Below, in pieces: positions 1-64,000 of a DNA stretch of 64,000 nucleotides. Source of the stretch: Desulfomonilia bacterium (lineage in GTDB: Bacteria; Desulfobacterota; Desulfomonilia; UBA1062); assembly GCA_963664325.2 (NCBI GenBank), contig CAXXDQ010000003.1:640001-704000 (forward strand), read 5' to 3'. The notes beneath the pieces were generated by a model. That model was given only the letters and a program-made list of their open reading frames with translations, did no database searches and was not told the origin of the DNA. The position numbers and the translations under genes were made by a program. The number at the start of each line of letters is the position of its first letter. Positions within the stretch are counted from its first letter, which is position 1.

Positions 1-1
1 T

Positions 2-703
2 GCGCGCAAGCAGGGCATACTGGAGTTTCTCAGGCCGGACGGCAAGACTCAGGTTACCGTAGAATATAAGGAAGGAGTAGCAAGGCGTATCGACGGCATA
101 GTCATTGCCGCACAGCACAATGAAGATGTCAGTTACGACACGCTGAAGGAAGGTATCATCGAAGAGGTGATCAAGAAGATTGTTCCTCCGGAGCTGCTCG
201 ATGAGAATACAAAGTATTATATAAATGCAACAGGCCGGTTCGTTCTGGGCGGGCCTCATGCAGACTGCGGTCTTACAGGACGGAAGATCATTGTGGATAC
301 CTACGGCGGCTTTGCTCCTCACGGCGGAGGCGCTTTTTCCGGCAAGGACCCGTCCAAGGTCGACCGCAGTGCTGCGTACATGTCGCGTTATATAGCAAAG
401 AACATAGTCGCTGCAGGTCTGGCAAAGAAATGCACGGTGCAGCTTGCCTATGTAATCGGTGTGGCCGATCCCGTTTCAGTAATGATCGACACATGGGGAA
501 CTTCATCTGTTCCCGAAGAAAAACTCTCGAAAATGGTCAGGGAAGTTTTCCCGCTGAAGCCCAGGCTCATAATCGAGGCGCTGGACCTGCTCAGGCCCAT
601 ATATAAAAAGACAGCCGGGTACGGCCACTTCGGAAGAAATGATCCCGATTTTACATGGGAAAAGACAGACAAAGTCGATATGCTGAAAAAGCTGGCCCGG
701 TAA
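2..703 (+). CDS. metK: S-adenosylmethionine synthetase (5'-truncated by window edge)
   Basis: Frame is open from base 2 ([13 protein letters not shown]). Motifs [42 protein letters not shown] and YGHFGR. Confidence 0.97.
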
Positions 704-714
704 AGGAGCAGACG

Positions 715-2151
715 ATGGCGCGGAAGACAAATGTGGAGATACCTGACTATTCAGGGCTCAAATATAAGGTGGCCGATACTGCGCTCGCCGGTTTCGGGAG
801 GAAGGAGATCGAGATATCCGAGCATGAAATGCCGGGGCTGATGGCGCTCAGAAAAAAATACGCAAAGACAAAGCCGCTTAAAGGCGCCCGGATTACAGGC
901 AGCCTCCACATGACGATCCAGACCGCCGTGCTGATTGAAACGCTCAAAGACCTGGGCGCCGATGTGCGCTGGGCGTCCTGCAATATATTTTCAACGCAGG
1001 ACCATGCCGCTTCCGGTATTGCCGCTACATGTACGCCTGTCTTTGCATGGAAGGGTGAAACACTCGAGGAATATTGGGAATGCACACTGCAGGCGCTTAG
1101 TTTTCCCAATGCAGCGGGTCCCCATCTGCTGGTTGATGATGGCGGCGATGCAACGCTTATGGTCCACAGAGGATATTATGCCGAGAATAACCCCAAGATC
1201 CTTGATGAGCCCACGGATAACAGGGAACTTGCAATAATAAATGCCATTCTCAAACGTCAGCTGAAAAGGGATAAAACCTTCTGGCATAAGATGGTAAAAG
1301 GGATCAGGGGCGTTTCAGAGGAGACTACGACCGGCGTACACAGGCTTTATCAGATGAAAGAAAAGGGCGAACTGCTGTTCCCGGCCATCAATGTCAACGA
1401 CTCGGTAACGAAATCCAAGTTCGACAACCTATACGGCTGCAGGGAATCGCTAGCAGACGGAATCAAACGGGCAACCGACGTCATGATCGCCGGCAAGGTC
1501 GTCTGCGTCTGCGGATACGGCGACGTCGGTAAAGGCAGCGCAAAATCCATGCGCGGTTTCGGCGCCAGAGTCCTTGTCACTGAAATCGATCCGATATGCG
1601 CATTGCAGGCGGCTATGGAAGGATTCGAGGTTGTAACCGTTGAAGACGCCCTTAAGGAAGCCAATATCTTCGTGACTGCAACCGGAAACTGCGATGTAAT
1701 CACACTCGAGCACATGGAAAAAATGCTCGACCAGTCGATTGTCTGCAACATCGGCCATTTCGACAACGAGATACAGGTTGACAGGTTAAATGAAAAGAAG
1801 GGTATTAAAAGGCTTAACATAAAACCGCAGGTGGACAAATATATATTTCCAGACAGACACAGCATCTACCTTCTTGCAGAAGGAAGACTCGTAAACCTTG
1901 GATGCGCAACAGGCCATCCATCCTTTGTAATGTCGAACTCGTTCACTAACCAGACGCTCGCCCAGATCGAGCTCTTCTCGAAAAAACATGAGATTGATGT
2001 TATCACACTGCCCAAGGCTCTTGATGAAGAAGTCGCAAGACTGCACCTCGGCAAGCTTGGGGTGAAGCTTACTAAGCTGTCAAAAAAGCAAGCGGATTAT
2101 ATTGGAGTCAAACCAGGGGGGCCGTTCAAGGCAGAACATTACAGATACTAA
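715..2151 (+). CDS. ahcY: adenosylhomocysteinase
   Basis: Motifs [50 protein letters not shown] and [17 protein letters not shown] precedes ATG 715. Confidence 0.97.
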
Positions 2152-2152
2152 G

Positions 2153-2177
2153 AAAAGCGCCTTAAAGGCGCTTTTTT
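2153..2177 (+). terminator. intrinsic terminator
   Basis: AAAAGCGCCT-TAA-AGGCGCTTTTTT directly after the ahcY stop. Confidence 0.8.
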
Positions 2178-2328
2178 AATACCCGGATAATTTTCTGTTT
2201 GTCATTGATCAGTGCAGGCTTATATTCATAATAATATTAAGCCTGAAAAATGAATGTCTTGAGATTGATTAGAATATAAGTACATATAGGTATGGTAGTT
2301 CAAGAATCCAATTTGAAAGGATTGTATT

Positions 2329-3486
2329 ATGGATAATAAAAATCTGACTTTTCTTGAGGCTGCGGCTATCGTTACGGGTTACGGCATTGGCGGCGGTATC
2401 ATGGCTGTGCCGTATCTTGCCTCTCTCGCCGGGGTTGTTCCCATGCTTTTCATACTGCTGGCGGCCTTCTGCATAAGCCTGATATTTCACCTCATGACCG
2501 CCGAGATCATGTTGAGAGACGGCAAGAACGAACAGATAATCGAGATGTTCAGCAAGTACATGCTCAAGGGAAAAATCACCAGGTATATTTTGTGGTTTTT
2601 GTTTGCAGTAATCGTCCTTTCATTTATTGCCAGCCTTTCAGCCTTTATAGCAGGAGGTGGAGAAAATCTGAACAACCTTTTCCCCTGGATCCCTCTCTGG
2701 GTTGGGCATTGCATCGTTTACTTCATTGCCGCAGGTGTAGTTTTCTTCGGCCTGAAAGCGATTGGCATCTCGGAAAAATACGGGGTCGCCGCGATGTTTA
2801 TATTCGTAATAATCCTGCTGGCCGCCTCCCTTAAGCACGGGCTTGCATTCAGGCCCGAGATCGTAGGCGCTCTTAAATACCAGACAGCGCTTTTCGGCAT
2901 GATGATGTTCAGTTTCTTTGCCCTGTTTTCTGTCCCCCAGGTCGTCAAAGGCCTTTCCTGGAAGAAAAGGCTCATCCCCAAGGCGATCGTTTTGGGCCTT
3001 TTCCTCAACTGCATTGTCATCCTGACAATCGTTCTTATTTGTATGGGGGTTTCGGGCCAGGTGACTAGGTTCGCCATGAACGGTCTTGCGAATGCACTGG
3101 GCGGGTGGGTCAGATACTTCAGTTCGCTTTTCGTGCTATTTGCCATGCTGACGACTTACTGGTCGGTCTCTTTTGCACTTGCCGTTGTTGTTCAGGAGAG
3201 GCTGGGATGGGGACAGAGATTGTCATGGCTTGTGGCCACGCTCCCGTCATTTATTATCGTCATAGCAAGGGCAACCGATTTCCTCGGCTTCATGCAGATA
3301 GCGGGCGGAACAATAGCCATTCTGATAGTGATAATGATGGTCCCGCTTTATAACATTGTCAAAAAACAGGGGGCCGTGGCAGAACCGGAATGGCAGCTCG
3401 GTTTCTTCGGCAGCCCTGTTTTCCAGGCCCTTGTTATAATAGCTTTCATCCTTATGGCTGCTGGTTCGCTTGTAAAGGTGGACTGA
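2329..3486 (+). CDS. aromatic amino acid permease family (Trp/Tyr-type, APC superfamily) transporter
   Basis: About 11 hydrophobic segments; N-terminal AIVTGYGIGGGIMAVPY motif. Confidence 0.75.
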   Translation: MDNKNLTFLEAAAIVTGYGIGGGIMAVPYLASLAGVVPMLFILLAAFCISLIFHLMTAEIMLRDGKNEQIIEMFSKYMLKGKITRYILWFLFAVIVLSFIASLSAFIAGGGENLNNLFPWIPLWVGHCIVYFIAAGVVFFGLKAIGISEKYGVAAMFIFVIILLAASLKHGLAFRPEIVGALKYQTALFGMMMFSFFALFSVPQVVKGLSWKKRLIPKAIVLGLFLNCIVILTIVLICMGVSGQVTRFAMNGLANALGGWVRYFSSLFVLFAMLTTYWSVSFALAVVVQERLGWGQRLSWLVATLPSFIIVIARATDFLGFMQIAGGTIAILIVIMMVPLYNIVKKQGAVAEPEWQLGFFGSPVFQALVIIAFILMAAGSLVKVD

Positions 3487-3490
3487 ATTA

Positions 3491-3519
3491 AATATCCTCC
3501 GGTTTTGCCGGAGGATATT
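3491..3519. terminator. hairpin between convergent genes
   Basis: AATATCCTCCGG-TTTTG-CCGGAGGATATT, a perfect 12-bp stem. Confidence 0.7.
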
Positions 3520-3557
3520 GTCCGATCGGCATCATCAATCTGTTTGATAGCTGTTGT

Positions 3558-5159
3558 TCAGTACGAAAAGACTATATCTCCTGCAACAGCCGTCATTTTG
3601 ACAGGTATATTGCGGATTGCATCAGGGGAAACCTTGAACGGGTTTTCAGCCAGAACTGCAAAGTCGGCTCGTTTGCCGGCTGTGATGCTGCCCTTTATGC
3701 CTTCCTCAAACTGGGCGTATGCACCGCCGATAGTGAACATCTCTATGGCCTGTGCAAGGGAAATTGCCTCTTCTGGTACCAGGCCTTCCCTTGTCACACA
3801 GCACTGAATTGCGTGAAGCGTGTCCTGCACCTCAACCGGCGAATCCGAAGAACCTGCAACCTTGAGTCCTGAATCGATCATGGACTTGAACGGATATGTC
3901 CAGCGCATCCTCTTGGCGCCGACCCTTTTTTCCAGCCAGTGTTTTTCGGAATACAGGAACATCGGCTGTACGCTCATGATAAGCCCGAGTTTTTCAGCCC
4001 TCTTGAGCATATCAGGATACATAATAGAGGCATGCTCTATCCTGTGGCGCGAAGCTGAAACGGATTTTTTAGAATCGATACGCTCGAAAAAGCCTAAAAT
4101 CTTGTCAATGGCCAGATCACCAATACCGTGGATTGCGAGCTGAAACCCTGCTGCATGGGTTTCGCTCATAAGGCGCATGAGTTCTTCATCGCTGAAAATC
4201 ATGAATCCCTTTTTATCAGGCTGGTCGGTAAACGGCTCAAACATGGCGGATGTGCATGTTCCGAAGGATCCGTCGGCTATGATCTTGAGCCCGGCTATCC
4301 GGGTAAGCCTCTCGATGGACCCGTCGTTGAGGCTTGAACCGAGCAGGCCTGTAATCGCACTGACGTCCTTTGCAATGACCCAGAGGTAAAGCGACTGGTG
4401 TATATTGGGCCTTATCATCTGCATGATCGGGATGTCGAAAGCGCCCATCATCCCTGCCGGCCCGACCTCATCGGTCTGAAGAATGCAGCCGAGCGATGTA
4501 ATGCCCAGAGAAAGCATTTTATTGAATGCGCCCGACGATGCCCGAATAATTTCGTCTTCCCCGGGCATGGACATGTGGTTGAGAATCAATGAAACGGCGG
4601 GCGCCTCCCTGAATATGCCAAGCGGCGAGCCATACGCGTCGCGGTCGATGTACCCGCCGTCAGGCTCAGGGGTTGATGCCGATATTCCGGCAATTTCAAT
4701 GGCCTTTGTATTCGCAATGACGCTGTGGCCGTCATGCTTTATGACAATTACCGGCCTGTTGTTTGAAACATTGTCAAGGTCGAACCTGTTGGGGAGCCTT
4801 TTTTCATCAAGGGCCTCCTCGTCAAAATTACAGCCGATGATCCAGCCGTCATTCCTTGTTCCTGCCTCCTTCAGGTTCTTTATCAAGCCGGGAAAGTCTT
4901 TTGTCCCGTACAGGTTGGCATTCATGTGGTAAAATACCGTGGGTGTCGAATGAATGTGGCAGTCGAAGAAGCCTGGCAGCAGGAAGCCGCCTTTTAAATC
5001 GATGTCCGCAAAATCAGCGCCCAGACTCTCCCTGCATTCTGCTTCGTTTCCGACCCTGATTATCAGCCCGTTCCTCACCGCAACCGCATCCGCATAAGGC
5101 ATAGTCTTGTCAACCGTATAGACCGTCCCGCCATGATAGAGATATTCTTTTGTCTTCAT
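3558..5159 (-). CDS. amidohydrolase 3 (YtcJ-like) family protein
   Basis: Motifs LPGFFDCHIH, KIIADGS, AIHGIGD, RHRIEHAS, GSSDSPV and GSITAGKRADFAVL. Confidence 0.9.
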   Translation of the reverse strand: MKTKEYLYHGGTVYTVDKTMPYADAVAVRNGLIIRVGNEAECRESLGADFADIDLKGGFLLPGFFDCHIHSTPTVFYHMNANLYGTKDFPGLIKNLKEAGTRNDGWIIGCNFDEEALDEKRLPNRFDLDNVSNNRPVIVIKHDGHSVIANTKAIEIAGISASTPEPDGGYIDRDAYGSPLGIFREAPAVSLILNHMSMPGEDEIIRASSGAFNKMLSLGITSLGCILQTDEVGPAGMMGAFDIPIMQMIRPNIHQSLYLWVIAKDVSAITGLLGSSLNDGSIERLTRIAGLKIIADGSFGTCTSAMFEPFTDQPDKKGFMIFSDEELMRLMSETHAAGFQLAIHGIGDLAIDKILGFFERIDSKKSVSASRHRIEHASIMYPDMLKRAEKLGLIMSVQPMFLYSEKHWLEKRVGAKRMRWTYPFKSMIDSGLKVAGSSDSPVEVQDTLHAIQCCVTREGLVPEEAISLAQAIEMFTIGGAYAQFEEGIKGSITAGKRADFAVLAENPFKVSPDAIRNIPVKMTAVAGDIVFSY

Positions 5160-5547
5160 GAAAACAGTCTTAATTTATAAAATTGAAAATCCACAAGTTT
5201 AAAATTAGTTTTTGTTATTTTTCACCTGTCCGGGCACCCGGATCTGCTGGTATGATTTCCCAGAAAACCCTTTATGCAAGTTGACGGATTGTCAACTGAT
5301 TGCCGTTCATTCATTCTCATGGGATATTTCCATCCTTCTCCTTTAATAGAAACACGCTGCCGATGCGATTACATAATTCAGTGTTTTTCACATTAATTTT
5401 TTGTACAATTAAAACTTTTCGGTATAATCAATTGAATGAATGAAAAGGGGCAGAAAAGGGGCGAAACATGGAAATTATCGGAGTTCTGCGAGGCGATTTC
5501 AGATCTGAATCTGGTTTTTCACCAAGCAGTATAATCAATATTCAAGC

Positions 5548-6048
5548 ATGAAAAAGCTGTTTAGGCGCCACAGCGACTCTGACCAGGAAGACCTGATCCG
5601 GCCTCACTTCAACATGCTTGCCGGAGTTTTCCACGGTTACACTCAAAAAGAGGAAGAGCAGGATATCAAGTCGTTCGAGCCAGGGGATCTCAACAGAGGC
5701 GGAGAGTATTTGTTTGATTTTATGAAAAGCCGGTTGGCCGCAATGGGGGGCAAAATAATATGCGACGGTGTGGCAGAACTGAAACGCATGCGAATCGCTC
5801 CCGAGGTGCAGGGACCGGGCATTGGCTCTGCAATGCTTAAGAGCCTCGAAAAGTTAGCGGGAGAGAAGAATATCAGAAAACTGATTTTTGAAACTGAGGA
5901 CCCGCGGCCTGACTCTCTCTCTTTCTACCAGGGTCACCCATATGTGCGCATAGGCGGGGAGATGTATGACACTCAAACAACAGTGAGCTTTGAAAAGAAT
6001 TTGGAAGAATCGCCCAGCCATCCGGCAAGTCGACGCTTAACTTTGTAG
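5548..6048 (+). CDS. GNAT family acetyltransferase
   Basis: AELKRMRIAPEVQGPGIGSAML resembles the acetyl-CoA binding motif A. Confidence 0.65.
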   Translation: MKKLFRRHSDSDQEDLIRPHFNMLAGVFHGYTQKEEEQDIKSFEPGDLNRGGEYLFDFMKSRLAAMGGKIICDGVAELKRMRIAPEVQGPGIGSAMLKSLEKLAGEKNIRKLIFETEDPRPDSLSFYQGHPYVRIGGEMYDTQTTVSFEKNLEESPSHPASRRLTL

Positions 6049-6057
6049 GGCAAAAAA

Positions 6058-6525
6058 ATGGTCACCATTAGTGATGCATCCACTAAAGACGCCGATGCCA
6101 TCCTTGTCCTTCAGAAGCTTGCATACAGATCAGAGGCAAAGCTCTACAATGACTTCTCGATTCCTCCCCTTACCCAGTCAATCGAGTCGTTGCTGGAGGA
6201 ATTCTCAAAATCTATCATCCTTAAAGCAACAGCGGGCGATCGTCTCGTTGGCTCGGTTCGTGCCGTGAAAAACGGCTCTAAATGCTCAATCGGCCGCCTC
6301 ATCGTTCACCCGGGGATGCAGGGACAAGGCATCGGGTCGAAATTGCTGCAAAGCATCGAAGATCGGTTCAAAGGTATATCCAAGTTCGAGCTGTTCACCG
6401 GCAGCAGGAGTGAAGCCAATATCCGCCTGTATCAGCGCCATGGCTACAGGATCGTTCGAACACAGCCCCTGTCGCAGACCGTGTCGATCACCTTTTTAGA
6501 GAAACGGCTCAGCGATGCCCCGTAA
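6058..6525 (+). CDS. GNAT family acetyltransferase
   Basis: IGRLIVHPGMQGQGIGSKLL and NIRLYQRHGY. Confidence 0.85.
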   Translation: MVTISDASTKDADAILVLQKLAYRSEAKLYNDFSIPPLTQSIESLLEEFSKSIILKATAGDRLVGSVRAVKNGSKCSIGRLIVHPGMQGQGIGSKLLQSIEDRFKGISKFELFTGSRSEANIRLYQRHGYRIVRTQPLSQTVSITFLEKRLSDAP

Positions 6526-6756
6526 TTCCTGATGCCAGTCCGTTAATGGGAAGAAGCCCGGCGACGGCTGTTCCTGTCTTAAGCAGATTCCTTATGGTGT
6601 TGTGAGCAGCAGCGGCCCGTCAATAAACAACTTTTAAAAGCAGCATGAAAAGATCCGGCGATCCCGGTGGTCTTTTTAAAAAGAAAAGCTGGAAAACAAC
6701 GATGTTAAAATGTAAATGGGGAATTGTCTGAAATGTTTTTAATTAGGAGCATAAAA

Positions 6757-7617
6757 ATGAAAATTAGGCGAATAATACTGACAGTCGCTCTATTACTGCT
6801 TTTCTCCGGCGCAACTATGGCGGCGGATCAGACAAAAGCCCTGGACCGGCAGCCAGTACCAGAAGACAAAGCAACGGAAATGTCTAAAAAAGTTCAGGAC
6901 CCCCTTTCCGGGCTGATACTGCTACCCTTGGAATATAGCTACACTTCAAGCGTGGGGCGTGTAGACAAAACGGCGCAGCAACTTATTATAGAGCCTACCT
7001 TTCCGATCAATATCGGCGAGGAATGGAAGATACTGACCCACACGTTAATACCGGTTGTAAGCCTGCCTCAATTAGGGGACGACAGTCCAAGTTCGGGCTT
7101 GAGCAATATCATGTTCTCTGCATTGCTGGCAAAGAAGAGTGAAAGCAGTTTGACATGGGGCGTAGGCGGAGGGCTTATGTTTCCTACTGCGTCCAATACG
7201 GATCCTGTTTCCTGGGCAAATACGCCGACTGGCTACGACTGCTGGGCCGGCGGCCCTTCTGTTGTAGGTGTATATAAGAACGGTAACTGGGTGACCGGGG
7301 CGCTGTTCAATCAGATGTGGACCTTCAGCGGAACATCCGATATCAATTTAATGCAGATCCAGGCTTTTGCATTTTATAACCTGGGCCAGGGATACTCAAT
7401 CAGCTCCATGCCTTTGATCAGCGTTGACTGGACAAAATCATCTTCTCAAAGCACGCTGATCCCTCTTGGGCTCATGGTCGGAAAGCTGTTCATGATAGGC
7501 GGTGTTTTCCCGTTGGGCCTCTCAGTCGGGACTTACTACAATATTGTAAAGCCGGATGCCGCGCCTCAGAGCACTTTAAACGCCGAACTGTTCTTTGTGC
7601 TGCCGAGCATATTCTGA
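6757..7617 (+). CDS. exported putative outer-membrane beta-barrel protein ('neuromedin U'/transporter-like family)
   Basis: Signal peptide, QDPLS..LP motif, GLSNI and FPTAS...WAGGPS; alternating beta-strand pattern and C-terminal Phe. AGGAG RBS before ATG 6757. Confidence 0.65.
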   Translation: MKIRRIILTVALLLLFSGATMAADQTKALDRQPVPEDKATEMSKKVQDPLSGLILLPLEYSYTSSVGRVDKTAQQLIIEPTFPINIGEEWKILTHTLIPVVSLPQLGDDSPSSGLSNIMFSALLAKKSESSLTWGVGGGLMFPTASNTDPVSWANTPTGYDCWAGGPSVVGVYKNGNWVTGALFNQMWTFSGTSDINLMQIQAFAFYNLGQGYSISSMPLISVDWTKSSSQSTLIPLGLMVGKLFMIGGVFPLGLSVGTYYNIVKPDAAPQSTLNAELFFVLPSIF

Positions 7618-7911
7618 CAATAAAATAAAACTCGTTAGAGCTTTAAGCTGCTTTGAAATTTGCTGCATCTCTTAAAGCAGTAAAATGATTCCATAGAATA
7701 GGAATAATATTACACATATCATATCTATTATAGCAAATTGTTCACATAACCAATTGAAATCTCATCGTTTGACCCATGGCATTTCCATTGCTTATGTAAT
7801 TAGTAGGATGCTTTATCATTTTATGAATCTGACTGATCGGGAAATTCCAGGCATCCTTTAACGAATGTCAGCTGCATGTTTAAAACAACTAATTGCGAGA
7901 GGTGAAACCCA

Positions 7912-10527
7912 ATGAGAAAAGCCAGATTTACCATGATAACACGGGCATTCATTATTTTTGCCGTACTGACTCTCTTTGCCGCCTGCGGCGGCGGAGGCGG
8001 CGGGGGTGGCGGAGGCGGAGATACTGCCCCGAGCGTTGAAGGGACAAAGCCGCCGGTTGCACACACCGGGCCGGACCAGACCGTTGCAGAGGGTAGTACA
8101 GTAACCCTCGATGCGTCAAATTCCACCGATCCGGATGACGGAATAGCCTCCTACAGATGGGAACAGACAGGAGGTCCCGCAGTCGTCCTCTCCGATGCGA
8201 GTGCCATACAGCCGACCTTCACGGCTCCCAATGTGGGTGTCGGCGGAGCGGCGCTGACCTTCAGGCTTACGGTGACCGATAATGGAGGCCTCAAGTCGAG
8301 TGCCACCTGTATCGTTAACGTTACATGGGAAAACGAACCGCCAACAGCCGTTACCGGGCCGGATCAGACCGTTGCAGAGGGCAGCGTTGTAACCCTCGAT
8401 GGATCAAATTCAAATGATCCGGATGACGGAATCGCCTCCTACGGCTGGGAACAGACAGAAGGTCCCGCGGTTACCCTCTCCGATGCGAGTGCCATACAGC
8501 CGACCTTTACGGCCCCCAATGTGGGGATCGGCGGAGCGGCGCTGACTTTTAGGCTTACGGTGACCGATAATGGAGGCCTCAAGTCGAGTGCCACCTGTAT
8601 CGTTAACGTTACATGGGAAAACAAGCCGCCCACAGCCATTACCGGGCCGGACCAGACCGTAGCAGAGGGCAGCGTTGTAACTCTCGATGCGTCAAATTCT
8701 ATTGATCCGGACGACGGAATATCATCTTATGGCTGGACACAGACAGAAGGTCCCGCGGTTACCCTCTCCGATGCGAGTGCCATACAGCCGACCTTTACGG
8801 CCCCCAATGTTGATGATAGCGGTGCGGCCCTGAAATTCGAACTGACCGTTACCGACAATGGCGGGCTGAAGAATACCGCAACATGCATTGTAAATGTTAC
8901 GGGGATCAATGATCCTCCCACGGCAATCACGGGTCCAACCCAAACTGTGGGCGAACTGGTCGTTGTCACCCTGGATGGTTCTAAATCAACCGATCCCGAA
9001 AATGAGACACTCTCCTATGCATGGAAACAGATCGGGGGACAATCTGTGACCTTGTCCAATGCAAGCGTTTCCAACCCGACTTTTACCACCCCAACAGTCG
9101 GCACGACCGGAGAGGCCCTGACCTTTGAGCTTACAGTTACCGACCAGGGCGGCCTTCAATCTTCAGCGACCTGTATAATCAACATCACATGGAGAAATAA
9201 ACCGCCCAAGGCCGAAGCCGGTCCCAATCAGACCGTGGAGGATGAAACAACTGTAACGCTGGACGGCACTGCATCAACCGATCCGGACGACAATATCGCT
9301 TCGTACCTCTGGCAGCAGACCGTCGGGATATCGGTCACACTTTCCGATGCGAGTTCCGCACAACCGAGTTTTACAGCACCCAATGTGGGACCAAAAGGGG
9401 CGACCCTCACCTTCAAACTCACGGTAACCGACAAGGGCGGACTCAAGGCAAGCGATACCTGCACTGTGACCATACAGCGTAATCCTGCACATGCCGCCGC
9501 GCACCTGCTCGAAGATACCCTTTATACAGCTTATGCGGGTATTGGATACGGCAATGCAGATAATACCATCGACGATGCACCTCTCTATAATATCATGCTT
9601 GACGACCTGAACACCGTCGCCGGAGATTTTGTTGTTAATACCATCTTTAATGATCCCGATGTGCTGAATAAGCTTTTATTCCGTGTTCTGCTGGGACTTA
9701 CAACCACCTTTAAATTCACAAACAGTTCCGGGGTTGTAAGCAGCCTCTTTTTTGATCCCGGTGCCATGGTCAACGGGTACCGGTCCTTTGCAGCTGATTT
9801 GTCTGTCGATTTCAACTCCACGGGATATGCATGGGAAAGCTGCCAGTACTATGGCGACGGCGGGGGTGTAGACCTCACAGCCCATGTGACCGGTTATTTC
9901 AAGGCCACCACGGCCGGGCTGGATGAATTATACCTGGGCTCGGTCATGATCCAGGCTCAGAATACCCTGATTGCCGTTTATCCGATTGGAGAGGTGGTAT
10001 ATAACCAGTGGAAGATAGCATATCCGGTCTACTACGGAGAAGTAGATCCGACCTACGCATCAGGCGGGTCCATCACACCCGTGAATGCCAAAATACTTCC
10101 CATCATCATCTCCGAACCTACATCGAACGCCGATTTCCGTGACTATACACTCAGTGGAGGATTTGTACTTAACGGCAAAGCCTATTCATTCTCTCCCGAC
10201 GGCATCCGCTACCGCCAGTATCAGTACGATTACCCGGAAAACGGGACCACTGTATCCAAGACGCTTCTGTCTCTCAACGGCAAGCTTACGCCACCGGGCC
10301 AGACAGACTTGGTCACCGTAGCGACTTCGGAGGATGTAATCGATCCTGTCGGCAGCAATACTATTATTCGCGATACCAACGGGACCTGGATCTCCGGCCT
10401 GATGAGCTTCTCAGGGATCAGCACTGCTTTGCAGGTGAATTTCAGCAGCAACGGCTCGTGCACTTTCTCAGGCGGGGATCAGGGGACATGGTCTGTTGCC
10501 GGATGGCAGAATTACCTTAAACCTTAA
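7912..10527 (+). CDS. lipoprotein with five PKD/Ig-like repeats and an unknown C-terminal domain
   Basis: Lipobox LFAAC, poly-Gly linker, five ~95-aa repeats (GPDQTVxEGxxVTLDxSxSxDPD...FxLTVTD). Confidence 0.85.
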   Translation: MRKARFTMITRAFIIFAVLTLFAACGGGGGGGGGGGDTAPSVEGTKPPVAHTGPDQTVAEGSTVTLDASNSTDPDDGIASYRWEQTGGPAVVLSDASAIQPTFTAPNVGVGGAALTFRLTVTDNGGLKSSATCIVNVTWENEPPTAVTGPDQTVAEGSVVTLDGSNSNDPDDGIASYGWEQTEGPAVTLSDASAIQPTFTAPNVGIGGAALTFRLTVTDNGGLKSSATCIVNVTWENKPPTAITGPDQTVAEGSVVTLDASNSIDPDDGISSYGWTQTEGPAVTLSDASAIQPTFTAPNVDDSGAALKFELTVTDNGGLKNTATCIVNVTGINDPPTAITGPTQTVGELVVVTLDGSKSTDPENETLSYAWKQIGGQSVTLSNASVSNPTFTTPTVGTTGEALTFELTVTDQGGLQSSATCIINITWRNKPPKAEAGPNQTVEDETTVTLDGTASTDPDDNIASYLWQQTVGISVTLSDASSAQPSFTAPNVGPKGATLTFKLTVTDKGGLKASDTCTVTIQRNPAHAAAHLLEDTLYTAYAGIGYGNADNTIDDAPLYNIMLDDLNTVAGDFVVNTIFNDPDVLNKLLFRVLLGLTTTFKFTNSSGVVSSLFFDPGAMVNGYRSFAADLSVDFNSTGYAWESCQYYGDGGGVDLTAHVTGYFKATTAGLDELYLGSVMIQAQNTLIAVYPIGEVVYNQWKIAYPVYYGEVDPTYASGGSITPVNAKILPIIISEPTSNADFRDYTLSGGFVLNGKAYSFSPDGIRYRQYQYDYPENGTTVSKTLLSLNGKLTPPGQTDLVTVATSEDVIDPVGSNTIIRDTNGTWISGLMSFSGISTALQVNFSSNGSCTFSGGDQGTWSVAGWQNYLKP
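8050..9475 (+). repeat. five intragenic ~285-bp PKD-domain repeats
   Basis: Units 1-3 share long identical DNA blocks (e.g. CTCTCCGATGCGAGTGCCATACAGCCGACCTT); units 4-5 are more diverged. Confidence 0.85.
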
Positions 10528-10538
10528 AACGCTATACA

Positions 10539-10560
10539 GGGGATGGCATGTGCCATCCCC
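10539..10560. terminator. hairpin between convergent genes
   Basis: GGGGATGGCA-TG-TGCCATCCCC. Confidence 0.55.
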
Positions 10561-10639
10561 GACTATGAACAAGGAGCGGCTCATACCGGAGTGCACATCC
10601 CGGCGAGCGGCCTCCGGTCTCTATGATAATCAGAAAGAT

Positions 10640-11257
10640 TTACCCGCCGGTGATCAGTCCCCTGATGCCGGCAACAATGTTCTCTACAGAAAGCGCTGCA
10701 AGTATCAGACCCATTATCCGGCTCAGCACGTCAGTTCCATCGCGCTTGAGCAATTTTAATATGGGCTCGGCCAGCCTCAGGCAGAGCCATGTTACGGTCA
10801 GCATGACGATAACAAGAAAGCCCGTAGCCATAAGATCGGGTATGCTGTTCCTGTTGCTGTCGGAGAGAACCATGACCGCCATTATAGACGCCGGACCCGC
10901 TATCATGGGCATGGCGAGAGGGAAAATAGCCATATCGCCTTCGGATTTGCCGCCTTCTTCTCCACCCCATCCCGTGTGTGTGTCGTAGAGCACCATTCTG
11001 AGCGCAATTATGAAAAGGATTATGCCGCCTGCTATCTTGAATGAATCCATGCCTATTCCCAGCGAGTTGAGCAGAACCTGCCCGAGCACCATGAAACCCA
11101 AAAGAAGCACGCCACTTACCAGCACCGCCTTGACCGAGATTCTGGCCCTCTGTTTGTCGTCGAGCCTGCCTGCCAGGGCCAGGAAAACCGGGATAAGCCC
11201 GACCGGGTCTATTACCACGAACAGTGTTGTGAACTGCTGTAAAAGAGTCTGTTTCAT
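10640..11257 (-). CDS. MarC family membrane protein
   Basis: Motifs LFVVIDPVG, SFKIAGGIILF, FPLAMPMIAGP and RIMGLIL. Confidence 0.9.
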   Translation of the reverse strand: MKQTLLQQFTTLFVVIDPVGLIPVFLALAGRLDDKQRARISVKAVLVSGVLLLGFMVLGQVLLNSLGIGMDSFKIAGGIILFIIALRMVLYDTHTGWGGEEGGKSEGDMAIFPLAMPMIAGPASIMAVMVLSDSNRNSIPDLMATGFLVIVMLTVTWLCLRLAEPILKLLKRDGTDVLSRIMGLILAALSVENIVAGIRGLITGG

Positions 11258-11314
11258 GAAAGTCCTTTCGGTCTTTGAGTTGATTTATTCCAGCCCAGCC
11301 CATATATTATACCC

Positions 11315-12208
11315 ATGCATGAACCTGAACAACTGGTAATTAGGCCACCGAGCGAAGCGCGGAGTCTTCTCGTAAGGCTTTCGCGCGGCTGCGACTGGAA
11401 CAGATGCCTTTTCTGCGGCATATATGATCTGTTCGGCACACCCTATTCAACGCGAACCGCAGGCGAGGTCAAGCTCGATATCGACGCCCTTGCCGAAAGA
11501 CATTCAGGCTGGTTCAAAACGGCATTTCTCGGTGACGCCAATCCCTTGAACCTGCCCTCTGAAGACCTGGTGGAAATACTGAAACATCTCAAGAAAAAGT
11601 TTCCGGCAGTCGCCCGTGTGACTGCTTACGGCAGGGCTTCGAGCATCTGGAAGAAGACCGATGAGGAACTCAGGGCTATCAGGGAAGCGGGGCTGGACAG
11701 GCTCCACGTGGGAATGGAAAGCGGCTCCGATGAAGTTCTCAGGCTGCAGAAAAAGGGGACCAGTTCAAAGCAGCTTATTGAAACGGGACAAAGGGCCAGG
11801 GCAGCCGGTTTTGAAGTAAGCTTTTACCTTCTACTGGGGCTTGGCGGTCAGGCCCTCAGCAAAGAGCATGTCCTTGGTTCCGTAAGGGTCATAAATGAGG
11901 CCAGGCCCGATTTCGTACGTGTGCGAAGGCTCTGGGTTCATCCCGCGTCGCGTCTGAGCGCTCTTATTGAATCAGGAGAATTCAGGGAGCAGACGCCTGA
12001 AGGGACTGTCATCGAGTTAAGGGACATTCTTTCAGGGCTGACATGCGACGGCACCTATTTCACATGTGATCATGCAAACAATTATATCCAGGTACACGGC
12101 GAGCTCATGAAGGACAAACCGGCCATGCTGAGTGTGATTGAGAAGTTTCTCAAACTGCCGGAAGCTCAAAGAAAACGGCATTATGAGAGCATGCCGTCAG
12201 TGATTTAA
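11315..12208 (+). CDS. radical SAM protein
   Basis: IRPPSEA..L, GCDWNRCLFC cluster motif, GMESGSDEVL and DHANNY. Confidence 0.85.
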   Translation: MHEPEQLVIRPPSEARSLLVRLSRGCDWNRCLFCGIYDLFGTPYSTRTAGEVKLDIDALAERHSGWFKTAFLGDANPLNLPSEDLVEILKHLKKKFPAVARVTAYGRASSIWKKTDEELRAIREAGLDRLHVGMESGSDEVLRLQKKGTSSKQLIETGQRARAAGFEVSFYLLLGLGGQALSKEHVLGSVRVINEARPDFVRVRRLWVHPASRLSALIESGEFREQTPEGTVIELRDILSGLTCDGTYFTCDHANNYIQVHGELMKDKPAMLSVIEKFLKLPEAQRKRHYESMPSVI

Positions 12209-12659
12209 GAAAAGAAGGCTTCTTGAGGGAATAGCAAGTTTTTTGTGGTCTGCAACAAGTTAAACAGTAAAGAAAATCACCCATGTGGCTTCCAAAATAT
12301 GCTCTATGGAAAATATATGCAGTATTAATGCTCATCTGCTGATTAGGAACAGCAATACAAATTCTATTTTCTTGGCCGATCAGAAAAGCGGCTGCTGCCG
12401 TACTTAATTGTGCTGCCGTTAGTCTGCTAATAAAATCAGGCGACTGCCGGTACGAATGACTGCTGGATGTGAAGCATCCATTCCCTGCTTACGGATTATC
12501 TTCAGCTTTTCTATAATTCGGCGTCAGTCTTTCATACCCGAAGGCATTGCCGGAATTCCGGTAAATTATTTCCCAAAGGAACCTGTAATTTTTATAGCAT
12601 TGACAAGACACCCGGTTTTATTGTTCAGATTCCTGAAAAAGAAATTGGAGACAACGATT

Positions 12660-14003
12660 ATGAACGACTATCAGAAAGAATATCGGGAAAAGCTCGTAAG
12701 TGCGGACGAGGCTGTAAAAGTGGTCAGGTCAGGCGACTGGCTCGATTACTCCTTCGGGCTCAGCTCGCCCAACGAACTGGACAAGGCCCTTGCGAAAAGA
12801 AAAGGTGAACTCTCCGACGTAAACATCCGGGTCTGCATAGGACTGTGGCCTCACCATACGATTGAGGCGGACCCTGAAGGCAAGTCATTCCACTGGAACA
12901 GCTGGCATTTCAGCGTGAAGGAGCGCGAATATTACAACAAGGGCCAGCTTTCATATGTGCCTATGAAATTCAAGGAATGCCCTGACATGACACGAAACGA
13001 ATGCGTGCCGGCGAGGATATTCATGGCAACCGTAAGTCCGATGGACAAGCACGGGTACTTCAATTTCGGGTCTAATTCGCCTGCGTCCCTTGCAGCAGTT
13101 GAAAAGGCCGAGTGTGTGGTCCTGGAAGTGAACACCAACATGCCCAGGGTCCTTGGCGGCAACCAGGAGTGCATTCACATTTCACGGGTGGACTATATTA
13201 TCGAGACGTCGAACCCGCCGCTGCCGACAATTCCGGTACTGGAACCGAACGATATTGAAAAAAAGATCGCTTCACACATAATCGAGTACATGCATGACGG
13301 CTGCTGCCTCCAGCTCGGAATTGGCGGTGTTCCGAGCGCAATCGGCAGCATGATTTCCGAATCCGACCTGAAGGACCTGGGTGTCCATACCGAGATGTAT
13401 GTCGATGCATACCTAAAGATGTATAAGGCAGGAAGGATCACGTGTTCAAAGAAACCTATAGACCGCTACAAACAGGTCTTTTCATTTGCAATAGGCTCAA
13501 GGGACCTCTATAATTTCATTGACGACAATCCCGGCGTGATATCATACCCGGTTGACTATACCAACGACCCCAGAAACATCGCCATGATCGACGATTTTAT
13601 TTCCATAAACGCATGCATCGAGGTTGACCTCTTCGGTCAGGTGGCCTCGGAGAGCGTCGGCCACATTCACAAAAGCGGCACCGGCGGACAACTCGATTTT
13701 GTCGAGGGCGCATACAAATCAAACGGCGGAATGAGCTTTTTATGCCTCGCATCCACCTATGACAAGAAAGGCAGGGTTCTTTCGAGAATCAGGCCGACTC
13801 TCGATCCCGGAACGATCGTGACCTGCCCGAGGACGGCGGTTCATATGATAGCGACCGAATACGGCGTGGTGAGCATGAAGGGAAAGAGCACCTGGGAAAG
13901 GGCCGAGGCCCTGATATCGATAGCGCATCCGGACTTCAGGGACTGGCTTATTAAGGAGGCGGGGAAGATGAAGATATGGAAGCGGTCGAATAAGATAAGT
14001 TAA
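12660..14003 (+). CDS. acetyl-CoA hydrolase / 4-hydroxybutyrate CoA-transferase family protein
   Basis: Motifs [26 protein letters not shown] and IATEYG. GGAG precedes ATG 12660. Confidence 0.9.
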
Positions 14004-14007
14004 TATT

Positions 14008-14028
14008 GTGGTGAGTGGTGAGTGGTGA
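14008..14028 (+). repeat. heptamer tandem repeat (GTGGTGA)x3
   Basis: Seen directly in the intergenic gap. Confidence 0.8.
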
Positions 14029-14066
14029 GAAAAACCTGAAAGAACAATGATTCCAAGGGAGAGTAA

Positions 14067-14603
14067 ATGACCATATTCATAATCGTCGGCATGCCCGCCT
14101 CCGGCAAGAACTGTGCTAGGGATTATGCCGGGGCCAAAGGTTACCCGTATTTTGCCACAGGCGATATAGTCAGGATGGAGGTGGCAAAACTGGGTCTTGA
14201 AGCGAATGCCGAGAACACGGGAAAAGTCTCGACCGGGATGAGGGGTGCGGACGGACTAGGTATAACCCGTCAGGCTCTGGAAACCGCGCTTTCCAATGAT
14301 TCACCTGTCGTATTCCTTGAAGGCATGCGGTCCTGGCAGGAGATTGTTCTGGTCAGGGAAAAGGCCAGGGCCTGTGTGGTTGCGTTTCTTGCCCCGCGGG
14401 AAATGAGGCGGGGACGTATCATAAACCGTGGCCGCGCCGATGATTCGGCGGATGCATTCGACGCGCGAGACATGCGCGAGATTGAGTACGGAACAGCCGT
14501 TCCTGTGGCACTGGCCGATGCCTATGTCGTTAATACAGGCTCGATTGAAGATGCCATTCAAACCCTCGATAGCATTGTGAATGAGTCATTAAACAGGGAT
14601 TGA
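14067..14603 (+). CDS. P-loop kinase, UPF0200/dephospho-CoA-kinase-like
   Basis: Walker A GMPASGK; TGDIVR, EGMRS and RGRADD...RDxRE. Confidence 0.7.
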   Translation: MTIFIIVGMPASGKNCARDYAGAKGYPYFATGDIVRMEVAKLGLEANAENTGKVSTGMRGADGLGITRQALETALSNDSPVVFLEGMRSWQEIVLVREKARACVVAFLAPREMRRGRIINRGRADDSADAFDARDMREIEYGTAVPVALADAYVVNTGSIEDAIQTLDSIVNESLNRD

Positions 14604-14610
14604 GCTGAAC

Positions 14611-14931
14611 ATGTCCTGGGTAATTTTGTTTTTTGCCGGGCTTTCCGAGATATGCTGGGCAGTCGGCATGAAGTACTCCGATGGATTTACAAGACCCTGG
14701 CCGAGCATATTCACTGTAGGCTTCATGCTGATAAGTATCTTCCTTCTCGGGCAGGCGTTAAAAACGCTTCCGGTCGGTACTGCTTATGCGGTCTGGACCG
14801 GGATAGGCGCCATCGGGACTGCTGTCTGCGGCATGATTCTCTTTGGCGAACCAAGGGATGCAGCCAGACTTTTTTGCATATTTCTGATCGTGGCCGGCAT
14901 TGTCGGTTTAAAACTGGTTACAAAAACTTAG
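14611..14931 (+). CDS. sugE: SMR family transporter SugE/Gdx
   Basis: WxILFFAGLSEICWAVGMKYSDGF and LPVGTAYAVWTGIG; four TM helices. Confidence 0.88.
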   Translation: MSWVILFFAGLSEICWAVGMKYSDGFTRPWPSIFTVGFMLISIFLLGQALKTLPVGTAYAVWTGIGAIGTAVCGMILFGEPRDAARLFCIFLIVAGIVGLKLVTKT

Positions 14932-14946
14932 ATTAAGGTCTGTTGC

Positions 14947-15762
14947 TCAGCTTTCAAAAAGAAGGCTGAGGCCTGCTTTAAAATAAAGGTCGGAAGCGTC
15001 CGTCGGATGTTTGAACTTTGCATAGCCTGAAACATATGCCGACATTGCCTGTTTACCGGCCGTAAAAGTCTTTCCCACTCCTCCCCCCAGCGGAACGGTC
15101 CACTGCTGGGAGTCCGGCAATTCGTAATTGCAGGTAAACTCGGGGTCGATGAATATATACCAGCCTTGAGCGTTATTGAGATATATAAAGGGTCTGATAC
15201 CAAGTTCACTGATATCGCCCCGGCTCCCGGGTCCTGCAAACGAAAAGAGGCCGTCAGCAGCGATTCCTGCCACCATGGCCCCATCGGTATAAACCAGGGT
15301 AACAGCAGGTCCTGCCGTCCATCTTCCGGTGCCGAGGAGATTGTCTGTAGCCGTAGGGATGCCGATTATCGGTCCTATTCCCCAGGAAAAGCCCTTTTGA
15401 GAGGCATCGGCCAGGTATGCCTTTATTTTGATATCGCCGAGGCCTGCCTGTTCCTCTGGCCACGGGACATAGGCAAGGGGGATCTCGGGCCTGATCACTA
15501 TATCCATTCCTGAACCTGCCGGAACAGGCAGGACAGGTTTGATGTTAAAAATGTTCATGATGTCGTTGCGGCTGGGACCGTACCTGAAAAATGCCGAATC
15601 CTCGAATGACACGCTTTGAATACCGTCCGCAGGGTTTTCCAGACGTTCGGACAGAATCAGAAGCCTGTTAGAGGCATTATCGCCTGCAAAGACATAGCCG
15701 GGCAGGCATAGAACAGAAAGCATGAACAGGGATATCAGGCCCCTATATCTTGTGCATATCAT
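14947..15762 (-). CDS. exported beta-barrel protein, paralog of 6757..7617
   Basis: Signal peptide, GLGDI, IPTATDNLLGTGRWTAGP and WTVPLGGGVGK. Confidence 0.65.
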   Translation of the reverse strand: MICTRYRGLISLFMLSVLCLPGYVFAGDNASNRLLILSERLENPADGIQSVSFEDSAFFRYGPSRNDIMNIFNIKPVLPVPAGSGMDIVIRPEIPLAYVPWPEEQAGLGDIKIKAYLADASQKGFSWGIGPIIGIPTATDNLLGTGRWTAGPAVTLVYTDGAMVAGIAADGLFSFAGPGSRGDISELGIRPFIYLNNAQGWYIFIDPEFTCNYELPDSQQWTVPLGGGVGKTFTAGKQAMSAYVSGYAKFKHPTDASDLYFKAGLSLLFES

Positions 15763-18242
15763 TTGGAGAGCTTGATGCCCCAGATATTTTCGCAGTATTC
15801 CCTGATGGACCGGTCGGATGAGAACTTGCCCATTCTGGCTACATTAAGAACCGACATCTCGGTCCAGTGCTCTTTATTCCTGTAAGCATGGGATACACTG
15901 TCCTGGCATTCGATGTATGACTGGTAGTCGGCAAAAAGCATGAATGTGTCATAATTCAAAAGGCTGTCGACCAGGGGTTTGAAGAGCTCCCTGTCTCCAC
16001 CTGAAAAATAGCCCGAGCTTATGAGGTCGATTGCCTCCCTGAGTTCCGGGTTTGCTTCATAGAGGCTGCGTGGCGAATATCCTTCATCCCTGAGCTTATG
16101 CACCTCGTCTGCCGTCCTGCCGAATAGGAAGAAATTGTCTTTGCCCACCTCCTGCCTGATCTCTATGTTCGCCCCGTCGAGCGTTCCGATTGTGAGGGCG
16201 CCGTTGAATGAGAATTTCATGTTGCCCGTGCCCGAGGCCTCGAGACCCGCCGTAGAGATCTGCTCGGAAAGGTCCGCCGCAGGATAGATCCTCTGTCCTG
16301 ACTTGACTCCGAAATCCGGGAAGAAGACCACCCTCAAGATATCTTTCGAAACAGGGTCGCTGTTCACCTTGTCGCCTACGGAGTTTATAAGCTTGATGAT
16401 TAACTTGGCCATATAATATCCGGGCGCGGCCTTGCCGCCGAATATGAATGTACGGGGCGTTGTCTCAAAGCCGGGATTGTGCCTGAGCCTGTTGTATAGT
16501 GTTATTATGTTAAGGACATTCAAATGCTGCCTCTTGTACTCATGGATGCGTTTTACCTGGCAGTCGAACATGGAAGAGGGGTCAACGTCTATGCCGGTCT
16601 TGTCTTTTATAAGTTTCGCTAGGCCGCACTTGTTGTCATGCTTTATATTCCGCCATTTTTCGCAAAAGGATCTGTCCTGTGCCTTTGGTTCAAGCTTTCT
16701 GAGCTCCTCCGGTTTGGTGACCCATGCATCGCCGATGGCCTCTTTTATGAGATCGCTCATGGCCGGGTTGCTTAAAAGTATCCACCTTCTCGGCGTAACG
16801 CCGTTTGTTATGTTGAGGAACTTTTCAGGCCACATATCATAAAAGTCCTTCAGCAGCTGGTTTTTGACAAGTTCGGAATGCAACTCCGCAACGCCGTTTA
16901 TCTTGTGGCTTCCTATGCATGCAAGATGGGCCATCCTTACGTGGCGGTCTCCGGTTTCGTCTATTATCGAAAGCCTTTTCACCTTTTCCTCATCGCCGGG
17001 GAACATGCGCCTTACTTCACCCAGGAACCGGCGGTTTATTTCGTATATGATCTCAATGTGGCGCGGGAGGATATGGTTGAACAGCTCGAAGTCCCACTTT
17101 TCAAGCGCCTCGGGCATGAGAGTGTGGTTTGTGTAGGAAAAGGTATTGACGGTTACTTCCCATGCCTTGTCCCAGTCAAGATTGTGTTCGTCGACAAGGA
17201 GTCTCATCAGCTCGGCAACTGCGATCGAAGGGTGCGTGTCATTGAGCTGCACAGCCCAGATTCTGTGAAATTCCCGGGCGGGTATTTCGATGTCAATCAA
17301 TGTTCTGAGCATATCCTGCAGCGAGCACGAAACAAAGAAATACTGCTGGGCAAGCCTGAGCTGCCTGCCTGAGAAATTCTCGTCATTAGGGTAAAGCACC
17401 TTGGTTATGTTTTCCGAATATATCTTGTCTTCGACGGCCTTGTAATAATCGCCGTGGTTGAAAGCCTGGAAATCGAAGGATTCCGCGGCCTCGGCCTTCC
17501 AGAGTCTCATCAGGCTGCAGTTTGAAACCCGGTAGCCGGGTATCCACATATCGTATGCAATGCCGCGCACCTCATGGTGAGGAATCCACTTCACCCTGTA
17601 GCGGCCTTTTTCATCGGTATAGGACTCGGTATGTCCGCTGATTTTAATGTTAACAGCCAGCTCCGGTCTTGCGATTTCCCATGGGTTGCCGTCCTGCAGC
17701 CACTTGTCGGTCACTTCATGCTGCCAGCCGTCTTGAATTACCTGATCGAATATCCCGAACTCATACCTGATGCCGTAGCCTATTGCCGGGATTTCAAGGG
17801 TCGCCAGCGAATCGAGGTAGCATGATGCAAGCCTCCCCAGTCCTCCGTTCCCCAGGCCGGGTTCATGCTCCTGCCCCAGGATATAATTGAGACTGTATCC
17901 CTGCGCCTTGAGGGCATTCAGGACTTCATCGAATATTCCAAGATTGATAAGGTTGTTCCCGAGCTGAGGGCCTACCAGAAACTCGGCGGAAAAATACGCA
18001 ACGGCCTTGGTCGCTCTTTGAAAATCGGCCAGCATGCTTTCGGACTCTCGCATGATCATCCTGTCGCGCACGATGTAAGCGAACGCCATGAAGGCATCGT
18101 TCCTGGTGATCTTGAGTGTCATAAGCCTGCCCTGCATGCAGAGCAGCTGGTCTTCAAACGCCTGCCTTAAATCTTCAAGCTTGAGCCCGAACCTGACGGA
18201 ATCCGTTCTTTTCCTCGCTTCCTGTATTAATTTTTCTTCCAT
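15759..18242 (-). CDS. glgP: glycogen/alpha-glucan phosphorylase
   Basis: Motifs GLGNGGLGRLA, QLNDTHP, KRIHEYKRQ, EASGTGNMK and FSSDRSI. Confidence 0.97.
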   Translation of the reverse strand: MEEKLIQEARKRTDSVRFGLKLEDLRQAFEDQLLCMQGRLMTLKITRNDAFMAFAYIVRDRMIMRESESMLADFQRATKAVAYFSAEFLVGPQLGNNLINLGIFDEVLNALKAQGYSLNYILGQEHEPGLGNGGLGRLASCYLDSLATLEIPAIGYGIRYEFGIFDQVIQDGWQHEVTDKWLQDGNPWEIARPELAVNIKISGHTESYTDEKGRYRVKWIPHHEVRGIAYDMWIPGYRVSNCSLMRLWKAEAAESFDFQAFNHGDYYKAVEDKIYSENITKVLYPNDENFSGRQLRLAQQYFFVSCSLQDMLRTLIDIEIPAREFHRIWAVQLNDTHPSIAVAELMRLLVDEHNLDWDKAWEVTVNTFSYTNHTLMPEALEKWDFELFNHILPRHIEIIYEINRRFLGEVRRMFPGDEEKVKRLSIIDETGDRHVRMAHLACIGSHKINGVAELHSELVKNQLLKDFYDMWPEKFLNITNGVTPRRWILLSNPAMSDLIKEAIGDAWVTKPEELRKLEPKAQDRSFCEKWRNIKHDNKCGLAKLIKDKTGIDVDPSSMFDCQVKRIHEYKRQHLNVLNIITLYNRLRHNPGFETTPRTFIFGGKAAPGYYMAKLIIKLINSVGDKVNSDPVSKDILRVVFFPDFGVKSGQRIYPAADLSEQISTAGLEASGTGNMKFSFNGALTIGTLDGANIEIRQEVGKDNFFLFGRTADEVHKLRDEGYSPRSLYEANPELREAIDLISSGYFSGGDRELFKPLVDSLLNYDTFMLFADYQSYIECQDSVSHAYRNKEHWTEMSVLNVARMGKFSSDRSIREYCENIWGIKLSK

Positions 18243-18407
18243 TCTGTCTCCTGCATCACATTTAAAATTTAAAAATAATACCCATGATTTTATTCGGCCG
18301 GCCCGGGTTTAAACTTGAGTGGATTATATGGATTCGGAAACAGCCGGCCCTGGAAATTACCGGGCAATATGATTACTGGGCCGGCAGATATATGTAAGTT
18401 AATATTC

Positions 18408-20249
18408 TTATATTCCGGCGGCACCCAGAAGCATTTTCATGATGCTGTTCCATGTTTTCTGGGGATCGGGGATCTGTTCGGGCTCTATCATCTCTGAGGA
18501 CATCTTAATATCAGGCGTTTCATTCCCTGTACCACTTGCATTTTTAAGGTTGAACAGCAGTCTCTTGGGCGTGGCCTTTTCAGTTGACCACGTTGTCCAG
18601 TTCGCAAGATCAGCTCCGTTAGGATCACCGGAATGAACGAAGTTGGCGTAATACTTTCTCATGTATGCAGATAGAGCCAAGGCTCCCGGCAGGTTCTTCT
18701 TGTTCCAGGCGAAAAACGCCAGACTTGTCTTGTCGGTAATGAAATTGCCGAACACGAACGGCAGGTCCATTGCATGACCTGCGCCGATAAAGAAGTCAAA
18801 CGGCTCCGGCTCTTCATCCCACATGAATTTGTAGACCCAGACATTGTCCTGCCATTTCTTTAATGCGGTTACCGTCTGGTCGACGCCGAACCCTTCCATG
18901 TACAGCTGGCCGATTGTGGTTACTGGGCCGTAAAGCGCCAGTATCGGGTACGAGACCGGATCGATGAGCTTGTTCAGGTCGAAATTCGGATTGTCCGGAT
19001 CATATGCCTGGGTTGAATCCCATAGTCTCTTCGGGTTGAAAACCAGCTGGGATATAAGAAGCCTCAGCTCTTCTTTCGTGCAGCCTATGATTACCGGCAC
19101 CTTGTGGTAAAACCCTTTTTTTATGCAGTCTATCGGTGCCTCGGGAACAACATGGCCGTCCTCGTAAACGCCCATCATGGCGTCAGCTACGGTTATGCTG
19201 TCCATCGGGAGTGTAAACGGTCCGCAGTTGTCGGCTGGATATATTTCTTCTATAGTCTTCGAGCGGAGATAACCGGCTATCCATTCATTTGATTTGTCTT
19301 TCAGGAAATCGCTTACCCCTGATTTTTCTGCGAGCCCGTCCTGGACAATGAGCCTTTCCAGCATCATCCCGGCTTTCTTTTCGGCGCTTTCCACCGGGCA
19401 GGAATTACTGAACCCGCTGTGTATTATCGCCTTTTGAAATAGACCTTCGGCGAGTGGTGATACCATCATGGTGAGTGTATTGATGCCGCCTGCGGACTGG
19501 CCGGAAATTGTTACATTGTCAGGGTCTCCGCCGAATGCGGCTATATTCTGTTTTATCCATTTGAGCGACTGGATAATATCCAGCGTGCCGTAATTGCCCG
19601 AGTCATCAAGCTTGTCGCCCGTAAGGAGGGCGGGGTGCCTGAACCATCCGAGATAGCCGATCCTGTAGTTCACAGTCACGAAAACGAAATTGCCGTCTGA
19701 CGAAACCCTGGCGCCGTCATATATGCTCACATCGGACCTGCCGATTATGTTGCCGCCGCCGTATATGAAAACATAAACCGGGAGTTTGGTCTCTTTGGTA
19801 TCCGGTCTCCATATATTAAGAAACAGGCAATCTTCGCTGCCGGTAACCTTGCCGTCGCCGATAATATCAGAGAGCGTATCAGCACCTGTCTCGGAGAGGA
19901 AGTTGCCGTACTGGGTGCAGAAGCTGCAGAATTTTGTGGCGTCCCTTATCCCGTCCCATGGTTCGGGTTCCTGAGGAGCCCTCCATCTTAGGTCTCCGAC
20001 AGGCGGCTTTGCAAAAGGTATTCCCAGCCATGCAAGGGTATTGTGTTCGGCCGTTTTGCCCCTTAAAATCCCCTGGCCTACTGTGACCTCAAGAGATGAA
20101 CCAACAAGTGCGGGATTGTTCGAAGTGTCCTCTGTTGAACTCCGGGGTGTGCCTCCGTCGTCACCGCCAGATGAGGTTGAACAGCCTGAAGCTGCACAAA
20201 GAAGGAAAATTAACGAATATACGAAAAACAGTCTCAAGCTTTTTTCCAT
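18408..20249 (-). CDS. type B carboxylesterase, probable lipoprotein
   Basis: GIPFAKPPVGDLRW, SEDCLFLNIW, catalytic GQSAG and GHAMDL. Lipoprotein-like leader MEKSLRLFF...ASGC from ATG 20249. Confidence 0.88.
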   Translation of the reverse strand: MEKSLRLFFVYSLIFLLCAASGCSTSSGGDDGGTPRSSTEDTSNNPALVGSSLEVTVGQGILRGKTAEHNTLAWLGIPFAKPPVGDLRWRAPQEPEPWDGIRDATKFCSFCTQYGNFLSETGADTLSDIIGDGKVTGSEDCLFLNIWRPDTKETKLPVYVFIYGGGNIIGRSDVSIYDGARVSSDGNFVFVTVNYRIGYLGWFRHPALLTGDKLDDSGNYGTLDIIQSLKWIKQNIAAFGGDPDNVTISGQSAGGINTLTMMVSPLAEGLFQKAIIHSGFSNSCPVESAEKKAGMMLERLIVQDGLAEKSGVSDFLKDKSNEWIAGYLRSKTIEEIYPADNCGPFTLPMDSITVADAMMGVYEDGHVVPEAPIDCIKKGFYHKVPVIIGCTKEELRLLISQLVFNPKRLWDSTQAYDPDNPNFDLNKLIDPVSYPILALYGPVTTIGQLYMEGFGVDQTVTALKKWQDNVWVYKFMWDEEPEPFDFFIGAGHAMDLPFVFGNFITDKTSLAFFAWNKKNLPGALALSAYMRKYYANFVHSGDPNGADLANWTTWSTEKATPKRLLFNLKNASGTGNETPDIKMSSEMIEPEQIPDPQKTWNSIMKMLLGAAGI

Positions 20250-20432
20250 GGCGTTCCCCCATAGTTTATTCAATAATCCTCGCCAACATTGAATCAATGT
20301 AGTAATTAAAAAAATAATACTGAAATGGACAAGGTCAAGTATCCGGGAACCGATTATGGTCCTGTATGGTTGATGATTGAACAGGGAAAGGATAGAGAGA
20401 CTGATATTCAGCATATATTCCGGAGGAGCTAT

Positions 20433-22091
20433 ATGAAAAGCGACAATATGAAATCGGGCATTGAAAAGGCGCCCCACCGCTCGCTTTTGAAGGCAATCGG
20501 GCTTACGGATGAAGAGATTGCAAGGCCTTTTGTAGGGATAGTGAATTCAGCAAACGAGATCGTTCCGGGACATATTCATTTGAACCAGATAGCCTCGGCA
20601 GCAAAGGCTGGCGTGAGGATGGCCGGGGGCACGCCTCTTGAGTTTTCGGTAATAGGGATATGCGACGGGCTGGCCATGCATCACGATGGGATGCATTATT
20701 CTCTGCCTTCAAGGGAAATGATTGCTGATTCGATTGAAATAATGGCCAGAGCCCATCCTTTTGATGCCCTGGTGTTTATCCCGAACTGCGACAAGATTAT
20801 TCCCGGCATGCTTATGGCCTGTCTCAGGCTTAACCTTCCCTCGGTCTTTATTTCCGGCGGTCCCATGCTCGCAGGTGTACTGGGCGGAAAATCCGCAGAC
20901 CTGATAAGCATATTCGAAGCAGTCGGCAGGGTTAGATCAGGAACAATGACAAAGATGGAGCTTGCCGAACTAGAAGAAGCAGCCTGTCCGACCTGCGGTT
21001 CATGCTCGGGTATGTTCACGGCGAATTCGATGAATTGCCTGACGGAAGCGATCGGGCTCGGGCTTCCCGGAAACGGGACCATACCGGCTGTTTATTCGGA
21101 AAGGATACGGCTTGCCAAAAAGGCCGGAATGGCCGTAATGCAGCTTTTTGAAAAAGATATCAAGCCAAGGGACATAGCTTCACGCGAGGCCTTTTTAAAC
21201 GCAATTGCCGTGGATGTCTCTCTAGGCTGTTCTACAAATACGGTCCTTCATGTGCCTGCGGTTGCCTATGAAGCAGGGGTGGATCTCGAACTCGCCGACT
21301 TTGACAATATGAGCCTCAAGATTCCGCATATATGCAGCATGTCACCGGCAGGTCCTCATCATCTGGAAGACCTGTACAGGGCCGGCGGTGTACAGGGCGT
21401 GCTAAAGCGGCTGGCCGGACTCAAGGTGCTTGACCTCAAGGTGATGACGGCAACCGCAAAGACGCTTAAGGAAAATCTGAAAAAAGCCCGCATAACGGAT
21501 GAAGATGTCATAAGGCCGATAAAAAAGGCCTATCACAAGGAGGGAGGCATTGCGATTCTGAAGGGCTCGCTTGCCCCTGACGGAGCTGTTGTCAAACAGT
21601 CCGGTGTCGCGCCAGAGATGATGAAAAGGAAAGGCCCGGCAAGGGTTTTCGATTCGGAGAACGAGGCCTCCAGGGCAATCCTTGGTAAAAAAATTAAAAA
21701 GGGTGATGTCATTATTATCCGCTATGAAGGGCCTAAAGGCGGCCCGGGCATGCGTGAAATGCTATCGCCAACTGCAGATATCATGGGCATGGGTCTCGGC
21801 AATGACGTAGCGCTGATCACGGACGGGCGCTTCAGCGGAGGCACCAGAGGTGCCGCAATCGGCCATGTCTCGCCGGAGGCTGCTCTAGGGGGGGCTATTG
21901 CATTAGTCAAGGAGGGGGATATTATTTCAATAGACATACCCAAACGAAGGCTGGATCTGCTTGTCCCGGAAAAGGAACTGGATAAGAGGAAACTTGGATT
22001 CAGTCCCAAAAAGAAGAAGCTTGCCGGTATCCTGAAACGCTATGCCGATATGAGCCTTTCTGCAGACAAGGGTGCGAGGTATAAGGATTAA
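20433..22091 (+). CDS. ilvD: dihydroxy-acid dehydratase
   Basis: Motifs [32 protein letters not shown] and [15 protein letters not shown] before ATG 20433. Confidence 0.96.
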
Positions 22092-22255
22092 AAGGCAGCT
22101 GATAAGCTTGAAGCCGGTAAGCTGATAAGCAAGAATAAGGATTAAATGAGGCTTATAAGCCTGAAGCTGTTAAGCTGATATGCGAAAACATAAACGGTTT
22201 TGTCTTTGCTCATTAACTCAACAGCTTAATAGCTTACCAGCTTACTAACAGCTGA
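22081..22255. repeat. degenerate ~54-bp tandem duplication built from AAGCT/AGCTG motifs, with an inverted block downstream
   Basis: ATAAGGATTAAA begins units at 22081 and 22135. Complementary CAGCTTA motifs occur at 22222-22255. Confidence 0.65.
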
Positions 22256-22265
22256 TCGAGGGATC

Positions 22266-23282
22266 ATGAAAGAGGCAAGGTTCTGGACAAAAAGAGATGA
22301 CGGTGCTGTTCGCTGCTCGCTCTGTCCTCATAACTGCATCATCAAGGAAGGGGCAAGGGGCATATGCGGGGTGCGCGAAAACAGGGGCGGGGTTCTGTAT
22401 TCGCTCGTCTGGGGGAAGGCGATCGCAGCAAGCATTGACCCGATTGAAAAAAAACCCTTATTCCATGTGCTTCCCGGCTCAAAGGCATTCTCAATTGCAG
22501 CAGTGGGCTGCAATCTTAAATGCTCGTTCTGCCAGAACAGCGACATTTCCCAATACCCGGCCGAGACCGGTAAGATAACAGGCCGGGAAATGCCGCCCGA
22601 AACCGTAGTAAAAGAGGCGGCGGAACATTGTTGCGAGTGCATCTCGTACACCTACACAGAGCCAACGGTTTTCATGGAGTATGTCCTCGACATATCCAGG
22701 CTGGCAAGAGAGAAGGGCATACTAAACACCATTGTCACGAACGGCTTCACATCTGTGGATGTAATAAAATCAGAATTTCCGGGCCTGATGGATGCTGCAA
22801 ATATTGACCTGAAGGCGTTCACCGACCGTTTTTACCGCAAGCTTTGCAAAGCGAGGCTGGCCCCTGTCCTTGATGCGGTAAAGGCTTATCATGACTCAGG
22901 CGTCTGGATCGAGATCACCACGCTTCTCATCCCGGGGGAGAACGACAGCGCCGAAGAGGTTCGTGACATCGCCAGATTTATCAAATCCCTCAGCGCGGAC
23001 ATCCCCTGGCACATAAGCCGATACTACCCTCGATACCGCTATGACAAGGCACCTTCCACGCCGCCTGCTTCCCTGGAAAAGGCCAGGGAGGCAGGCCTGG
23101 CCGAAGGGCTTAATTACGTCTACACGGGCAACGTCCCGGGCACTGCAAGCGAAAACACCTATTGTCCTTCATGCGGGAATATAGTCCTGAGGCGGATGGG
23201 CTTTTCTGTCCTCGAAAACAGGCTCAAGGGCAATCTCTGTTCAAACTGCAGGAACGAAATAGCAGGAAGGTTTAAGAAGTAG
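22266..23282 (+). CDS. amrS: AmmeMemoRadiSam system radical SAM enzyme
   Basis: N-terminal CSLCPHNC, DPIEKKPLFH, GCNLKCSFCQN and YTYTEPT. Confidence 0.9.
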   Translation: MKEARFWTKRDDGAVRCSLCPHNCIIKEGARGICGVRENRGGVLYSLVWGKAIAASIDPIEKKPLFHVLPGSKAFSIAAVGCNLKCSFCQNSDISQYPAETGKITGREMPPETVVKEAAEHCCECISYTYTEPTVFMEYVLDISRLAREKGILNTIVTNGFTSVDVIKSEFPGLMDAANIDLKAFTDRFYRKLCKARLAPVLDAVKAYHDSGVWIEITTLLIPGENDSAEEVRDIARFIKSLSADIPWHISRYYPRYRYDKAPSTPPASLEKAREAGLAEGLNYVYTGNVPGTASENTYCPSCGNIVLRRMGFSVLENRLKGNLCSNCRNEIAGRFKK

Positions 23283-23535
23283 TTTTAATGGAAAAGGCAT
23301 AGATATCCATGAATGCGGGATCAGGTTTAAGGTCTGCTTATATATTGAGCCTGCAATTCAACAGGTTTTATAAAAAGTGACGCTTCTTGAAAATTATTAT
23401 AAAATAATTAAACCGCAAGGGGTTTTCAGCAGTGAGCACTGAAGTATTTACAACAGGTTTTTTTTAGGTTTTACTCACCAATTATAGCTATCAGCTCATC
23501 ACTGTTACTGATAACAAAAAGGGAAGGCTTGGAAG

Positions 23536-24876
23536 ATGTCAAAATCCGATACAGATAACGAAAAATTCAGAACAGGCTGGGAGATGCTTAAGGGCAAAGA
23601 AAAGAAAATAGAAGCCTATTGCCGGGGCTATATGGATTTCCTGTCCAGGGCCAAGACAGAACGCGAGGCTGTGCAGTTTGTCTCGTCAAAACCTTCTGAC
23701 GGCATCATTGCATTTGAAAACAGGGGCAGGTCGATTGCCCTGTGTAAAAAAGGCAAGGCCCCGATGTCTTCGGGGGTGAGAATCATAGCTGCTCATATCG
23801 ACAGTCCGAGGCTTGACCTGAAGGCAAGGCCCCTGTACGAGGACACCGGCATAGCCCTGCTGAAAACACACTACTACGGCGGGATAAAAAAATATCAGTG
23901 GCTTGCCAGGCCACTTGCCCTTCACGGAATAATTGCAAAGTCCGGCGGAAGAACAGTGGAGATAACAATAGGCGAAAATGGGGATGAGCCGTGTTTCGCC
24001 ATCGATGACCTGCTGCCTCATCTTTCATACAAGGTTCATAACGATAAAAAAGTTGCAGACGCCTTTCAGGGTGAAAAGCTCAATATCATCATCGGCTCAA
24101 TTCCTGATTTAAAAATTAGGGATGGAGGGGTTAAGAAAAATATCCTTTCCCTCCTGAAAGCGAAATACGGCATCACAGAGGAAGACTTTGTTTCAGCTGA
24201 TATCGAGATAGTGCCTGCAGGGCCGGCACGTGAAGTTGGCCTTGACCGGTCGATGATCGGCGGTTACGGCCAGGATGACAGGATTTGCGCCTGGGCGGCA
24301 TTTGCAGCTGTCAACACTTCAGGCAAACTCCCGTTCACCTCCATCGTATTGCTTGCAGACAAAGAGGAAACGGGCAATGAGGGAAACACAGGCATAAAGA
24401 GCCATTTCCTGCAGGAGGTTATCTACGGCCTTTCAGAAAGATTTATGGAACCCCTGGCGCCGGACAGGGTTCTTTACAAAAGCAGGGCGGTTTCCGCAGA
24501 CGTGAATGCCGCTTTCGACCCGGATTATCCCGAAGTGCATGAAAAGGCCAATGCGGCAAAGATGGGTATGGGCGTGTGCCTGACCAAGTTTACCGGCTCG
24601 CGCGGCAAGTCGGGTACAAGCGAGGCCTCCGCGGAATACATTGGCTGGGTTCGCGGTATCCTGAATAAAAGGCGGATTCCATGGCAGACAGGAGAGCTCG
24701 GCCGGGTAGATGAAGGTGGAGGCGGTACCATTGCAAAACACCTTGCTGCATATGGCATGGATGTTGTGGACCTGGGGCCTGCACTGTTGTCAATGCACTC
24801 GCCTTTTGAGCTTGCAAGCAAGGCGGATGCATATTCCGCCTACCTTTCTTATCTTGCATTCCTGGAGGAAAAATGA
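23536..24876 (+). CDS. M18 family aminopeptidase
   Basis: AHIDSPRLDLK, HYYGGIKKYQW, GQDDRIC, DKEE and SMHSPFE. Confidence 0.9.
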   Translation: MSKSDTDNEKFRTGWEMLKGKEKKIEAYCRGYMDFLSRAKTEREAVQFVSSKPSDGIIAFENRGRSIALCKKGKAPMSSGVRIIAAHIDSPRLDLKARPLYEDTGIALLKTHYYGGIKKYQWLARPLALHGIIAKSGGRTVEITIGENGDEPCFAIDDLLPHLSYKVHNDKKVADAFQGEKLNIIIGSIPDLKIRDGGVKKNILSLLKAKYGITEEDFVSADIEIVPAGPAREVGLDRSMIGGYGQDDRICAWAAFAAVNTSGKLPFTSIVLLADKEETGNEGNTGIKSHFLQEVIYGLSERFMEPLAPDRVLYKSRAVSADVNAAFDPDYPEVHEKANAAKMGMGVCLTKFTGSRGKSGTSEASAEYIGWVRGILNKRRIPWQTGELGRVDEGGGGTIAKHLAAYGMDVVDLGPALLSMHSPFELASKADAYSAYLSYLAFLEEK

Positions 24877-25520
24877 AGGAGAATGTTCTTGGTCATACAG
24901 CTTCCCTGCTGGGTGGAGTGATCCACAACCTGAATACCCCGCTTATGTGGATAATGGGGCGCTCGCAGCTCCTTATGGCTAGAAATGATGCCTGGGAAAA
25001 GCTCAAGACCATGTCCGATGAAGATTTCTTCAAGACTAAAGACAAAAACACAAAAGACCTCGACTCGATAAACCAGGGAACGGAAAAGATTGACGCCATT
25101 TTAAAAAACCTCAGCTATAAGGTGCAGATGGCGACCGAAGGGTTCGCGGCAATAGAAATAAGGGAATATCTTGTGAACGAGATGGATTTCATGCTTGCAG
25201 ACATGAGGTTCAAGCATGAAACAAAACTTGAATTGAAGATTGACGATTCAAGGACGTTTTATACAAAACTTGATTACAACGCCCTCTCATGGGCGATGAC
25301 CTCGATCATCGGTATCATCATGGGCTCATCTGAAAAGGGCAGGACCATAAGGGTCGGATTTTCTGGGGACACAATCGTTGTTACCTGCCCTGAAATTATT
25401 TTTAATGAGGAATTAAAAGCTGCAGTAGAGTCCGCCTGTGCCAGCCTCAGGGAGTATTCGGCCGTTTCCGTTTGCGATACGGAAGGCATGACAGTAAGAA
25501 TGAAGCTGAAAGGCGATTGA
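24873..25520 (+). CDS. histidine-kinase-like protein (H-box present, ATPase boxes not recognisable)
   Basis: [12 protein letters not shown]-box; no clear N, G1 or G2 boxes. Confidence 0.55.
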
Positions 25521-25966
25521 TGTCTGGGCAAAAAATCATCTGCCCTCATTGCGGAAAGACCACGGATAGATACCTGAGCCCCTCGCCGACTGTGGATGTG
25601 ATAATAGAGACAGGTGGAGGGATTGTTCTTATAAAAAGAAAGAATCCGCCTCACGGATGGGCGATTCCCGGAGGGTTCGTGGATTACGGAGAAAGCGTCG
25701 AGCAGGCAGCCATCAGGGAGGCAAAAGAGGAAACAGGCCTTGACGTATGCCTTAGCGGGTTGATCGGCGTGTATTCCGACCCGGCACGGGACCCGCGCTT
25801 TCACACGATCTCGACTGTTTTTACTGCAACCGCAGAAGGCATGCCAGAAGGCCTTGACGATGCTGCGGAGGCGTGTGTTTTCAAGCTTAATGACCTGCCC
25901 GGACCCCTCGCCTTCGATCATGCCAGAATCCTGGCCGATTACGCAGCCCGAAAAAACCGTATGTAA
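25520..25966 (+). CDS. NUDIX hydrolase
   Basis: Nudix box [24 protein letters not shown]; N-terminal CPHC and LAFDH. Confidence 0.9.
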
Positions 25967-26015
25967 AGGAAAAGAGTAGCCTTTGACTATTTAAGAATGA
26001 TGACGGAGTTTATGA

Positions 26016-28570
26016 ATGAAGGAAATCTACCTGATCGATGGCAGTTCCTATATCTACCGGGCGTTTTACGCCATGCGGAACCTGAATAATTCAAAAGGCT
26101 TGCCAACCAACGCCGTCTATATTCTGACAAGGATGCTTATAAAGCTGATCAAGGATAAGGCCCCGGAACACATGGTGTTCGTGCTTGATCCGCGCGGTCC
26201 CACGCACAGACACGAAAAGTACGGGGAATACAAAGCAACCCGGCAGAGGATGCCGGATGCTCTTTCAGTACAGTTTCCCTATATAATGGACGTGGTAAAT
26301 GCTCTCGGGATTCCGATCATACAGATGGAAAAGTGGGAGGCCGATGACATCATAGCGGCGCTGGCCGGAAAACTGTCCGGAGACAACAAGGTAGTGATCA
26401 TCTCAGGTGACAAGGACCTGATGCAGCTTGTAGGCGGCAATGTCGTCATGTGGGATACGCTTAAGGACGTACTTTATGATCCGGCAGGGGTTGAGCAGAA
26501 ATTCGGCGTCAGGCCGGAATACATTGCAGACCTGCTTGCAATCATGGGGGGACAGTTCGGACAACATCCCCGGAGTTCCGGGCATAGGGGAAAAAGGTGC
26601 ACTTGAACTTGTAAAAAAATACGGTCACATCAGCGAAATTATCGAGAAAACGGAGTCGATAAAACCTGAAAAGCTCAGGAAATCTTTCACGGAAAATGTC
26701 GACAAGGCTCTTATGAGCCTTGAGCTTGTCAGGCTTGACCATGATGTGCCTGTTGATCCTGATATGAATGAAATGAGTCTGAAGCCAGGCGATCAGGAAA
26801 GGCTTGCACAGCTCTTTTCCGAGCTCGAATTCAAAGGTCTTATGCCGGAGACCCCGTTGCAGCAGTCAGAACCCGTCCGGGAGATCAGAATTGAACAGGG
26901 GTTTCCGAACGAGTTTAAAGGCGCTGCCGGGCTTTATTCAATTTCCGGCATGGGCAGCTGCCTTTATGACGGGAAAAGGGCATGGACATCTTTTGATGAT
27001 AAGGAGGCGCTGAATATTTTATCCGGTCCGTCGGCTGAGATAATCATCCACGATGCAAAGGAGGCCATTGTAAGGGCGGGGATGAACGGCATGGCTGTAA
27101 AGGCAGGATTTTTTGATGTCATGCTTGCGGCATACTGCATTGACGCCGCAAACAACTCCGTAAGCCTTGAAACTCTTGCCTCTTCAAGGCTGGACAGGAC
27201 AGTACCTTCCATCAAGGACTTTCTCGGTTCAGGTAAGAATGCGCGTCATCCCGGACTTGTCCCTGATGACGAAAAGGCGTCATTCCTTGCCCGCGCACGC
27301 AAGCGCACTTTTTGAACTGAAGCCCGGACTTTCGGCTGACATGAAAGAAGCAGGCGTTGAAAAGCTCTTTAATGAAATAGAGATGCCGCTCACATATGTA
27401 CTGGCCGACATTGAAGGGCTGGGCATGCTCGTCGATAAAGATGTCCTTTCCCATCTGTCCGTAGAGATAACAGAACAGATTGCGCTTACGGAGAATGACA
27501 TATACGGTCTTGCGGGCAAAACCTTCAACATCAATTCACCGATGCAGCTTTCAAAGATACTCTTCGAGGAACTGGGTCTGCCTGTCGTCAAAAAGACAAA
27601 AACAGGGGCGTCAACCGACAGCGCGGTTCTGGAAACGCTTGCATCTAAGCACGATCTGCCCGCCAAGATCCTGGAGTACAGGGGGCTTTTCAAACTCAAG
27701 AACACCTATGTCGATACGCTTCCTAATATGATCGATAAAAAGACCGGCAGGGTGCATACGCGACTGAACCAGGCGGTTGCGGCGACAGGCCGGATTTCAT
27801 CCTCTGACCCCAATCTGCAGAACATACCCATACGTTCCGCCATTGGCAGGAGGATCCGCGAGGCCTTTATCCCGGCTGAAGGCTTTACGCTTCTAAGCGC
27901 GGATTATTCTCAGATCGAGCTGAGAATTCTTGCTCACATCACAAAAGACCCGGCCCTTGTCGAATCATTCATGGCAGACATTGACATACATACGCGTACG
28001 GCTTCGGAGGTGTTCGGTGTTGCGCTGAACGAGGTCACTCCCGACATGAGGCGGTACGCCAAGACCATAAACTTCGGCATCATCTACGGAATGGGGCCGC
28101 ACAAGCTCTCAATCGAGCTGGGCATAAAGCAGTCGGTGGCGAAGCAGTACATTGAAAATTATCTGGCCAAGTATCCCGGAGTCCGGGAGTATATGGAAAA
28201 AATGTCGGAAGCCGCTTCTTCTTCAGGCTATGTGACGACTCTTCTCGGGAGGCGCCGCTCTCTTCCTGAGATCAACTCGCGCAATTTCAGCGAACGAGAG
28301 GGTGCGCGCCGCATGGCGATCAACACCCCGATTCAGGGAACCGCCGCGGACATCATCAAGATCGCCATGATAAACATAAAGAAACGCATCGGGCATATGA
28401 AGTCACGCATGATACTTCAGGTGCACGACGAGCTTTTATTTGAGGCGGCGTTTGATGAACTCGACGGATTAAAAGCCATCGTCAAGCACGAGATGGAAAA
28501 TGCCTTCCCGCTGGATGTGCCGGTAACAGTTGAACTCGGCACCGGCAAAAACTGGGCCGAGGCGCACTGA
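26016..28570 (+). CDS. polA: DNA polymerase I, split by two +1 frameshifts (probable sequence error)
   Basis: 5'-3' exonuclease motifs LIDGSSYIYRAF and GDSSDNIPGVPGIGEK; polymerase motifs DYSQIELR, AKTINFG and LQVHDEL. The frames rejoin on removing one G at 26546-26551 and one C at 27290-27292. Confidence 0.93.
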
Positions 28571-28698
28571 GTAAAAAACCGGGATTAACGCCCGCACCTT
28601 AATAACTTTTAAGCAGAAAAACCAGATAGCCGGGTAACGTGTCTCAAGATTCAACAATTATTAAGACCTGACCTTTCCGGGTTGTGCATGCAGTTGTT

Positions 28699-29470
28699 CT
28701 ACTGTTTATAGTAAGGCATAGCCTGGGGTATGAAGGTCTTAAGGTCATGGATGCGGCGTTCATCAGCCGGATGGGTGGAGAGAAATTCCATGGTGTTTTT
28801 GGATTGCCCGGCCGACATGCGCTCGAAAAATTTGGGGGCTTCACGCGGGTCATAACCGGCTTTGGCCATGAGGATGATGCCGATATGGTCGGCTTCAAGT
28901 TCCTGTGACCTGGAAAACGGCAAGGTCATACCGACGGTTGTGCCCAGGCCGTAACCGAGATTGATGGCCTGGATGGCGGCCGGGCTCTGGTCGGCTATGG
29001 CAATGTTCAGGCCCTGTTGCCCGAGTTGGATCAAGAGCTGTTCGCTCATGCGCTCCCCGCCGTGGCGGGCAATGGCGTGGCCGACCTCGTGCGCCAGTAC
29101 AAACGCCAGGCCGTTATCGTCTTTTGTGTAGGGCAGGATGCCAGTGTAGACCGCCACCTTGCCGCCGGGCAGGGCAAAGGCATTTGCGGTCTTGGGGTCA
29201 TCGATAACCGTGAACTCCCAGGCATAATCCGGACGGTCGGCGGCCTTGGCGATGCGCGTACCCACGCGTTTGACCGTGGCATTTATCTGCGGATCGTGCG
29301 AGACCTTGGCCTTGGCGAGGACGTCCTGATATGATTTGAGCCCCAGCGCGATTTCATCGCTTTCGGGAACAATCAGAAGCTGCGACCGTCCGGTTATCGG
29401 TGCGGTTGCACCACCCCTGGATAATGATTAAAAGGAAAATCATCACAGCAGCTGTTTTCATCTTCTGCAT
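28699..29470 (-). CDS. M48 family metallopeptidase lipoprotein (one +1 frameshift near 29412)
   Basis: ANAFALPGGK, HEVGH, FSRSQELEAD and FLSTHP. The leader MQKMKTAAVMIFLLIIIQG joins C-ATAPITGRSQL after removing one base. Confidence 0.85.
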
Positions 29471-29639
29471 GGCAGAAACAGATATCTCCTTTTTGTTTCC
29501 CTGTAAAGAACCTCAGTACATTATGTTTTCTGGATGGCATCCATGGGTCAGTGAGAATTAAAGTCACAGGCATATTGTTTCGATAAAAAAACTGATGGCT
29601 TCGGCTGATTATCCCACATCGGAACTGAAAAACAGGGGA

Positions 29640-31721
29640 GGCTGCATAATAAAGGAGGCGTGCTCGAACAGACTGCTCGTAGCATGCATCCCTCACCGCC
29701 GCCTACATTCTGGCCAACATATACCTGCGCATTAGACCTTCCGGGAGTCACCAGGGTTGATCTTCGCCCCCAGGTCGTTCTCCTTATTGCTGCCGGCTAT
29801 TTCCTGGGGCCGGTTTATGGGTTCCTGACCGGGTTTGCAGGCGACCCTTCTGACCGCTTTTCTGCTTGGCTATGGCATGAGATATCTTCCAAGCTGGAAT
29901 ATCGGCAACGGGCTTATCGGCCTGCTCATCTGTCTGTACCCGTACAGGAAAAGCCCCAGGATCGAACGCATCAGCCAAATAGTGTTGCTGGTTATTTTCC
30001 TTATCATAGCGAACACGGTTTCACTTGCATATGCGGCAGGAATGGAGTTTGTCCTTCACAAGGATATGGCTTTCGCAACAGACATCAAATTGTTCTACCT
30101 GCCCGCCACCCCTTTCCAACATGTTGTGGGCTCTTGTGCTGTTTCCCCTGATCCTGCTCATTCTGGGGCGCCTTAAGAAAAATTATCCGATGAAACTTGC
30201 CCTGTCCAATTATTACCTTATTACGGCCTTGCTGGTCATCGCCGGTGTTATATTTCAATCCTGATTCAGTTTTCCGTCTGGCGGGTTTCAGAGCTATCAG
30301 CGCGGAGCAGGGAAATGCCATGGTCGAAGCATTTTTCCGAATGGGCGCTTATCCTCGCAGGGCTGTTGCTGGCAAGCCTTTTTATTTCAAGCTGGATGTC
30401 GGAAACGATAGTTGTCCCCATCGAAAGGATGGAAAAGGCTGTCCTGTCGGTGCTTAAAGGGGCCCCCGCTTCTGCGGACGAGCTTTCCCTCGCTTGCGAA
30501 GAGGGAGGACGAAATCGGCATCCTGAGCTATACGGTGAAGCCTGCTCAGCGAAAGGTTCCTGGAAACGGAAACCCTCTTCAGGAAAGAGCTTGAGAAGAA
30601 AATGGATTTCATCGATCCGGCCGACTCCGGTACGGATGTAATAATCTCGGCACTCGGGATCTCATCTTGGCGGTTCCGAACCGGCTGACATCGCCTATAT
30701 CGGCGGCACACGCGACATCAGCAATATTACGGCGATATCGCTTTCGGTTTCCGCCTGCGGGCTTAAAGAGCTGGCCGCGGCCTATACGGATGCCAAGATC
30801 GAGAAGAGTTTCGAGGAGATGGATCCCAATATTACGGGCGCTGTTTTGAGCAACGAACAGCGCCAGTTTCTGGCCGTGGCAATAGACGTCAATCTCACAT
30901 TCAAGGGAAGGCTCAAGGTTATGGATATAAAAGGACCGTTGAGCCGTGATTTCGCATTTCACCTTCTTGAAAGGGCGGATGCTTTCCTGACAAGCGGGAA
31001 GAATTATATCGGATATGTTACCGATCCCGATATCGTGAGCAAAATAGCAGGGAAATGGGAGGCCTCATCGAAGATAAGAAACGAAAGGCTTGAAGGGGTC
31101 TTGAACGGCGCCGTTAGTGATTCAGTCATTACCGGATATCAGGTCAAGAATGAATCAGACCTCGCAAACTTTGACCCTGATCTCAAGATCGTATACAGCC
31201 ACAGCAGTCTAAGGCACGTCACTCAGCTGATAGGACTGCTTTCTGGTGAGCATATTCAGGCCAAGCTGCAGCTCGAACCTAAAAAATCTTCATTCGTTTA
31301 CTTGAACGAATGGAAGAAGACTGAGGAACTGAATCTGGAAACGTCCGGCAGAGGAATCTCAATTGCACACAAGGATGAATTCGATATTGTCATGGAGTTC
31401 ACCTCGCGGAAAGACAGGGATAATTTCCGGCATCTGATTGAGTCATATGCAAAGGTTGAACTGGCGAAAGAGCAGAAGGTGCTTTTCGAATCGTGGTTCC
31501 AGCCGCTGTTCAGGTCGGACGTGCAACTCGAAGGATACGTACGCGTTGGTGAAATATTAATAAAAGAGAAAAGCCAAATCGCTTATGTCTATGTGAAGGA
31601 GCAGGAAACTCAAGAGAAGGCCGGATGGTTTGTTCGAAATGCTCCGGACATGGAGATTTCTATGACTTTCATATGGGTGAATCAAGCCTTCGCCAGATAC
31701 TTAAACGGTGATTATAGTTGA
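29640..31721 (+). CDS. ECF S-component-like membrane domain + HAMP + unknown C-terminal domain, broken by many frameshifts
   Basis: Colinear fragments across frames: LIAAGYFLGPVYGFLTGFAG, WNIGNGLIG, IVVPIERMEKA...REDEIGIL, then a 300-aa intact tail. The start is uncertain. Confidence 0.55.
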
Positions 31722-31826
31722 GTTAAGATACAATGTGGAAAGGATAAAGAAATAAATGAAAGAACCAACGGAGCAAACTTTTAAATAATATTTCTATATC
31801 AATCTTAAATCAGATATAGATCAAGA

Positions 31827-31851
31827 GCCCGGGGCAGGGGTATGACCCGCA
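31827..31851 (-). repeat. degenerate second copy of the tRNA-Leu 3' end (old att scar)
   Basis: GCCCGGGGCAGGGGTATGACCCGCA matches 32733-32757 at 21/25 positions. Confidence 0.65.
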
Positions 31852-31890
31852 TTTTAAGGCTGTTTTATTACATAACTGATTGATAATATT

Positions 31891-31935
31891 AGGGGCAGCC
31901 CCGAGATTACCTGTTAAAACTGATTGGTTGAGCAT
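31891..31935 (-). pseudogene. 5' remnant of a single-stranded DNA-binding protein gene
   Basis: AAGGAGG RBS then MLNQSVLTGNLGAAP, matching the SSB N-terminus pattern MLNxVxLxGNLGxDP; similarity stops there. Confidence 0.6.
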
Positions 31936-32202
31936 GTGGTCCTCCTTTCGACTGGGATTTTTAAAAGTCTGGTTGGTTATATGAATGAATATATATAGGG
32001 GAGGGGCTAAAATGAAAAAACGCCGGACCCATCGTTTCTGTGGAAATACCAAATTGATGCCTTAAGCTTCCTGTTCAGGAGGGAATTTTGGGGGAAATAC
32101 TAATCAATCATCATTATCTGCCGAAAAGCCAAAATATGATTAAAAACAATTGGGCTAGAGAGATTTGGGTAAAAACTGAAAAAAGAAAGGGGGAAATGGG
32201 AG

Positions 32203-32355
32203 ATGTTCAAATTAACGGGAAAAACTGAATATGGAGAAGTAATATACTTTAGATTTAACGAGATCAGGCAGATTGTGAAGGAAGCTGACCTGGTGCTCCT
32301 GGATAGACCCAGAGAAGCCTTCGTGAAATTATCCACAGTCGAGGTTGTGAAATAA
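32203..32355 (+). CDS. small hypothetical protein (50 aa)
   Basis: GGGAG-ATG, then MFKLTGKTEYGEVIYFRF...EVVK; below the ORF-track cutoff. Confidence 0.35.
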   Translation: MFKLTGKTEYGEVIYFRFNEIRQIVKEADLVLLDRPREAFVKLSTVEVVK

Positions 32356-32379
32356 GGGAAATAAAAATAGAAGGTTCAT

Positions 32380-32559
32380 ATGAAAGTAGTGGGTCAATCA
32401 GTCGCTCAAACAAATAAGGCAGTCAAGAAAACCAAGAAACAAAGAGCGCATCAAAGCCTGGTTGAAAAGAATTTGAAAGATCAACTTGAAGATCTGCAAT
32501 ATGTTGTGAGAATGGTGTTTATGGATATTTATTCCATGACTTCAAGAAGAAAATGGTAA
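32380..32559 (+). CDS. small basic hypothetical protein (59 aa)
   Basis: GAAGG then MKVVGQSVAQ...SRRKW; below the ORF-track cutoff. Confidence 0.35.
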   Translation: MKVVGQSVAQTNKAVKKTKKQRAHQSLVEKNLKDQLEDLQYVVRMVFMDIYSMTSRRKW

Positions 32560-32731
32560 GGAGTAAAATACAGTTCATGTGTATTAGTTCCGATCAAATC
32601 TGACAGGTGGGTACTCTATCTTCAACTACCCCCCAATCCTTGAATCGAAAATCGTACACATTGGAATCATGAACTAGCGGTGTACGAGTTCTGAGAATAA
32701 ATGAACCCGCATAAATACACGTTTTATAGAA

Positions 32732-32790
32732 TGCCCGGGGCGGGGGTCGAACCCGCACGGCCTCAGAGGCCGAGGGATTTTAAGTCCCTT
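32732..32790 (-). tRNA. 3' half of tRNA-Leu(TAA); att site, not a complete gene
   Basis: The minus strand reads AGGGA-CTTAAAA-TCCCT anticodon arm, a long variable arm, GCGGGTTCGACCCCCGC T-arm and CCCGGGCA acceptor. The D-arm and 5' acceptor strand are absent. Confidence 0.88.
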
Positions 32791-32830
32791 TATTACGCTT
32801 CACAGAGCTTCACGGTATTTCATTAGATTA

Positions 32831-32859
32831 TTGACAAACCAAGTAAAAAAGCCTATCTA
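32831..32859 (+). promoter_or_regulatory. putative sigma70 promoter of the integrase
   Basis: TTGACA, 17-bp spacer, TATCTA. Confidence 0.4.
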
Positions 32860-32903
32860 ACCTTCATGATGTTTCACTTTAGAAACCTAACCATCATTCA
32901 TAT

Positions 32904-32925
32904 TACTGGGGCAATACTGGGGCAA
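32904..32925 (+). repeat. tandem 11-bp repeat, probable integrase arm-type sites
   Basis: TACTGGGGCAA x2 between the att core and the integrase start. Confidence 0.6.
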
Positions 32926-32944
32926 ACTGCCGAGGGATTATTTT

Positions 32945-34171
32945 ATGGCTGAAAAAATTGGAACTGATTTTCCAGGTGTCCGGTACAGGGAACATAAGAC
33001 AAGAAAGCATGGCGTAATGAAAGACAGGTGTTTTTTTATTCGTCATCGTGCAAACGGTAAGTGGATTGAAGAGTCTGTCGGATGGGGCAGCAAGAACATG
33101 ACGGCAAAAAAAGCCAATGCCATACTTGCAGGACTTCAAGAAAATCACCGAACAGGGAAGGGGCCGCAAACTCTGAGAGAAATGCGCGAGATTGAAAATG
33201 CAGGCCGTGAAGCTATTCAATTAGAAAAAGCCCGCAAGGTCAAGGAAGAGATCACACTCACGGATTATTTCACAACGGTTTATTTTCCGACATCAAAACT
33301 TAGCAAGAAAAAACAGACATATGACAGAGAAGAAACCCATTTCAGATTATGGATGGAAAAGACAATCGGCAATAAACCTTTAAAAGATATTAAACCGTTT
33401 GATCTTGAACGAGTTAAAAAAAATATAATAGATTCAAAGAAATCTCCCCGAACGCTGCAATACGTCTTTGCTACATTCCGGCAGGTCTGGAACATGGCCC
33501 GACTTAGCGGGATCATCAACGGCGATTCACCTACCAGGGCAGTTAAATTAATCCGTTTCGACAACAAGAGAATACGATATTTTACCATTGATGAAGAGAT
33601 CGCATTACTGGAAGATTTAAAGAAAAGAAGCATCCAAATCTATAACATGACCCTGCTTGCCTTGCGCACCGGCATGAGGGCAAGCGAGATATTCAATCTT
33701 AAATGGGGCTGTGTGGATGTTAAGAATGGCACGATCATGATTATGGATGGCAAGGGGGACAAAAGCAGGGCTGCATTTATGACAGATGATGTTAAAGCCA
33801 TGTTTAAAAGCATGATAGCCAAGGGAAATGACGCACTTGTTTTTCCAAACCCCAAAGGTCAACCACATAAAGAAATTCCAAACTCGTTTAAAAATGCAGT
33901 TGAGACCCTTAATTTGAATGAAGACTGTTCCGATAAACGGCAGCGCATTTGTTTTCATTCCTGCCGTCATACTTTTGCCAGCAGATTAGCGGAAAGCAGC
34001 GTTGACCTGTACACCATCAAGACCCTGCTCGGACATAGCACGATAGCATTAACAGAGAGATACAGTCACTTGAGTGAGGGCTCTTTACAGCAAGCTATGA
34101 GGACGCTCGACGTGGTAAACAAAAGGCCCAAACAGGCCAAGAAAAGCAATGTAATCCCATTCAGAGGATAG
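32945..34171 (+). CDS. tyrosine recombinase/integrase
   Basis: Catalytic set TGMRASE, K (DGKGDK), HSCRH, LLGHS and ERYSH; N-terminal arm-binding-like region. Confidence 0.95.
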   Translation: MAEKIGTDFPGVRYREHKTRKHGVMKDRCFFIRHRANGKWIEESVGWGSKNMTAKKANAILAGLQENHRTGKGPQTLREMREIENAGREAIQLEKARKVKEEITLTDYFTTVYFPTSKLSKKKQTYDREETHFRLWMEKTIGNKPLKDIKPFDLERVKKNIIDSKKSPRTLQYVFATFRQVWNMARLSGIINGDSPTRAVKLIRFDNKRIRYFTIDEEIALLEDLKKRSIQIYNMTLLALRTGMRASEIFNLKWGCVDVKNGTIMIMDGKGDKSRAAFMTDDVKAMFKSMIAKGNDALVFPNPKGQPHKEIPNSFKNAVETLNLNEDCSDKRQRICFHSCRHTFASRLAESSVDLYTIKTLLGHSTIALTERYSHLSEGSLQQAMRTLDVVNKRPKQAKKSNVIPFRG

Positions 34172-34415
34172 GATCGCAACTGATATGACGGGACTTCCTG
34201 ACCCGCCTTTCCTCTGGACATATCATGAGTGCAAGCCGATAACACCGATACACCCTGATATTAGCCTTTTTTACGAAGATTTAGAGCATATGTCTTAATG
34301 GGTCATTAAGGTTACCTTGATAACCTCTTTTTCTTAATATTTCCTTCTTTTTGTTGCGAATATCTAGTTCCCCATGGGATGTTTTCAATATAAAAAACAC
34401 AGGAGGTGAGTCACG

Positions 34416-34634
34416 ATGAAACCTGATCTATCTGTACTAAAAGAGGCTTGGCCCCACCCTTTTGTTGCAAGGCACGATGTCAGGAAGTTTTCCAGAACTT
34501 ATGACGGCCGAACTATAGCCAATTACGATTCAAAAGGCATCGGGCCCAAGGGTCGAATCATAATCGGCCGTGAGACGTGTTACCCTGTAGAGGAGCTTAT
34601 AGAGTGGCTTGAAGCACGCAGCACAAAGGTTTAA
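34416..34634 (+). CDS. excisionase/AlpA-like DNA-binding protein
   Basis: GGAGG RBS; RTIANYDSKGIGP...GRETCYPVEELIEWL winged-helix pattern; follows the integrase. Confidence 0.7.
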   Translation: MKPDLSVLKEAWPHPFVARHDVRKFSRTYDGRTIANYDSKGIGPKGRIIIGRETCYPVEELIEWLEARSTKV

Positions 34635-34760
34635 TCATGCTAGGACAAATCGCACCCCGGCCTGGGAGGGCGACACGGGGGATAAATCTGGTGAATCTGG
34701 GTGCCAAAACCTTGACATATATCAACAACAGTGTCAAGTCGCGTCGATTCAGGTGCTATA

Positions 34761-37196
34761 ATGGAAAACTTTAAAATCCCAAAATCAGCTAGGGTAGAGG
34801 TTTTAACGGCTAATATCCCTGATGAACTCAGAGACACTTCTCAGTGGATTTGTTGGAAATATGAAGACAGGGACGGAAAATTATCAAAGGTTCCTTACGA
34901 TGCCAAATCCGGAGAGCTCGCCGCTGTAAATAAACCCGGAACGTGGGCTAATTTTCAGACAGCCTTTGACTTCTATGAAAATCAACATGACATTAACGGC
35001 ATTGGGTTTGTTTTGACTGAGAATGATGAATTCACGGGAATGGACTTAGATCATTGCATAAATGACGGAAACATTGACCCTCAGGCACAAGATATTATCA
35101 AACTTCTTGATTCTTATACTGAAACCACGCCATCAGGCGAAGGCATAAGGATAATCTGTATGGGGAAGCTGCCAGAGGGTAAAAGAAGACGAGGAAATAT
35201 TGAAGCGTACGACAATGGAAGATATCTAACTATTACTGGGCAGCGTCTTCCATCCGCCTGTGATTATATTGCGGTAAGGCGACAGGAACTTAAAACCTTC
35301 CATACTAAATATCTGGCTGATTCAGAAAAGAAATCTGAAACAAGACCCAAGAGTAAGACAAATTCACTTGAGGATGATGAGATTATCCGACACGCCGGAA
35401 ATGCTGCTAACGGAGACAAATTCCATCGCTTAATGTCAGGCGATACCAGTGGATATTCCTCTCAATCCGAGGCAGACGCTGCCTTGTGTATGATGCTGGC
35501 CTTCTGGTGCGGAAAGGATGCCGAGCAAATTGACCGTATTTTCAAAACATCAGGTCTGTATAGACCGAAGTGGGAGGAGCTTCATGGCCGTGCTACTTAC
35601 GGGCAGATTACTATTGAGAATGCTATTATTAGAGGCGCAGATAGTTATCAGAATGCAAAAAAGGGCGCAGATACAACAGGCAATACCCCCCTTAATTCGC
35701 AGTCTGACAAAAATATTTTTAAAATAAATGAGTGGCCTGTCCCAGTCCCGCTGCCAGACAGCCTGCCACCTGTAAAGACGCTAATCCCTGAGATGTTGCC
35801 GGAACCTTTCAGGCCGTGGATTATGGATATTGCCGAGCGAATGCAATGCCCCGTGGACTACGTTGCAGCAGCCGCCATTGTCGTCGCGGGCTCATTGATC
35901 GGGTCTGCGTGTTGTATTTATCCAAAAGAAAAAGATGACTGGCATGAGTTCCCAAACCTTTGGGGCGCTATAATTGGTAGACCTTCCCTCCTGAAAACGC
36001 CAGCAATGACTGAGGCAACTAAACCGTTGCGACAACTGGCAGCTGAGGCATCTAACGCTTACCAGGATAACCTCGTAAAGTACGATCAGGAAAAAATCAT
36101 TCACAAGGCAAAGCGGGATGTCCTCGATGGCGATCTAAAAAAGGCAATCAAGACGGGCGGCGACCTGCAAGCACTTATTAACGGAATCGGTGAATTAACC
36201 GTACCTGTCGAAAAGCGGTTTATGACCCAGGATGGCACAACAGAGAAAATCGGCGAAATACTTTTAGGGAACCCGCGAGGAATCCTTGCTTACCGCGATG
36301 AGATTGTCGGCCTGCTGCATTCTCTGGATAAGCAGGGACGCGAGGGCGATAGGGCTTTCTACCTTGAGGCTTGGAATGCAAAAGGTGGTTTTTCATATGA
36401 CCGTATAGGCCGGGGCACTCTGCATATTGAAATGCTTATACTATCAGTCTTTGGGGCCATAACACCTGGGGCACTGTCTGAGTACGTTTCAGGAGCCATA
36501 AAAGAAGGATGTAGTGACGACGGCCTGATGCAACGGTTCCAGGTTGCGGTTTATCCGGACCCTTCACCCGAATGGGAAAACGTTGATAGACACCCGGACC
36601 TAGAAGCAAAAAATCGGGCCTATGAAATTTTCAAAATACTTTCCGAAGATGAGATTTACAGCAACCTGAAAGGTGATCCCCCTGGCTTGCGTTTTGATGC
36701 AGAAGCTCAGGCTATTTTTAAAGAATGGAGGGCGGAACTGGAGACCCGACTCCGAAAGGGTGATCTTGCCTCTGTAATGGAATCGCATGTTGCCAAGTAT
36801 AGAAAACTCGTACCCTGCCTTGCACTGATATTTCATCTGATCGAGGTTGCAGACGGGACAGCAGAAGGCGATGTATCAGCGCGATCTTTTATTAAGGCGG
36901 CCGCTTGGGGTGAATACTTGGAAAGTCACGCTGTTCGCATTTACGACGCGGCCATTTCTTTCGGCATGCAGGCGGCGAAGGAATTGCTGCGGCACATTCA
37001 GACGGGAGAGATCAAAGATGGGGCAACACCACGGGACATCTATCAACATCACTGGACGAAATTGACAAGCCCGGAAGAGGTGATGCCCGCTCTTGAGATT
37101 CTGCAAGAATACGATTGGATCCGTTTAATAAAGATCGAAACCGGCGGCAGACCTTCCCAGATCATTAGGGTAACCCCTAAAGGGAAAAAACTTTGA
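34761..37196 (+). CDS. primase (NrS-1/AEP-like) fused to a DUF3987/YfjI-type helicase domain
   Basis: N-terminal IPDELR..QWICW..KVPY, GIGFVL, DLDHC, YTETTPSGEG and SQSEAD; C-terminal PNLWGAIIGRPSLLKT, RDEI, DRIGRG and DDGLMQRF. Confidence 0.85.
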   Translation: MENFKIPKSARVEVLTANIPDELRDTSQWICWKYEDRDGKLSKVPYDAKSGELAAVNKPGTWANFQTAFDFYENQHDINGIGFVLTENDEFTGMDLDHCINDGNIDPQAQDIIKLLDSYTETTPSGEGIRIICMGKLPEGKRRRGNIEAYDNGRYLTITGQRLPSACDYIAVRRQELKTFHTKYLADSEKKSETRPKSKTNSLEDDEIIRHAGNAANGDKFHRLMSGDTSGYSSQSEADAALCMMLAFWCGKDAEQIDRIFKTSGLYRPKWEELHGRATYGQITIENAIIRGADSYQNAKKGADTTGNTPLNSQSDKNIFKINEWPVPVPLPDSLPPVKTLIPEMLPEPFRPWIMDIAERMQCPVDYVAAAAIVVAGSLIGSACCIYPKEKDDWHEFPNLWGAIIGRPSLLKTPAMTEATKPLRQLAAEASNAYQDNLVKYDQEKIIHKAKRDVLDGDLKKAIKTGGDLQALINGIGELTVPVEKRFMTQDGTTEKIGEILLGNPRGILAYRDEIVGLLHSLDKQGREGDRAFYLEAWNAKGGFSYDRIGRGTLHIEMLILSVFGAITPGALSEYVSGAIKEGCSDDGLMQRFQVAVYPDPSPEWENVDRHPDLEAKNRAYEIFKILSEDEIYSNLKGDPPGLRFDAEAQAIFKEWRAELETRLRKGDLASVMESHVAKYRKLVPCLALIFHLIEVADGTAEGDVSARSFIKAAAWGEYLESHAVRIYDAAISFGMQAAKELLRHIQTGEIKDGATPRDIYQHHWTKLTSPEEVMPALEILQEYDWIRLIKIETGGRPSQIIRVTPKGKKL

Positions 37197-37214
37197 AGCC
37201 CTATCAAAACGAGA

Positions 37215-37504
37215 TATCAAAAGTGGCAAAAGCCTCTTCTTTAACCTTTTGTTACTTTTGCCACTGCCATCCTAAAGGGATGAAAGACTTTTATCGCTCC
37301 ATACACAGCCTAGAGAAAAAGATTTTTATACCTATAACCCCAAGTATCAAAAGTGGCAAAAGCCCTCTTTTTTACATTGCAGGGGGATCACATGGGTAAA
37401 TGGATGGATATGCTTAAGACAGATAATATTTCTGCGCCTGCTAAGGAATGGGTTGCAAAAGTGGCAAAAGGTATCCACCCCTTACCTGATCCATTATCAA
37501 AAGT
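37215..37504. repeat. iteron-like repeats (putative origin)
   Basis: TATCAAAAGTGGCAAAAGCC is exact at 37215 and 37345; partial copies at 37456 and 37495; inverted copy at 37245-37265. Confidence 0.7.
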
Positions 37505-37952
37505 CTGGCAACTTCATGTTGTCAGGGTATTGAAAGAGGTCTGGCCTCGGTACACGCCCCTTTCATTCATAGCAGAGCAGCTTCATGTAACCGAAGGGCA
37601 GATCAGGCCTCTGGTGTCCCTATTGCTTACAAATAGAATCATCATGCAGTTGGGTGAAGGCTATCGGGTCAGTGATTACATTCAAGGCAATACCCGCAAG
37701 AGGCTGGTCCAGCTCGAAGACCTGACGGAATTGCAGCAAGAGCGTTTGGCCATCATGCGTCAGGATGGCATAGTCGCAGAGCATGAGGCGCTTGAAATAG
37801 TTGCAAACTCAATAACAGCGCAAAATATTCTGTCTGAATTTCCCGGCTCATTCGTTGCAAGGATGACAGCAGACCCGGGGACACAAGGAGAGAACCTAAA
37901 TAAAAAAGGAGTAAAAAATGTTGATAGCAGATTTGGAAAAGAACGCAGTTGA
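37392..37952 (+). CDS. hypothetical protein, possible winged helix
   Basis: GGGGGA RBS; LSFIAEQLHVTEGQIRPLVSLL..GYRV HTH-like pattern. Confidence 0.5.
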   Translation: MGKWMDMLKTDNISAPAKEWVAKVAKGIHPLPDPLSKVWQLHVVRVLKEVWPRYTPLSFIAEQLHVTEGQIRPLVSLLLTNRIIMQLGEGYRVSDYIQGNTRKRLVQLEDLTELQQERLAIMRQDGIVAEHEALEIVANSITAQNILSEFPGSFVARMTADPGTQGENLNKKGVKNVDSRFGKERS

Positions 37953-38148
37953 AGTTATCAGGGTAAGTCTTGCAGAATTTCACAACCACAGGTTTGTTGA
38001 TTGCCGTGTGTATTACCAGGACGATCAAGGCGAGTGGAAGCCGACCAAAAAAGGCATCGCCCTGAACGAGGGCACTATTGACGGCGTGATAAAGGCCCTG
38101 GAAGAAGGGCGTGTGCAACTTCAATCGGATGAAGGTCCACAGTTATAG
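37918..38148 (+). CDS. PC4/p15-like ssDNA-binding protein
   Basis: IRVSLAEFHNHRFVDCRVYY...WKPTKKGIAL matches the PC4 family pattern; AGGAG RBS. Confidence 0.85.
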   Translation: MLIADLEKNAVEVIRVSLAEFHNHRFVDCRVYYQDDQGEWKPTKKGIALNEGTIDGVIKALEEGRVQLQSDEGPQL

Positions 38149-38399
38149 GCCGGACACAGTTCCGGTGAAATGAAGGTATCAAGGTGTCGGCTAACTGAAA
38201 GCGGTATGAGGAGCGTATGCCACGGCCAGCCTGTGCTTACCTGGGCAGGCTTATACCGGGGATGTTTTCAATGCCTTTTATTATATTATTATATTAACAA
38301 TTTTGAATACTAATATTTTATTATTATATAAGCAGATTCCTAATCTCGCAGGAACCTGGGATATTTGACATCCTGCCGGAATAGTAGCATTTAAAAAGC

Positions 38400-38873
38400 A
38401 TGAAAACAGCAACGACGACAGAACCCAAAAGAAAGATAAGCAAGACGAGACTTGATTGTATGCTGCGAAGACGTAAAATAATCGAGGCATGTCTTGAAGG
38501 AAAACCCTTGAAAGAAACCGCTATTGCAGTGGGTTTATCGCCACGGTCAGCGGGAACACAGGTATCTCAAATATTAAAAGAACCGAAAGTTCAGCAGTAT
38601 TTTGCCGAAATATTGGAGACAGAGGGGCTATCTGATAAAATATTGGCAGAAAAGCTCCAATATCTATTGAATGCTCGCAATATCATCTATTTTCAGCACA
38701 AAGGACGTGTTACTGATGAAAGGGATGTTCCGGCTCACGAAACACAACGCAAGACCCTGGAACTGATCGCCCGGCTGAAAGGCCACCTGAAAGAAGCTGA
38801 TCGGGGTAGCGTAGATGTCCAGGTCAACCTCATGGGCCTTGTTGTCCAGGCACTAAAGCAGGATCAGGACTGA
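38400..38873 (+). CDS. terminase small subunit-like protein
   Basis: ETAIAVGLSPRSAGTQVSQILKEPKVQ resembles the TerS N-terminal HTH; KTLELIARLKG tail. Confidence 0.6.
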   Translation: MKTATTTEPKRKISKTRLDCMLRRRKIIEACLEGKPLKETAIAVGLSPRSAGTQVSQILKEPKVQQYFAEILETEGLSDKILAEKLQYLLNARNIIYFQHKGRVTDERDVPAHETQRKTLELIARLKGHLKEADRGSVDVQVNLMGLVVQALKQDQD

Positions 38874-38899
38874 TTCTATAAATATGATGAGAGAAACTC

Positions 38900-38925
38900 G
38901 AATTGTTACGGAGTAGTAACAATTC
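38900..38925. promoter_or_regulatory. perfect 10-6-10 inverted repeat
   Basis: GAATTGTTAC-GGAGTA-GTAACAATTC. Confidence 0.5.
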
Positions 38926-39248
38926 AAAGCTAGGGTCATGCTCTGATATGTGTTTTCAAACAAAGTTCTCTCTAGGGTGCTTTAAGCTCATTCTGAGGTC
39001 TATTTCAGGGCTTTCTGTTCATGTCTGATGAGTGCTTGCTTGCAGTGTGGTATGAATGATTGATGACAGTTAGCCACATCAATGGAATCTCTCATACCCC
39101 CCCCGTGGTAGTTGGAATACCCGAAAAACCGGCACTGCCCATTCAAGGAAAACCTATCAATGGGTACGCTACAGGTAGCGCATGCACCTTGTTTTAACAC
39201 CATGATAATATTTACATCTTGTAATTACAATAGGTTACAGCGTTAAAA

Positions 39249-39276
39249 TGTCCCGATAACGGTTATTATGTTAAGA
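39249..39276 (+). other. dif-like XerC/XerD recombination site
   Basis: TGTCCCGATAA-CGGTTA-TTATGTTAAGA: 11-6-11 layout with the XerD arm core TTATGTTAA. Confidence 0.7.
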
Positions 39277-40083
39277 ATGACCATTCAGATATTGACCTGG
39301 TACATTCTATTTATGGGCTAGGTCATTATCGACTAATGCCATCTGCCTTCCCCTCTTGCCCTTTTTACATGCCCGCGGTTTGAATGCAAAAGGCAACCCT
39401 CTGATGCCACGGTTCGGGAGCCGGGGGGGGGTATGCGGGCCACAGACCTGCCCTTTCAATATTAACAAGACAGCCTCAGACTGCGATTCTATTTTTAAAA
39501 ATTCCGAAAATGAAGGCGGGAGATTTAATTTGGATCAATAGACTACTTGTTAAGGTCTCCGGTTGATACCTTCAAAACAAGCCTATTAGAGATTTCCTCA
39601 AGATATAGAAACTTTTTAAATAGACGTTTCACCAGGGCAATCATATAACAAAACCATCTTCCTGCCTCAAATCTCCTTGGATAGTATACTAAAGGATACC
39701 TATGGGCTGTTATGCTTGAAAATGGACCATCTTCGCACATATAAGACCCCCTGTTATTTTTAGTTCAACAGGACCCTGGAGTTACATCTATATCTTAACG
39801 TCAATGGAATTTATCATCATCTGGAAAACCTCTCTCGATGATGCTCTTCAGTCAGGCAAAGTGTACAGCAATCCCCCGTTGTTGTTGGGAAAATCGTCTT
39901 TGTGTGGGATTTCAGGTGCCGTTTCAGGCTTCATCGGGATAGTATACTTTAGGATAATAGACAGGTTATTTATTTAAGGAATATAATATAAATAAGAAAT
40001 TTTTATTACTTTTCCTGATAGCCAACAGGACATTCAACCATGAAATCGGAAATTCAATACCATTACTAATAGAGGAGGATACA

Positions 40084-41646
40084 ATGAAGAGGGCGTTATC
40101 AATTCTTATCGTATTTATACTCACAGCTATGCTGATTGGTTGTATCAAGGTTGTCAATACAAACCCTGCGGATGGGTCTACTGGAGTAGCAAAAGATACC
40201 AATATAAAGGTAACCTTTGACAATGAAGCCAAATCGTCCTCTGTGAATACCAGTACATTCATTGTCAAGGACAGTCTTAACAACCTTGTGGAGGGAACTG
40301 TATCATACTCTAAAAAGGTAGCAACCTTTACTCCGAAGAATAAATTGGCCCTACTCAGGGGCTTCACTGCGACCATAACAACTGGAGTTATGAACATATT
40401 CAACATTCACATGAAAGCTGAGTATATATTTAGCTTTACAACAGGTGATGGGGATTGGAACGCAGCAGAAATCATTGAGTCTGGTGGGTCATATCCTCAA
40501 ATTGCATTTGATGCTTCTGGAAATGCTATCGCTGTTTGGCAAAAGCCTGGTGGAAGCATACTATCCAAGAGGTATACAAAGGTAAGTGGTTGGGGCACCT
40601 CAGAAGTAATTGGAACTGATGGAGGAGTTAATCCACAACTTGCAATTAACGCTGCCGGAAATGCAGTTGTGGTATGGAGGCAGTCCGGAACAATAGATAA
40701 TATTTGGGCAAACGTGTTTACACCCAGTAGCGGTTGGGCCGAAGCACAGCTTATCGAGTCAAACAGTGGTAATGCTGATGCACCTCAGATAGCCATTGGT
40801 GCATCTGGTGAAGCAATCGCCGTATGGCAGCAGGATGACGGAATATATTACAGCATCTACTCTAATAAATATTCACCAGGAATTGGCTGGGGGACTACCC
40901 AACTTATCGAATCAAACAGTGGTACTGCCAATCATCCACGGATAGCTATGGCACCTAATGGAAATGCAATTGCTGTATGGTATCAGTGGGACGGTGCACG
41001 GTGGAGCATATATGCTAACCAGTATTATGGAAGTGGCTGGGGGGCTCCACAACTCATCGAGATAGACAATACCGGAAGTGCAGGGTACCCTGAGATTGCA
41101 ATCGACTCTGCTGGAAATGCAATTGCTGTATGGCAACAATGGGATGGAATAAGGTTTAGCATTTATGCCAACCGATACATACCTGACAGTGGCTGGGGCA
41201 TGTCACAACTTATTGAGACAAACAACGATGGGGATGTCAATAATGTTCAAATAGCCTTTGATTCTACCGGGTGTGCCATTGCGGTCTGGCAGCTTTTTTA
41301 CGGTACCTTTGCTAACATCTGGGCCAATCGATTTGTACCAGGTATCGGTTGGGGAACTGCTCAACTCATAGACACATACAATGATGGCATGGCCGATTAT
41401 CCTCAACTAGCCATTGATCCTTCCGGAAACGCAATTGTAGTTTGGGAAAAGGACAATGGAACAAGATATAATATCATAGCCAATAGATACATTCCAAGTA
41501 TCGGGTGGTCGGCTCCCAGCATTATTAATACTGATGTTGGTAATGCAAGGCACCCTCAGATCGCTGTAGATCATGATGGGAATGCGATAGCAGTGTGGGA
41601 CCAGGTTGGAGCTCAGATTAATGTCTGGGCCAAACGCCTTGAATAG
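40084..41646 (+). CDS. lipoprotein: Ig-like (Big_5-type) domain + beta-propeller repeats
   Basis: Lipobox LIGC; TNPADG..VTF..FSFTT; eight PQIAxDxxGNAIAVW repeats. Confidence 0.8.
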   Translation: MKRALSILIVFILTAMLIGCIKVVNTNPADGSTGVAKDTNIKVTFDNEAKSSSVNTSTFIVKDSLNNLVEGTVSYSKKVATFTPKNKLALLRGFTATITTGVMNIFNIHMKAEYIFSFTTGDGDWNAAEIIESGGSYPQIAFDASGNAIAVWQKPGGSILSKRYTKVSGWGTSEVIGTDGGVNPQLAINAAGNAVVVWRQSGTIDNIWANVFTPSSGWAEAQLIESNSGNADAPQIAIGASGEAIAVWQQDDGIYYSIYSNKYSPGIGWGTTQLIESNSGTANHPRIAMAPNGNAIAVWYQWDGARWSIYANQYYGSGWGAPQLIEIDNTGSAGYPEIAIDSAGNAIAVWQQWDGIRFSIYANRYIPDSGWGMSQLIETNNDGDVNNVQIAFDSTGCAIAVWQLFYGTFANIWANRFVPGIGWGTAQLIDTYNDGMADYPQLAIDPSGNAIVVWEKDNGTRYNIIANRYIPSIGWSAPSIINTDVGNARHPQIAVDHDGNAIAVWDQVGAQINVWAKRLE

Positions 41647-41762
41647 GCTCTGGCATGTTTGGAACAATTTAGATCTAAAGAGTGTTGTACATGTAGGAGC
41701 TACTTTGATCTAAAGTGGCTCCTAACATTCAATATCAGACAAAATTATTGGGAGGGGGTATC

Positions 41763-44700
41763 ATGAAGCGATCTGTCCTTTTACTATCAATAATCATTGT
41801 TGTTTCTATCCTGAGCGGCTGCATTATCTCGGTTACGCCGAATAACCAAAAAGCAGTTATTGTGAAAGCGAATGGTATTCAAGCTTTTACAATAAAGGTT
41901 TTTTTGAACAATTCAGTTTATGAGTGGACGCTTGATGGCAAATTGCAAGAGTATGTAAAAGGAGACACCTTCAAGTATATATTCACTAATACAGGCATAA
42001 CAGTCCACACACTTTCTGTTAAAGTTGGTGTAGACAAGTATCAGTGGGTTATCATTGACGCTGAAGTCTTTCAGGAAATCGATTCACAAGGTGGTGTTTT
42101 AGAAGTAACTGATATTGAAAGTAATCTCTATGGATCAAAACTAGAAGTTCCGGCAGGTGTTCTTACAGAAAATGATCTTGTAAGAATGAATATATGCGAT
42201 GCTCCACCAACATTACCAGAAGGTCTACGTGAAGCAAGTAAGTTTATCCAGCTGGAAATTGGCTCTTCAAACAACACATTAACTCATAATAATATTTCAG
42301 TTCTTGGGTCTAGCAACGAAATGACTCTAACACTAGGGTATAATGATATTGATAATGATGGGCTAATTGATCACACTGGTGTTGACGAAACACAATTGAG
42401 GATCGGTCTTTATGATAATAAATTGCAGTCTTGGACATATGCACCTATTATTCAACAAAATACTACCACTAATACAGTTCAGATTAAATTGTCTCTAGAA
42501 CAGGCTCGCAATAGTATAATAGGCGGCTTTTATATTCCTCTAGCAAGTGATTCTCAATTGTATATTTATGTAATCGAAGGTCTTAGCTTTGATATACTTT
42601 TCAATCTGAATTTAGAGGGCTTCTGGAAAACTGAAAGTGATTTTCCAATAAGAGGGGAGTACCTAAAATCGTCAATTTTAGAGATGGGGATCGAATTATC
42701 TGGTAATGAGCTAAAAGAAGTTGATGTTGAAAGATTTTGTTGGTCTGGAGACTTCACTAATACCCCTGAAGTTATTTCAAAGCTTAAAACTGAATTACGT
42801 TTGGCATACGGAGAAGCAATCATTCGTGGTAAAAAGTTTGTTGTCGTAACACATAGTTGGGGAACTGTTTTGGGGTTACTTGCCCTTGAATATAATCAAG
42901 ATGTTAAACCTGATATGATTATCACTCTTTCTTCTCCTATTGGTTCGCATCATGTAACAGAATACAACTCCCAGATGTTTTGGAGTGAAATTCCAGTAAG
43001 CTTAGTGCAAGACTCAATTGAACTTGGTGTTCAGCATCAGGTTCAAGACACTTATACTTTTTTAGGAACACCCAGTAAACAGGGCATTTCTGGATTCGGG
43101 CGTTGGACTAATTATTGGCATGATTGTGATATTTTTTCCGGGCCACTGGATTCTGATATTATTAGGTGGTGGAATGGATATTTGACAACCACAAATGGAA
43201 TTTTTGAAGACAAAGAAATTTCATTATCAATTGATCCACTACCAAAAGATCAAACAAGAACGGGGGAAAAAACAAAAAAATATCATGCGCTTACCTCACT
43301 TAACCAAGGTTACTGGATGAAATATTGTCCAGATATGTTAGCAGCAGCTGGAGCATTCCGAGAAGAAGTTAAGACAAAGATTATTGATGTTGTATCAGAT
43401 ACAGATGGTGATGGATATAATAACTATATAGATAACTGCCCTAACACTTACAATCCCGATCAAACTGATTCAGATGCAGATGGTATTGGCGATGCATGTG
43501 AGGGAGTCGTCATCCCATCCATCCCGAGCGGATTCGGTCTCAACCAAATAGCAGGGGGCTTCAGGCTTTTCTGGGACAGTGAAAGCAGTGCTACTGAATA
43601 TCAGATATACTGGGGGACCAGTGATACTGTGGATGAAAATTATTTTTCGGGAGTCTTGAAGACACCTGATACGATATTTGATCACACGGGAAGGGTAAAT
43701 GGATACACCTACTATTATCGTATTAGAGCATGCAATGGTTCAGGGTGCAGCAGTTTATCATATCCATCAATATCCAGAAAATATGAGGTTACACCCTCTA
43801 TACCGACCGGATTTGGTCTCACCCAGATAACCGGTGGCTTCAGGCTTACCTGGAACAGTGTAAGTGGTGCCACTAGTTACAAGATATACTGGGGGAATGA
43901 TGATTCAGTTAACGAGACGAACCATGCAGGTATAATGGAGACTGCTGACACTAAATATGATCACACGAACCTAGTCAACGGCTACACATATTATTACTGT
44001 ATTAAGGCCTGCAATGGAGCGGGATGTAGCAATCTGTCAAGTCCTTTGATATCTAGTAAATATGAGGTTACGCCATCCATTCCATCCATCCCGACCGGAT
44101 TTAATCTCACTCAGATAAGCGGTGGATTCAGGCTTTCATGGAATAGCTCAAGTGGTGCTACTAGTTACAAGATATACTGGGGGAACGATAGTTCAGTTAA
44201 CGAGACGAACTATGCGGGCATAATGGAGACTACTGACACGAAATACGATCATACGAACTTGGTAAACGGATACACCTATTATTACTGTATTAAGGCCTGC
44301 AATGGTGCGGGGTGCAGCAACCTGTCAAGCCCTTTGATTTACAGCTTATATGAAGTTACACCCTCTATACCGACCGGATTTGGTCTCACCCAGATAACCG
44401 GTGGCTTCAGGCTTACCTGGAACAGTGTAAGCGGTGCCACTCAGTATCAGATATACTGGGGAAACGACAGTTCGGTAAGCGAGACAAATTATGCAGGGAT
44501 TCTTAACACAACTTCCACTTTATATGACCATACCGGGCTGAGCAACGGTTATACCTATTATTATCGTATCAGGGCCTGCAATGGAGCGGGATGCAGCAAC
44601 CTATCGAGTAACATAAACAGAACGTATCAAACTCCTCCGTCCATACCGACCGGATTTGGTCTCACCCAGATAACCGGTGGCTTCAGGCTTTCATGGAACA

Positions 44701-45191
44701 GTGTAAGCGGTGCCACTCAGTATCAGATATACTGGGGAAACGACAGTTCGGTAAGCGAGACAAATTATGCAGGGATTCTTAACACAACTTCCACTTTATA
44801 TGACCATACCGGGCTGAGCAACGGTTATACCTATTATTATCGTATCAAGGCCTGCAACGGAGCGGGATGTAGCAATCTGTCAAGCCCAGCGGTCTATAGA
44901 AAATATGAGGTGATACCGTCTGCACCAACTGGAGTCACTGCGGTATACCAATCAGCCCATAGCTGGAACTATATCAGCTGGAATGCATGCGCAGGAGCCA
45001 CTTCATACAAGGTCTACTGGGGAACATCGCCTGGCATTACAAAGTCAAGCAGTAGCCTGACACCCACGACCACAACCGATTATGGACACTCTGGGGTGCA
45101 AAGTGGATATACATATTATTATAGAATAACGGCTTCTAACAGTGCCGGAGAGTCGGGTCTATCTAGTGAAGTAAGTGTACATGTGCCATGA
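41763..45191 (+). CDS. lipoprotein: Ig-like + ZU5-like + alpha/beta-hydrolase-like + thrombospondin type-3 + six FN3 repeats
   Basis: Lipobox LSGC; IDSQGGVL..LEVPAG; VVVTHSWG nucleophile elbow; DTDGDG..DNCP..DGIGDAC; repeated YYYRIxACN. Confidence 0.75.
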   Translation: MKRSVLLLSIIIVVSILSGCIISVTPNNQKAVIVKANGIQAFTIKVFLNNSVYEWTLDGKLQEYVKGDTFKYIFTNTGITVHTLSVKVGVDKYQWVIIDAEVFQEIDSQGGVLEVTDIESNLYGSKLEVPAGVLTENDLVRMNICDAPPTLPEGLREASKFIQLEIGSSNNTLTHNNISVLGSSNEMTLTLGYNDIDNDGLIDHTGVDETQLRIGLYDNKLQSWTYAPIIQQNTTTNTVQIKLSLEQARNSIIGGFYIPLASDSQLYIYVIEGLSFDILFNLNLEGFWKTESDFPIRGEYLKSSILEMGIELSGNELKEVDVERFCWSGDFTNTPEVISKLKTELRLAYGEAIIRGKKFVVVTHSWGTVLGLLALEYNQDVKPDMIITLSSPIGSHHVTEYNSQMFWSEIPVSLVQDSIELGVQHQVQDTYTFLGTPSKQGISGFGRWTNYWHDCDIFSGPLDSDIIRWWNGYLTTTNGIFEDKEISLSIDPLPKDQTRTGEKTKKYHALTSLNQGYWMKYCPDMLAAAGAFREEVKTKIIDVVSDTDGDGYNNYIDNCPNTYNPDQTDSDADGIGDACEGVVIPSIPSGFGLNQIAGGFRLFWDSESSATEYQIYWGTSDTVDENYFSGVLKTPDTIFDHTGRVNGYTYYYRIRACNGSGCSSLSYPSISRKYEVTPSIPTGFGLTQITGGFRLTWNSVSGATSYKIYWGNDDSVNETNHAGIMETADTKYDHTNLVNGYTYYYCIKACNGAGCSNLSSPLISSKYEVTPSIPSIPTGFNLTQISGGFRLSWNSSSGATSYKIYWGNDSSVNETNYAGIMETTDTKYDHTNLVNGYTYYYCIKACNGAGCSNLSSPLIYSLYEVTPSIPTGFGLTQITGGFRLTWNSVSGATQYQIYWGNDSSVSETNYAGILNTTSTLYDHTGLSNGYTYYYRIRACNGAGCSNLSSNINRTYQTPPSIPTGFGLTQITGGFRLSWNSVSGATQYQIYWGNDSSVSETNYAGILNTTSTLYDHTGLSNGYTYYYRIKACNGAGCSNLSSPAVYRKYEVIPSAPTGVTAVYQSAHSWNYISWNACAGATSYKVYWGTSPGITKSSSSLTPTTTTDYGHSGVQSGYTYYYRITASNSAGESGLSSEVSVHVP
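43510..44915 (+). repeat. five near-tandem FN3 DNA repeats (~275-290 bp)
   Basis: ATACCGACCGGATTTGGTCTCACCCAGATAACCGGTGGCTTCAGGCTT recurs exactly at ~43800, ~44367 and ~44643. Confidence 0.85.
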
Positions 45192-45253
45192 TAATATTCA
45201 ATAAATGGGCAAGCGTGAGTATGAAATTTCAAGATAACATGAGGAGGTTTCTT

Positions 45254-46249
45254 ATGAAAAAGGGATTACTATTTATTATTAGTTTATTTCTGCTAATTTT
45301 GAGCGGGTGCATTCTATCTAAAACACCCAACACGAATAATGTTACTATGAAAGTTGGAGAGCAGAAGACATTCAGTGTGAATGTGTTTCCACCCGGAAGT
45401 TCATATGAATGGACCTTGGATGGGTCGCCAGTTTTGGCCCCAGGTAACTCGTATACTTATACAGCTCTAGCAAGAGGGCACAGCTTGGTAGTGAGGGTCA
45501 CACATCTTTTGGGCATGAATAAGCAGGCATGGTATATCTCACAGGAAGACCCAATCACCGAATTATTGAACTCCCTTTTGTACATCCCAGCTGGCACGTT
45601 CATGATGGGGAGCACAGACTACTGGTCGACAATACCGATTCATCAAGTTACGCTCTCGGAATTTTATATGAGTGCCTATGAGGTGACTCAAGTACAATAT
45701 CAGGCAGTCATGGGTACGAACCCTTCATATTTCCAAGCGAAATATGGTTACCCAGGGAGATATAACTACCCAGTGGATTGGCTTACTTGGTATGATGCTA
45801 GTGCTTTCTGCACACAACTCTCTGCGATGACGGGGCGCACATTTACACTTCCGAGTGAAGCTCAGTGGGAATACGCCTGCAGATCTGGAACTACAACTCC
45901 ATTCAGCTTTGGTAGCGATGATGAACAACTCGATAACTATGCTTGGTACGGAGAAAACTTAGATACTGGAACCACTCATCCCGTAGGCGAAAAGCTGCCG
46001 AACGCTTGGGGGTTATATGATATGATGGGTAATGTCTGGGAGTGGTGTCTGGATTCTTGGCATGAAAATTATGTGGGTGCACCCACAGATGGTAGTGCTT
46101 GGGAACCTGATATAGGTACCTACCGCTTAACTCGTGGCGGTAGTTTTTTAAGTGAAGATTCATGGAACATGTGGTCTTCAAGTCGTAATTATTGTAACCC
46201 ATCTTGTAAAAATAATAACTTTGGTTTTCGTATCATCGAAATTCCATAG
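45254..46249 (+). CDS. lipoprotein: Ig-like + FGE-sulfatase (CLec-fold) domain
   Basis: Lipobox LSGC; GTFMMGS, LPSEAQWEYACR, PNAWGLYDMMGNVWEW and RGGS...GFR. Confidence 0.85.
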   Translation: MKKGLLFIISLFLLILSGCILSKTPNTNNVTMKVGEQKTFSVNVFPPGSSYEWTLDGSPVLAPGNSYTYTALARGHSLVVRVTHLLGMNKQAWYISQEDPITELLNSLLYIPAGTFMMGSTDYWSTIPIHQVTLSEFYMSAYEVTQVQYQAVMGTNPSYFQAKYGYPGRYNYPVDWLTWYDASAFCTQLSAMTGRTFTLPSEAQWEYACRSGTTTPFSFGSDDEQLDNYAWYGENLDTGTTHPVGEKLPNAWGLYDMMGNVWEWCLDSWHENYVGAPTDGSAWEPDIGTYRLTRGGSFLSEDSWNMWSSSRNYCNPSCKNNNFGFRIIEIP

Positions 46250-46421
46250 GGTTAAGGAAAGGTTTTGATGGATGGCACAAGGCGTAAATTCCATGTAATC
46301 TATTTACTCATATAAGGCATTATGTTCAAAAAATTATAAAACTGACTTATTGCTTCACCTGATACAGCATACCAGAACATTCATCTATGAAAACAGGAAT
46401 TAAAAAGTTGAGGAGGGTACA

Positions 46422-48137
46422 ATGAAAATCAGAAAGCATCTTATCATCATATTGGTGATCGGGCTATTCATGACTGCTTGCGGACCCAAGGTTGTCTCGA
46501 CTGATCCTTGCAAAACATGTGAGAGCCCCTGGTACACTACAGTGAATGCGACCTTCAATCAGAACATCAACCCCGCCACTGTCAACTCCACCACATTTAA
46601 GGTTGAAAAAGATGGCAGTCCTGTTCCCGGGACAATAATGGTCAGCGGCAAGACTGTGACCTTTATGCCAACCAGTTATTTCGATGTCCCTCATCCATAT
46701 ACCGTCACACTGACAAAGGGGATCAAGAACACATCGGGCTTTGCTATGCAGAAAGATTATTCATGGCCTTTCACGACTGAGCATGGATGGAAAAACCCTA
46801 AGAACATCGATGACAACATAAGTCCCAATGGAACTGGAGCTTACCTTTTGGGACATATTGAAGGATCCGAGAGCATTGTTACGAATGAAAAAAATGATGC
46901 CATTATTACATGGAGACAAGAAGGTGGAGGATCATACGATCAGATTTTCAAGAGCGAATATCACAATGGTATTTGGACCCATCCTTCTGGCCTCTCAGAC
47001 ACGGTCAGCCCTGATGGCACCAAAGCTAGTGAGCCTCGTGTTGGCTTGGACAATGAAGGCAATGCAATAATTGTTTGGCGCCAATATGTTGGACAACCAG
47101 ATGCAAGTTCTTATCATATGTTTAAAAGGGAGCGTCATGACGGTGTTTGGGAACCTAAACCGTCATTAACAGATTATTTTGATCCAGGCATTTCTAGCGG
47201 AAATAGTTCTTTTGTCATGAGTAGCGGAGGTGATGCAGTTTTCTCCTATGGTGAAAATCTAAATGCTCCTTCTGGTCGTAGCAGATTGTTTGCGAGTGAG
47301 TATCGGGATGGAGTATGGAATCATCTTGGACCTGATGACTATATTAACCCAGATGGCCCGGATTGGACCGAAAATGGAAATATAGCAATTAATGCAAATG
47401 GTGATACGATAATAACTTGGTATCAACCGGATGCAAGTGGCATATACCAGACCTTCAAGAGTGAATACAGGAATGGTGTCTGGATACGTCCTTTGAACCT
47501 ATCTGACAACATTAGCCCTGATGGTTGGGATGTAAGTTTCCCAATGGTCGCAATAGCAGACAATGATGATGCAATCATCGTGTGGCAGCAATATGATGGG
47601 ATCAGCAATGTCAGGATATTTAAGTATGAATATCGTAGTGGGTCTTGGTCGGGTCCTACATCTATCAGTCCTGTTGGAACATCGGCCGATTTCCCCCATG
47701 TGGCAATGGATGCCAATGGCAATGCAATCATAACATGGACACAGATTGATGAGAGTGGCTATTCCCAGTGCTTCAAAAGCGAATATCGAAATGGTGTCTG
47801 GACACATCCGTCAAGTATTTCCGATCACATCAGCCTCGATGGAACAGAAGTATTTGGTACGAATGTGGCCATGGATTCAAGCGGATCAGCCATCATAACA
47901 TGGTATCAGAAATGTTATAAAGGATATATTCAGGTATTTAAGTGTGAGAAACGAAATGGGTCATGGATATGCCCAACAGGACTCTCAGATCATCTCAGTC
48001 CTGATGGATCAGACACAGTAGCACACTCATATTTTTCTCCAGTTGTTGCAATGGATGGCAAAGGTAATGCGATAATAGCATGGAGTCAGTACGACAGTGA
48101 CCATTTCTATCAGGTTTTCAAGAGCGAGTACCGGTAA
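46422..48137 (+). CDS. lipoprotein: Ig-like (Big_5-type) + beta-propeller repeats
   Basis: Lipobox MTAC; repeats of VAMDxxGNAIIxW..Q.FKSEYRNGxW. Confidence 0.8.
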   Translation: MKIRKHLIIILVIGLFMTACGPKVVSTDPCKTCESPWYTTVNATFNQNINPATVNSTTFKVEKDGSPVPGTIMVSGKTVTFMPTSYFDVPHPYTVTLTKGIKNTSGFAMQKDYSWPFTTEHGWKNPKNIDDNISPNGTGAYLLGHIEGSESIVTNEKNDAIITWRQEGGGSYDQIFKSEYHNGIWTHPSGLSDTVSPDGTKASEPRVGLDNEGNAIIVWRQYVGQPDASSYHMFKRERHDGVWEPKPSLTDYFDPGISSGNSSFVMSSGGDAVFSYGENLNAPSGRSRLFASEYRDGVWNHLGPDDYINPDGPDWTENGNIAINANGDTIITWYQPDASGIYQTFKSEYRNGVWIRPLNLSDNISPDGWDVSFPMVAIADNDDAIIVWQQYDGISNVRIFKYEYRSGSWSGPTSISPVGTSADFPHVAMDANGNAIITWTQIDESGYSQCFKSEYRNGVWTHPSSISDHISLDGTEVFGTNVAMDSSGSAIITWYQKCYKGYIQVFKCEKRNGSWICPTGLSDHLSPDGSDTVAHSYFSPVVAMDGKGNAIIAWSQYDSDHFYQVFKSEYR

Positions 48138-48230
48138 AGCAGGTGGAACGAGATTGGTGAGATAACTGAATCAAGTCCTGATGATTATAGGAACAAAAAA
48201 ATAAAATTTTAAAATCAATTGGAGGGTACA

Positions 48231-49289
48231 ATGAAAAGATCATTATTATTACTTACCTTACTTTTTGTCTCACTTATATTGGGCGGCTGCATCATGTCTT
48301 CAACACCATCTTCGCCTGTGTCAGTTTCTGCAGGTGATTCGATAACATTCAAGGTCACAGTGTTTCCTGTGAATATAACTGTGCAGTGGTACGTCGATAC
48401 AAATCTGGTTTCGGGTACTACAGAAAAGTCTTTCATCTATTCTCCCGAAGAAGGTGATGTTGGCACTCACACCATAACCATAAAGGAGACCTCGGGATGC
48501 ATTTTCCTTGGTCAGCATTCTTGGGAAGTTGAGGTCATTTCTAGCATAAAGGATATCACGCAGTTCACTATTCTCGGCATAAATGGCACGATAGGGACTA
48601 ATACGATAGCCCTAACAGTACCCTATGGGACAAGCCTTACATCTTTAACACCTACGATAACTCATACAGGAGCGAGCATAAACCCAGCATCCGGAGTAGC
48701 GCAGAACTTTACAAATCCTGTACAATACACAGTTACAGCTGAAGATGGATCAATGAAGAATTATATGGTTACCGTAAGTGTTGCCCCAAATAAATCTTAT
48801 ACATTTACTGCTACTTGGACCAATAGGCCTTATAGTACAGCTACAGAAGAAGGTACTAGAGGAAATGAAGGAGATGGTGATGATTCTACTTATTGGGGAA
48901 GTTATGTATATACTAATATTGATGGGGATTTTCATAATGAGAACACTGCCCATTTAACTTATACTTATAGTACTCCTCAAATAGTTACATCTGTTCGTTT
49001 TAAGATGATTCAATATGCGTATAGTACTGGCAATAATTATGAATGGAATACATTATCGTCTTCTTTATGTTTATATGATTGGTCTGATAATTTAGTAGCT
49101 ACATTATATAGTTTTAGTAAAACAACACCCCGTGCAAATTATACAAATGATACGGGAGATTTAACTTATAATACTGGTTGGGCTAATATTAAAAGAGTAG
49201 AATTAAATATGTTTGGTGTAGCTCATGGGGATGATGGTGGAGGATCTCGTCATAGGCTTTATGAGTTAACTGTTAATACTGCTGATTGA
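48231..49289 (+). CDS. lipoprotein: Ig-like + DUF5018-like + jelly-roll-like C-terminal domain
   Basis: Lipobox LGGC; KDITQF...VPYGT..LTPTI..NFTNPVQYTVTAEDGS; beta-rich tail. Confidence 0.7.
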   Translation: MKRSLLLLTLLFVSLILGGCIMSSTPSSPVSVSAGDSITFKVTVFPVNITVQWYVDTNLVSGTTEKSFIYSPEEGDVGTHTITIKETSGCIFLGQHSWEVEVISSIKDITQFTILGINGTIGTNTIALTVPYGTSLTSLTPTITHTGASINPASGVAQNFTNPVQYTVTAEDGSMKNYMVTVSVAPNKSYTFTATWTNRPYSTATEEGTRGNEGDGDDSTYWGSYVYTNIDGDFHNENTAHLTYTYSTPQIVTSVRFKMIQYAYSTGNNYEWNTLSSSLCLYDWSDNLVATLYSFSKTTPRANYTNDTGDLTYNTGWANIKRVELNMFGVAHGDDGGGSRHRLYELTVNTAD

Positions 49290-49301
49290 TAGGAGGATCC
49301 A

Positions 49302-50315
49302 ATGAAGAGATCATTATCAATTCTTATTGTGCTTATTTTCATGTCTTTACTGAGCGGGTGCATATTATCCAAAACACCTAAAACAGATACCATTGATATA
49401 CAATTGGGCAAGCAGGTAACTTTCAGTGTGAATGTTTTTCCATCCAATGCTACCTATACCTGGACATTGGATGGTACGCCCCTAATGTATGTATTTGGGA
49501 AATCGTATGTGTACACTTCTACTGGGGGTAATCACAAACTTGTGGTTAAGGCGAAACAATCTTTGGGTACAGATACCCAGACATGGAATATCACCTGTGA
49601 TCCAATTGTCGGTTTATTGAACAGCCTGGTCAGTATCTCAGGTGGCACATTCATGATGGGGAGCACAGATAATGAATATTCATGGGCGAAATACACCACA
49701 CCGGTTCACGAGGTGACAGTTCCGAGTTTTGAGATCGGCGCCTATGAGATTACTCAGGCGCAATATACAGCGATCATGGGTATTAATCCTTCTTATTACC
49801 AAGAGGGACATGGCTACTCTGGCACCGAGAACTACCCGGTGGAAAATCTTACCTGGTATGAAGCAAGAGAGTTTTGCACAGCTCTCTCGGTACAGACAGG
49901 ACGGACCTTCGACTTGCCAAGTGAAGCGCAGTGGGAATATGCCTGTCGAGCAGGAACTACTACACTCTACAGCTTCGGTGATGCTGATGAACTTCTAGCC
50001 ACCTATGGCTGGTACTATGCAAACAGCAATGATGCAACCCATCCCGTAGGCACGAAACTGCCGAACCCCTGGGGCTTGTATGATATGCATGGCAACGTGT
50101 GGGAGTGGGCTCTGGATTCATGGCACTTTAACTATGATGGAGCACCAACAGATGGCAGCGCATGGGATCCTGATACTGGCCCTTACCGCATGATTCGCGG
50201 TGGCAGCTTTTTCTCCGACCATGCGGGGAGCTGCCGGTCGGCGGCTCGTGGTGTCCTCTACCCCCCCAGCTACGCGAACCGGGGTCTAGGCTTCCGCATC
50301 GTCGAAATTCCATAG
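49302..50315 (+). CDS. lipoprotein: Ig-like + FGE-sulfatase (CLec-fold) domain, paralog of 45254..46249
   Basis: Lipobox LSGC-ILSKTP; LPSEAQWEYACRAG, PNPWGLYDMHGNVWEW and RGGS..GFRIVEIP. Confidence 0.87.
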   Translation: MKRSLSILIVLIFMSLLSGCILSKTPKTDTIDIQLGKQVTFSVNVFPSNATYTWTLDGTPLMYVFGKSYVYTSTGGNHKLVVKAKQSLGTDTQTWNITCDPIVGLLNSLVSISGGTFMMGSTDNEYSWAKYTTPVHEVTVPSFEIGAYEITQAQYTAIMGINPSYYQEGHGYSGTENYPVENLTWYEAREFCTALSVQTGRTFDLPSEAQWEYACRAGTTTLYSFGDADELLATYGWYYANSNDATHPVGTKLPNPWGLYDMHGNVWEWALDSWHFNYDGAPTDGSAWDPDTGPYRMIRGGSFFSDHAGSCRSAARGVLYPPSYANRGLGFRIVEIP

Positions 50316-50334
50316 GGCGGCTAGGGCATAGTTT

Positions 50335-50373
50335 AAGAGATGGTACAGACTGTATGTCCTGTGCCATCTTTTT
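50335..50373 (+). terminator. probable terminator of the lipoprotein cluster
   Basis: AAGAGATGGTACAG...CTGTGCCATCTTTTT. Confidence 0.6.
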
Positions 50374-50409
50374 GCTCTTAGTAATACAAGTTTAGATAGT
50401 TTCATGTAG

Positions 50410-50514
50410 AGATATCTGCGATAGATAATAGCTTTTTTGAGTTCGTAAAAGCTATGATATCCGAATGAGTTCTAATAAATCCCAAAGCTTCATCTTGGAA
50501 TGAATTTCCTCAAG
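50410..50514. repeat. decayed island repeat family, copy 1
   Basis: Begins AGATATCTGCGATA; aligns without gaps to 58199-58303 at roughly 70% by hand count. Confidence 0.7.
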
Positions 50515-50756
50515 CAGCCAACAGCCTCTGTGCAGATGTAATTCATGTAATAAACTTAAAAATTTGCCCATTGTATTATACTGATTACATTGAATTAAAT
50601 TTAAGTTTATTAGGAGATATATGCACTTTCCTAATGAACAATTATTTGATGATGACGGCCATTATATACAGTCCGTAAATGATCATCATTACTGTGTATC
50701 TCTTTTGGAGATCATAAGATTTTCGGCCTTTAAAAATTGAATGTTTTCTCAGGAGA

Positions 50757-50813
50757 TGATAACGTAAGGATCACCAGCGGCTGAAAGCCGACTGGTGCAT
50801 CCTTTTATTCGAC
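50757..50813 (-). other. attC site (degenerate R'')
   Basis: Minus strand GTCGAAT-aaaaggatgcacca..gctttcagc..tggtgatcctt-ac-GTTATCA; imperfect hairpin, closely similar to 54372-54425. Confidence 0.7.
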
Positions 50814-50894
50814 ATTGTTCTCACCATTGAACTTGTTGAGTGGCTCAGATACACCATTAAGCACTTCTTGGTAAGCTAACTTCTTCCATGTTCA

Positions 50895-52061
50895 TCATCT
50901 TCTTAGGAGTCGTTTGAACTGTTTCTGGCTCAAAGGTAAAAAAGGAACAACCGATACATTAGGTCCGCACGAAACTGCAATGGACTTCGAGATCCCCGCT
51001 CCGATTCTCGCTTTCTCGGCAGCAATCACTTTGATAGCACGTGCCCCTTCTATAACATCACCACCAGCTAATATTATGGATTCGATAATCTGTGCTCCTC
51101 GTCTAATATATACACCGTCACCGATGATGGCACATTTCACTTTAACGTCCTCTTCGATCGTTACCCCATCTCCAATCAAACATGGAGGTACGAGCCTAGC
51201 GCTGTTCGCTATCTTGGCATTCCGGCCAATATGCACCTTGTTTATTTCTGGCCCTAACAATGTTGAAAAATTGCCCTTGAGAGCATTCAATTGGGCGGCG
51301 TGATAAATGCCTAAGGTGCCAATGTCTATACGGTAACCCAAGCCAATGTCAAACGCCATGCAAGTTCTGCTCGAAACGAGTCTAGGAAACAAGTTACTGG
51401 CAAAATCGATGAATCCTTCCCTAGGGATTTCAAATAGGGCCTCCCGGCTCATAATGTATACAGCTGCGTTCGCTAAGGGATTCATGTAATCGGGAATCTT
51501 TTCCAAGAGCGCCTTCTCAGTAAACATTGTTATACGTCCTTGCTGGTTCACTTCCATTACGCCGTAATTCGTGCGGGTACCACGTGGGGGATACACAGGA
51601 TCTCTATCGTGATAATCGTACAGGAATGCTGAAAAATCGGGCTGGTGGGATAGAATCGTCAAGTCAGCTGCCATAGCTTTGTGGTTTTCCATCATAGCTG
51701 AAAAGTTCGCTGATAGAAGACTGTCGCCATAGACAATCATTACAGGATCAGAAAGGGAGTCTCTGATACGAGTGGCGACATCATATGAGCACCCAGCCGT
51801 GCCGCGCCATGGAAAGTCTTCTATATACCTTATACGCAAACCCCACGCACTCCCATCTTTATATCGTGATTTCACTTCATCATGCCGTCCTGACGAAGTG
51901 AAAACAACATCCTCAATGCCTTGGGAGCTTAGTTCCTTAAGCAAGTAGTCGAATAGTGGTCGCCCGAGGAATGGAACCATACATTTGACTATGTTCTCTG
52001 AAAGTGGCAGCATTCGGCTCGCTGTCCCTCCATTTAATAAGATTACTGTGATATCCTTCAT
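50895..52061 (-). CDS. NDP-sugar synthase-like nucleotidyltransferase with left-handed beta-helix tail
   Basis: VILLNGGTASRMLPL..K..VPFLGRP, GTAG, VYGD, YGV, FTEK and DIGT; hexapeptide repeats. Confidence 0.85.
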   Translation of the reverse strand: MKDITVILLNGGTASRMLPLSENIVKCMVPFLGRPLFDYLLKELSSQGIEDVVFTSSGRHDEVKSRYKDGSAWGLRIRYIEDFPWRGTAGCSYDVATRIRDSLSDPVMIVYGDSLLSANFSAMMENHKAMAADLTILSHQPDFSAFLYDYHDRDPVYPPRGTRTNYGVMEVNQQGRITMFTEKALLEKIPDYMNPLANAAVYIMSREALFEIPREGFIDFASNLFPRLVSSRTCMAFDIGLGYRIDIGTLGIYHAAQLNALKGNFSTLLGPEINKVHIGRNAKIANSARLVPPCLIGDGVTIEEDVKVKCAIIGDGVYIRRGAQIIESIILAGGDVIEGARAIKVIAAEKARIGAGISKSIAVSCGPNVSVVPFLPLSQKQFKRLLRR

Positions 52062-52074
52062 TATAGATATTTCT

Positions 52075-54327
52075 TCAAACCCAGAAAGGCTCATCGGGAG
52101 TACCTTTTGTTGCCCACTCTTCAGCTAGGCGATAAGAAGAAAACTTCCTAAAAACCTCGAACAAGGCGTTCATATACAGATTCTGATGAAAATGCCTAGT
52201 GCAGTAACCACAAGCTTCTCTATCCACTGGCAATGGCCGCCTTTGAAATGCCTTATGATCCTCGCCAAACCAGATATTCTCCAACTCATTACCAGCTTTT
52301 GGGTCAACAGCAGTTCCGGCTGAATGTCGAAGGGATCCCATTTTGTATCTCTCCCTCAACTTCGATTCGCAGAAATTGTCGTCGAATAAAAAGCAGCATG
52401 GATAAACATCTCCATTGGCAGTGATTTTACACGTTAACCTGAGAGCCATACACGTGTAATCAGCCCGCCTGAGATCATGTAGCCGTTTGTTTACGGGTTC
52501 GCCTTTAGCCAAGCCTGAATAGTCGAAAATATTGTTATTTATCATCGTCTCCAAATATTTGAAATCAAAGCGGCTATTCAGACCTTGCAACGATACTCCT
52601 TCTCTTATCACTTTTCTCAACTCCATCTCGTTACACAGAAAACTTCGCCCCTGTTGATCAGGGCCATGTGCTATTTTGAATCTGACACTGTATTCTTTGG
52701 CGGTGAGCCATTCTGCTATGGCGAGAAAGTTCTCCTTGCCATTCAACAATTCTTTCACATTGTCTTTTTGAATTGTGTAGCACACTTCAACATTCTTAAA
52801 CTTGGCTTTTTCAAAAGACATGATCGTTGCTTTCACATAGTCTAACGAACCATTTTTCCTTATATCCCTGTAGATATCATCCGTGAAGGCATCAAGTGAT
52901 AATTGGACCCAGCTGCACGAGTTGGCAATTCCTTCTGCTTCCGCGATATTGATGCCACGGACTTCGCCATTTTTTTCCGGGTCCTGACGTATGCCATTAG
53001 TCAGCAGACCTATTTTTAAATCACATTGTTTTTTAGCGTAACGAAGAATATGCAAGATATCTGGCCTGGCAAGCGGCTCACCTCCGGATATTATCAATGC
53101 TCTTGTTTGCAGTTTCTTAATGCTATCCAGAATCCTTTCTATTTCCACCGTCTCTAACTCTTCGTCTGGATTATAGAGTGCATGGTGATTGCACATCTTA
53201 CAAGTGGTTGTACATCTATTGGTGACCAAGAATTGAATACAAGCGGGTCTGACTTTTGTTGATTTCCATGGTGGTAAGCCAAATTCAGATACGAATATGT
53301 TGGCCGCATAGGCATTTAGCGCTTCTGCTGTGTTGTTTCTCGTTATTGAGTGGAGGGGATAGTTCTCCAATTTGATTGTAGCGATATCATTCTCTGCCTC
53401 CTGCTTTTTCTTGTCATATTCCTTTATCGGATCGGCCATAAATTTGATCCTTGTGATATCGTCTCGAAATGGTTTAAAGTGATGGTCAAAACTCCTAGGA
53501 GCCAAGCGGCGTCTCTGAAAAACCAACATGGGTTTTGATAGGCCGCTCTTCGGATCTTCAAAAACGGTTCGAAGGTCCAAATGGAATCTCTCATCACGAT
53601 GATCCAACTTAAGATGGAGCATTCCGTTTCTGATCTGTCCCGGATAAACACTTAATTCTAGTTTTTCCAGGTCATTTGGTTGGTGGCTTTTCTTTTTACC
53701 TTCTTGCAACATAGTATTCGATTGGTTAATCTCCTCCAAGAATGTACGACGTATCTCCTTAAAATTACCAATCGCTTCTTCAATCTGGATGCTGAGCTTC
53801 TTGACCGCCTTAATGGCTTCTTCGTTTTCACTCTCGCCACCTTTCAACGGATTCAGGTCCAATACCGGCTCATATGGGTTTTGAATTACAAAATGAAGGC
53901 AACTCCCATGACGCAGTGCCGCTAGGATTTTATTGGACAGATCTCGCCGGCCAATTTCATACGATTCCATGTCGTGGTTGAAATAGAATTCATTCCCACA
54001 GAGCCAAGAAAAACAAGAACGACCTACAATCGTCAATTCGCCTTTACGTGTGGTAATCTCATCCAGTGTTTGCATTGGCCCGTAGCGAATCGGTACGCTG
54101 CTACGGTTTGGGTAGTACTTGACGGTCGGAGTTATGAAGTCTTCAGCATTGGCAACCAATATAACAACCAGCGATACTATAACAGTTAGAATTAAACTTG
54201 TGCCAATTAGTAACCAACCTCTTAACGGTGTAGTTATGCCAATTATAGTTATGATAAGAGTAAATAAGGTTAAAACACTTGGTGGAATTAACCACATTGA
54301 CTTTATGTATTTCTTCATATTTTGCAT
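52075..54327 (-). CDS. 2TM + alpha/beta (PLD/DUF5919-like) domain + radical SAM + SPASM-type fusion
   Basis: Two N-terminal TM helices; CTTTCKMC, SGGEPL, LLTNG and QLSLD; C..L...ITANGDVYPCC...CGYC. GAAGGAG RBS. Confidence 0.8.
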   Translation of the reverse strand: MQNMKKYIKSMWLIPPSVLTLFTLIITIIGITTPLRGWLLIGTSLILTVIVSLVVILVANAEDFITPTVKYYPNRSSVPIRYGPMQTLDEITTRKGELTIVGRSCFSWLCGNEFYFNHDMESYEIGRRDLSNKILAALRHGSCLHFVIQNPYEPVLDLNPLKGGESENEEAIKAVKKLSIQIEEAIGNFKEIRRTFLEEINQSNTMLQEGKKKSHQPNDLEKLELSVYPGQIRNGMLHLKLDHRDERFHLDLRTVFEDPKSGLSKPMLVFQRRRLAPRSFDHHFKPFRDDITRIKFMADPIKEYDKKKQEAENDIATIKLENYPLHSITRNNTAEALNAYAANIFVSEFGLPPWKSTKVRPACIQFLVTNRCTTTCKMCNHHALYNPDEELETVEIERILDSIKKLQTRALIISGGEPLARPDILHILRYAKKQCDLKIGLLTNGIRQDPEKNGEVRGINIAEAEGIANSCSWVQLSLDAFTDDIYRDIRKNGSLDYVKATIMSFEKAKFKNVEVCYTIQKDNVKELLNGKENFLAIAEWLTAKEYSVRFKIAHGPDQQGRSFLCNEMELRKVIREGVSLQGLNSRFDFKYLETMINNNIFDYSGLAKGEPVNKRLHDLRRADYTCMALRLTCKITANGDVYPCCFLFDDNFCESKLRERYKMGSLRHSAGTAVDPKAGNELENIWFGEDHKAFQRRPLPVDREACGYCTRHFHQNLYMNALFEVFRKFSSYRLAEEWATKGTPDEPFWV

Positions 54328-54371
54328 GTGATCTCTCCTTCACATGGGATAGCTCTCTTTTTGCACTTTCC

Positions 54372-54425
54372 GTCCATCAGGCATCACCGGCGGCTGAAAG
54401 CCTCCGGTGCATCCTTTTGTTATAC
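54372..54425 (-). other. attC site (degenerate R')
   Basis: Minus strand GTATAAC-aaaaggatgcaccgg..gctttcagc..ccggtgatgcct-GATGGAC. The upstream gene's TAA stop lies inside R''. Confidence 0.75.
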
Positions 54426-55103
54426 ATCTTTTACTGGTGGTTTTCCAATTCTCGATAGCTTCAAGTTCAAAGATTTCTTACGTTCATCAAGCCTTTTAGG
54501 CTGGACAAAAACAAAATCAAACAAAGAATCTAAGACTTCAAGAAGCCACTCTGCTTCACCGTTTTCAACATCTACAATTTCACCAGTGGAGACATCTTTT
54601 TCCGGATGAGCTGCAAAATTACCGATGGTTCTAATTGCGTCAATCGCTTCAGCTAAGTAAGATGGAGTTGTTTTGTTTTTCAAGAAGTCATCAATTTCTT
54701 TAGCGAGACTTGATTTCTTTATTTTTATTTCCTCCCTCAAAATACATTGCAAGAGTCTCCGACTTATAGCAGCACTTGCTTTTGGGCTTAGATTTAGTAC
54801 AGCAACAGCCTCTAAAAAATCATTCTTATAAATTTCTGGTACTTCTGGTTGGACAGGACGAATAGCCATTTTGGGGTAAAGAATTTCCTCGGAAGACACT
54901 GATGTTAGACTTTCACCGTATTTATCTTTTTTATATTCTCCTTCTTCTAAGATTACAATAAGCTCCTCGCATAATGGACAAAAACCATGGGTTACAGCAA
55001 AGCCACTACCTTTCGGTTCTTCCTCTTTATTTAAAGAATGGTACACAGCGCTATCAGGACTTTCAAAATGGATCCCCTTACCACAATGCGGACAAATATT
55101 CAT
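54420..55103 (-). CDS. DUF4145 (HEPN-like) protein with N-terminal Zn ribbon; gene cassette
   Basis: CPHC...CPLC; EA..L.LSPKASAAISRRLLQ; IRTIGNFAAH. Confidence 0.8.
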   Translation of the reverse strand: MNICPHCGKGIHFESPDSAVYHSLNKEEEPKGSGFAVTHGFCPLCEELIVILEEGEYKKDKYGESLTSVSSEEILYPKMAIRPVQPEVPEIYKNDFLEAVAVLNLSPKASAAISRRLLQCILREEIKIKKSSLAKEIDDFLKNKTTPSYLAEAIDAIRTIGNFAAHPEKDVSTGEIVDVENGEAEWLLEVLDSLFDFVFVQPKRLDERKKSLNLKLSRIGKPPVKDV

Positions 55104-55115
55104 TATTCATCTCCT

Positions 55116-55179
55116 GCATAACGCTGCGGCTCTGCAGCCGCGGCGCGCTTTCGCGGTCTGCAGCAGCCGCTTGTTAGCT
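55116..55179 (-). other. attC site
   Basis: Minus strand AGCTAAC-aagcggctgctgcagaccgcg...cgcggctgcagagccgcagc-GTTATGC, 64 bp, followed by AGGAG and the next ATG. Confidence 0.92.
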
Positions 55180-55196
55180 GATACTCGATAAAAACC

Positions 55197-55796
55197 CTAT
55201 TTCCAGGGTTCCATGGCTCTTTCTTCAAAAGTTTTTAAAAGCCTCGGCCCGACATTAATGGCCCATTTGGCTGAACGTTTATCTACTTGTGCCCCATGAG
55301 CTGCTTGGTTCAATAGGCCAATCATATCTGTAAGAATTGAATATTCTTCTTTACTTATAAGCTGCTTATTCAATACCTCAAGCAAAATGCCTCCAATTCC
55401 TCTGGCTCGAATCTCATGACCGCGAGAAATTGCTAAGGTGTTAAGTTTCTTCTCAAGCTCTATTCTCAATCCAGCAAGTGCAAGATTAGGATCTTGATCT
55501 GCAACTAACATAAATGAATATTCAGGGTCTTTCCCTTCCTTTTCGTTTACTGGTGAGAGTAAGCCTATCGCATCGGCTTTATCAGAGGTTTTTTGAAGAT
55601 CTTGAAATTCAACCTTCCAACCACCTGGAAATTCTAAGGTTTTAAAGAGCGGCGCAAGCCAAGGGATTATTGCTGCTACAAGCAGTACAATTGTTACATA
55701 ATCGATCCCAAGCTTGGGCCAAACAAGATGGATAAGCGCAAGCAAGAGAGCTGAAATTGTTACAATCTGTTTGAGTTTCTTATTATTCATTCTCAT
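55197..55796 (-). CDS. 2TM membrane protein with HEPN-like C-terminal domain; gene cassette
   Basis: Two TM helices; LALAGLRIELEKKL and LLNQAAHG; bounded by attC sites. Confidence 0.65.
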   Translation of the reverse strand: MRMNNKKLKQIVTISALLLALIHLVWPKLGIDYVTIVLLVAAIIPWLAPLFKTLEFPGGWKVEFQDLQKTSDKADAIGLLSPVNEKEGKDPEYSFMLVADQDPNLALAGLRIELEKKLNTLAISRGHEIRARGIGGILLEVLNKQLISKEEYSILTDMIGLLNQAAHGAQVDKRSAKWAINVGPRLLKTFEERAMEPWK

Positions 55797-55806
55797 TTAC
55801 CTGGAC

Positions 55807-55930
55807 AGCTAACGCTTGGCATCAGCGGCGGTTTACGTTTGCTACGTAGTAGCAACGTGGCATTTTGTTTGCTCTTTTTCTGCAAACAAAATGCCACGAG
55901 TAAGCCGTCCGTTGCATGCCGTTGTTAGCC
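55807..55930 (-). other. attC site (long, 124 bp)
   Basis: Minus strand GGCTAAC-aacggcatgcaacggacggc...ccgccgctgatgccaagc-GTTAGCT, with an internal CGTGGCATTTTGTTTGC/GCAAACAAAATGCCACG stem. Confidence 0.92.
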
Positions 55931-55933
55931 TCT

Positions 55934-57843
55934 CTAGTATTTGCGGAGATATTTCATATCACGTATAGCATCTTTTAAGAACTCTGCGAAATCATCTCTC
56001 TGAATCAGAGCGCGTCGCACCTTCGAGCCGGTTATAGGCACAATTAAAGGGCTCGACGCATTTCCTGCTTGATTGCGGAGTGTGCGTATTGCATCTTCCG
56101 TGAAACCGCTTCCAGACACGAAGAACGCCAATTGAATGCCGCGGACTTGTGCAACCTTGTGGGCAAAGCTCCCAACTTCCTCCAGCGGAACGTCGGTGTT
56201 CCAGTTCTTACATTCCACCAATACTTCACCTCCGTAATCAGCCCAAAACGGTTCACTTTTCTTCATCTCTAGTACAAGGTCTATTTCGCCGTTTTCCGTA
56301 TTGTAATCACGCCTGACAATTGAGAAACACTGACCGAAGAACCTAGAAGAAAACTCCTCAAACAGCCTGCCTTTGTCATGTGATGCCAGCCCCGCATCGC
56401 CAGTGCGTTCAAGGAGGGCGAGAAGGTCGTCGTAGACGTCGACGGGCTCACGATCACTTAGGCTTCTATTCGCGGAGTCGATCAGTTGTGAGACGAAACC
56501 TTCGCCAACTTCGTGGATGAAGCTAGAGATCACATATTGAGTAAGGCGCCTATTTCGTGTTCTTCCGTGCGAGGACACATTTTGCCGCTAGCAGTATTTG
56601 GCGCTTCTCCACAGCAGCCTCAATGATAGGCCCGACGTCTGGAAGGAGACCGCATGCCATGACTACGAACATTATGGAGATCGAAGCGATCGACCATGCC
56701 GACGACTCTAGCCGGTTCGCTGCTGACAGCACGGGCGGAGTAGTACTCAAGGAACGTAAGGTGTATGAAGCAAACCTGGTTTGGGGAAATCTCAAGGAGA
56801 ATCCCTGTGGTAAGCAACTCGTCAAGGAATTGCTCGTCAGCATCTCTACGTTCCCCGTGAGCCTCAAGGAAATCGCCGAGCATGCCTCTAATTTCCGCCC
56901 GCGAGGCAGAGTTCTGAGCCCGCACAATCAGAAGTTCATAGCCTATCTGTTCCAGTGCGCTTTGCTTCGCGCGTAAGGAAATGCTTACTCTGGATACGCC
57001 CTTTGCTCGTTCCCATGTGGAGAGGAGAAAGTCTGTACAATCGGCATAAAGGGAGGTCAGATTATCCGGCAACATCCCTCTTGATCGAAACACCTGCCAT
57101 AGGAGGTGTAAGAGCAGCGGGTTAGAGGCGAGGGCATATAGGGTAAGGTGAGATTGGATTGCCTGGAGAAACCTATCGGCATATTCCGGCTGTTCCGCGG
57201 ACAGTCTACGTGACAACGCTCGGATGGATCCGATATCAAAGGGTTCAAGGTGGAAATAGACGAAGCCACGAATTGGCGAGGAAAGCCCGGAAGGACGCGA
57301 GGAAGCAAGCACTTTCAAGTCTGGATGGGCATGTCCAAGAGAACCCAACTCATTCACGAAGTGGTAGCGACGGGCTGAGTCAACTTCGTCGATCCCATCA
57401 ATAACTATGACAAAGCGATTGTCGCGGAGAAGAGAGCGCACCTGATCTGCTTGGTCGTCCTTTCCGATGCGCTGACAGACAATCTGGCCAAGCCGGTCCA
57501 CTAAAGTGTCCCCGCTCGCAAGTGAAGCAACATCAGGGGCACGAAAGAAGAGAGGACACGGTGCGAACTTCGTATCTTTCAAAAAGGCTTGTGCGAGAGT
57601 CACCGCGTAGAATTTTAGGAGGGTGGTCTTCCCAGCTCCCGGAGGACCCAGGATTGTCAGTCTCATGTGTTTGTCAATCGTCTGCCGTGAACCAAATAGC
57701 TCGCCGGTGGCATCTGCAACCTGTGGCTCGACAAAGAGCTTGTCGATATCTTGGCGAGTCGGACCTGCAACCGGCACTAGGTAGTCCAGGTACCCCAAGT
57801 CATGCAAAGCGAATTCGGCGATTCTTTTGAGTAATGACTTCAT
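55934..57843 (-). CDS. NACHT NTPase fused to a C-terminal Mrr-like PD-(D/E)xK restriction endonuclease (two +1 frameshifts); gene cassette
   Basis: GPPGAGKTT, VIDGIDEV, SSRP, NPLLL and FIHLTFLEYY; KGRLFEE..GEIDL..VECKNW..SGFT. The frames join on removing single bases near 56668 and 56573. Confidence 0.8.
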
Positions 57844-57856
57844 GTAATTCCCGAAA

Positions 57857-57875
57857 GGCTAACAATTAATATACG
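57857..57875 (-). other. attI-like first junction of the cassette array
   Basis: Minus strand CGTATAT-TAATT-GTTAGCC. The R box is the exact complement of the GGCTAAC opening this cassette's attC; no attC hairpin lies upstream. Confidence 0.6.
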
Positions 57876-58198
57876 TAATATATGTTTATGCTGTTTTCAA
57901 ACAGCCCCCTTGGGTTAATGGTTAAATATTTACAATAACGTTCTAATTAAATCAAATATTTATAATTTAATGATTATGTATTTAGTACGTATTACCATTA
58001 AAAGCGTAATACGTATTATCAGTGGTATTTGGTTTATTCTTAGATTGGGCCTGCATAGTAAGCCCAACAAATCAATGTTGGATTTCACGTCTAATAACAT
58101 TCAACTCAAACTGCATATATGCCCGCAAGACCATTACTGTCCAGCGATTATGCAAAAATATACAGTGCTACAATACATCAATGCTCCTGCCAGACTAT

Positions 58199-58303
58199 AG
58201 ATATCTGCGATAAATGAGTGCTCTTCTGAACTCGAAAAAGTTATAATATCCAAATGATATAGAATGAATCTCCCGCACTCTTCTTGGGATGAAGATCCTC
58301 AAG
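58199..58303. repeat. decayed island repeat family, copy 2
   Basis: AGATATCTGCGATA...TCCTCAAG, colinear with 50410-50514. Confidence 0.7.
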
Positions 58304-58494
58304 AGATCTATCATTTTTGAGATAGGAAAAACTATAATTTGCATGCCAGGATCGCAACTTTAATATCTGCATTTGATAGTATAGGTTTCTTCAGAAGATT
58401 AAAACAACAGCCATCAGGGGCATAGGTGGCAGCCCTCGTCAGTCTGCGTGCTATTGCTTGGTACCATTGTTCCCAATAATCATAACCCTCTTTA

Positions 58495-59724
58495 TTAGAA
58501 ACGAAGGGGAACAGATGAATCTTCTACTTCCACGAAGTCGTATGCATATTTCAAAAGCAACGAAACAACGGCAATTCTACCAAAATCTTTATTTGCAGTA
58601 GGTCCTTGGACAATCTTTTTTATTGGTAGAAGAGTACATTTGTTAACTACAGGAAATCTGAGTTCAGTATATGGGACAATTGAAGCATCCGAAGTACGAA
58701 ATTTCAATGCTTCTAAGTCATTACTTAAACCACTTGTTAACACACATCTCCATTCTTTCTCTTCATAAAAGCTTGGATGTTTGAAAGTGTATAGAAACTC
58801 TTCGATAATTATACCTGCAACATGACCAATGTATGCAATAATATTATTCTCCTCTTCTGCTGGACGGCCTATTGCATTCTTCTCAATACATTCATTTATC
58901 TGAGAGATAATATCATCGATAATTTTAAGTTGTATTTCAGGGTCATATATCACTCTCCTCAGGAAGAACCCAGGGTCCGTTATGGAAAGTTCATTTATTA
59001 TAGTTGAATCAAACCCTATGCAAAAACCAACCGAGCCTCCTGTATAGCCACGCCATTGGCTTAGTAAATCACCATTTTCACAAAAGCATAATAAAAATCT
59101 ATAATTACTTGGCCGGGTCTTGAAGACTTCTTTGCATCGTTCCCAAAACACTCTATGTTTAGCAGATTTTTCCCTACTCGAAATTTCTTTCTCTATTCGA
59201 TTAAAGATCAGTTCACGTGCATACTCAAGTTCTGAAGAATCATTTAAAAAGCGGAAGTCAGTTGCCCAAAGGTTCCCCTCTTTAAGAATCCCGATTAGAC
59301 CAGGAATTTTCGTATAGTGAAATAACAATGGCGGTCGCTGTCGCTGGTATTGTGACCAGTACTTATACAAGTTCGTGTTAAGCTCGGTTAAAAAAGATGT
59401 ATATGGTCCAATATCAACAAAGGAATGCTTACGACCGAAAAATACATCCGGATTTGCTGGTGATTTTAGTAAACGAGTATACAACTCAGGATACTTTGCT
59501 GGCTTAGTAAGATTATTCAACCAACCACAATTATTACAAATTCCGGCAGCGTTCGATAAATTAGGAAGATATTGCCCTTCAATAAGACTACTGTGACAAT
59601 ATCCACAAACGAAGCTGCCTGTCCCTTCTGTTTTTATCAAAACAGTCTTGTCAGAATTTAACTTTAATTTACCCATGTACTCACCACAACTGTCCGACAC
59701 TAGTGTTAACGGAATATTTTTCAT
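58495..59724 (-). CDS. DUF2971-like protein with N-terminal Zn ribbon
   Basis: CGYC..CNNC; LFHYT...ILK..LWATD..FLNDSSE, CF.E.GDLLSQWRGY, GFCIGFD and KHPSFYEEKEWR. Confidence 0.8.
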   Translation of the reverse strand: MKNIPLTLVSDSCGEYMGKLKLNSDKTVLIKTEGTGSFVCGYCHSSLIEGQYLPNLSNAAGICNNCGWLNNLTKPAKYPELYTRLLKSPANPDVFFGRKHSFVDIGPYTSFLTELNTNLYKYWSQYQRQRPPLLFHYTKIPGLIGILKEGNLWATDFRFLNDSSELEYARELIFNRIEKEISSREKSAKHRVFWERCKEVFKTRPSNYRFLLCFCENGDLLSQWRGYTGGSVGFCIGFDSTIINELSITDPGFFLRRVIYDPEIQLKIIDDIISQINECIEKNAIGRPAEEENNIIAYIGHVAGIIIEEFLYTFKHPSFYEEKEWRCVLTSGLSNDLEALKFRTSDASIVPYTELRFPVVNKCTLLPIKKIVQGPTANKDFGRIAVVSLLLKYAYDFVEVEDSSVPLRF

Positions 59725-60266
59725 TTGTACTCCCTTATACTTAACTAATAATTATATTACATATAATGCCTTATAGATTACCTTCCGGGGGAAAGGTCAC
59801 ATTCAAGAAACTTATTACTCCGACGATTATCTTATATCGCAGATTGTTAATTCTATTTCATTGTCTAATTTGTAATCCAAACAACTTGACTTTCAGTATG
59901 GTGAAATTATTATATCTATGTATAATTATTCAGCACACATTTTCACAGTGCTATTTGAAATGCCGAAGTAGTATCTATTGATTGATTTTCATGTAGTTCT
60001 CCATACACCAAAACACATCTTGAGTCAGAGAATTAAGACCAAAATTAAGGAATAGAAATCAGCATTCGAGTAGTTCTCCGTACCGTTGAGGAAGACTACT
60101 AAGAATCAACAAAAGAGGAAACAATTATGGCCAGAATTCATAAAAACATAGATAATAAGGCCTTTTTCAATAAGGTTTATGATTATCTAAAAAATATTTG
60201 CTCAAGTAATTTAACAGTCAAAGAACAAATCAATAAGTTCAAAGTAAGTTATTGATAGGAGGTTAT

Positions 60267-62462
60267 ATGGGTTCACTCGAAGAAGGAAATGAATATCATA
60301 CTCTTTCAGTAAAGGATCTTCTCGAGGCACGGGATGCATATCATGTTTTTCTTATGAGGAAAAAAAACGTTATTGGAACAGCAATCGGTTTATATCGTGT
60401 TTGCAAGGATAAAACAAAGCCCAGAACACTTAAGAACTCTGAAGTACGCAGCGGTTACTCATGGCCATGTGTGCTGGTGTTTGTAGAGGGATGGGTTCAA
60501 AAAAAGAGCTTTGGTAAGGCTCAAAAAGCATCATATAATGATTATATACCAAAATCTCTCTATCTCCCGGATGGTCGGGAAATCCCTGTGTGCGTTATAC
60601 TGTCAGAGTGGGGACAAAAAAATCCGGAAACAATTCTGAAGATGAAGTTTCCAGGAAATGTGATTGGCGGCGGTTATCCTATCATGACAAAAGTGCAAGG
60701 AGAAGAACGCTGGGCAACCCTGGGATGCCTAGTCAGTGATGGTAGGCTCACTTATGGATTGACTAACGCACATGTAACAGGTCAACCAGGCGAAAGCCTG
60801 TATACGATAATCAATGGCAATGAAGAAGAGATTGGTAAATCATCATCAAAAAACCTCAAGAAGATACCTTTTACTCAAGTTTATGAGAGCCTGCCTGGTA
60901 AACATGCATTGGTAAACCTTGATATCGGCCTGATCGAACTGAACGACATAAACAATGTCACATCGCAGATATTCGGATTAGGAAAGGTAATGGGTCTACT
61001 TGATGTTAATCATGACACATTGTCCCTTAAGCTCATTGGTTGTCCAGTAATGGGATTTGGATGTTCATCTGGTCTTATGAAAGGGGAGATTATTGCCCTT
61101 TTCTATAGGTATGAAACTGCGGGAGGATATGATTACATAGCAGACTACCTGATCGGTCCACGAAGTGAAAAAATCATGGTTGGTAAGTCATCCTTTAGCC
61201 CTAGGAAGGGTGACTCTGGGACCTTGCTGGTGATAGACAAACCTAAAAGTTCTGAACATATGAAGGCCATAGGTGTTCTGTGGGGTGGACAAAAAGATAT
61301 CACTAATGAATCCGAACAGCCTTATGGTTTAGCGACAAACCTTGGGACTATATGCAAGAATATGGACATTGAGCTTGTGTCTAGCTGGAACTCAAACTAT
61401 GACACTTTTTTTGGTGCATATGCCCACATAACATTGCCAGGAATGTGTCTCAAAGTGATCAAAGATAAAAAGTTGAAAACGCTTATGGAGAACAATGCTG
61501 ATCGATTCAGCTTGCCACTTGAAGAGACTGCTGTGAACGATACTAAGGGATTGAGCAAGAAGCATTTTGTTCCATTGTCCGATGTTCCAGACTTAGTATG
61601 GAAGAGTAGAGGTGGAGAATTCCAGCGGAGCAAGGAAGGGCCGAACCATTTTGCAGACATGGATCAGCCCAATCCATCAGTTGGCGGCAAGACCCTTCTT
61701 GATATATGTGAAAATGTTAAAAATATTGATCCCGATGTGTGGGTGAACTTCTATAAAGAGTTAAAGGCCAAAGACATGGGAGCATTGCCGTTCAGGATAG
61801 CACAAATATATGACGCACTTGTTAAGTTTGCCAGGCAGGGACATGTAACTAATTTCATCTGCGCAGCTGGCATACTGTCTCATTATGTTTTTGATTCATG
61901 TATGCCACTCCACATCAGCTATATGCACCATGGGGATCCTGACGGGCCAAAAGATAGTAGTAACAAATCAATTTCGTACAATGTACATGCCGAATTCGAT
62001 AACCAGATGGTTGAATACTACGTTGAAACACTCAGGAATAACCTGGATAATTATGTGAAGGAAAAAGATGATGTAGGTGAACCAGTAAAACGAGGGAGCA
62101 TAAAAACAACAAAAGATGCAGCTAGAGCAGCTGTGACATTGATGTATAACACAGTGAATAAATATGCGAACCCTAAGAACATAGTGAAGGATTATGAGAA
62201 ACTGGTTGATGAGAATAAACGTGCACGCTGTGCCCAGTTGTGGGATAAATATGGGGAAGGAATGCAGCACGCAATGGCAGAGGCCGTTGTACTGACAGCC
62301 CGATTGTGGGAAGCTGCTTGGGACAATGGAAATGGGAAAAACAACATCCACAATACAGATTCCATTCCTGAAGACGACCTGAAAAAACTCTATGAGACAA
62401 AGACAGGATTTCTTGACTCAGTTAGACTCTCAGAGATCAAGGGTACTATGACATGGACATAG
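60267..62462 (+). CDS. trypsin-like (Nal1-like) serine protease fused to an S1/P1 nuclease-phospholipase C-like domain
   Basis: Triad motifs TNAHV, LDIGLI and KGDSG; C-terminal VPD, NHFADMD, LPFRI, SHYVFDSCMPLH and VHAEFD. AGGAGG RBS. Confidence 0.78.
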   Translation: MGSLEEGNEYHTLSVKDLLEARDAYHVFLMRKKNVIGTAIGLYRVCKDKTKPRTLKNSEVRSGYSWPCVLVFVEGWVQKKSFGKAQKASYNDYIPKSLYLPDGREIPVCVILSEWGQKNPETILKMKFPGNVIGGGYPIMTKVQGEERWATLGCLVSDGRLTYGLTNAHVTGQPGESLYTIINGNEEEIGKSSSKNLKKIPFTQVYESLPGKHALVNLDIGLIELNDINNVTSQIFGLGKVMGLLDVNHDTLSLKLIGCPVMGFGCSSGLMKGEIIALFYRYETAGGYDYIADYLIGPRSEKIMVGKSSFSPRKGDSGTLLVIDKPKSSEHMKAIGVLWGGQKDITNESEQPYGLATNLGTICKNMDIELVSSWNSNYDTFFGAYAHITLPGMCLKVIKDKKLKTLMENNADRFSLPLEETAVNDTKGLSKKHFVPLSDVPDLVWKSRGGEFQRSKEGPNHFADMDQPNPSVGGKTLLDICENVKNIDPDVWVNFYKELKAKDMGALPFRIAQIYDALVKFARQGHVTNFICAAGILSHYVFDSCMPLHISYMHHGDPDGPKDSSNKSISYNVHAEFDNQMVEYYVETLRNNLDNYVKEKDDVGEPVKRGSIKTTKDAARAAVTLMYNTVNKYANPKNIVKDYEKLVDENKRARCAQLWDKYGEGMQHAMAEAVVLTARLWEAAWDNGNGKNNIHNTDSIPEDDLKKLYETKTGFLDSVRLSEIKGTMTWT

Positions 62463-62530
62463 GCAATAATGGCCGTCCTGGAACTTCTATATGACTGCCT
62501 TTTAAATGAGTCCAGGACGGCATTGCCTAT
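62459..62530. terminator. long inverted repeat after the protease-nuclease gene
   Basis: ATAGGCAAT..GCCGTCCTGGA ... TCCAGGACGGCATTGCCTAT. Confidence 0.55.
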
Positions 62531-62761
62531 CTGTTAATTATACATCGGAGCAAGGCTTACTACCTATCTTTAAGAAATGAATATCTCCAATTGTCAGCAG
62601 ATTGAATATCACTACGATGAATGAGAACTTTTACTGCACCCGGATAAATTATGATTTTCTCAAGATATATGAACTTTTTATGAGGCCGATAAATGATAAC
62701 TATTGTGCCTCTATATTCAGTTTTTAAAGGAGAATCTTTTTGTAAATATAACTTTTGCAGA

Positions 62762-62824
62762 TGATAACGGTCACGCTCAGCCGCTTGTGAAGCGAAGCAA
62801 ATCGGCTAGAATGCTGTGTTGGGC
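62762..62824 (-). other. attC site
   Basis: Minus strand GCCCAAC-acagcattctagccg..gcttcgc..cggctgagcgtgacc-GTTATCA, 63 bp, downstream of a lone ORF. Confidence 0.7.
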
Positions 62825-62885
62825 TGCTTTTGTTGTTATGAAAGTACATTCCATTGGTGGGCCATTCCCACTTCATTTACACACT

Positions 62886-63473
62886 TCACTTATCAGCGGA
62901 CATAGATTTCCGTTGATTCTTCATTCCCTGCATGGCTTGCTCGTACTGTGTCATCACGTGGTCAAGTCCTGCCTTTATGTCATCGTAAAATTTCTCCGGC
63001 CAAGGCTGGCCCTTGATATAACTGGTATTTATACCTAATTCCCCCATCGCTTTCTGAATTCGCTCTTGGGTTGAATGCCGCAGATAATTATAGAAGCTCT
63101 CAGGAATATCTGCTCCCTCTGCAAGAAATAGTTTTGTTTTCAAAATTAACCGCATCTCGTCATGCAAGGGCTTAAAATAATCGTGATACAGAAAATCTCG
63201 CCCCTTCGTTTGAAGTTCGATGGGAAGGTGACGATCATCCAGCGAAATATCTTCTTCCATCAAAGCGGATTGCAATTCTTCACAAACAAAGATCTGCACC
63301 ACAAGATTAAAAAGCGGTCCGTAGAATTCTTCAATCTGACGTTCAAGATACTTTACCCTCAATTCTTGACGCCGCTGGTACATTTCACGTTGCTTCGTAA
63401 GATAGTATGCTACAAACCATCCGGCAATCGTGACGAGCACTCCCAAGAAACCTAAGAGAATATTCGTGTCCAT
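62886..63473 (-). CDS. hypothetical protein with N-terminal TM helix; probable gene cassette
   Basis: One TM helix then LERQIEEFYGPL helical domain; GTTATAT box 17-23 bp upstream of the ATG and an attC downstream. Confidence 0.7.
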   Translation of the reverse strand: MDTNILLGFLGVLVTIAGWFVAYYLTKQREMYQRRQELRVKYLERQIEEFYGPLFNLVVQIFVCEELQSALMEEDISLDDRHLPIELQTKGRDFLYHDYFKPLHDEMRLILKTKLFLAEGADIPESFYNYLRHSTQERIQKAMGELGINTSYIKGQPWPEKFYDDIKAGLDHVMTQYEQAMQGMKNQRKSMSADK

Positions 63474-63856
63474 AGTTTACCTTGTCAAGATATAACAGCT
63501 TTTCAGATACTGGCCCACCCAACTATCAATTGGTAGAAATTCTATGCACAACATTCATTTTTTATTTCTTACATTAAAAACTGAAAGAAATATGAAAGTC
63601 AAGCTTGTTATTATAGTGAAACTTCTTAATATTACATAAAATCAGTGAATAGTCCGGTATATAAATATTTAATGAACATTATCTTTCTTCAATATAACAA
63701 TGAAGTTCTATTATTTGAATTTTATAAAGGATATAAAAATCGATTTGCCGAAAAGTTTCCATATCATTGTAACGATTTGTTATGATTACATTTGAAGATC
63801 ATAACAACCTGGTTATAGTTATGAAGTATTAGTTATCTCTATTCATATTAAAGCTT

Positions 63857-63925
63857 AGATATCTGCGATATATATTCATTTTTGATATGCATGAAAAAGC
63901 GATGATATTATTCTGATATGTTCAT
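63857..63925. repeat. decayed island repeat family, copy 3
   Basis: AGATATCTGCGATA then AAAAGCGATGATAT, like AAAAGCTATGATAT in copy 1. Confidence 0.6.
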
Positions 63926-64000
63926 AGGCTCAAGCATCAATGACTTTAGTGAAAGGGAACGTTCCCACAGAAACATCCAGAACATCATCATAGACCCGAC

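Follow-up and report, generated by a model that had tools for sequence, protein, structure and literature searches.

A probable orphan integron with its own attI site on a tRNA-Leu island of an uncultured Desulfomonilia bacterium

A 64,000-nt stretch of contig C3 from an uncultured Desulfomonilia bacterium, hereafter termed the window, carries what is likely an orphan integron, in which four minus-strand gene cassettes follow an attI site and the integron integrase (IntI) is absent both nearby and from the assembled genome. In the terms of IntegronFinder, the locus is a CALIN that kept its attI. Its four co-oriented attC sites lie less than 4 kb apart (a CALIN needs at least two) and no integron integrase is found nearby, whereas a complete integron would show an intI gene with the IntI-specific domain adjoining attI. 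Earlier work has already described integrase-less arrays, defence cassettes and a mobile element carrying an integrase-less array together with its attI, and the current picture of integrons is unchanged by the present array. It nevertheless represents a clean, well-delimited orphan integron that does not belong to the much-studied Vibrio, Xanthomonas and clinical classes, and it may supply an experimentally usable attI for its lineage, attI sites being poorly described beyond class 1. It also illustrates how the remnant of an integron can be carried by an island integrated at a tRNA gene.

The attI region and its leader span 57857..58214 (minus strand), the conserved attI proper corresponding to the last ~165 nt. 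The junction reads TATTAATT G|TTAGCC on the minus strand, with GTTAGCC at 57863-57857 and the G|TT crossover at 57863|57862 within this heptamer. A second leader copy in the same genome (C5:61601-61257) heads another array of three cassettes; the two leaders are 98% identical over 345 nt, and the identity stops at the crossover, beyond which the cassettes differ. The attI of a congener (contig C83 of genome G001) is 84% identical over 165 nt and lies ~380 nt from a divergent intI. Across four attI copies from the two genomes, the 150 nt upstream of the junction are 81-98% identical, compared with 19-41% for the columns downstream. By this comparison the attI-like junction is a genuine attI, conserved up to G|TT and followed by variable cassettes. 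No sigma-70-type promoter match was detected on the cassette (minus) strand of the leader, using a consensus that may not be that of the host.

The first-pass annotation of this locus had noted that the window holds no IntI and had proposed loading in trans by an IntI of the host. The former observation extends to the whole genome, an assembly of 4.3 Mb in 9 contigs that is 95.6% complete and contains indel errors. A search with the TIGR02249 profile reached at best 84 bits (cut-off 265), and the matches are Xer- or phage-type recombinases in which the IntI-specific insert is skipped; tblastn with the IntI proteins of G031 and G001 as queries returned Xer/phage integrases only, at no more than 29% identity. 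An intI beside the array, which would have made it an ordinary integron, is likewise missing: the genes upstream of attI in the window are DUF2971 and trypsin-like, both with PADLOC matches (DUF2971/PDC-S31-like and trypsin-like). With neither an IntI gene nor a fragment of one in the 95.6%-complete genome, the proposal of loading in trans was not borne out. Among 61 genomes, i.e., the relatives and the bacterium itself, 17 have an IntI above the cut-off. The intI-like gene of G001 matches TIGR02249 at positions 3-167 with 192 bits and is 43% identical to the IntI of a relative; its identity rests on these N-terminal 167 positions because the contig end cuts the gene before the IntI-specific domain.

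The position where intI would be expected, immediately upstream of the leader, is taken up by a repeat that we term D1 (D1-A, 58196..58320, minus strand) and 146 nt of other sequence. At the opposite end, the array is followed by a conserved 3' flank (50407..50756, minus strand) that shares blocks with the sequence following the final attC on contigs C4, C5 and C8 of the same genome and terminates in a further copy of the repeat (D1-B, 50407-50514). D1-A (58196-58303) and D1-B are 73% identical over 108 nt and bracket the array in direct orientation. The element measures ~110-150 nt with the core TATCGCAGATATC. A coding 3' end was rejected as its identity, every copy having only a 15-69-codon frame, and a structured RNA found no support, the consensus fold reaching only -3 kcal/mol.

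These repeats raise the alternative that the entire unit of D1, leader and attI, cassettes, 3' segment and D1 is a mobile module that moves by D1 recombination, independently of IntI. The direct bracketing of the array would fit such a module, as would the ~65-nt direct repeats ending in the D1 core that flank 12 kb around the C5 array, the near-identity of the C3 and C5 leaders despite their different cassettes, and the adjacency of D1 to integron parts in G001:C83, where it comes after the final attC of an integron linked to intI, in G001:C78 and in G066:C2. Yet the two copies in the window differ at over a quarter of their positions, the G066:C2 copy is inverted relative to its attC, and copies at G075:C20, G066:C8 and C5 (~218.8 kb) of the own genome have no attC in the flanking stretch examined. 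As D1 also has no linked recombinase, no long open reading frame and only its weak fold, and the pattern may reflect homologous recombination among dispersed intergenic repeats, we regard such a module as unlikely. A broader version of the idea is about as doubtful: the integron of the genus would be distributed, with several D1-associated, integrase-less platforms at different chromosomal places (each with leader and attI, cassettes and the conserved 3' segment), one of them on the tRNA-Leu island with its satellite-like core, all loaded in trans by a single IntI that some strains such as G001 retain and that was lost here, while D1 moves platforms or exchanges leaders. If true, defence cassettes would pass back and forth between chromosomal sites and a mobilisable island.

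A functioning integron appears somewhat less probable still; here an IntI encoded on an unbinned plasmid, or in DNA that falls into a gap of the assembly, would act in trans on the two attI platforms. Several observations speak for it: the genome is incomplete and split into 9 contigs, IntI is common in the family (the 17 genomes above), and attI, attC1 and attC2 are intact. In addition, G001 offers a natural precedent for one integrase with two platforms, as one of its attI copies is linked to intI and the other has a non-intI upstream flank. Against this stand the 4.3 Mb in which no trace of IntI was found and the fact that both attI copies of the present genome are assembled through, with non-intI sequence upstream. 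In short-read contigs the leader has a depth of 17, close to what the two known copies add up to (6.5-10 and 8-9), which fits two rather than three copies, and no excision joints or alternative arrangements occur in the assembled contigs from four runs of one sample; a single run of raw reads gave no coverage of this stretch. It is very unlikely that the cassettes instead entered a secondary, non-att site, which would make the "attI" a mere target flank. Part of Cury et al. 2016 (PMC4889954) does name secondary-site integration as a possible origin of CALINs, and cassette insertion by integrases at places other than att sites is described in a portion of a 2023 preprint. A chance target would hardly account for a flank whose 150-345 nt before the crossover are conserved at four loci of two genomes, with differing cassettes and one copy adjoining intI, nor for the conserved 3' segment after the last attC at several loci, which resembles the other half of an ancestral attI.

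The orphan-integron reading further rests on the attC sites, which we scored with two lineage-specific surrogate covariance models, R1 and R2, built in this analysis from IntI-linked attC sites of relatives (for R2, 20 sites from arrays of four related genomes). R2 recovers all four sites, with E-values from 6e-11 to 2e-5, and finds nothing else in the 64-kb window at E<=1. The sites share the minus-strand orientation and are separated by gaps of 627, 690 and 3558 nt. With R1, the sites gain far more on the minus strand (58.9 and 38.4 bits) than on the plus strand (16.5 and 15.7 bits, respectively), z-scores for folding of the bottom-strand DNA range from -3.1 to -11.4, and the bulges lie on the canonical R''/L'' side. 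The R''/R' architecture, RYYYAAC/GTTRRRY, is complete in the two sites nearest attI. The 124-nt attC1 (55807..55930, minus strand; R'' GGCTAAC, R' GTTAGCT) has a long variable stem and scores 38.7 bits with R2 (E 3.8e-7); its bottom strand folds at -44.4 kcal/mol (z -11.4) with bulges on the 3' half. The 64-nt attC2 (55116..55179, minus strand; R'' AGCTAAC, R' GTTATGC) scores 39.0 bits with R2 and 32.3 with R1 and folds at -21 kcal/mol. The distal pair is degraded. attC3 (54372..54425, minus strand; R'' GTATAAC; 32.3 bits with R2, 38.4 with R1) is without a GTT R' box, at whose position the alignment shows non-standard pairs, and has a mismatch in place of one bulge, while in attC4 (50757..50813, minus strand; R' GTTATCA; 53.3 bits with R2) the R'' box reads GTCGAAT, i.e., AAC has become AAT. 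The two are near-copies of each other (85% identity across 46 nt) and near-identical to an attC site of the IntI-linked family (L020:3028-3084).

The cassette ends provide a second line of evidence. GTTAGCC/GGCTAAC and GTTAGCT/AGCTAAC pair exactly and GTTATGC/GTATAAC with one mismatch, whereas within attC2 the own R'' and R' boxes agree at only one of four variable bases. Exact pairing at the cassette ends together with poor pairing inside attC2 is the shifted signature of integrase-made cassettes. The first-pass description of four attC hairpins with an attI-like junction on the minus strand, of this pairing pattern and of damaged R boxes in the distal near-copies was thus reproduced on re-reading, and the surrogate models accept all four hairpins that a covariance model might have rejected. 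In an alignment of 13 attC sites from the own genome, 88% of cells are paired and 12 of the 19 pairs have changed on both sides; none of 500 shuffles match these values, although the alignment was fitted to the model and is biased towards structure. Other approaches were less informative. Rfam at gathering thresholds gave nothing in the window, and Rfam is without an attC family. A scan demanding R''/R' complementarity missed attC2 because it ignored the cassette-shift effect, and the requirement was then relaxed. RNAalifold predicted no pairs from a MAFFT alignment of 18 attC sites, as the stems were out of register; the structure was set by hand on a subset of 7 sequences and the sites were then re-aligned to the model. 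That the hairpins are transcription terminators or REP-like repeats instead of recombination sites, as GC-rich hairpins straight after stop codons and the incomplete R boxes of attC3 and attC4 might suggest, is scarcely credible given the boxes, the strand-asymmetric bulges, the shifted signature and a sequence family shared with the attC sites of arrays linked to IntI, and also given a terminator-like scan that yielded 6 sites vs 7.2 expected, with its sole tabulated match on the cassette strand (52664-52647) lying within the radical SAM gene of cassette 4.

For the orphan integron, a plausible history can be sketched. By the known mechanism, the IntI tyrosine recombinase would have joined the folded bottom strand of each cassette attC to attI at G|TT, which would make the cassette beside attI the newest and the one closed by attC4 the oldest. 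Comparison with the congener, in which attI still adjoins intI, suggests that the integrase was lost or replaced; loading would have taken place before this loss, or in a donor. Since no IntI was found, the array looks static in its present host. An integrase provided from outside could still release cassettes 1 and 2, as attI, attC1 and attC2 look intact in sequence, while cassettes 3 and 4 appear locked in by the missing R' box of attC3 and the mutated R'' of attC4. The array would now move only as cargo of the surrounding island, via the integrase of that island.

This island measures 31.6 kb and is bounded by 59-bp direct repeats at a tRNA-Leu gene. Its attL (32732..32790, minus strand) copies the 3' part of tRNA-Leu and is 100% identical to C3:704428-704486; the latter copy is part of an intact tRNA-Leu(taa) located 427-512 bp past the window end. 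The core (32945..37196, plus strand) encodes a tyrosine integrase (32945-34171; PF00589, E 1.8e-33) and a prim-pol/DUF3987 primase-helicase (34731-37196; PF13148, E 5.5e-85, and PF22763), with matches to PHROG integrase and DNA primase families. The primase has a match in one of 51 other family genomes and no relative among IMG/VR contigs. The island may be satellite-like, as described earlier: it is integrated site-specifically between direct repeats and encodes an integrase and a primase replication module, and a 157-aa open reading frame (38400-38873) gives a weak TerS-like match (E 2.8e-6, N-terminal 50 residues). At 31.6 kb it also devotes ~10 kb to a block of surface-protein genes (Big_5, fn3, FGE-sulfatase). 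No capsid-remodelling or clear packaging gene was found in the island. Phage satellites and P4/PICI-like islands are hotspots of defence genes. Like them, the present island is integrated at a tRNA gene and encodes a tyrosine integrase and a primase-helicase along with a weak TerS-like protein, and its DUF2971/PDC-S31-like and trypsin-like genes beside the array are defence-like cargo. It differs from them in its size, its surface-protein block and the missing capsid-remodelling gene. We know of no helper phage for this island.

In line with known CALINs, as characterised in parts of two studies (PMC4889954; PMC9024848), the array has two or more attC sites that point the same way and are spaced by under 4 kb, its open reading frames share their strand, and no IntI lies within 10 kb. 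The survey data in these parts put half of CALINs in genomes without IntI and 95% without a nearby intI pseudogene, and the present genome resembles them in having neither. The array departs from the CALINs covered there in that its attI is recognisable by homology to the intI-adjacent site of a congener and in its placement in a tRNA-integrated island; attI detection by IntegronFinder is, according to the same parts, confined to class 1. A previously described prophage-borne integrase-less array comes close: it too starts with a copy of the attI of its lineage, sits in an integrated mobile element and has a second attI elsewhere. There, however, the partner integron with an intact IntI is in the same prophage, whereas in the present case no IntI was found in the genome and the carrying island is free of phage structural genes.

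The cassettes had been described as an array of defence-like genes, a description that holds for two of the four. Cassette 1 (55813..57862, minus strand; ~2050 bp) contains a NACHT NTPase frame (56620-57843; PF05729, 38.3 bits) and an Mrr_cat nuclease frame (55934-56578; PF04471, 32 bits). A short-read contig of one run (X1) has one base fewer at 56573 and one at 56668, and with both bases omitted the frame stays open for 635 codons, so that the two are probably a single gene for a 635-aa protein. No repeat-type sensor domain was detected in this protein, and its match to the EruA model reaches 43 bits (cut-off 1000). Cassette 3 (54372..55121, minus strand; ~750 bp including attC3) encodes a 227-aa DUF4145 protein (54420-55103; PF13643, E 3.9e-16). 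The PADLOC check that had been proposed for the cassettes matched it to PD-T7-4 (E 9.1e-16, 56 bits) over residues 4-207 and profile positions 16-190 of 211, i.e., most of the profile. Based on these domains, the STAND NTPase-nuclease of cassette 1 and the PD-T7-4-like protein of cassette 3 are probably phage-defence proteins, and only these two cassettes look like defence genes; no defence assignment was obtained for cassettes 2 and 4. PD-T7-4 is listed among the most frequent defence systems of sedentary chromosomal integron cassettes in the portion of a preprint devoted to them (bioRxiv 10.1101/2024.07.02.601686), and small single-gene defence systems are reported as cassettes in parts of that work and a companion (10.1101/2024.07.02.601719). 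The former stresses there that sedentary integrons lie outside mobile elements, while the present array is on one.

Cassette 2 (55122..55812, minus strand; 691 bp) encodes a 199-aa protein (55197-55796) with no Pfam, NCBIfam, PADLOC or PHROG match. Its neighbours in a language-model atlas include DUF4145-containing clusters (score 0.97), which makes a DUF4145 relationship a mere lead; BLASTP against the cassette 3 protein was negative and Pfam at E<=10 gave no support.

Cassette 4 (50757..54371, minus strand) closes with attC4, holds two genes and accounts for 3.6 of the array's 7.1 kb, which makes it far larger than the streamlined defence systems in the relevant part of the first preprint (10.1101/2024.07.02.601686). 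Gene A (52075-54327, minus strand) encodes a 750-aa membrane-anchored protein with PLD-like and radical SAM/SPASM domains (PF04055, PF13186), and gene B (50895-52094, minus strand) a 399-aa sugar-1-phosphate nucleotidyltransferase-like protein (NTP_transferase and Hexapep) whose best NCBIfam match is mannose-1-phosphate guanylyltransferase (149 bits vs cut-off 440). A pVip identity was rejected for the radical SAM protein on its score (NF038283, 38 bits vs cut-off 180), its length and its SPASM and PLD-like domains; the PADLOC pVip matches span only the core of the radical SAM domain, i.e., generic radical SAM similarity. None of the cassette proteins was found in another integron. At the thresholds used, the radical SAM and DUF4145 proteins have no match in 51 other family genomes, and the former has no close relative in the wider contig collection, where three distant relatives (30-34% identity) occur without an adjacent nucleotidyltransferase and without attC. 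Together with the NACHT-Mrr and PD-T7-4-like proteins, this rare protein would be a compact candidate for defence screens. Its residues 66-355 have a fold resembling PLD-superfamily chains (E 5e-5 to 1e-3).

Reading of the sequence at 50300-58500 located an attI junction and four attC sites, all on the minus strand, as the first-pass annotation had described. The junction (57863-57857, GTTAGCC) reads TATTAATT G|TTAGCC and is followed by attC1 (55930-55807, 124 nt, starting with GGCTAAC and ending with GTTAGCT), attC2 (55179-55116, from AGCTAAC to GTTATGC), attC3 (54425-54372, starting with GTATAAC), and attC4 (50813-50757, ending with GTTATCA). The damage ascribed to the R boxes of the two distal sites was likewise found: attC3 lacks R', its 3' end having no GTT box, and the R'' of attC4 is GTCGAAT. 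Cassette ends also pair as claimed, i.e., the R'' of a cassette's own attC is the complement of the cassette's first six bases, perfectly in the first two cassettes and with a single mismatch in the third; the R boxes within one attC match less well (one of four variable bases agrees in attC2). This offset between cassette end and attC arises because the integron integrase (IntI) crosses over between G and TT, and it is not expected of terminators or generic hairpins.

For statistical support, attC models were derived entirely from other genomes. Searching 60 related genomes and the own genome with TIGR02249 (integron integrase) found IntI above the curated cut-off in 17 of 61, and scanning the DNA beside four relatives' intI genes for AAC...GTT hairpins recovered obvious attC arrays with the same shifted R-box signature. 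Covariance model R1 was built from seven relatives' attC sites with the structure given by hand, and R2 from twenty attC sites aligned to R1, both without any sequence of the own genome. In an unfiltered search of the window, R1 gave minus-strand scores of 58.9, 38.4, and 32.3 bits for attC4, attC3, and attC2 and, at the same positions, plus-strand scores of 16.5 and 15.7 bits for attC4 and attC3, with no further site below E 2. R2 recovered the full set of four, the 124-nt attC1 among them (attC4 53.3, attC2 39.0, attC1 38.7, attC3 32.3 bits), and gave no additional match in the window at E≤1. The bottom-strand DNA folds have z values of -3.1 to -11.4, and their single-base bulges occupy the 3' half, the position typical of canonical attC sites. 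Together, attC3 and attC4 form one sequence family with an attC of the IntI-linked array of a relative, G035 (L020:3028-3084).

A search for same-family sites elsewhere in the genome yielded at least nine attC sites on five contigs at E≤0.01 when R2 was applied to 150 of 1858 first-look candidates, and 13 sites when the loci were searched directly: four in the window, three each on contigs C5 and C8, two on C4, and one on C7. Another tyrosine integrase gene and a Gp49/HTH pair are found 6-7 kb away from the C8 sites (G000:C8:143319-144736, L039); the C4 sites (G000:C4:666564-667046, L026) lie between MFS transporter genes, and the C7 site (G000:C7:343913-343976, L040) directly after a DUF4062-TIR gene. 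In an alignment fitted to the model R2, the 13 sites are paired in 88% of cells, and both-sided changes occur in 12 of 19 pairs; 0 of 500 shuffles matched these values, and slid controls pair at 26-51%.

The earlier observation that no IntI lies in the window holds for the whole assembly (4.31 Mb, nine contigs, 95.6% complete). No gene in it scores above 84 bits with TIGR02249, whose cut-off is 265, and all ten matches are Xer- or phage-type recombinases that skip model positions 183-238. Searching the genome by tblastn with the IntI of a relative (G031) and a partial IntI of the congener G001 returned just the same genes at 24-29% identity. From the upstream side of attI to the island end lie genes for a DUF2971 protein and a trypsin-like/zinc-phospholipase-like protein, and a 195-aa ORF.

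The leader, i.e., the sequence directly upstream of the attI crossover, has close homologs. BLAST of 57870-58500 against the genome showed that 345 nt (57870-58214) recur on C5 (61601-61257) at 98.3% identity, and the shared stretch likewise stops at TATTAATT G|TTA. There it opens a second integrase-less array (G000:C5:61257-64310; L024 9258-12306) located downstream of hflX, its leader/attI 98% identical, with three cassettes that differ from those of the window and have an attC each; they encode an FRG-domain protein and unknowns of 236 and 215 aa. G001 contains two copies of the final 165 nt of the leader, at 84% and 82% identity. One of these copies, G001:C83, lies ca. 380 nt from a divergently oriented gene truncated by the contig end; this gene scores 192 bits against TIGR02249 over model positions 3-167, and its product is 43% identical to the G031 IntI. 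Identity between the leader copies, four in all, drops from 81-98% over the 150 nt that precede the G to 19-41% over the 100 columns after GTTA; judged by this homology, the attI-like junction of the window is a true attI. The intI-linked G001:C83 integron consists of one cassette with a 132-nt attC, followed by a segment near-identical to that beyond the last attC of the C5 array and then by a repeat termed D1. Because this 3' segment is common to both, the C5 array looks like an ortholog of a complete integron in which intI has been replaced. The leader in the window is a recent copy of this intI-less leader. In short-read contigs from the source sample, the depth is 17 for the collapsed leader and 6.5, 10.1, 9, and 8 for its four flanks, which agrees with two copies, not three.

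D1 is a dispersed repeat of ca. 110-150 nt with the core TATCGCAGATATC. Minus-strand copies at 58196-58303 and 50407-50514, 73% identical, bracket the array, and another lies at ca. 63870; on C5, repeats of ca. 65 nt that end in the D1 core (G000:C5:61219-61285 and 73407-73475) bracket 12 kb around the array. In G001, D1 follows the C83 integron and precedes an orphan attI on C78. Across three genera of the family D1 is 70-80% identical (L038, L030, L031, L032, L036) and often adjoins attI or the last attC, and copies in other genera occur with or without a nearby attC. D1 copies have neither a long ORF nor a convincing fold, the consensus fold being weak. In the boldest, less likely interpretation, D1 would mediate exchange of whole platforms.

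The array resides on an island integrated at a tRNA gene. The polA region (24001-28570) is syntenic with all three congeners at 78-80% identity, and ca. 66 nt at 32725-32790, the 3' part of a tRNA, are 97-100% identical in congeners. A 59-nt core of this segment (32732-32790) is repeated perfectly at C3:704428-704486, within an intact tRNA-Leu(taa) gene that occupies nt 427-512 after the end of the window (L042:427-512), and these direct repeats therefore delimit an island of ca. 31.6 kb. At its start lies the gene for a tyrosine integrase (32945-34171), related to one in the congener G002 (DNA 85% identical over 32727-34110). The island core also encodes a prim-pol/DUF3987 primase-helicase (34731-37196); further genes specify a small regulator and a protein of 157 aa whose N-terminus is weakly TerS-like. 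A plus-strand block of ca. 10 kb (40084-50315) encodes secreted/surface-type proteins (Big_5 twice, a 1158-aa fn3/TSP3 protein, DUF5018, and two FGE-sulfatase-domain proteins), an unusual cargo for a satellite-like element. The array comes next, and between it and the island end lie genes that appear defence-flavoured: a DUF2971 gene (58495-59724, minus strand; PADLOC PDC-S31, E 1.2e-6), then one for a 736-aa protein (60252-62462, plus strand) matching PADLOC 'trypsin-like' at E 4e-24 and, below threshold, Pfam zinc phospholipase C and S1/P1 nuclease. The term "satellite-like" used in the first-pass annotation agrees with the integrase, primase-helicase, and tRNA-Leu repeats. It is possible but unproven, since no structural or clear packaging genes were found on the island, which is large, and its primase has no relative in IMG/VR; one of 51 other family genomes has a primase match.

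Published surveys describe attC clusters without integrase (CALINs) as about as common as complete integrons, with half of them in IntI-less genomes and 95% without an intI pseudogene nearby (PMC4889954, PMC9024848), and cassettes as frequent carriers of defence systems, PD-T7-4 among them (bioRxiv 2024.07.02.601686, 2024.07.02.601719). The Shewanella prophage M16-3, as described in PMC9892861, harbors a CALIN with its own attI and thus resembles the window array in being integrase-less, attI-bearing, and located on an integrated mobile element. The array is thus of a known kind, here in a lineage taken to be Desulfomonilia at class level, as indicated by the source name of one member of the HflX cluster (90% identity) to which the genome's HflX belongs. 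A non-exhaustive literature search found no earlier report of integrons on tRNA-integrated satellite-like islands.

In integrons, single-stranded attC recombines with attI and cassettes enter singly. By this mechanism the cassettes would have entered attI one at a time, so that their order would reflect age, and in the absence of IntI the array would be frozen. Excision of cassettes 3 and 4 would be blocked even if IntI were supplied, given the missing R' of attC3 and, in attC4, a cleavage triplet with a C·A mismatch. Contigs of four runs from one sample that cover the array contain no excision joints, although contigs cannot reveal rare circles.

The description of the cassette genes as defence-like applies, by homology, to two of four, the other two having no assignment. 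Cassette 1 encodes NACHT (PF05729) and Mrr_cat (PF04471) on two separate ORFs, between which lies a third frame. This split is most likely an assembly error, because the short-read contig of run X1 omits a single base at each of positions 56573 and 56668, and without both the frame from ATG 57843 stays open for 635 codons, stopping just before attC1. A similar frame break occurs in polA (26440-28570) near 27310; the assembly thus seems to carry indel errors, and other apparent pseudogenes need care. The 199-aa protein of cassette 2 matched no family in profile-database searches including PADLOC, Pfam, NCBIfam, and PHROG. Cassette 3 encodes a DUF4145 protein (PADLOC PD-T7-4, E 9.1e-16) whose stop codon falls within R''.

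Cassette 4 begins with a gene for a 750-aa radical SAM protein (52075-54327, minus strand), a member of a rare family: a single search scoring 8000 word-sharing candidates gave at least 14 relatives at E≤1e-10, most of those listed being 31-56% identical over 88-100% of the query and one shorter protein covering 70%. Three distant relatives lie near toxin-antitoxin or PIN-PhoH genes with no fixed partner gene in common, and the second gene of cassette 4, sugar-1-phosphate nucleotidyltransferase-like (best NCBIfam match 149 bits against a cut-off of 440), is not conserved beside these three. An identity as pVip (viperin) was rejected, the matches being generic. The protein has two N-terminal helices, and the family shares a conserved membrane anchor as well as a PLD-like domain. 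Residues 66-355 have a predicted PLD-superfamily-like fold (mean pLDDT 82.7) matching TrmBL2, phosphatidylserine synthase, FAM83, and Nuc (E 5e-5 to 3e-3, TM 0.25-0.56); the family alignment shows no invariant HKD motif. The folds nearest to the radical SAM/SPASM half that follows are sactipeptide maturases, anSME, BlsE, and DesII.

Follow-up and report, generated by a model that had tools for sequence, protein, structure and literature searches.

What kind of protein is encoded by a radical SAM gene that lies between attC-like hairpins, beside a nucleotidyltransferase gene and among defence-like neighbours, and what might it do for its host? The gene pair in question lies in a 64,000-nucleotide stretch of DNA from a Desulfomonilia bacterium (the window), and the initial annotation regarded it as a fixed two-gene system that makes a modified nucleotide or NDP-sugar as an antiviral compound or signal.

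Domain architecture of the radical SAM fusion

Both genes are encoded on the minus strand and are tightly linked, as originally described, with the radical SAM (rSAM) fusion gene at 52075..54327 (750 aa) and the nucleotidyltransferase (NTase) gene at 50895..52094 (399 aa). The sequence from 50300 to 54400 shows 0 differences from an independent contig obtained from a run of the same sample, and the fusion gene is present in a single copy in the 4.3-Mb genome. The AlphaFold model of the 750-aa protein (pLDDT 91, pTM 0.87) contains a two-helix membrane anchor, a phospholipase D (PLD)-like domain, a radical SAM core and a SPASM-type domain. The two transmembrane (TM) helices noted from the sequence are found as an N-terminal hairpin at residues ~8-58 (54154..54306, minus strand), corresponding to two Kyte-Doolittle hydrophobic segments (residues 8-26 and 40-58) and to two helices in the model (16-32 and 38-64).

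The extra domain of ~280 aa that had been likened to PLD and DUF5919 folds spans residues 66-350 (~285 aa; 53278..54132, minus strand), and the first half of that comparison is borne out by structure prediction. The domain is modelled with a pLDDT of 91, and Foldseek returns 35 PDB matches at E<=1e-3, nearly all of them to the PLD superfamily (TrmBL2/TrmB, FAM83 DUF1669, vaccinia F13, PssA, PLD, Zucchini and Nuc); a viral library search also supports the PLD fold. The DUF5919 half is not upheld, as the domain alone matches nothing in Pfam, PF19319 (DUF5919) included, at a threshold as lax as E<=10, and PF19319 has no match at E<=0.01 in the whole genome or in control genomes. A lead to DUF5919, an Atlas cluster that carries it in 15% of members, has a score of only 0.77.

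The catalytic HxK(x)4D motif of PLD enzymes is not kept in the PLD-like domain of 51 family members. With the HKD strand placed by spacing and secondary structure rather than by residue-level superposition, the motif position is occupied by N234 (N in 37, S in 4 and H in 3 of the 51), followed by S235 and by M236 (M in 32, R in 8 and K in 1). The domain is catalytically inactive, with HKD replaced, and its conserved residues are R103, T104, W108, Q149, N234, S235, P266 and R330. The best Foldseek matches are to non-catalytic ligand or DNA binders, namely the C-terminal domain of TrmB/TrmBL2 and FAM83 DUF1669 (E 7e-6 to 3e-4), which also lack the HKD residues, and in one relative (P0044) a helix-turn-helix (HTH) precedes the PLD-like domain, as in TrmB. 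However, a long helical insertion keeps the TM-scores of these matches down to 0.3-0.5, and at the sequence level the domain matches neither DUF5919 nor another Pfam family. Since the HKD residues are absent and the best matches are non-catalytic binders, the domain may be a ligand-binding module of the TrmB kind. TrmB itself is described as sugar-sensing (PMC10667668).

The radical SAM core occupies residues ~361-552 (52672..53247, minus strand) and carries C372-x3-C376-x2-C379 and SGGEPL, with Pfam Radical_SAM (PF04055) matching residues 368-519 at 71.1 bits (cut-off 29.5). The three cysteines are retained in 50-51 of the 51 members, and S414, G415, G416, E417 and P418 in 96-100%. Further downstream is a SPASM/twitch-type auxiliary Fe-S domain at residues 626-709 (52201..52452, minus strand; PF13186, 29.6 bits, cut-off 21.5), in which 50-51 of 51 members keep C626-x12-G639-x4-C644, C645 and C706-x2-C709; for C471 and C516 the counts are 48 and 44 of the 51, respectively. 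Compared with the SPASM motif CX9-15GX4C...CX2CX5CX3C...C, the first block is present and the second is reduced to C706-x2-C709. Judged from the conservation of the CxxxCxxC motif, the GGE motif and the auxiliary-cluster cysteines, rSAM chemistry is likely to be active in the family. In addition, the core is lined by polar and basic residues that are invariant or nearly so (R490, R549, K551, H554, R658, R711, H712, D650 and N651), and it probably has one specific substrate, presumably anionic.

The top Foldseek E-values for the rSAM part belong to the peptide-modifying SPASM enzymes CteB, anSME, SuiB and SkfB, with viperin, BlsE and DesII structures also among the neighbours. The best PDB profile match is MoaA (53 bits), with SkfB and PqqE also near the top, and the lipid rSAM enzymes GDGT-MAS/Tes are found among sequence neighbours. 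With MoaA, BlsE and DesII, which act on nucleotides or nucleotide-sugars, the fusion shares profile or fold and a CX12GX4C auxiliary-cluster motif, and an NTase partner that would make an NDP-sugar is in line with such enzymes. In contrast to them, the fusion keeps the 7-Cys SPASM motif only in part, has no biosynthetic cluster around its gene, and scores far under the cut-offs of the equivalog models.

A comparison with prokaryotic viperins (pVips) is also instructive. Like them, the fusion is a radical SAM enzyme found among defence genes, and some pVips are accompanied by a substrate-supplying kinase, to judge from PADLOC model names, paralleling the optional NTase described below. However, the PADLOC pVip match is weak (44 bits, partial, in the rSAM core), and viperins have no SPASM domain, PLD-like domain or 2-TM hairpin of the type seen here. 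Assignment of the fusion as a prokaryotic viperin was rejected, as the NCBIfam model viperin_w_prok (NF038283) reaches 38.2 bits where 180 are needed and covers only residues 364-494. To our knowledge, an antiviral mechanism has been demonstrated for no radical SAM enzyme other than viperin.

No named system with this layout had been recognised initially, and none emerges from the searches. Apart from the pVip match, the 750-aa protein has only a weak match to NsnC in PADLOC-DB 2.0.0, the NTase has no match there, and the two proteins are never both matched to models of one named system. All NCBIfam matches of the two proteins, equivalog models included, are far below their cut-offs, the best for the fusion being the mycofactocin maturase MftC (77.8 bits, cut-off 265). 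The fusion thus matches no named anti-phage system in PADLOC-DB 2.0.0, and its membrane anchor, HKD-less PLD-like domain and rSAM/SPASM portion constitute an unannotated domain architecture that includes a new domain absent from Pfam.

The accessory nucleotidyltransferase and the cassette-like array

The NTase is a sugar-1-phosphate nucleotidyltransferase with a left-handed beta-helix domain, matching NTP_transferase (PF00483, 93.5 bits, cut-off 21.2) and Hexapep in Pfam, with 8x7s (UGPase) and 7x8j (GMPP) as its best PDB matches. Translation probably starts at 52061 (M12), a position that coincides with the start of the homologue P0075; the two genes would then be separated by a 13-nt gap, as opposed to the 20-nt overlap created by a start at M1. 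The domain order and catalytic residues are those of GDP-mannose pyrophosphorylase-type enzymes (ManC/GMPP and CugP-type UGPase), yet the best NCBIfam match, the mannose-1-phosphate guanylyltransferase model man1P_GTase_Rv (NF052502), reaches 149.5 bits against an equivalog cut-off of 440. The protein also differs from these enzymes by an insertion of ~20 aa (PDFxAFLYxYHD...RTNYGVM) and by its loop, which reads GGxA(S/T)R where they have GGxGTR. The loop sequence LNGGTASR had been correctly read and taken as an altered signature; it proves to be a trait of a subclade that retains every catalytic residue (G22, G23, R27, K37, D124, E193, K194, D257 and G259 are invariant), and not a sign of new activity. 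This subclade consists of 15 relatives at 193-511 bits; the next score is a step lower, at 139 bits.

Other loci do not bear out a fixed two-gene system. The NTase gene adjoins the rSAM gene in 3 of 13 informative loci (2 of 12 when this window is set aside) and is missing from all three of the other genomes that carry a solo fusion gene. The NTase is for these reasons an accessory and not a core partner; the unit is the fusion protein, with the NTase optional. Where the pair does recur (loci L006 and L007), both gene orders are seen and NTase identity across the three paired loci is only 32-41%. This recurrence in both orders, together with the dedicated subclade, its insertion and the intact catalytic residues, makes the NTase look functionally tied to the fusion. 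Accidental co-residence of two functionally unrelated genes, which would account for the absence of the NTase from most loci, is very improbable given the recurrence of so divergent a pair in both orders, the small subclade distinct from ordinary ManC-like enzymes (the step from 193 to 139 bits), and the tight spacing.

The pair had been placed between two attC sites. Related imperfect hairpins do flank it, at 50759..50808 downstream of the NTase gene (DNA fold -16.2 kcal/mol, z -5.7 and -4.8) and at 54379..54415 upstream of the rSAM gene, at the end of the adjacent DUF4145 cassette (z -3.0 and -3.8), and they share the 18-nt core CACCRGYGGCTGAAAGCC, found 2 times in the window versus 0.14 expected. 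However, both hairpins are degenerate, with one recognisable R box apiece. Two canonical-looking attC-like sites, much better than the hairpins flanking the pair, were located by a pattern and fold scan at 55116..55179 (64 nt, ..TAAC ... GTTA..) and 55807..55930 (124 nt; DNA fold -40.5 kcal/mol, z -7.8). No integron integrase was found in the genome (95.6% complete), the best match to TIGR02249 being 84 bits versus a cut-off of 265, and no excision joint of the cassette was seen in the reads.

The neighbouring cassettes, described initially as NACHT and HEPN, hold a DUF4145/PD-T7-4-like gene at 54420..55103 (minus strand; Pfam DUF4145 3.9e-16, PADLOC PD-T7-4 9.1e-16) and, at 55934..57843 (minus strand), ORFs for a NACHT NTPase (PF05729) and a Mrr_cat nuclease-like protein by Pfam, which become one ORF of ~635 aa if two 1-nt differences of the run's contig are applied. 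PDC-S31-like and trypsin-like neighbours are also present in the window. As had been noted, no sugar-pathway gene is nearby: no such gene, glycosyltransferase or polysaccharide gene was found in the cassette or among the Pfam-scanned window neighbours, a scan that excludes the ORFs at 45188-49289. The array resembles a CALIN in its short one- or two-gene units on a single strand, with imperfect palindromes between them that end in ..TAAC/GTTA.., and in its defence-like content and absence of an integrase, but only two of its four attC-like sites look canonical. Integron cassettes are reported to carry phage defence genes (10.1101/2024.07.02.601719).

Distribution of the family and its N-terminal variants

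The fusion family comprises ~65 cluster representatives among 1.84 billion and is present in 3 of 185,579 species genomes, from three different lineages; searches of viral contigs, phage records and plasmid records found no member. The family is very rare, patchy and horizontally mobile. At most loci the fusion gene stands alone among unrelated neighbours, and a Pfam scan of 30 neighbouring proteins outside the window found a heterogeneous and mostly housekeeping assortment. An association with defence islands was unseen outside the window, with 1 weak PADLOC match among 17 neighbour proteins, and a comparison of 14 loci found no conserved small ORF beside the gene. At one locus (L009), tandem attC-like repeats lie upstream of the fusion gene. 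At two others there is a hint of envelope-glycan genes: in L006 a gene for a PMT_2-type membrane glycosyltransferase (26.3 bits, cut-off 26.1) comes after the NTase-rSAM pair, so that one homologous pair partly matches the LPS/capsule setting that had been named as contrary to a defence role, and in L010 the fusion gene adjoins a HisF/HisH/PP-loop trio, a combination typical of surface-glycan clusters.

The PLD-like domain and the rSAM/SPASM portion form the constant part of the family, and the N-terminus varies. The TM anchor is found in 41 of 51 full-length members, with the other 10 carrying TIR (three solid cases), TIR-like, sub-threshold EAD8, HTH or unknown N-termini; TIR, TIR-like or HTH domains account for 8 of these 10. 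For instance, P0065 and P0071 begin with TIR_2, P0070 with a TIR of the CAP12/Pycsar family (6e-28) and P0044 with HTH_3, related TIR-like N-termini are seen in P0062, P0063, P0067 and P0069, and the EAD8 match of P0064 is below the Pfam cut-off (21.4 versus 27 bits). Stand-alone proteins made of 2TM and PLD-like domains with a Cys-rich tail also exist (P0042, P0043, P0052, P0054 and P0056). A 2-TM or TIR N-terminus that is exchanged on a constant C-terminal module recalls the TM and TIR effectors of CBASS and Pycsar, but here the constant module is an enzyme plus a PLD-like domain rather than a cyclic-nucleotide receptor, and no cyclase is present.

Possible roles of the fusion protein

The role that we tentatively favour, at somewhat short of an even chance, is that of a conflict or defence enzyme, directed against phages or mobile elements and acting on a nucleotide or NDP-sugar. 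This reading is suggested by the swapping of N-terminal TIR and HTH domains, by the rarity and patchiness of the family, and by the cassette-like setting here and in L009; the lack of space for a precursor peptide in the cassette was also counted in its favour. The substrate of the rSAM domain would be a common phosphorylated small molecule, with an NDP-sugar or nucleotide as the likeliest candidate, a class suggested by the presence of MoaA, BlsE, DesII and viperin among structural and profile neighbours. The modified product may be an antiviral metabolite or carry a signal within the cell. A co-transcribed NTase, present only in some cassettes like the nucleotide kinase of some prokaryotic viperins, would be an accessory for local supply of the NDP-sugar. 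The antiviral role proposed initially is in keeping with the TIR-bearing relatives and out of keeping with the lack of defence enrichment at other loci. Also counted against a defence role were the heterogeneity of those loci, the glycan hints at L006 and L010, and the absence from viral, phage and plasmid records, as were the peptide-modifying top Foldseek matches, the sub-threshold EAD8 match, the degenerate flanking sites and the missing integrase.

A rather unlikely alternative is an envelope pathway, in which the anchored rSAM enzyme would modify either a lipid head group or the NDP-sugar product of the NTase for a surface glycan or lipid, with any phage effect arising indirectly from receptor change. 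Such a role would suit the prevalent TM anchor, a sugar-1-phosphate nucleotidyltransferase as partner and the neighbours at L006 and L010; moreover, the PLD fold is common to two binders of lipid head groups, phosphatidylserine synthase and PLD, the GDGT-MAS/Tes enzymes are sequence neighbours, and DesII and BlsE are able to act on nucleotide-sugars. However, TIR, TIR-like and HTH N-termini are a misfit with a biosynthetic enzyme, and the missing HKD residues, the solitary occurrence of the gene at most loci, the lack of glycosyltransferase or polysaccharide genes in the cassette and among scanned window neighbours, and the occurrence in so few species genomes argue in the same direction.

It is also possible, though unlikely, that, by analogy with the CBASS and Pycsar effectors, the PLD-like domain and rSAM core act as a sensing or signal-making input, with the N-terminus (TM pore, TIR NADase or HTH) as an exchangeable output that would kill the cell or reprogramme transcription. 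The constant C-terminal core with its variable N-terminus is arranged as in one-component and effector proteins, and the CAP12/Pycsar-type TIR of P0070, the stand-alone 2TM and PLD-like proteins, and the use of TrmB-like PLD-fold domains as ligand sensors joined to HTH are consistent with this arrangement. The argument is one from domain architecture, the TM hairpin may be a mere anchor, and we know of no precedent for immune sensing or signal synthesis by a radical SAM enzyme.

More doubtful is a role as a protein or peptide maturase, whereby the SPASM rSAM enzyme would cross-link or modify a host or phage protein, or a Cys-rich tail of its own or on a separate protein, with the PLD-like domain in place of an RRE. 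The best Foldseek E-values, the MftC match, the SkfB and PqqE profiles and the Cys-rich tails of the stand-alone proteins all point that way. On the other hand, the cassette has no space for a precursor ORF (92 nt upstream and 88 nt downstream), no small ORF is kept beside the gene, a Pfam scan of the fusion found no RRE/PqqD domain, the CX2CX5CX3C motif is reduced to CX2C, and the dedicated NTase partner at three loci would be left unexplained.

The most far-reaching reading, itself unlikely, is a single-polypeptide immune module of a new kind, in which the rSAM/SPASM enzyme and a dead, ligand-binding PLD-fold domain form a constant core for sensing or signal making that drives swappable outputs (a 2-TM disruptor, TIR NADase or HTH), with the NTase, where present, feeding in an NDP-sugar. 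No radical-SAM-based sensor or signal generator would have preceded such a module in prokaryotic immunity, and it would join viperin as a second case of radical SAM chemistry put to antiviral use. As a compact unit of one or two genes, the fusion is directly testable. Should it prove to be a defence module, bacterial immunity would gain a new chemistry, one that may operate on NDP-sugars; if it is instead an envelope enzyme, it would show that integron-like cassettes move metabolic pairs. Under either reading, the picture of a fixed two-gene system is corrected.

A radical SAM fusion gene and its optional nucleotidyltransferase

The two genes that the initial annotation singled out as a candidate system were recovered by ORF calling where it had placed them, both on the minus strand. 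The gene at 52075-54327 encodes a 750-aa fusion protein, in which a two-helix membrane anchor and an N-terminal domain precede a radical SAM (rSAM)/SPASM core, and the gene at 50895-52094 encodes a 399-aa sugar-1-phosphate nucleotidyltransferase (NTase). Pfam assigns Radical_SAM to residues 368-519 of the fusion protein (71 bits) and SPASM to residues 626-709 (29.6 bits), and finds NTP_transferase (93.5 bits) with hexapeptide repeats in the NTase; for residues 1-350 of the fusion protein Pfam has no match up to E<=10. The fusion gene is single-copy in the 4.3-Mb, 9-contig genome, and a contig from a run of the same sample, spanning 50300-57911, shows zero differences inside both genes. The likeliest start codon of the NTase is M12 (52061), 13 nt past the rSAM stop codon, and its closest homologue, P0075, begins at the equivalent position. 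Initiation at M1 would instead create a 20-nt overlap with the rSAM gene, and the two genes are tightly coupled under either start.

The NTase is a ManC/GMPP-like enzyme with an LbH domain. Among its 467 relatives at E<=1e-3, 15 (P0075-P0089) stand apart at 193-511 bits and 34-61% identity, as against at most 139 bits for ordinary enzymes of this type, and this subclade is marked by an insertion of about 20 aa and by a GGxA(S/T)R loop that replaces GGxGTR. The altered signature remarked on earlier is thus present as a trait of the subclade, and R27, K37, D124, E193, K194 and D257 are invariant across it, so that the enzyme is apparently active.

Whether the two genes form a fixed unit can be judged from 14 other loci of the fusion family (L001-L012, L014 and L020), with L013 left out as a duplicate on the same contig as L003. 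Five further loci (L015-L019) were excluded from every count, as they hold an unrelated 438-aa rSAM protein in a long operon, with 26% identity to the core only. By tblastn, the NTase lies directly downstream of the fusion gene in L006 and directly upstream in L007, where it is cut by the contig end, with no match in the rest of the 14-locus set; nor is any other neighbour gene common to any two of the 14 loci. Twelve of the 14 are informative, with a flank of 400 nt or more to one side, such that the NTase is adjacent in 2 of 12 loci, or 3 of 13 counting the window. The subclade NTase is also absent from three species genomes with a solo fusion gene, where the best scores are 105, 67 and 64 bits, the reference score in the window genome being 532 bits. 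Thus, the genes do occur as a pair in the window, L006 and L007, but the proposed two-gene system is not fixed, and the NTase is an accessory. That it recurs in either gene order, at 32-41% identity, is an argument for a functional link wherever the two genes occur together.

A constant core behind a swappable N-terminus

The fusion family is small. Among 5.8 billion proteins, a word-indexed search found 14 full-length relatives at 31-56% identity, and a profile of the N-terminal 350 residues, run against 1.84 billion cluster representatives, returned 65 proteins at E<=1e-3 and 58 at E<=1e-10. Fifty-seven of these were aligned, and the 51 longer than 600 aa are the set for family counts. One or two N-terminal hydrophobic segments are found in 41 of the 51, and none in the other 10. 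Pfam identifies TIR_2 at the N-terminus of the non-TM members P0065 and P0071, a CAP12/Pycsar TIR in P0070 (6e-28), a weak TIR_2 in P0069, HTH_3 in P0044, and a below-threshold EAD8 in P0064 (21.4 versus 27 bits), a domain counted among effector-recruiting domains (PMC7159879). The N-termini of P0062, P0063 and P0067 and the 470-aa N-terminus of P0015 have no Pfam match, and those of P0062, P0063, P0067 and P0069 are mutually related by BLAST. What stays constant in the family is the N-domain with rSAM/SPASM, and the extreme N-terminus can be exchanged. There are also five short proteins (P0042, P0043, P0052, P0054 and P0056), which consist of the two TM helices, the N-domain and a Cys-rich tail, without rSAM; L020 is not a stand-alone N-domain of this kind, being a member broken off just past CxxxCxxC. 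The tail of the short proteins is conserved as C-x2-C-x3-C...K, and could bind metal or be the substrate of a separately encoded rSAM enzyme.

In the case of the N-domain, the earlier guess of a PLD-like fold is borne out by structure prediction. AlphaFold2 models of the whole protein (57-row alignment; pLDDT 91, pTM 0.87) and of residues 66-350 alone (pLDDT 91) were obtained, and Foldseek returned 35 PDB matches to the N-domain at E<=1e-3, nearly all in the PLD superfamily, including TrmBL2, the TrmB sugar-binding domain, FAM83 DUF1669, vaccinia F13, phosphatidylserine synthase, bacterial PLDs, Zucchini, Nuc and polyphosphate kinase. A viral structure library again gave PLD-type proteins. The TM-scores are modest (0.3-0.5), owing to a 43-residue helix and C-terminal helices. 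Residues R103, T104, W108, Q149, N234, S235, P266 and R330 are conserved across the family, and N-S-M occupies the strand assigned to HxK, an assignment by spacing and secondary structure and not by residue-level superposition; of the 51 members, 3 have a His there and 1 a Lys. On this evidence the N-domain looks non-catalytic, and in this it would resemble TrmB and FAM83, non-catalytic proteins of PLD fold. The assignment to DUF5919 is unsupported by sequence. The best ESM Atlas score for the N-domain was 0.78, under the meaningful level, and one Atlas cluster with DUF5919 in 15% of its members, at 0.77, is no more than a lead. Complex prediction with two copies of residues 66-350 scored 0.28 against a mark of 0.42, which speaks neither for nor against a homodimer.

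In the rSAM part, CxxxCxxC, SGGEPL and many polar or basic residues are kept in 86-100% of the 51 members (W473, Q475, S477, D479, R490, N523, E526, R549, K551, H554, D650, N651, R658, R711, H712 and N716). Auxiliary cysteines are conserved as C626-x12-G639-x4-C644, C645 and C706-x2-C709, together with C471 and C516, and a complete CX2CX5CX3C block was not found in the 51-member alignment. Among the best 25 of 47 NCBIfam matches every equivalog score is far under its cut-off, the top match being MftC (78 bits versus 265); the viperin model gives 38 bits against a cut-off of 180. The closest solved proteins are MoaA, SkfB, GDGT-MAS, PqqE, BlsE and viperin by profile, and CteB, anSME, SuiB, SkfB, MoaA, BlsE, DesII and viperin by fold, and these neighbours do not fix the substrate. 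The invariant basic residues, a cassette that holds no precursor ORF and the kind of partner that is optionally present lead us to infer a single small-molecule substrate, probably phosphate-bearing. Identity as an anSME, suggested by the fold neighbour and by two FGE-sulfatase-domain lipoproteins nearby, was dropped, as the lipoprotein genes are on the opposite strand, beyond the attC-bounded unit, and the best 25 of the 47 NCBIfam matches include no anSME model.

The cassette array and its surroundings

At about 31 kb GC content falls from about 0.51 to about 0.42, and the low-GC region that extends from there to about 64000, the array included, carries a tyrosine recombinase (32945-34171) and a DUF3987/NrS-1-type primase (34731-37196); as a whole, the right half of the window has the look of an integrated element or genomic island. 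A repeat of about 110 nt, with the invariant core TAGATATCTGCGATA, occurs at 50407-50514, 58196-58303 and 63857-63883 and twice more on another contig of the genome (C5:61259 and C5:73447). It brackets a 7.8-kb cassette block and then the next block of 5.6 kb; the end of a mobile element, an att-like site and an operator are candidate identities. To its left, a series of lipoprotein-like surface proteins with internal repeats is encoded at 40084-50315(+), including a Big_5 protein, a 1158-aa fn3 protein, a repeat protein (46422-48137, +) and two paralogous FGE-sulfatase-domain proteins (45188-46249 and 49302-50315, +), with similar signal-peptide/lipobox-like N-termini (repeat family D9).

The four intergenic elements of the array are imperfect palindromes. 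A strong fold and ..TAAC/GTTA.. ends characterise the 64-nt site at 55116-55179 and the 124-nt site at 55807-55930. The hairpins flanking the gene pair, at about 50759-50808 and 54379-54415, fold well and have a common core found nowhere else in the window. The pair was described as lying between two attC sites; related palindromes do flank it, but each has a single degenerate box only. No integron integrase is present in the genome, and the array is therefore at best an integrase-less attC cluster. Reads and contigs over 50300-58400 contain no joints, and hence no sign of cassette excision, and X5, a run from another study, contributes only four short, 100% identical fragments there, which probably derive from the same strain and give no evidence of mobility. 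Across the whole window, no Rfam match at gathering thresholds was found, and there were no tRNAs. Promoter and terminator scans gave no excess over shuffles. Between the 110-nt repeat and the attC-like site, at 50622-50741(+), is a candidate ORF of 39 codons that has a good ribosome-binding site (taggagatatATG).

The units neighbouring the pair encode a DUF4145/PD-T7-4-like protein, a 199-aa protein, and NACHT plus Mrr_cat, followed past the repeat by a DUF2971/PDC-S31-like and a trypsin-like protein. The 199-aa protein (55197-55796, -) is the product of a single-gene cassette, carries a hydrophobic helix at its N-terminus and is without a match in Pfam, NCBIfam and PADLOC; its ...NQAAHG... 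motif resembles GNFAAH in the adjoining DUF4145 protein. At 55934-57843(-), a contig from X1, a run of the same sample, is one letter short at 56573 and another at 56668, and omission of both letters joins the ORFs of NACHT (407 aa) and of Mrr_cat (214 aa) into one of about 635 aa. Given this single frame, the window assembly may hold two indel errors, or the copy may be broken. The 736-aa protein with a Nal1_C/trypsin-like peptidase domain (60252-62462, +; PADLOC 'trypsin-like', 4e-24) and the 409-aa DUF2971 protein with a weak PDC-S31 match (58495-59724, -) are further candidate defence genes beside the array.

Context at other loci and possible roles

The family is patchily spread over Bacteroidales, Smithella and Treponema MAGs. 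Searches of viral contigs, of phage records and of plasmid records gave no member, and the plasmids yielded only distant rSAM cores such as MftC. Repeats resembling attC occur at only one other locus, L009, a termite-gut-type metagenome contig in which the family gene has two tandem 114-nt palindromes (61-297; GAATAACGG...CCGTTAAGG) immediately upstream, which suggests that this copy is also an integron cassette.

The 30 neighbour proteins from other loci are of mixed content by Pfam, including PilZ, Big_2, SDRs, a hybrid kinase, HisF/HisH/PP-loop, KARI, LeuA, TPR, GGDEF, an M1 peptidase, an epimerase, a transposase, PIN-PhoH and Pfam-less proteins; in L006, a PMT_2 glycosyltransferase follows the NTase. 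The expected association with defence islands did not extend beyond the window, PADLOC giving one weak match in 17 neighbour proteins. Because defence context is weak at these loci, and because two of them have glycosyltransferase or amidotransferase neighbours, an envelope-glycan or lipid role keeps some weight as an unlikely reading. A protein-modifying role, for which the peptide-maturase neighbours of the rSAM part speak, is more doubtful still.

Viperins defend through production of modified nucleotides. An rSAM effector different from the fusion protein occurs in vWA-MoxR systems (PMC7159879), and phage defence can be encoded by integron cassettes (10.1101/2024.07.02.601719). The fusion architecture was not found described in the literature, although supplementary tables, for instance those of the Aravind-group surveys (PMC7159879, PMC8195603), may list the family. 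The swapping of TM helices for TIR-type N-termini, the rarity and patchy spread of the family and the cassette setting in the window lead us to favour, tentatively, a conflict module. A sensor/output device would be a much less likely form of such a module, and in the form that we prefer the fusion protein would be an enzyme that makes a small molecule in the manner of viperin.
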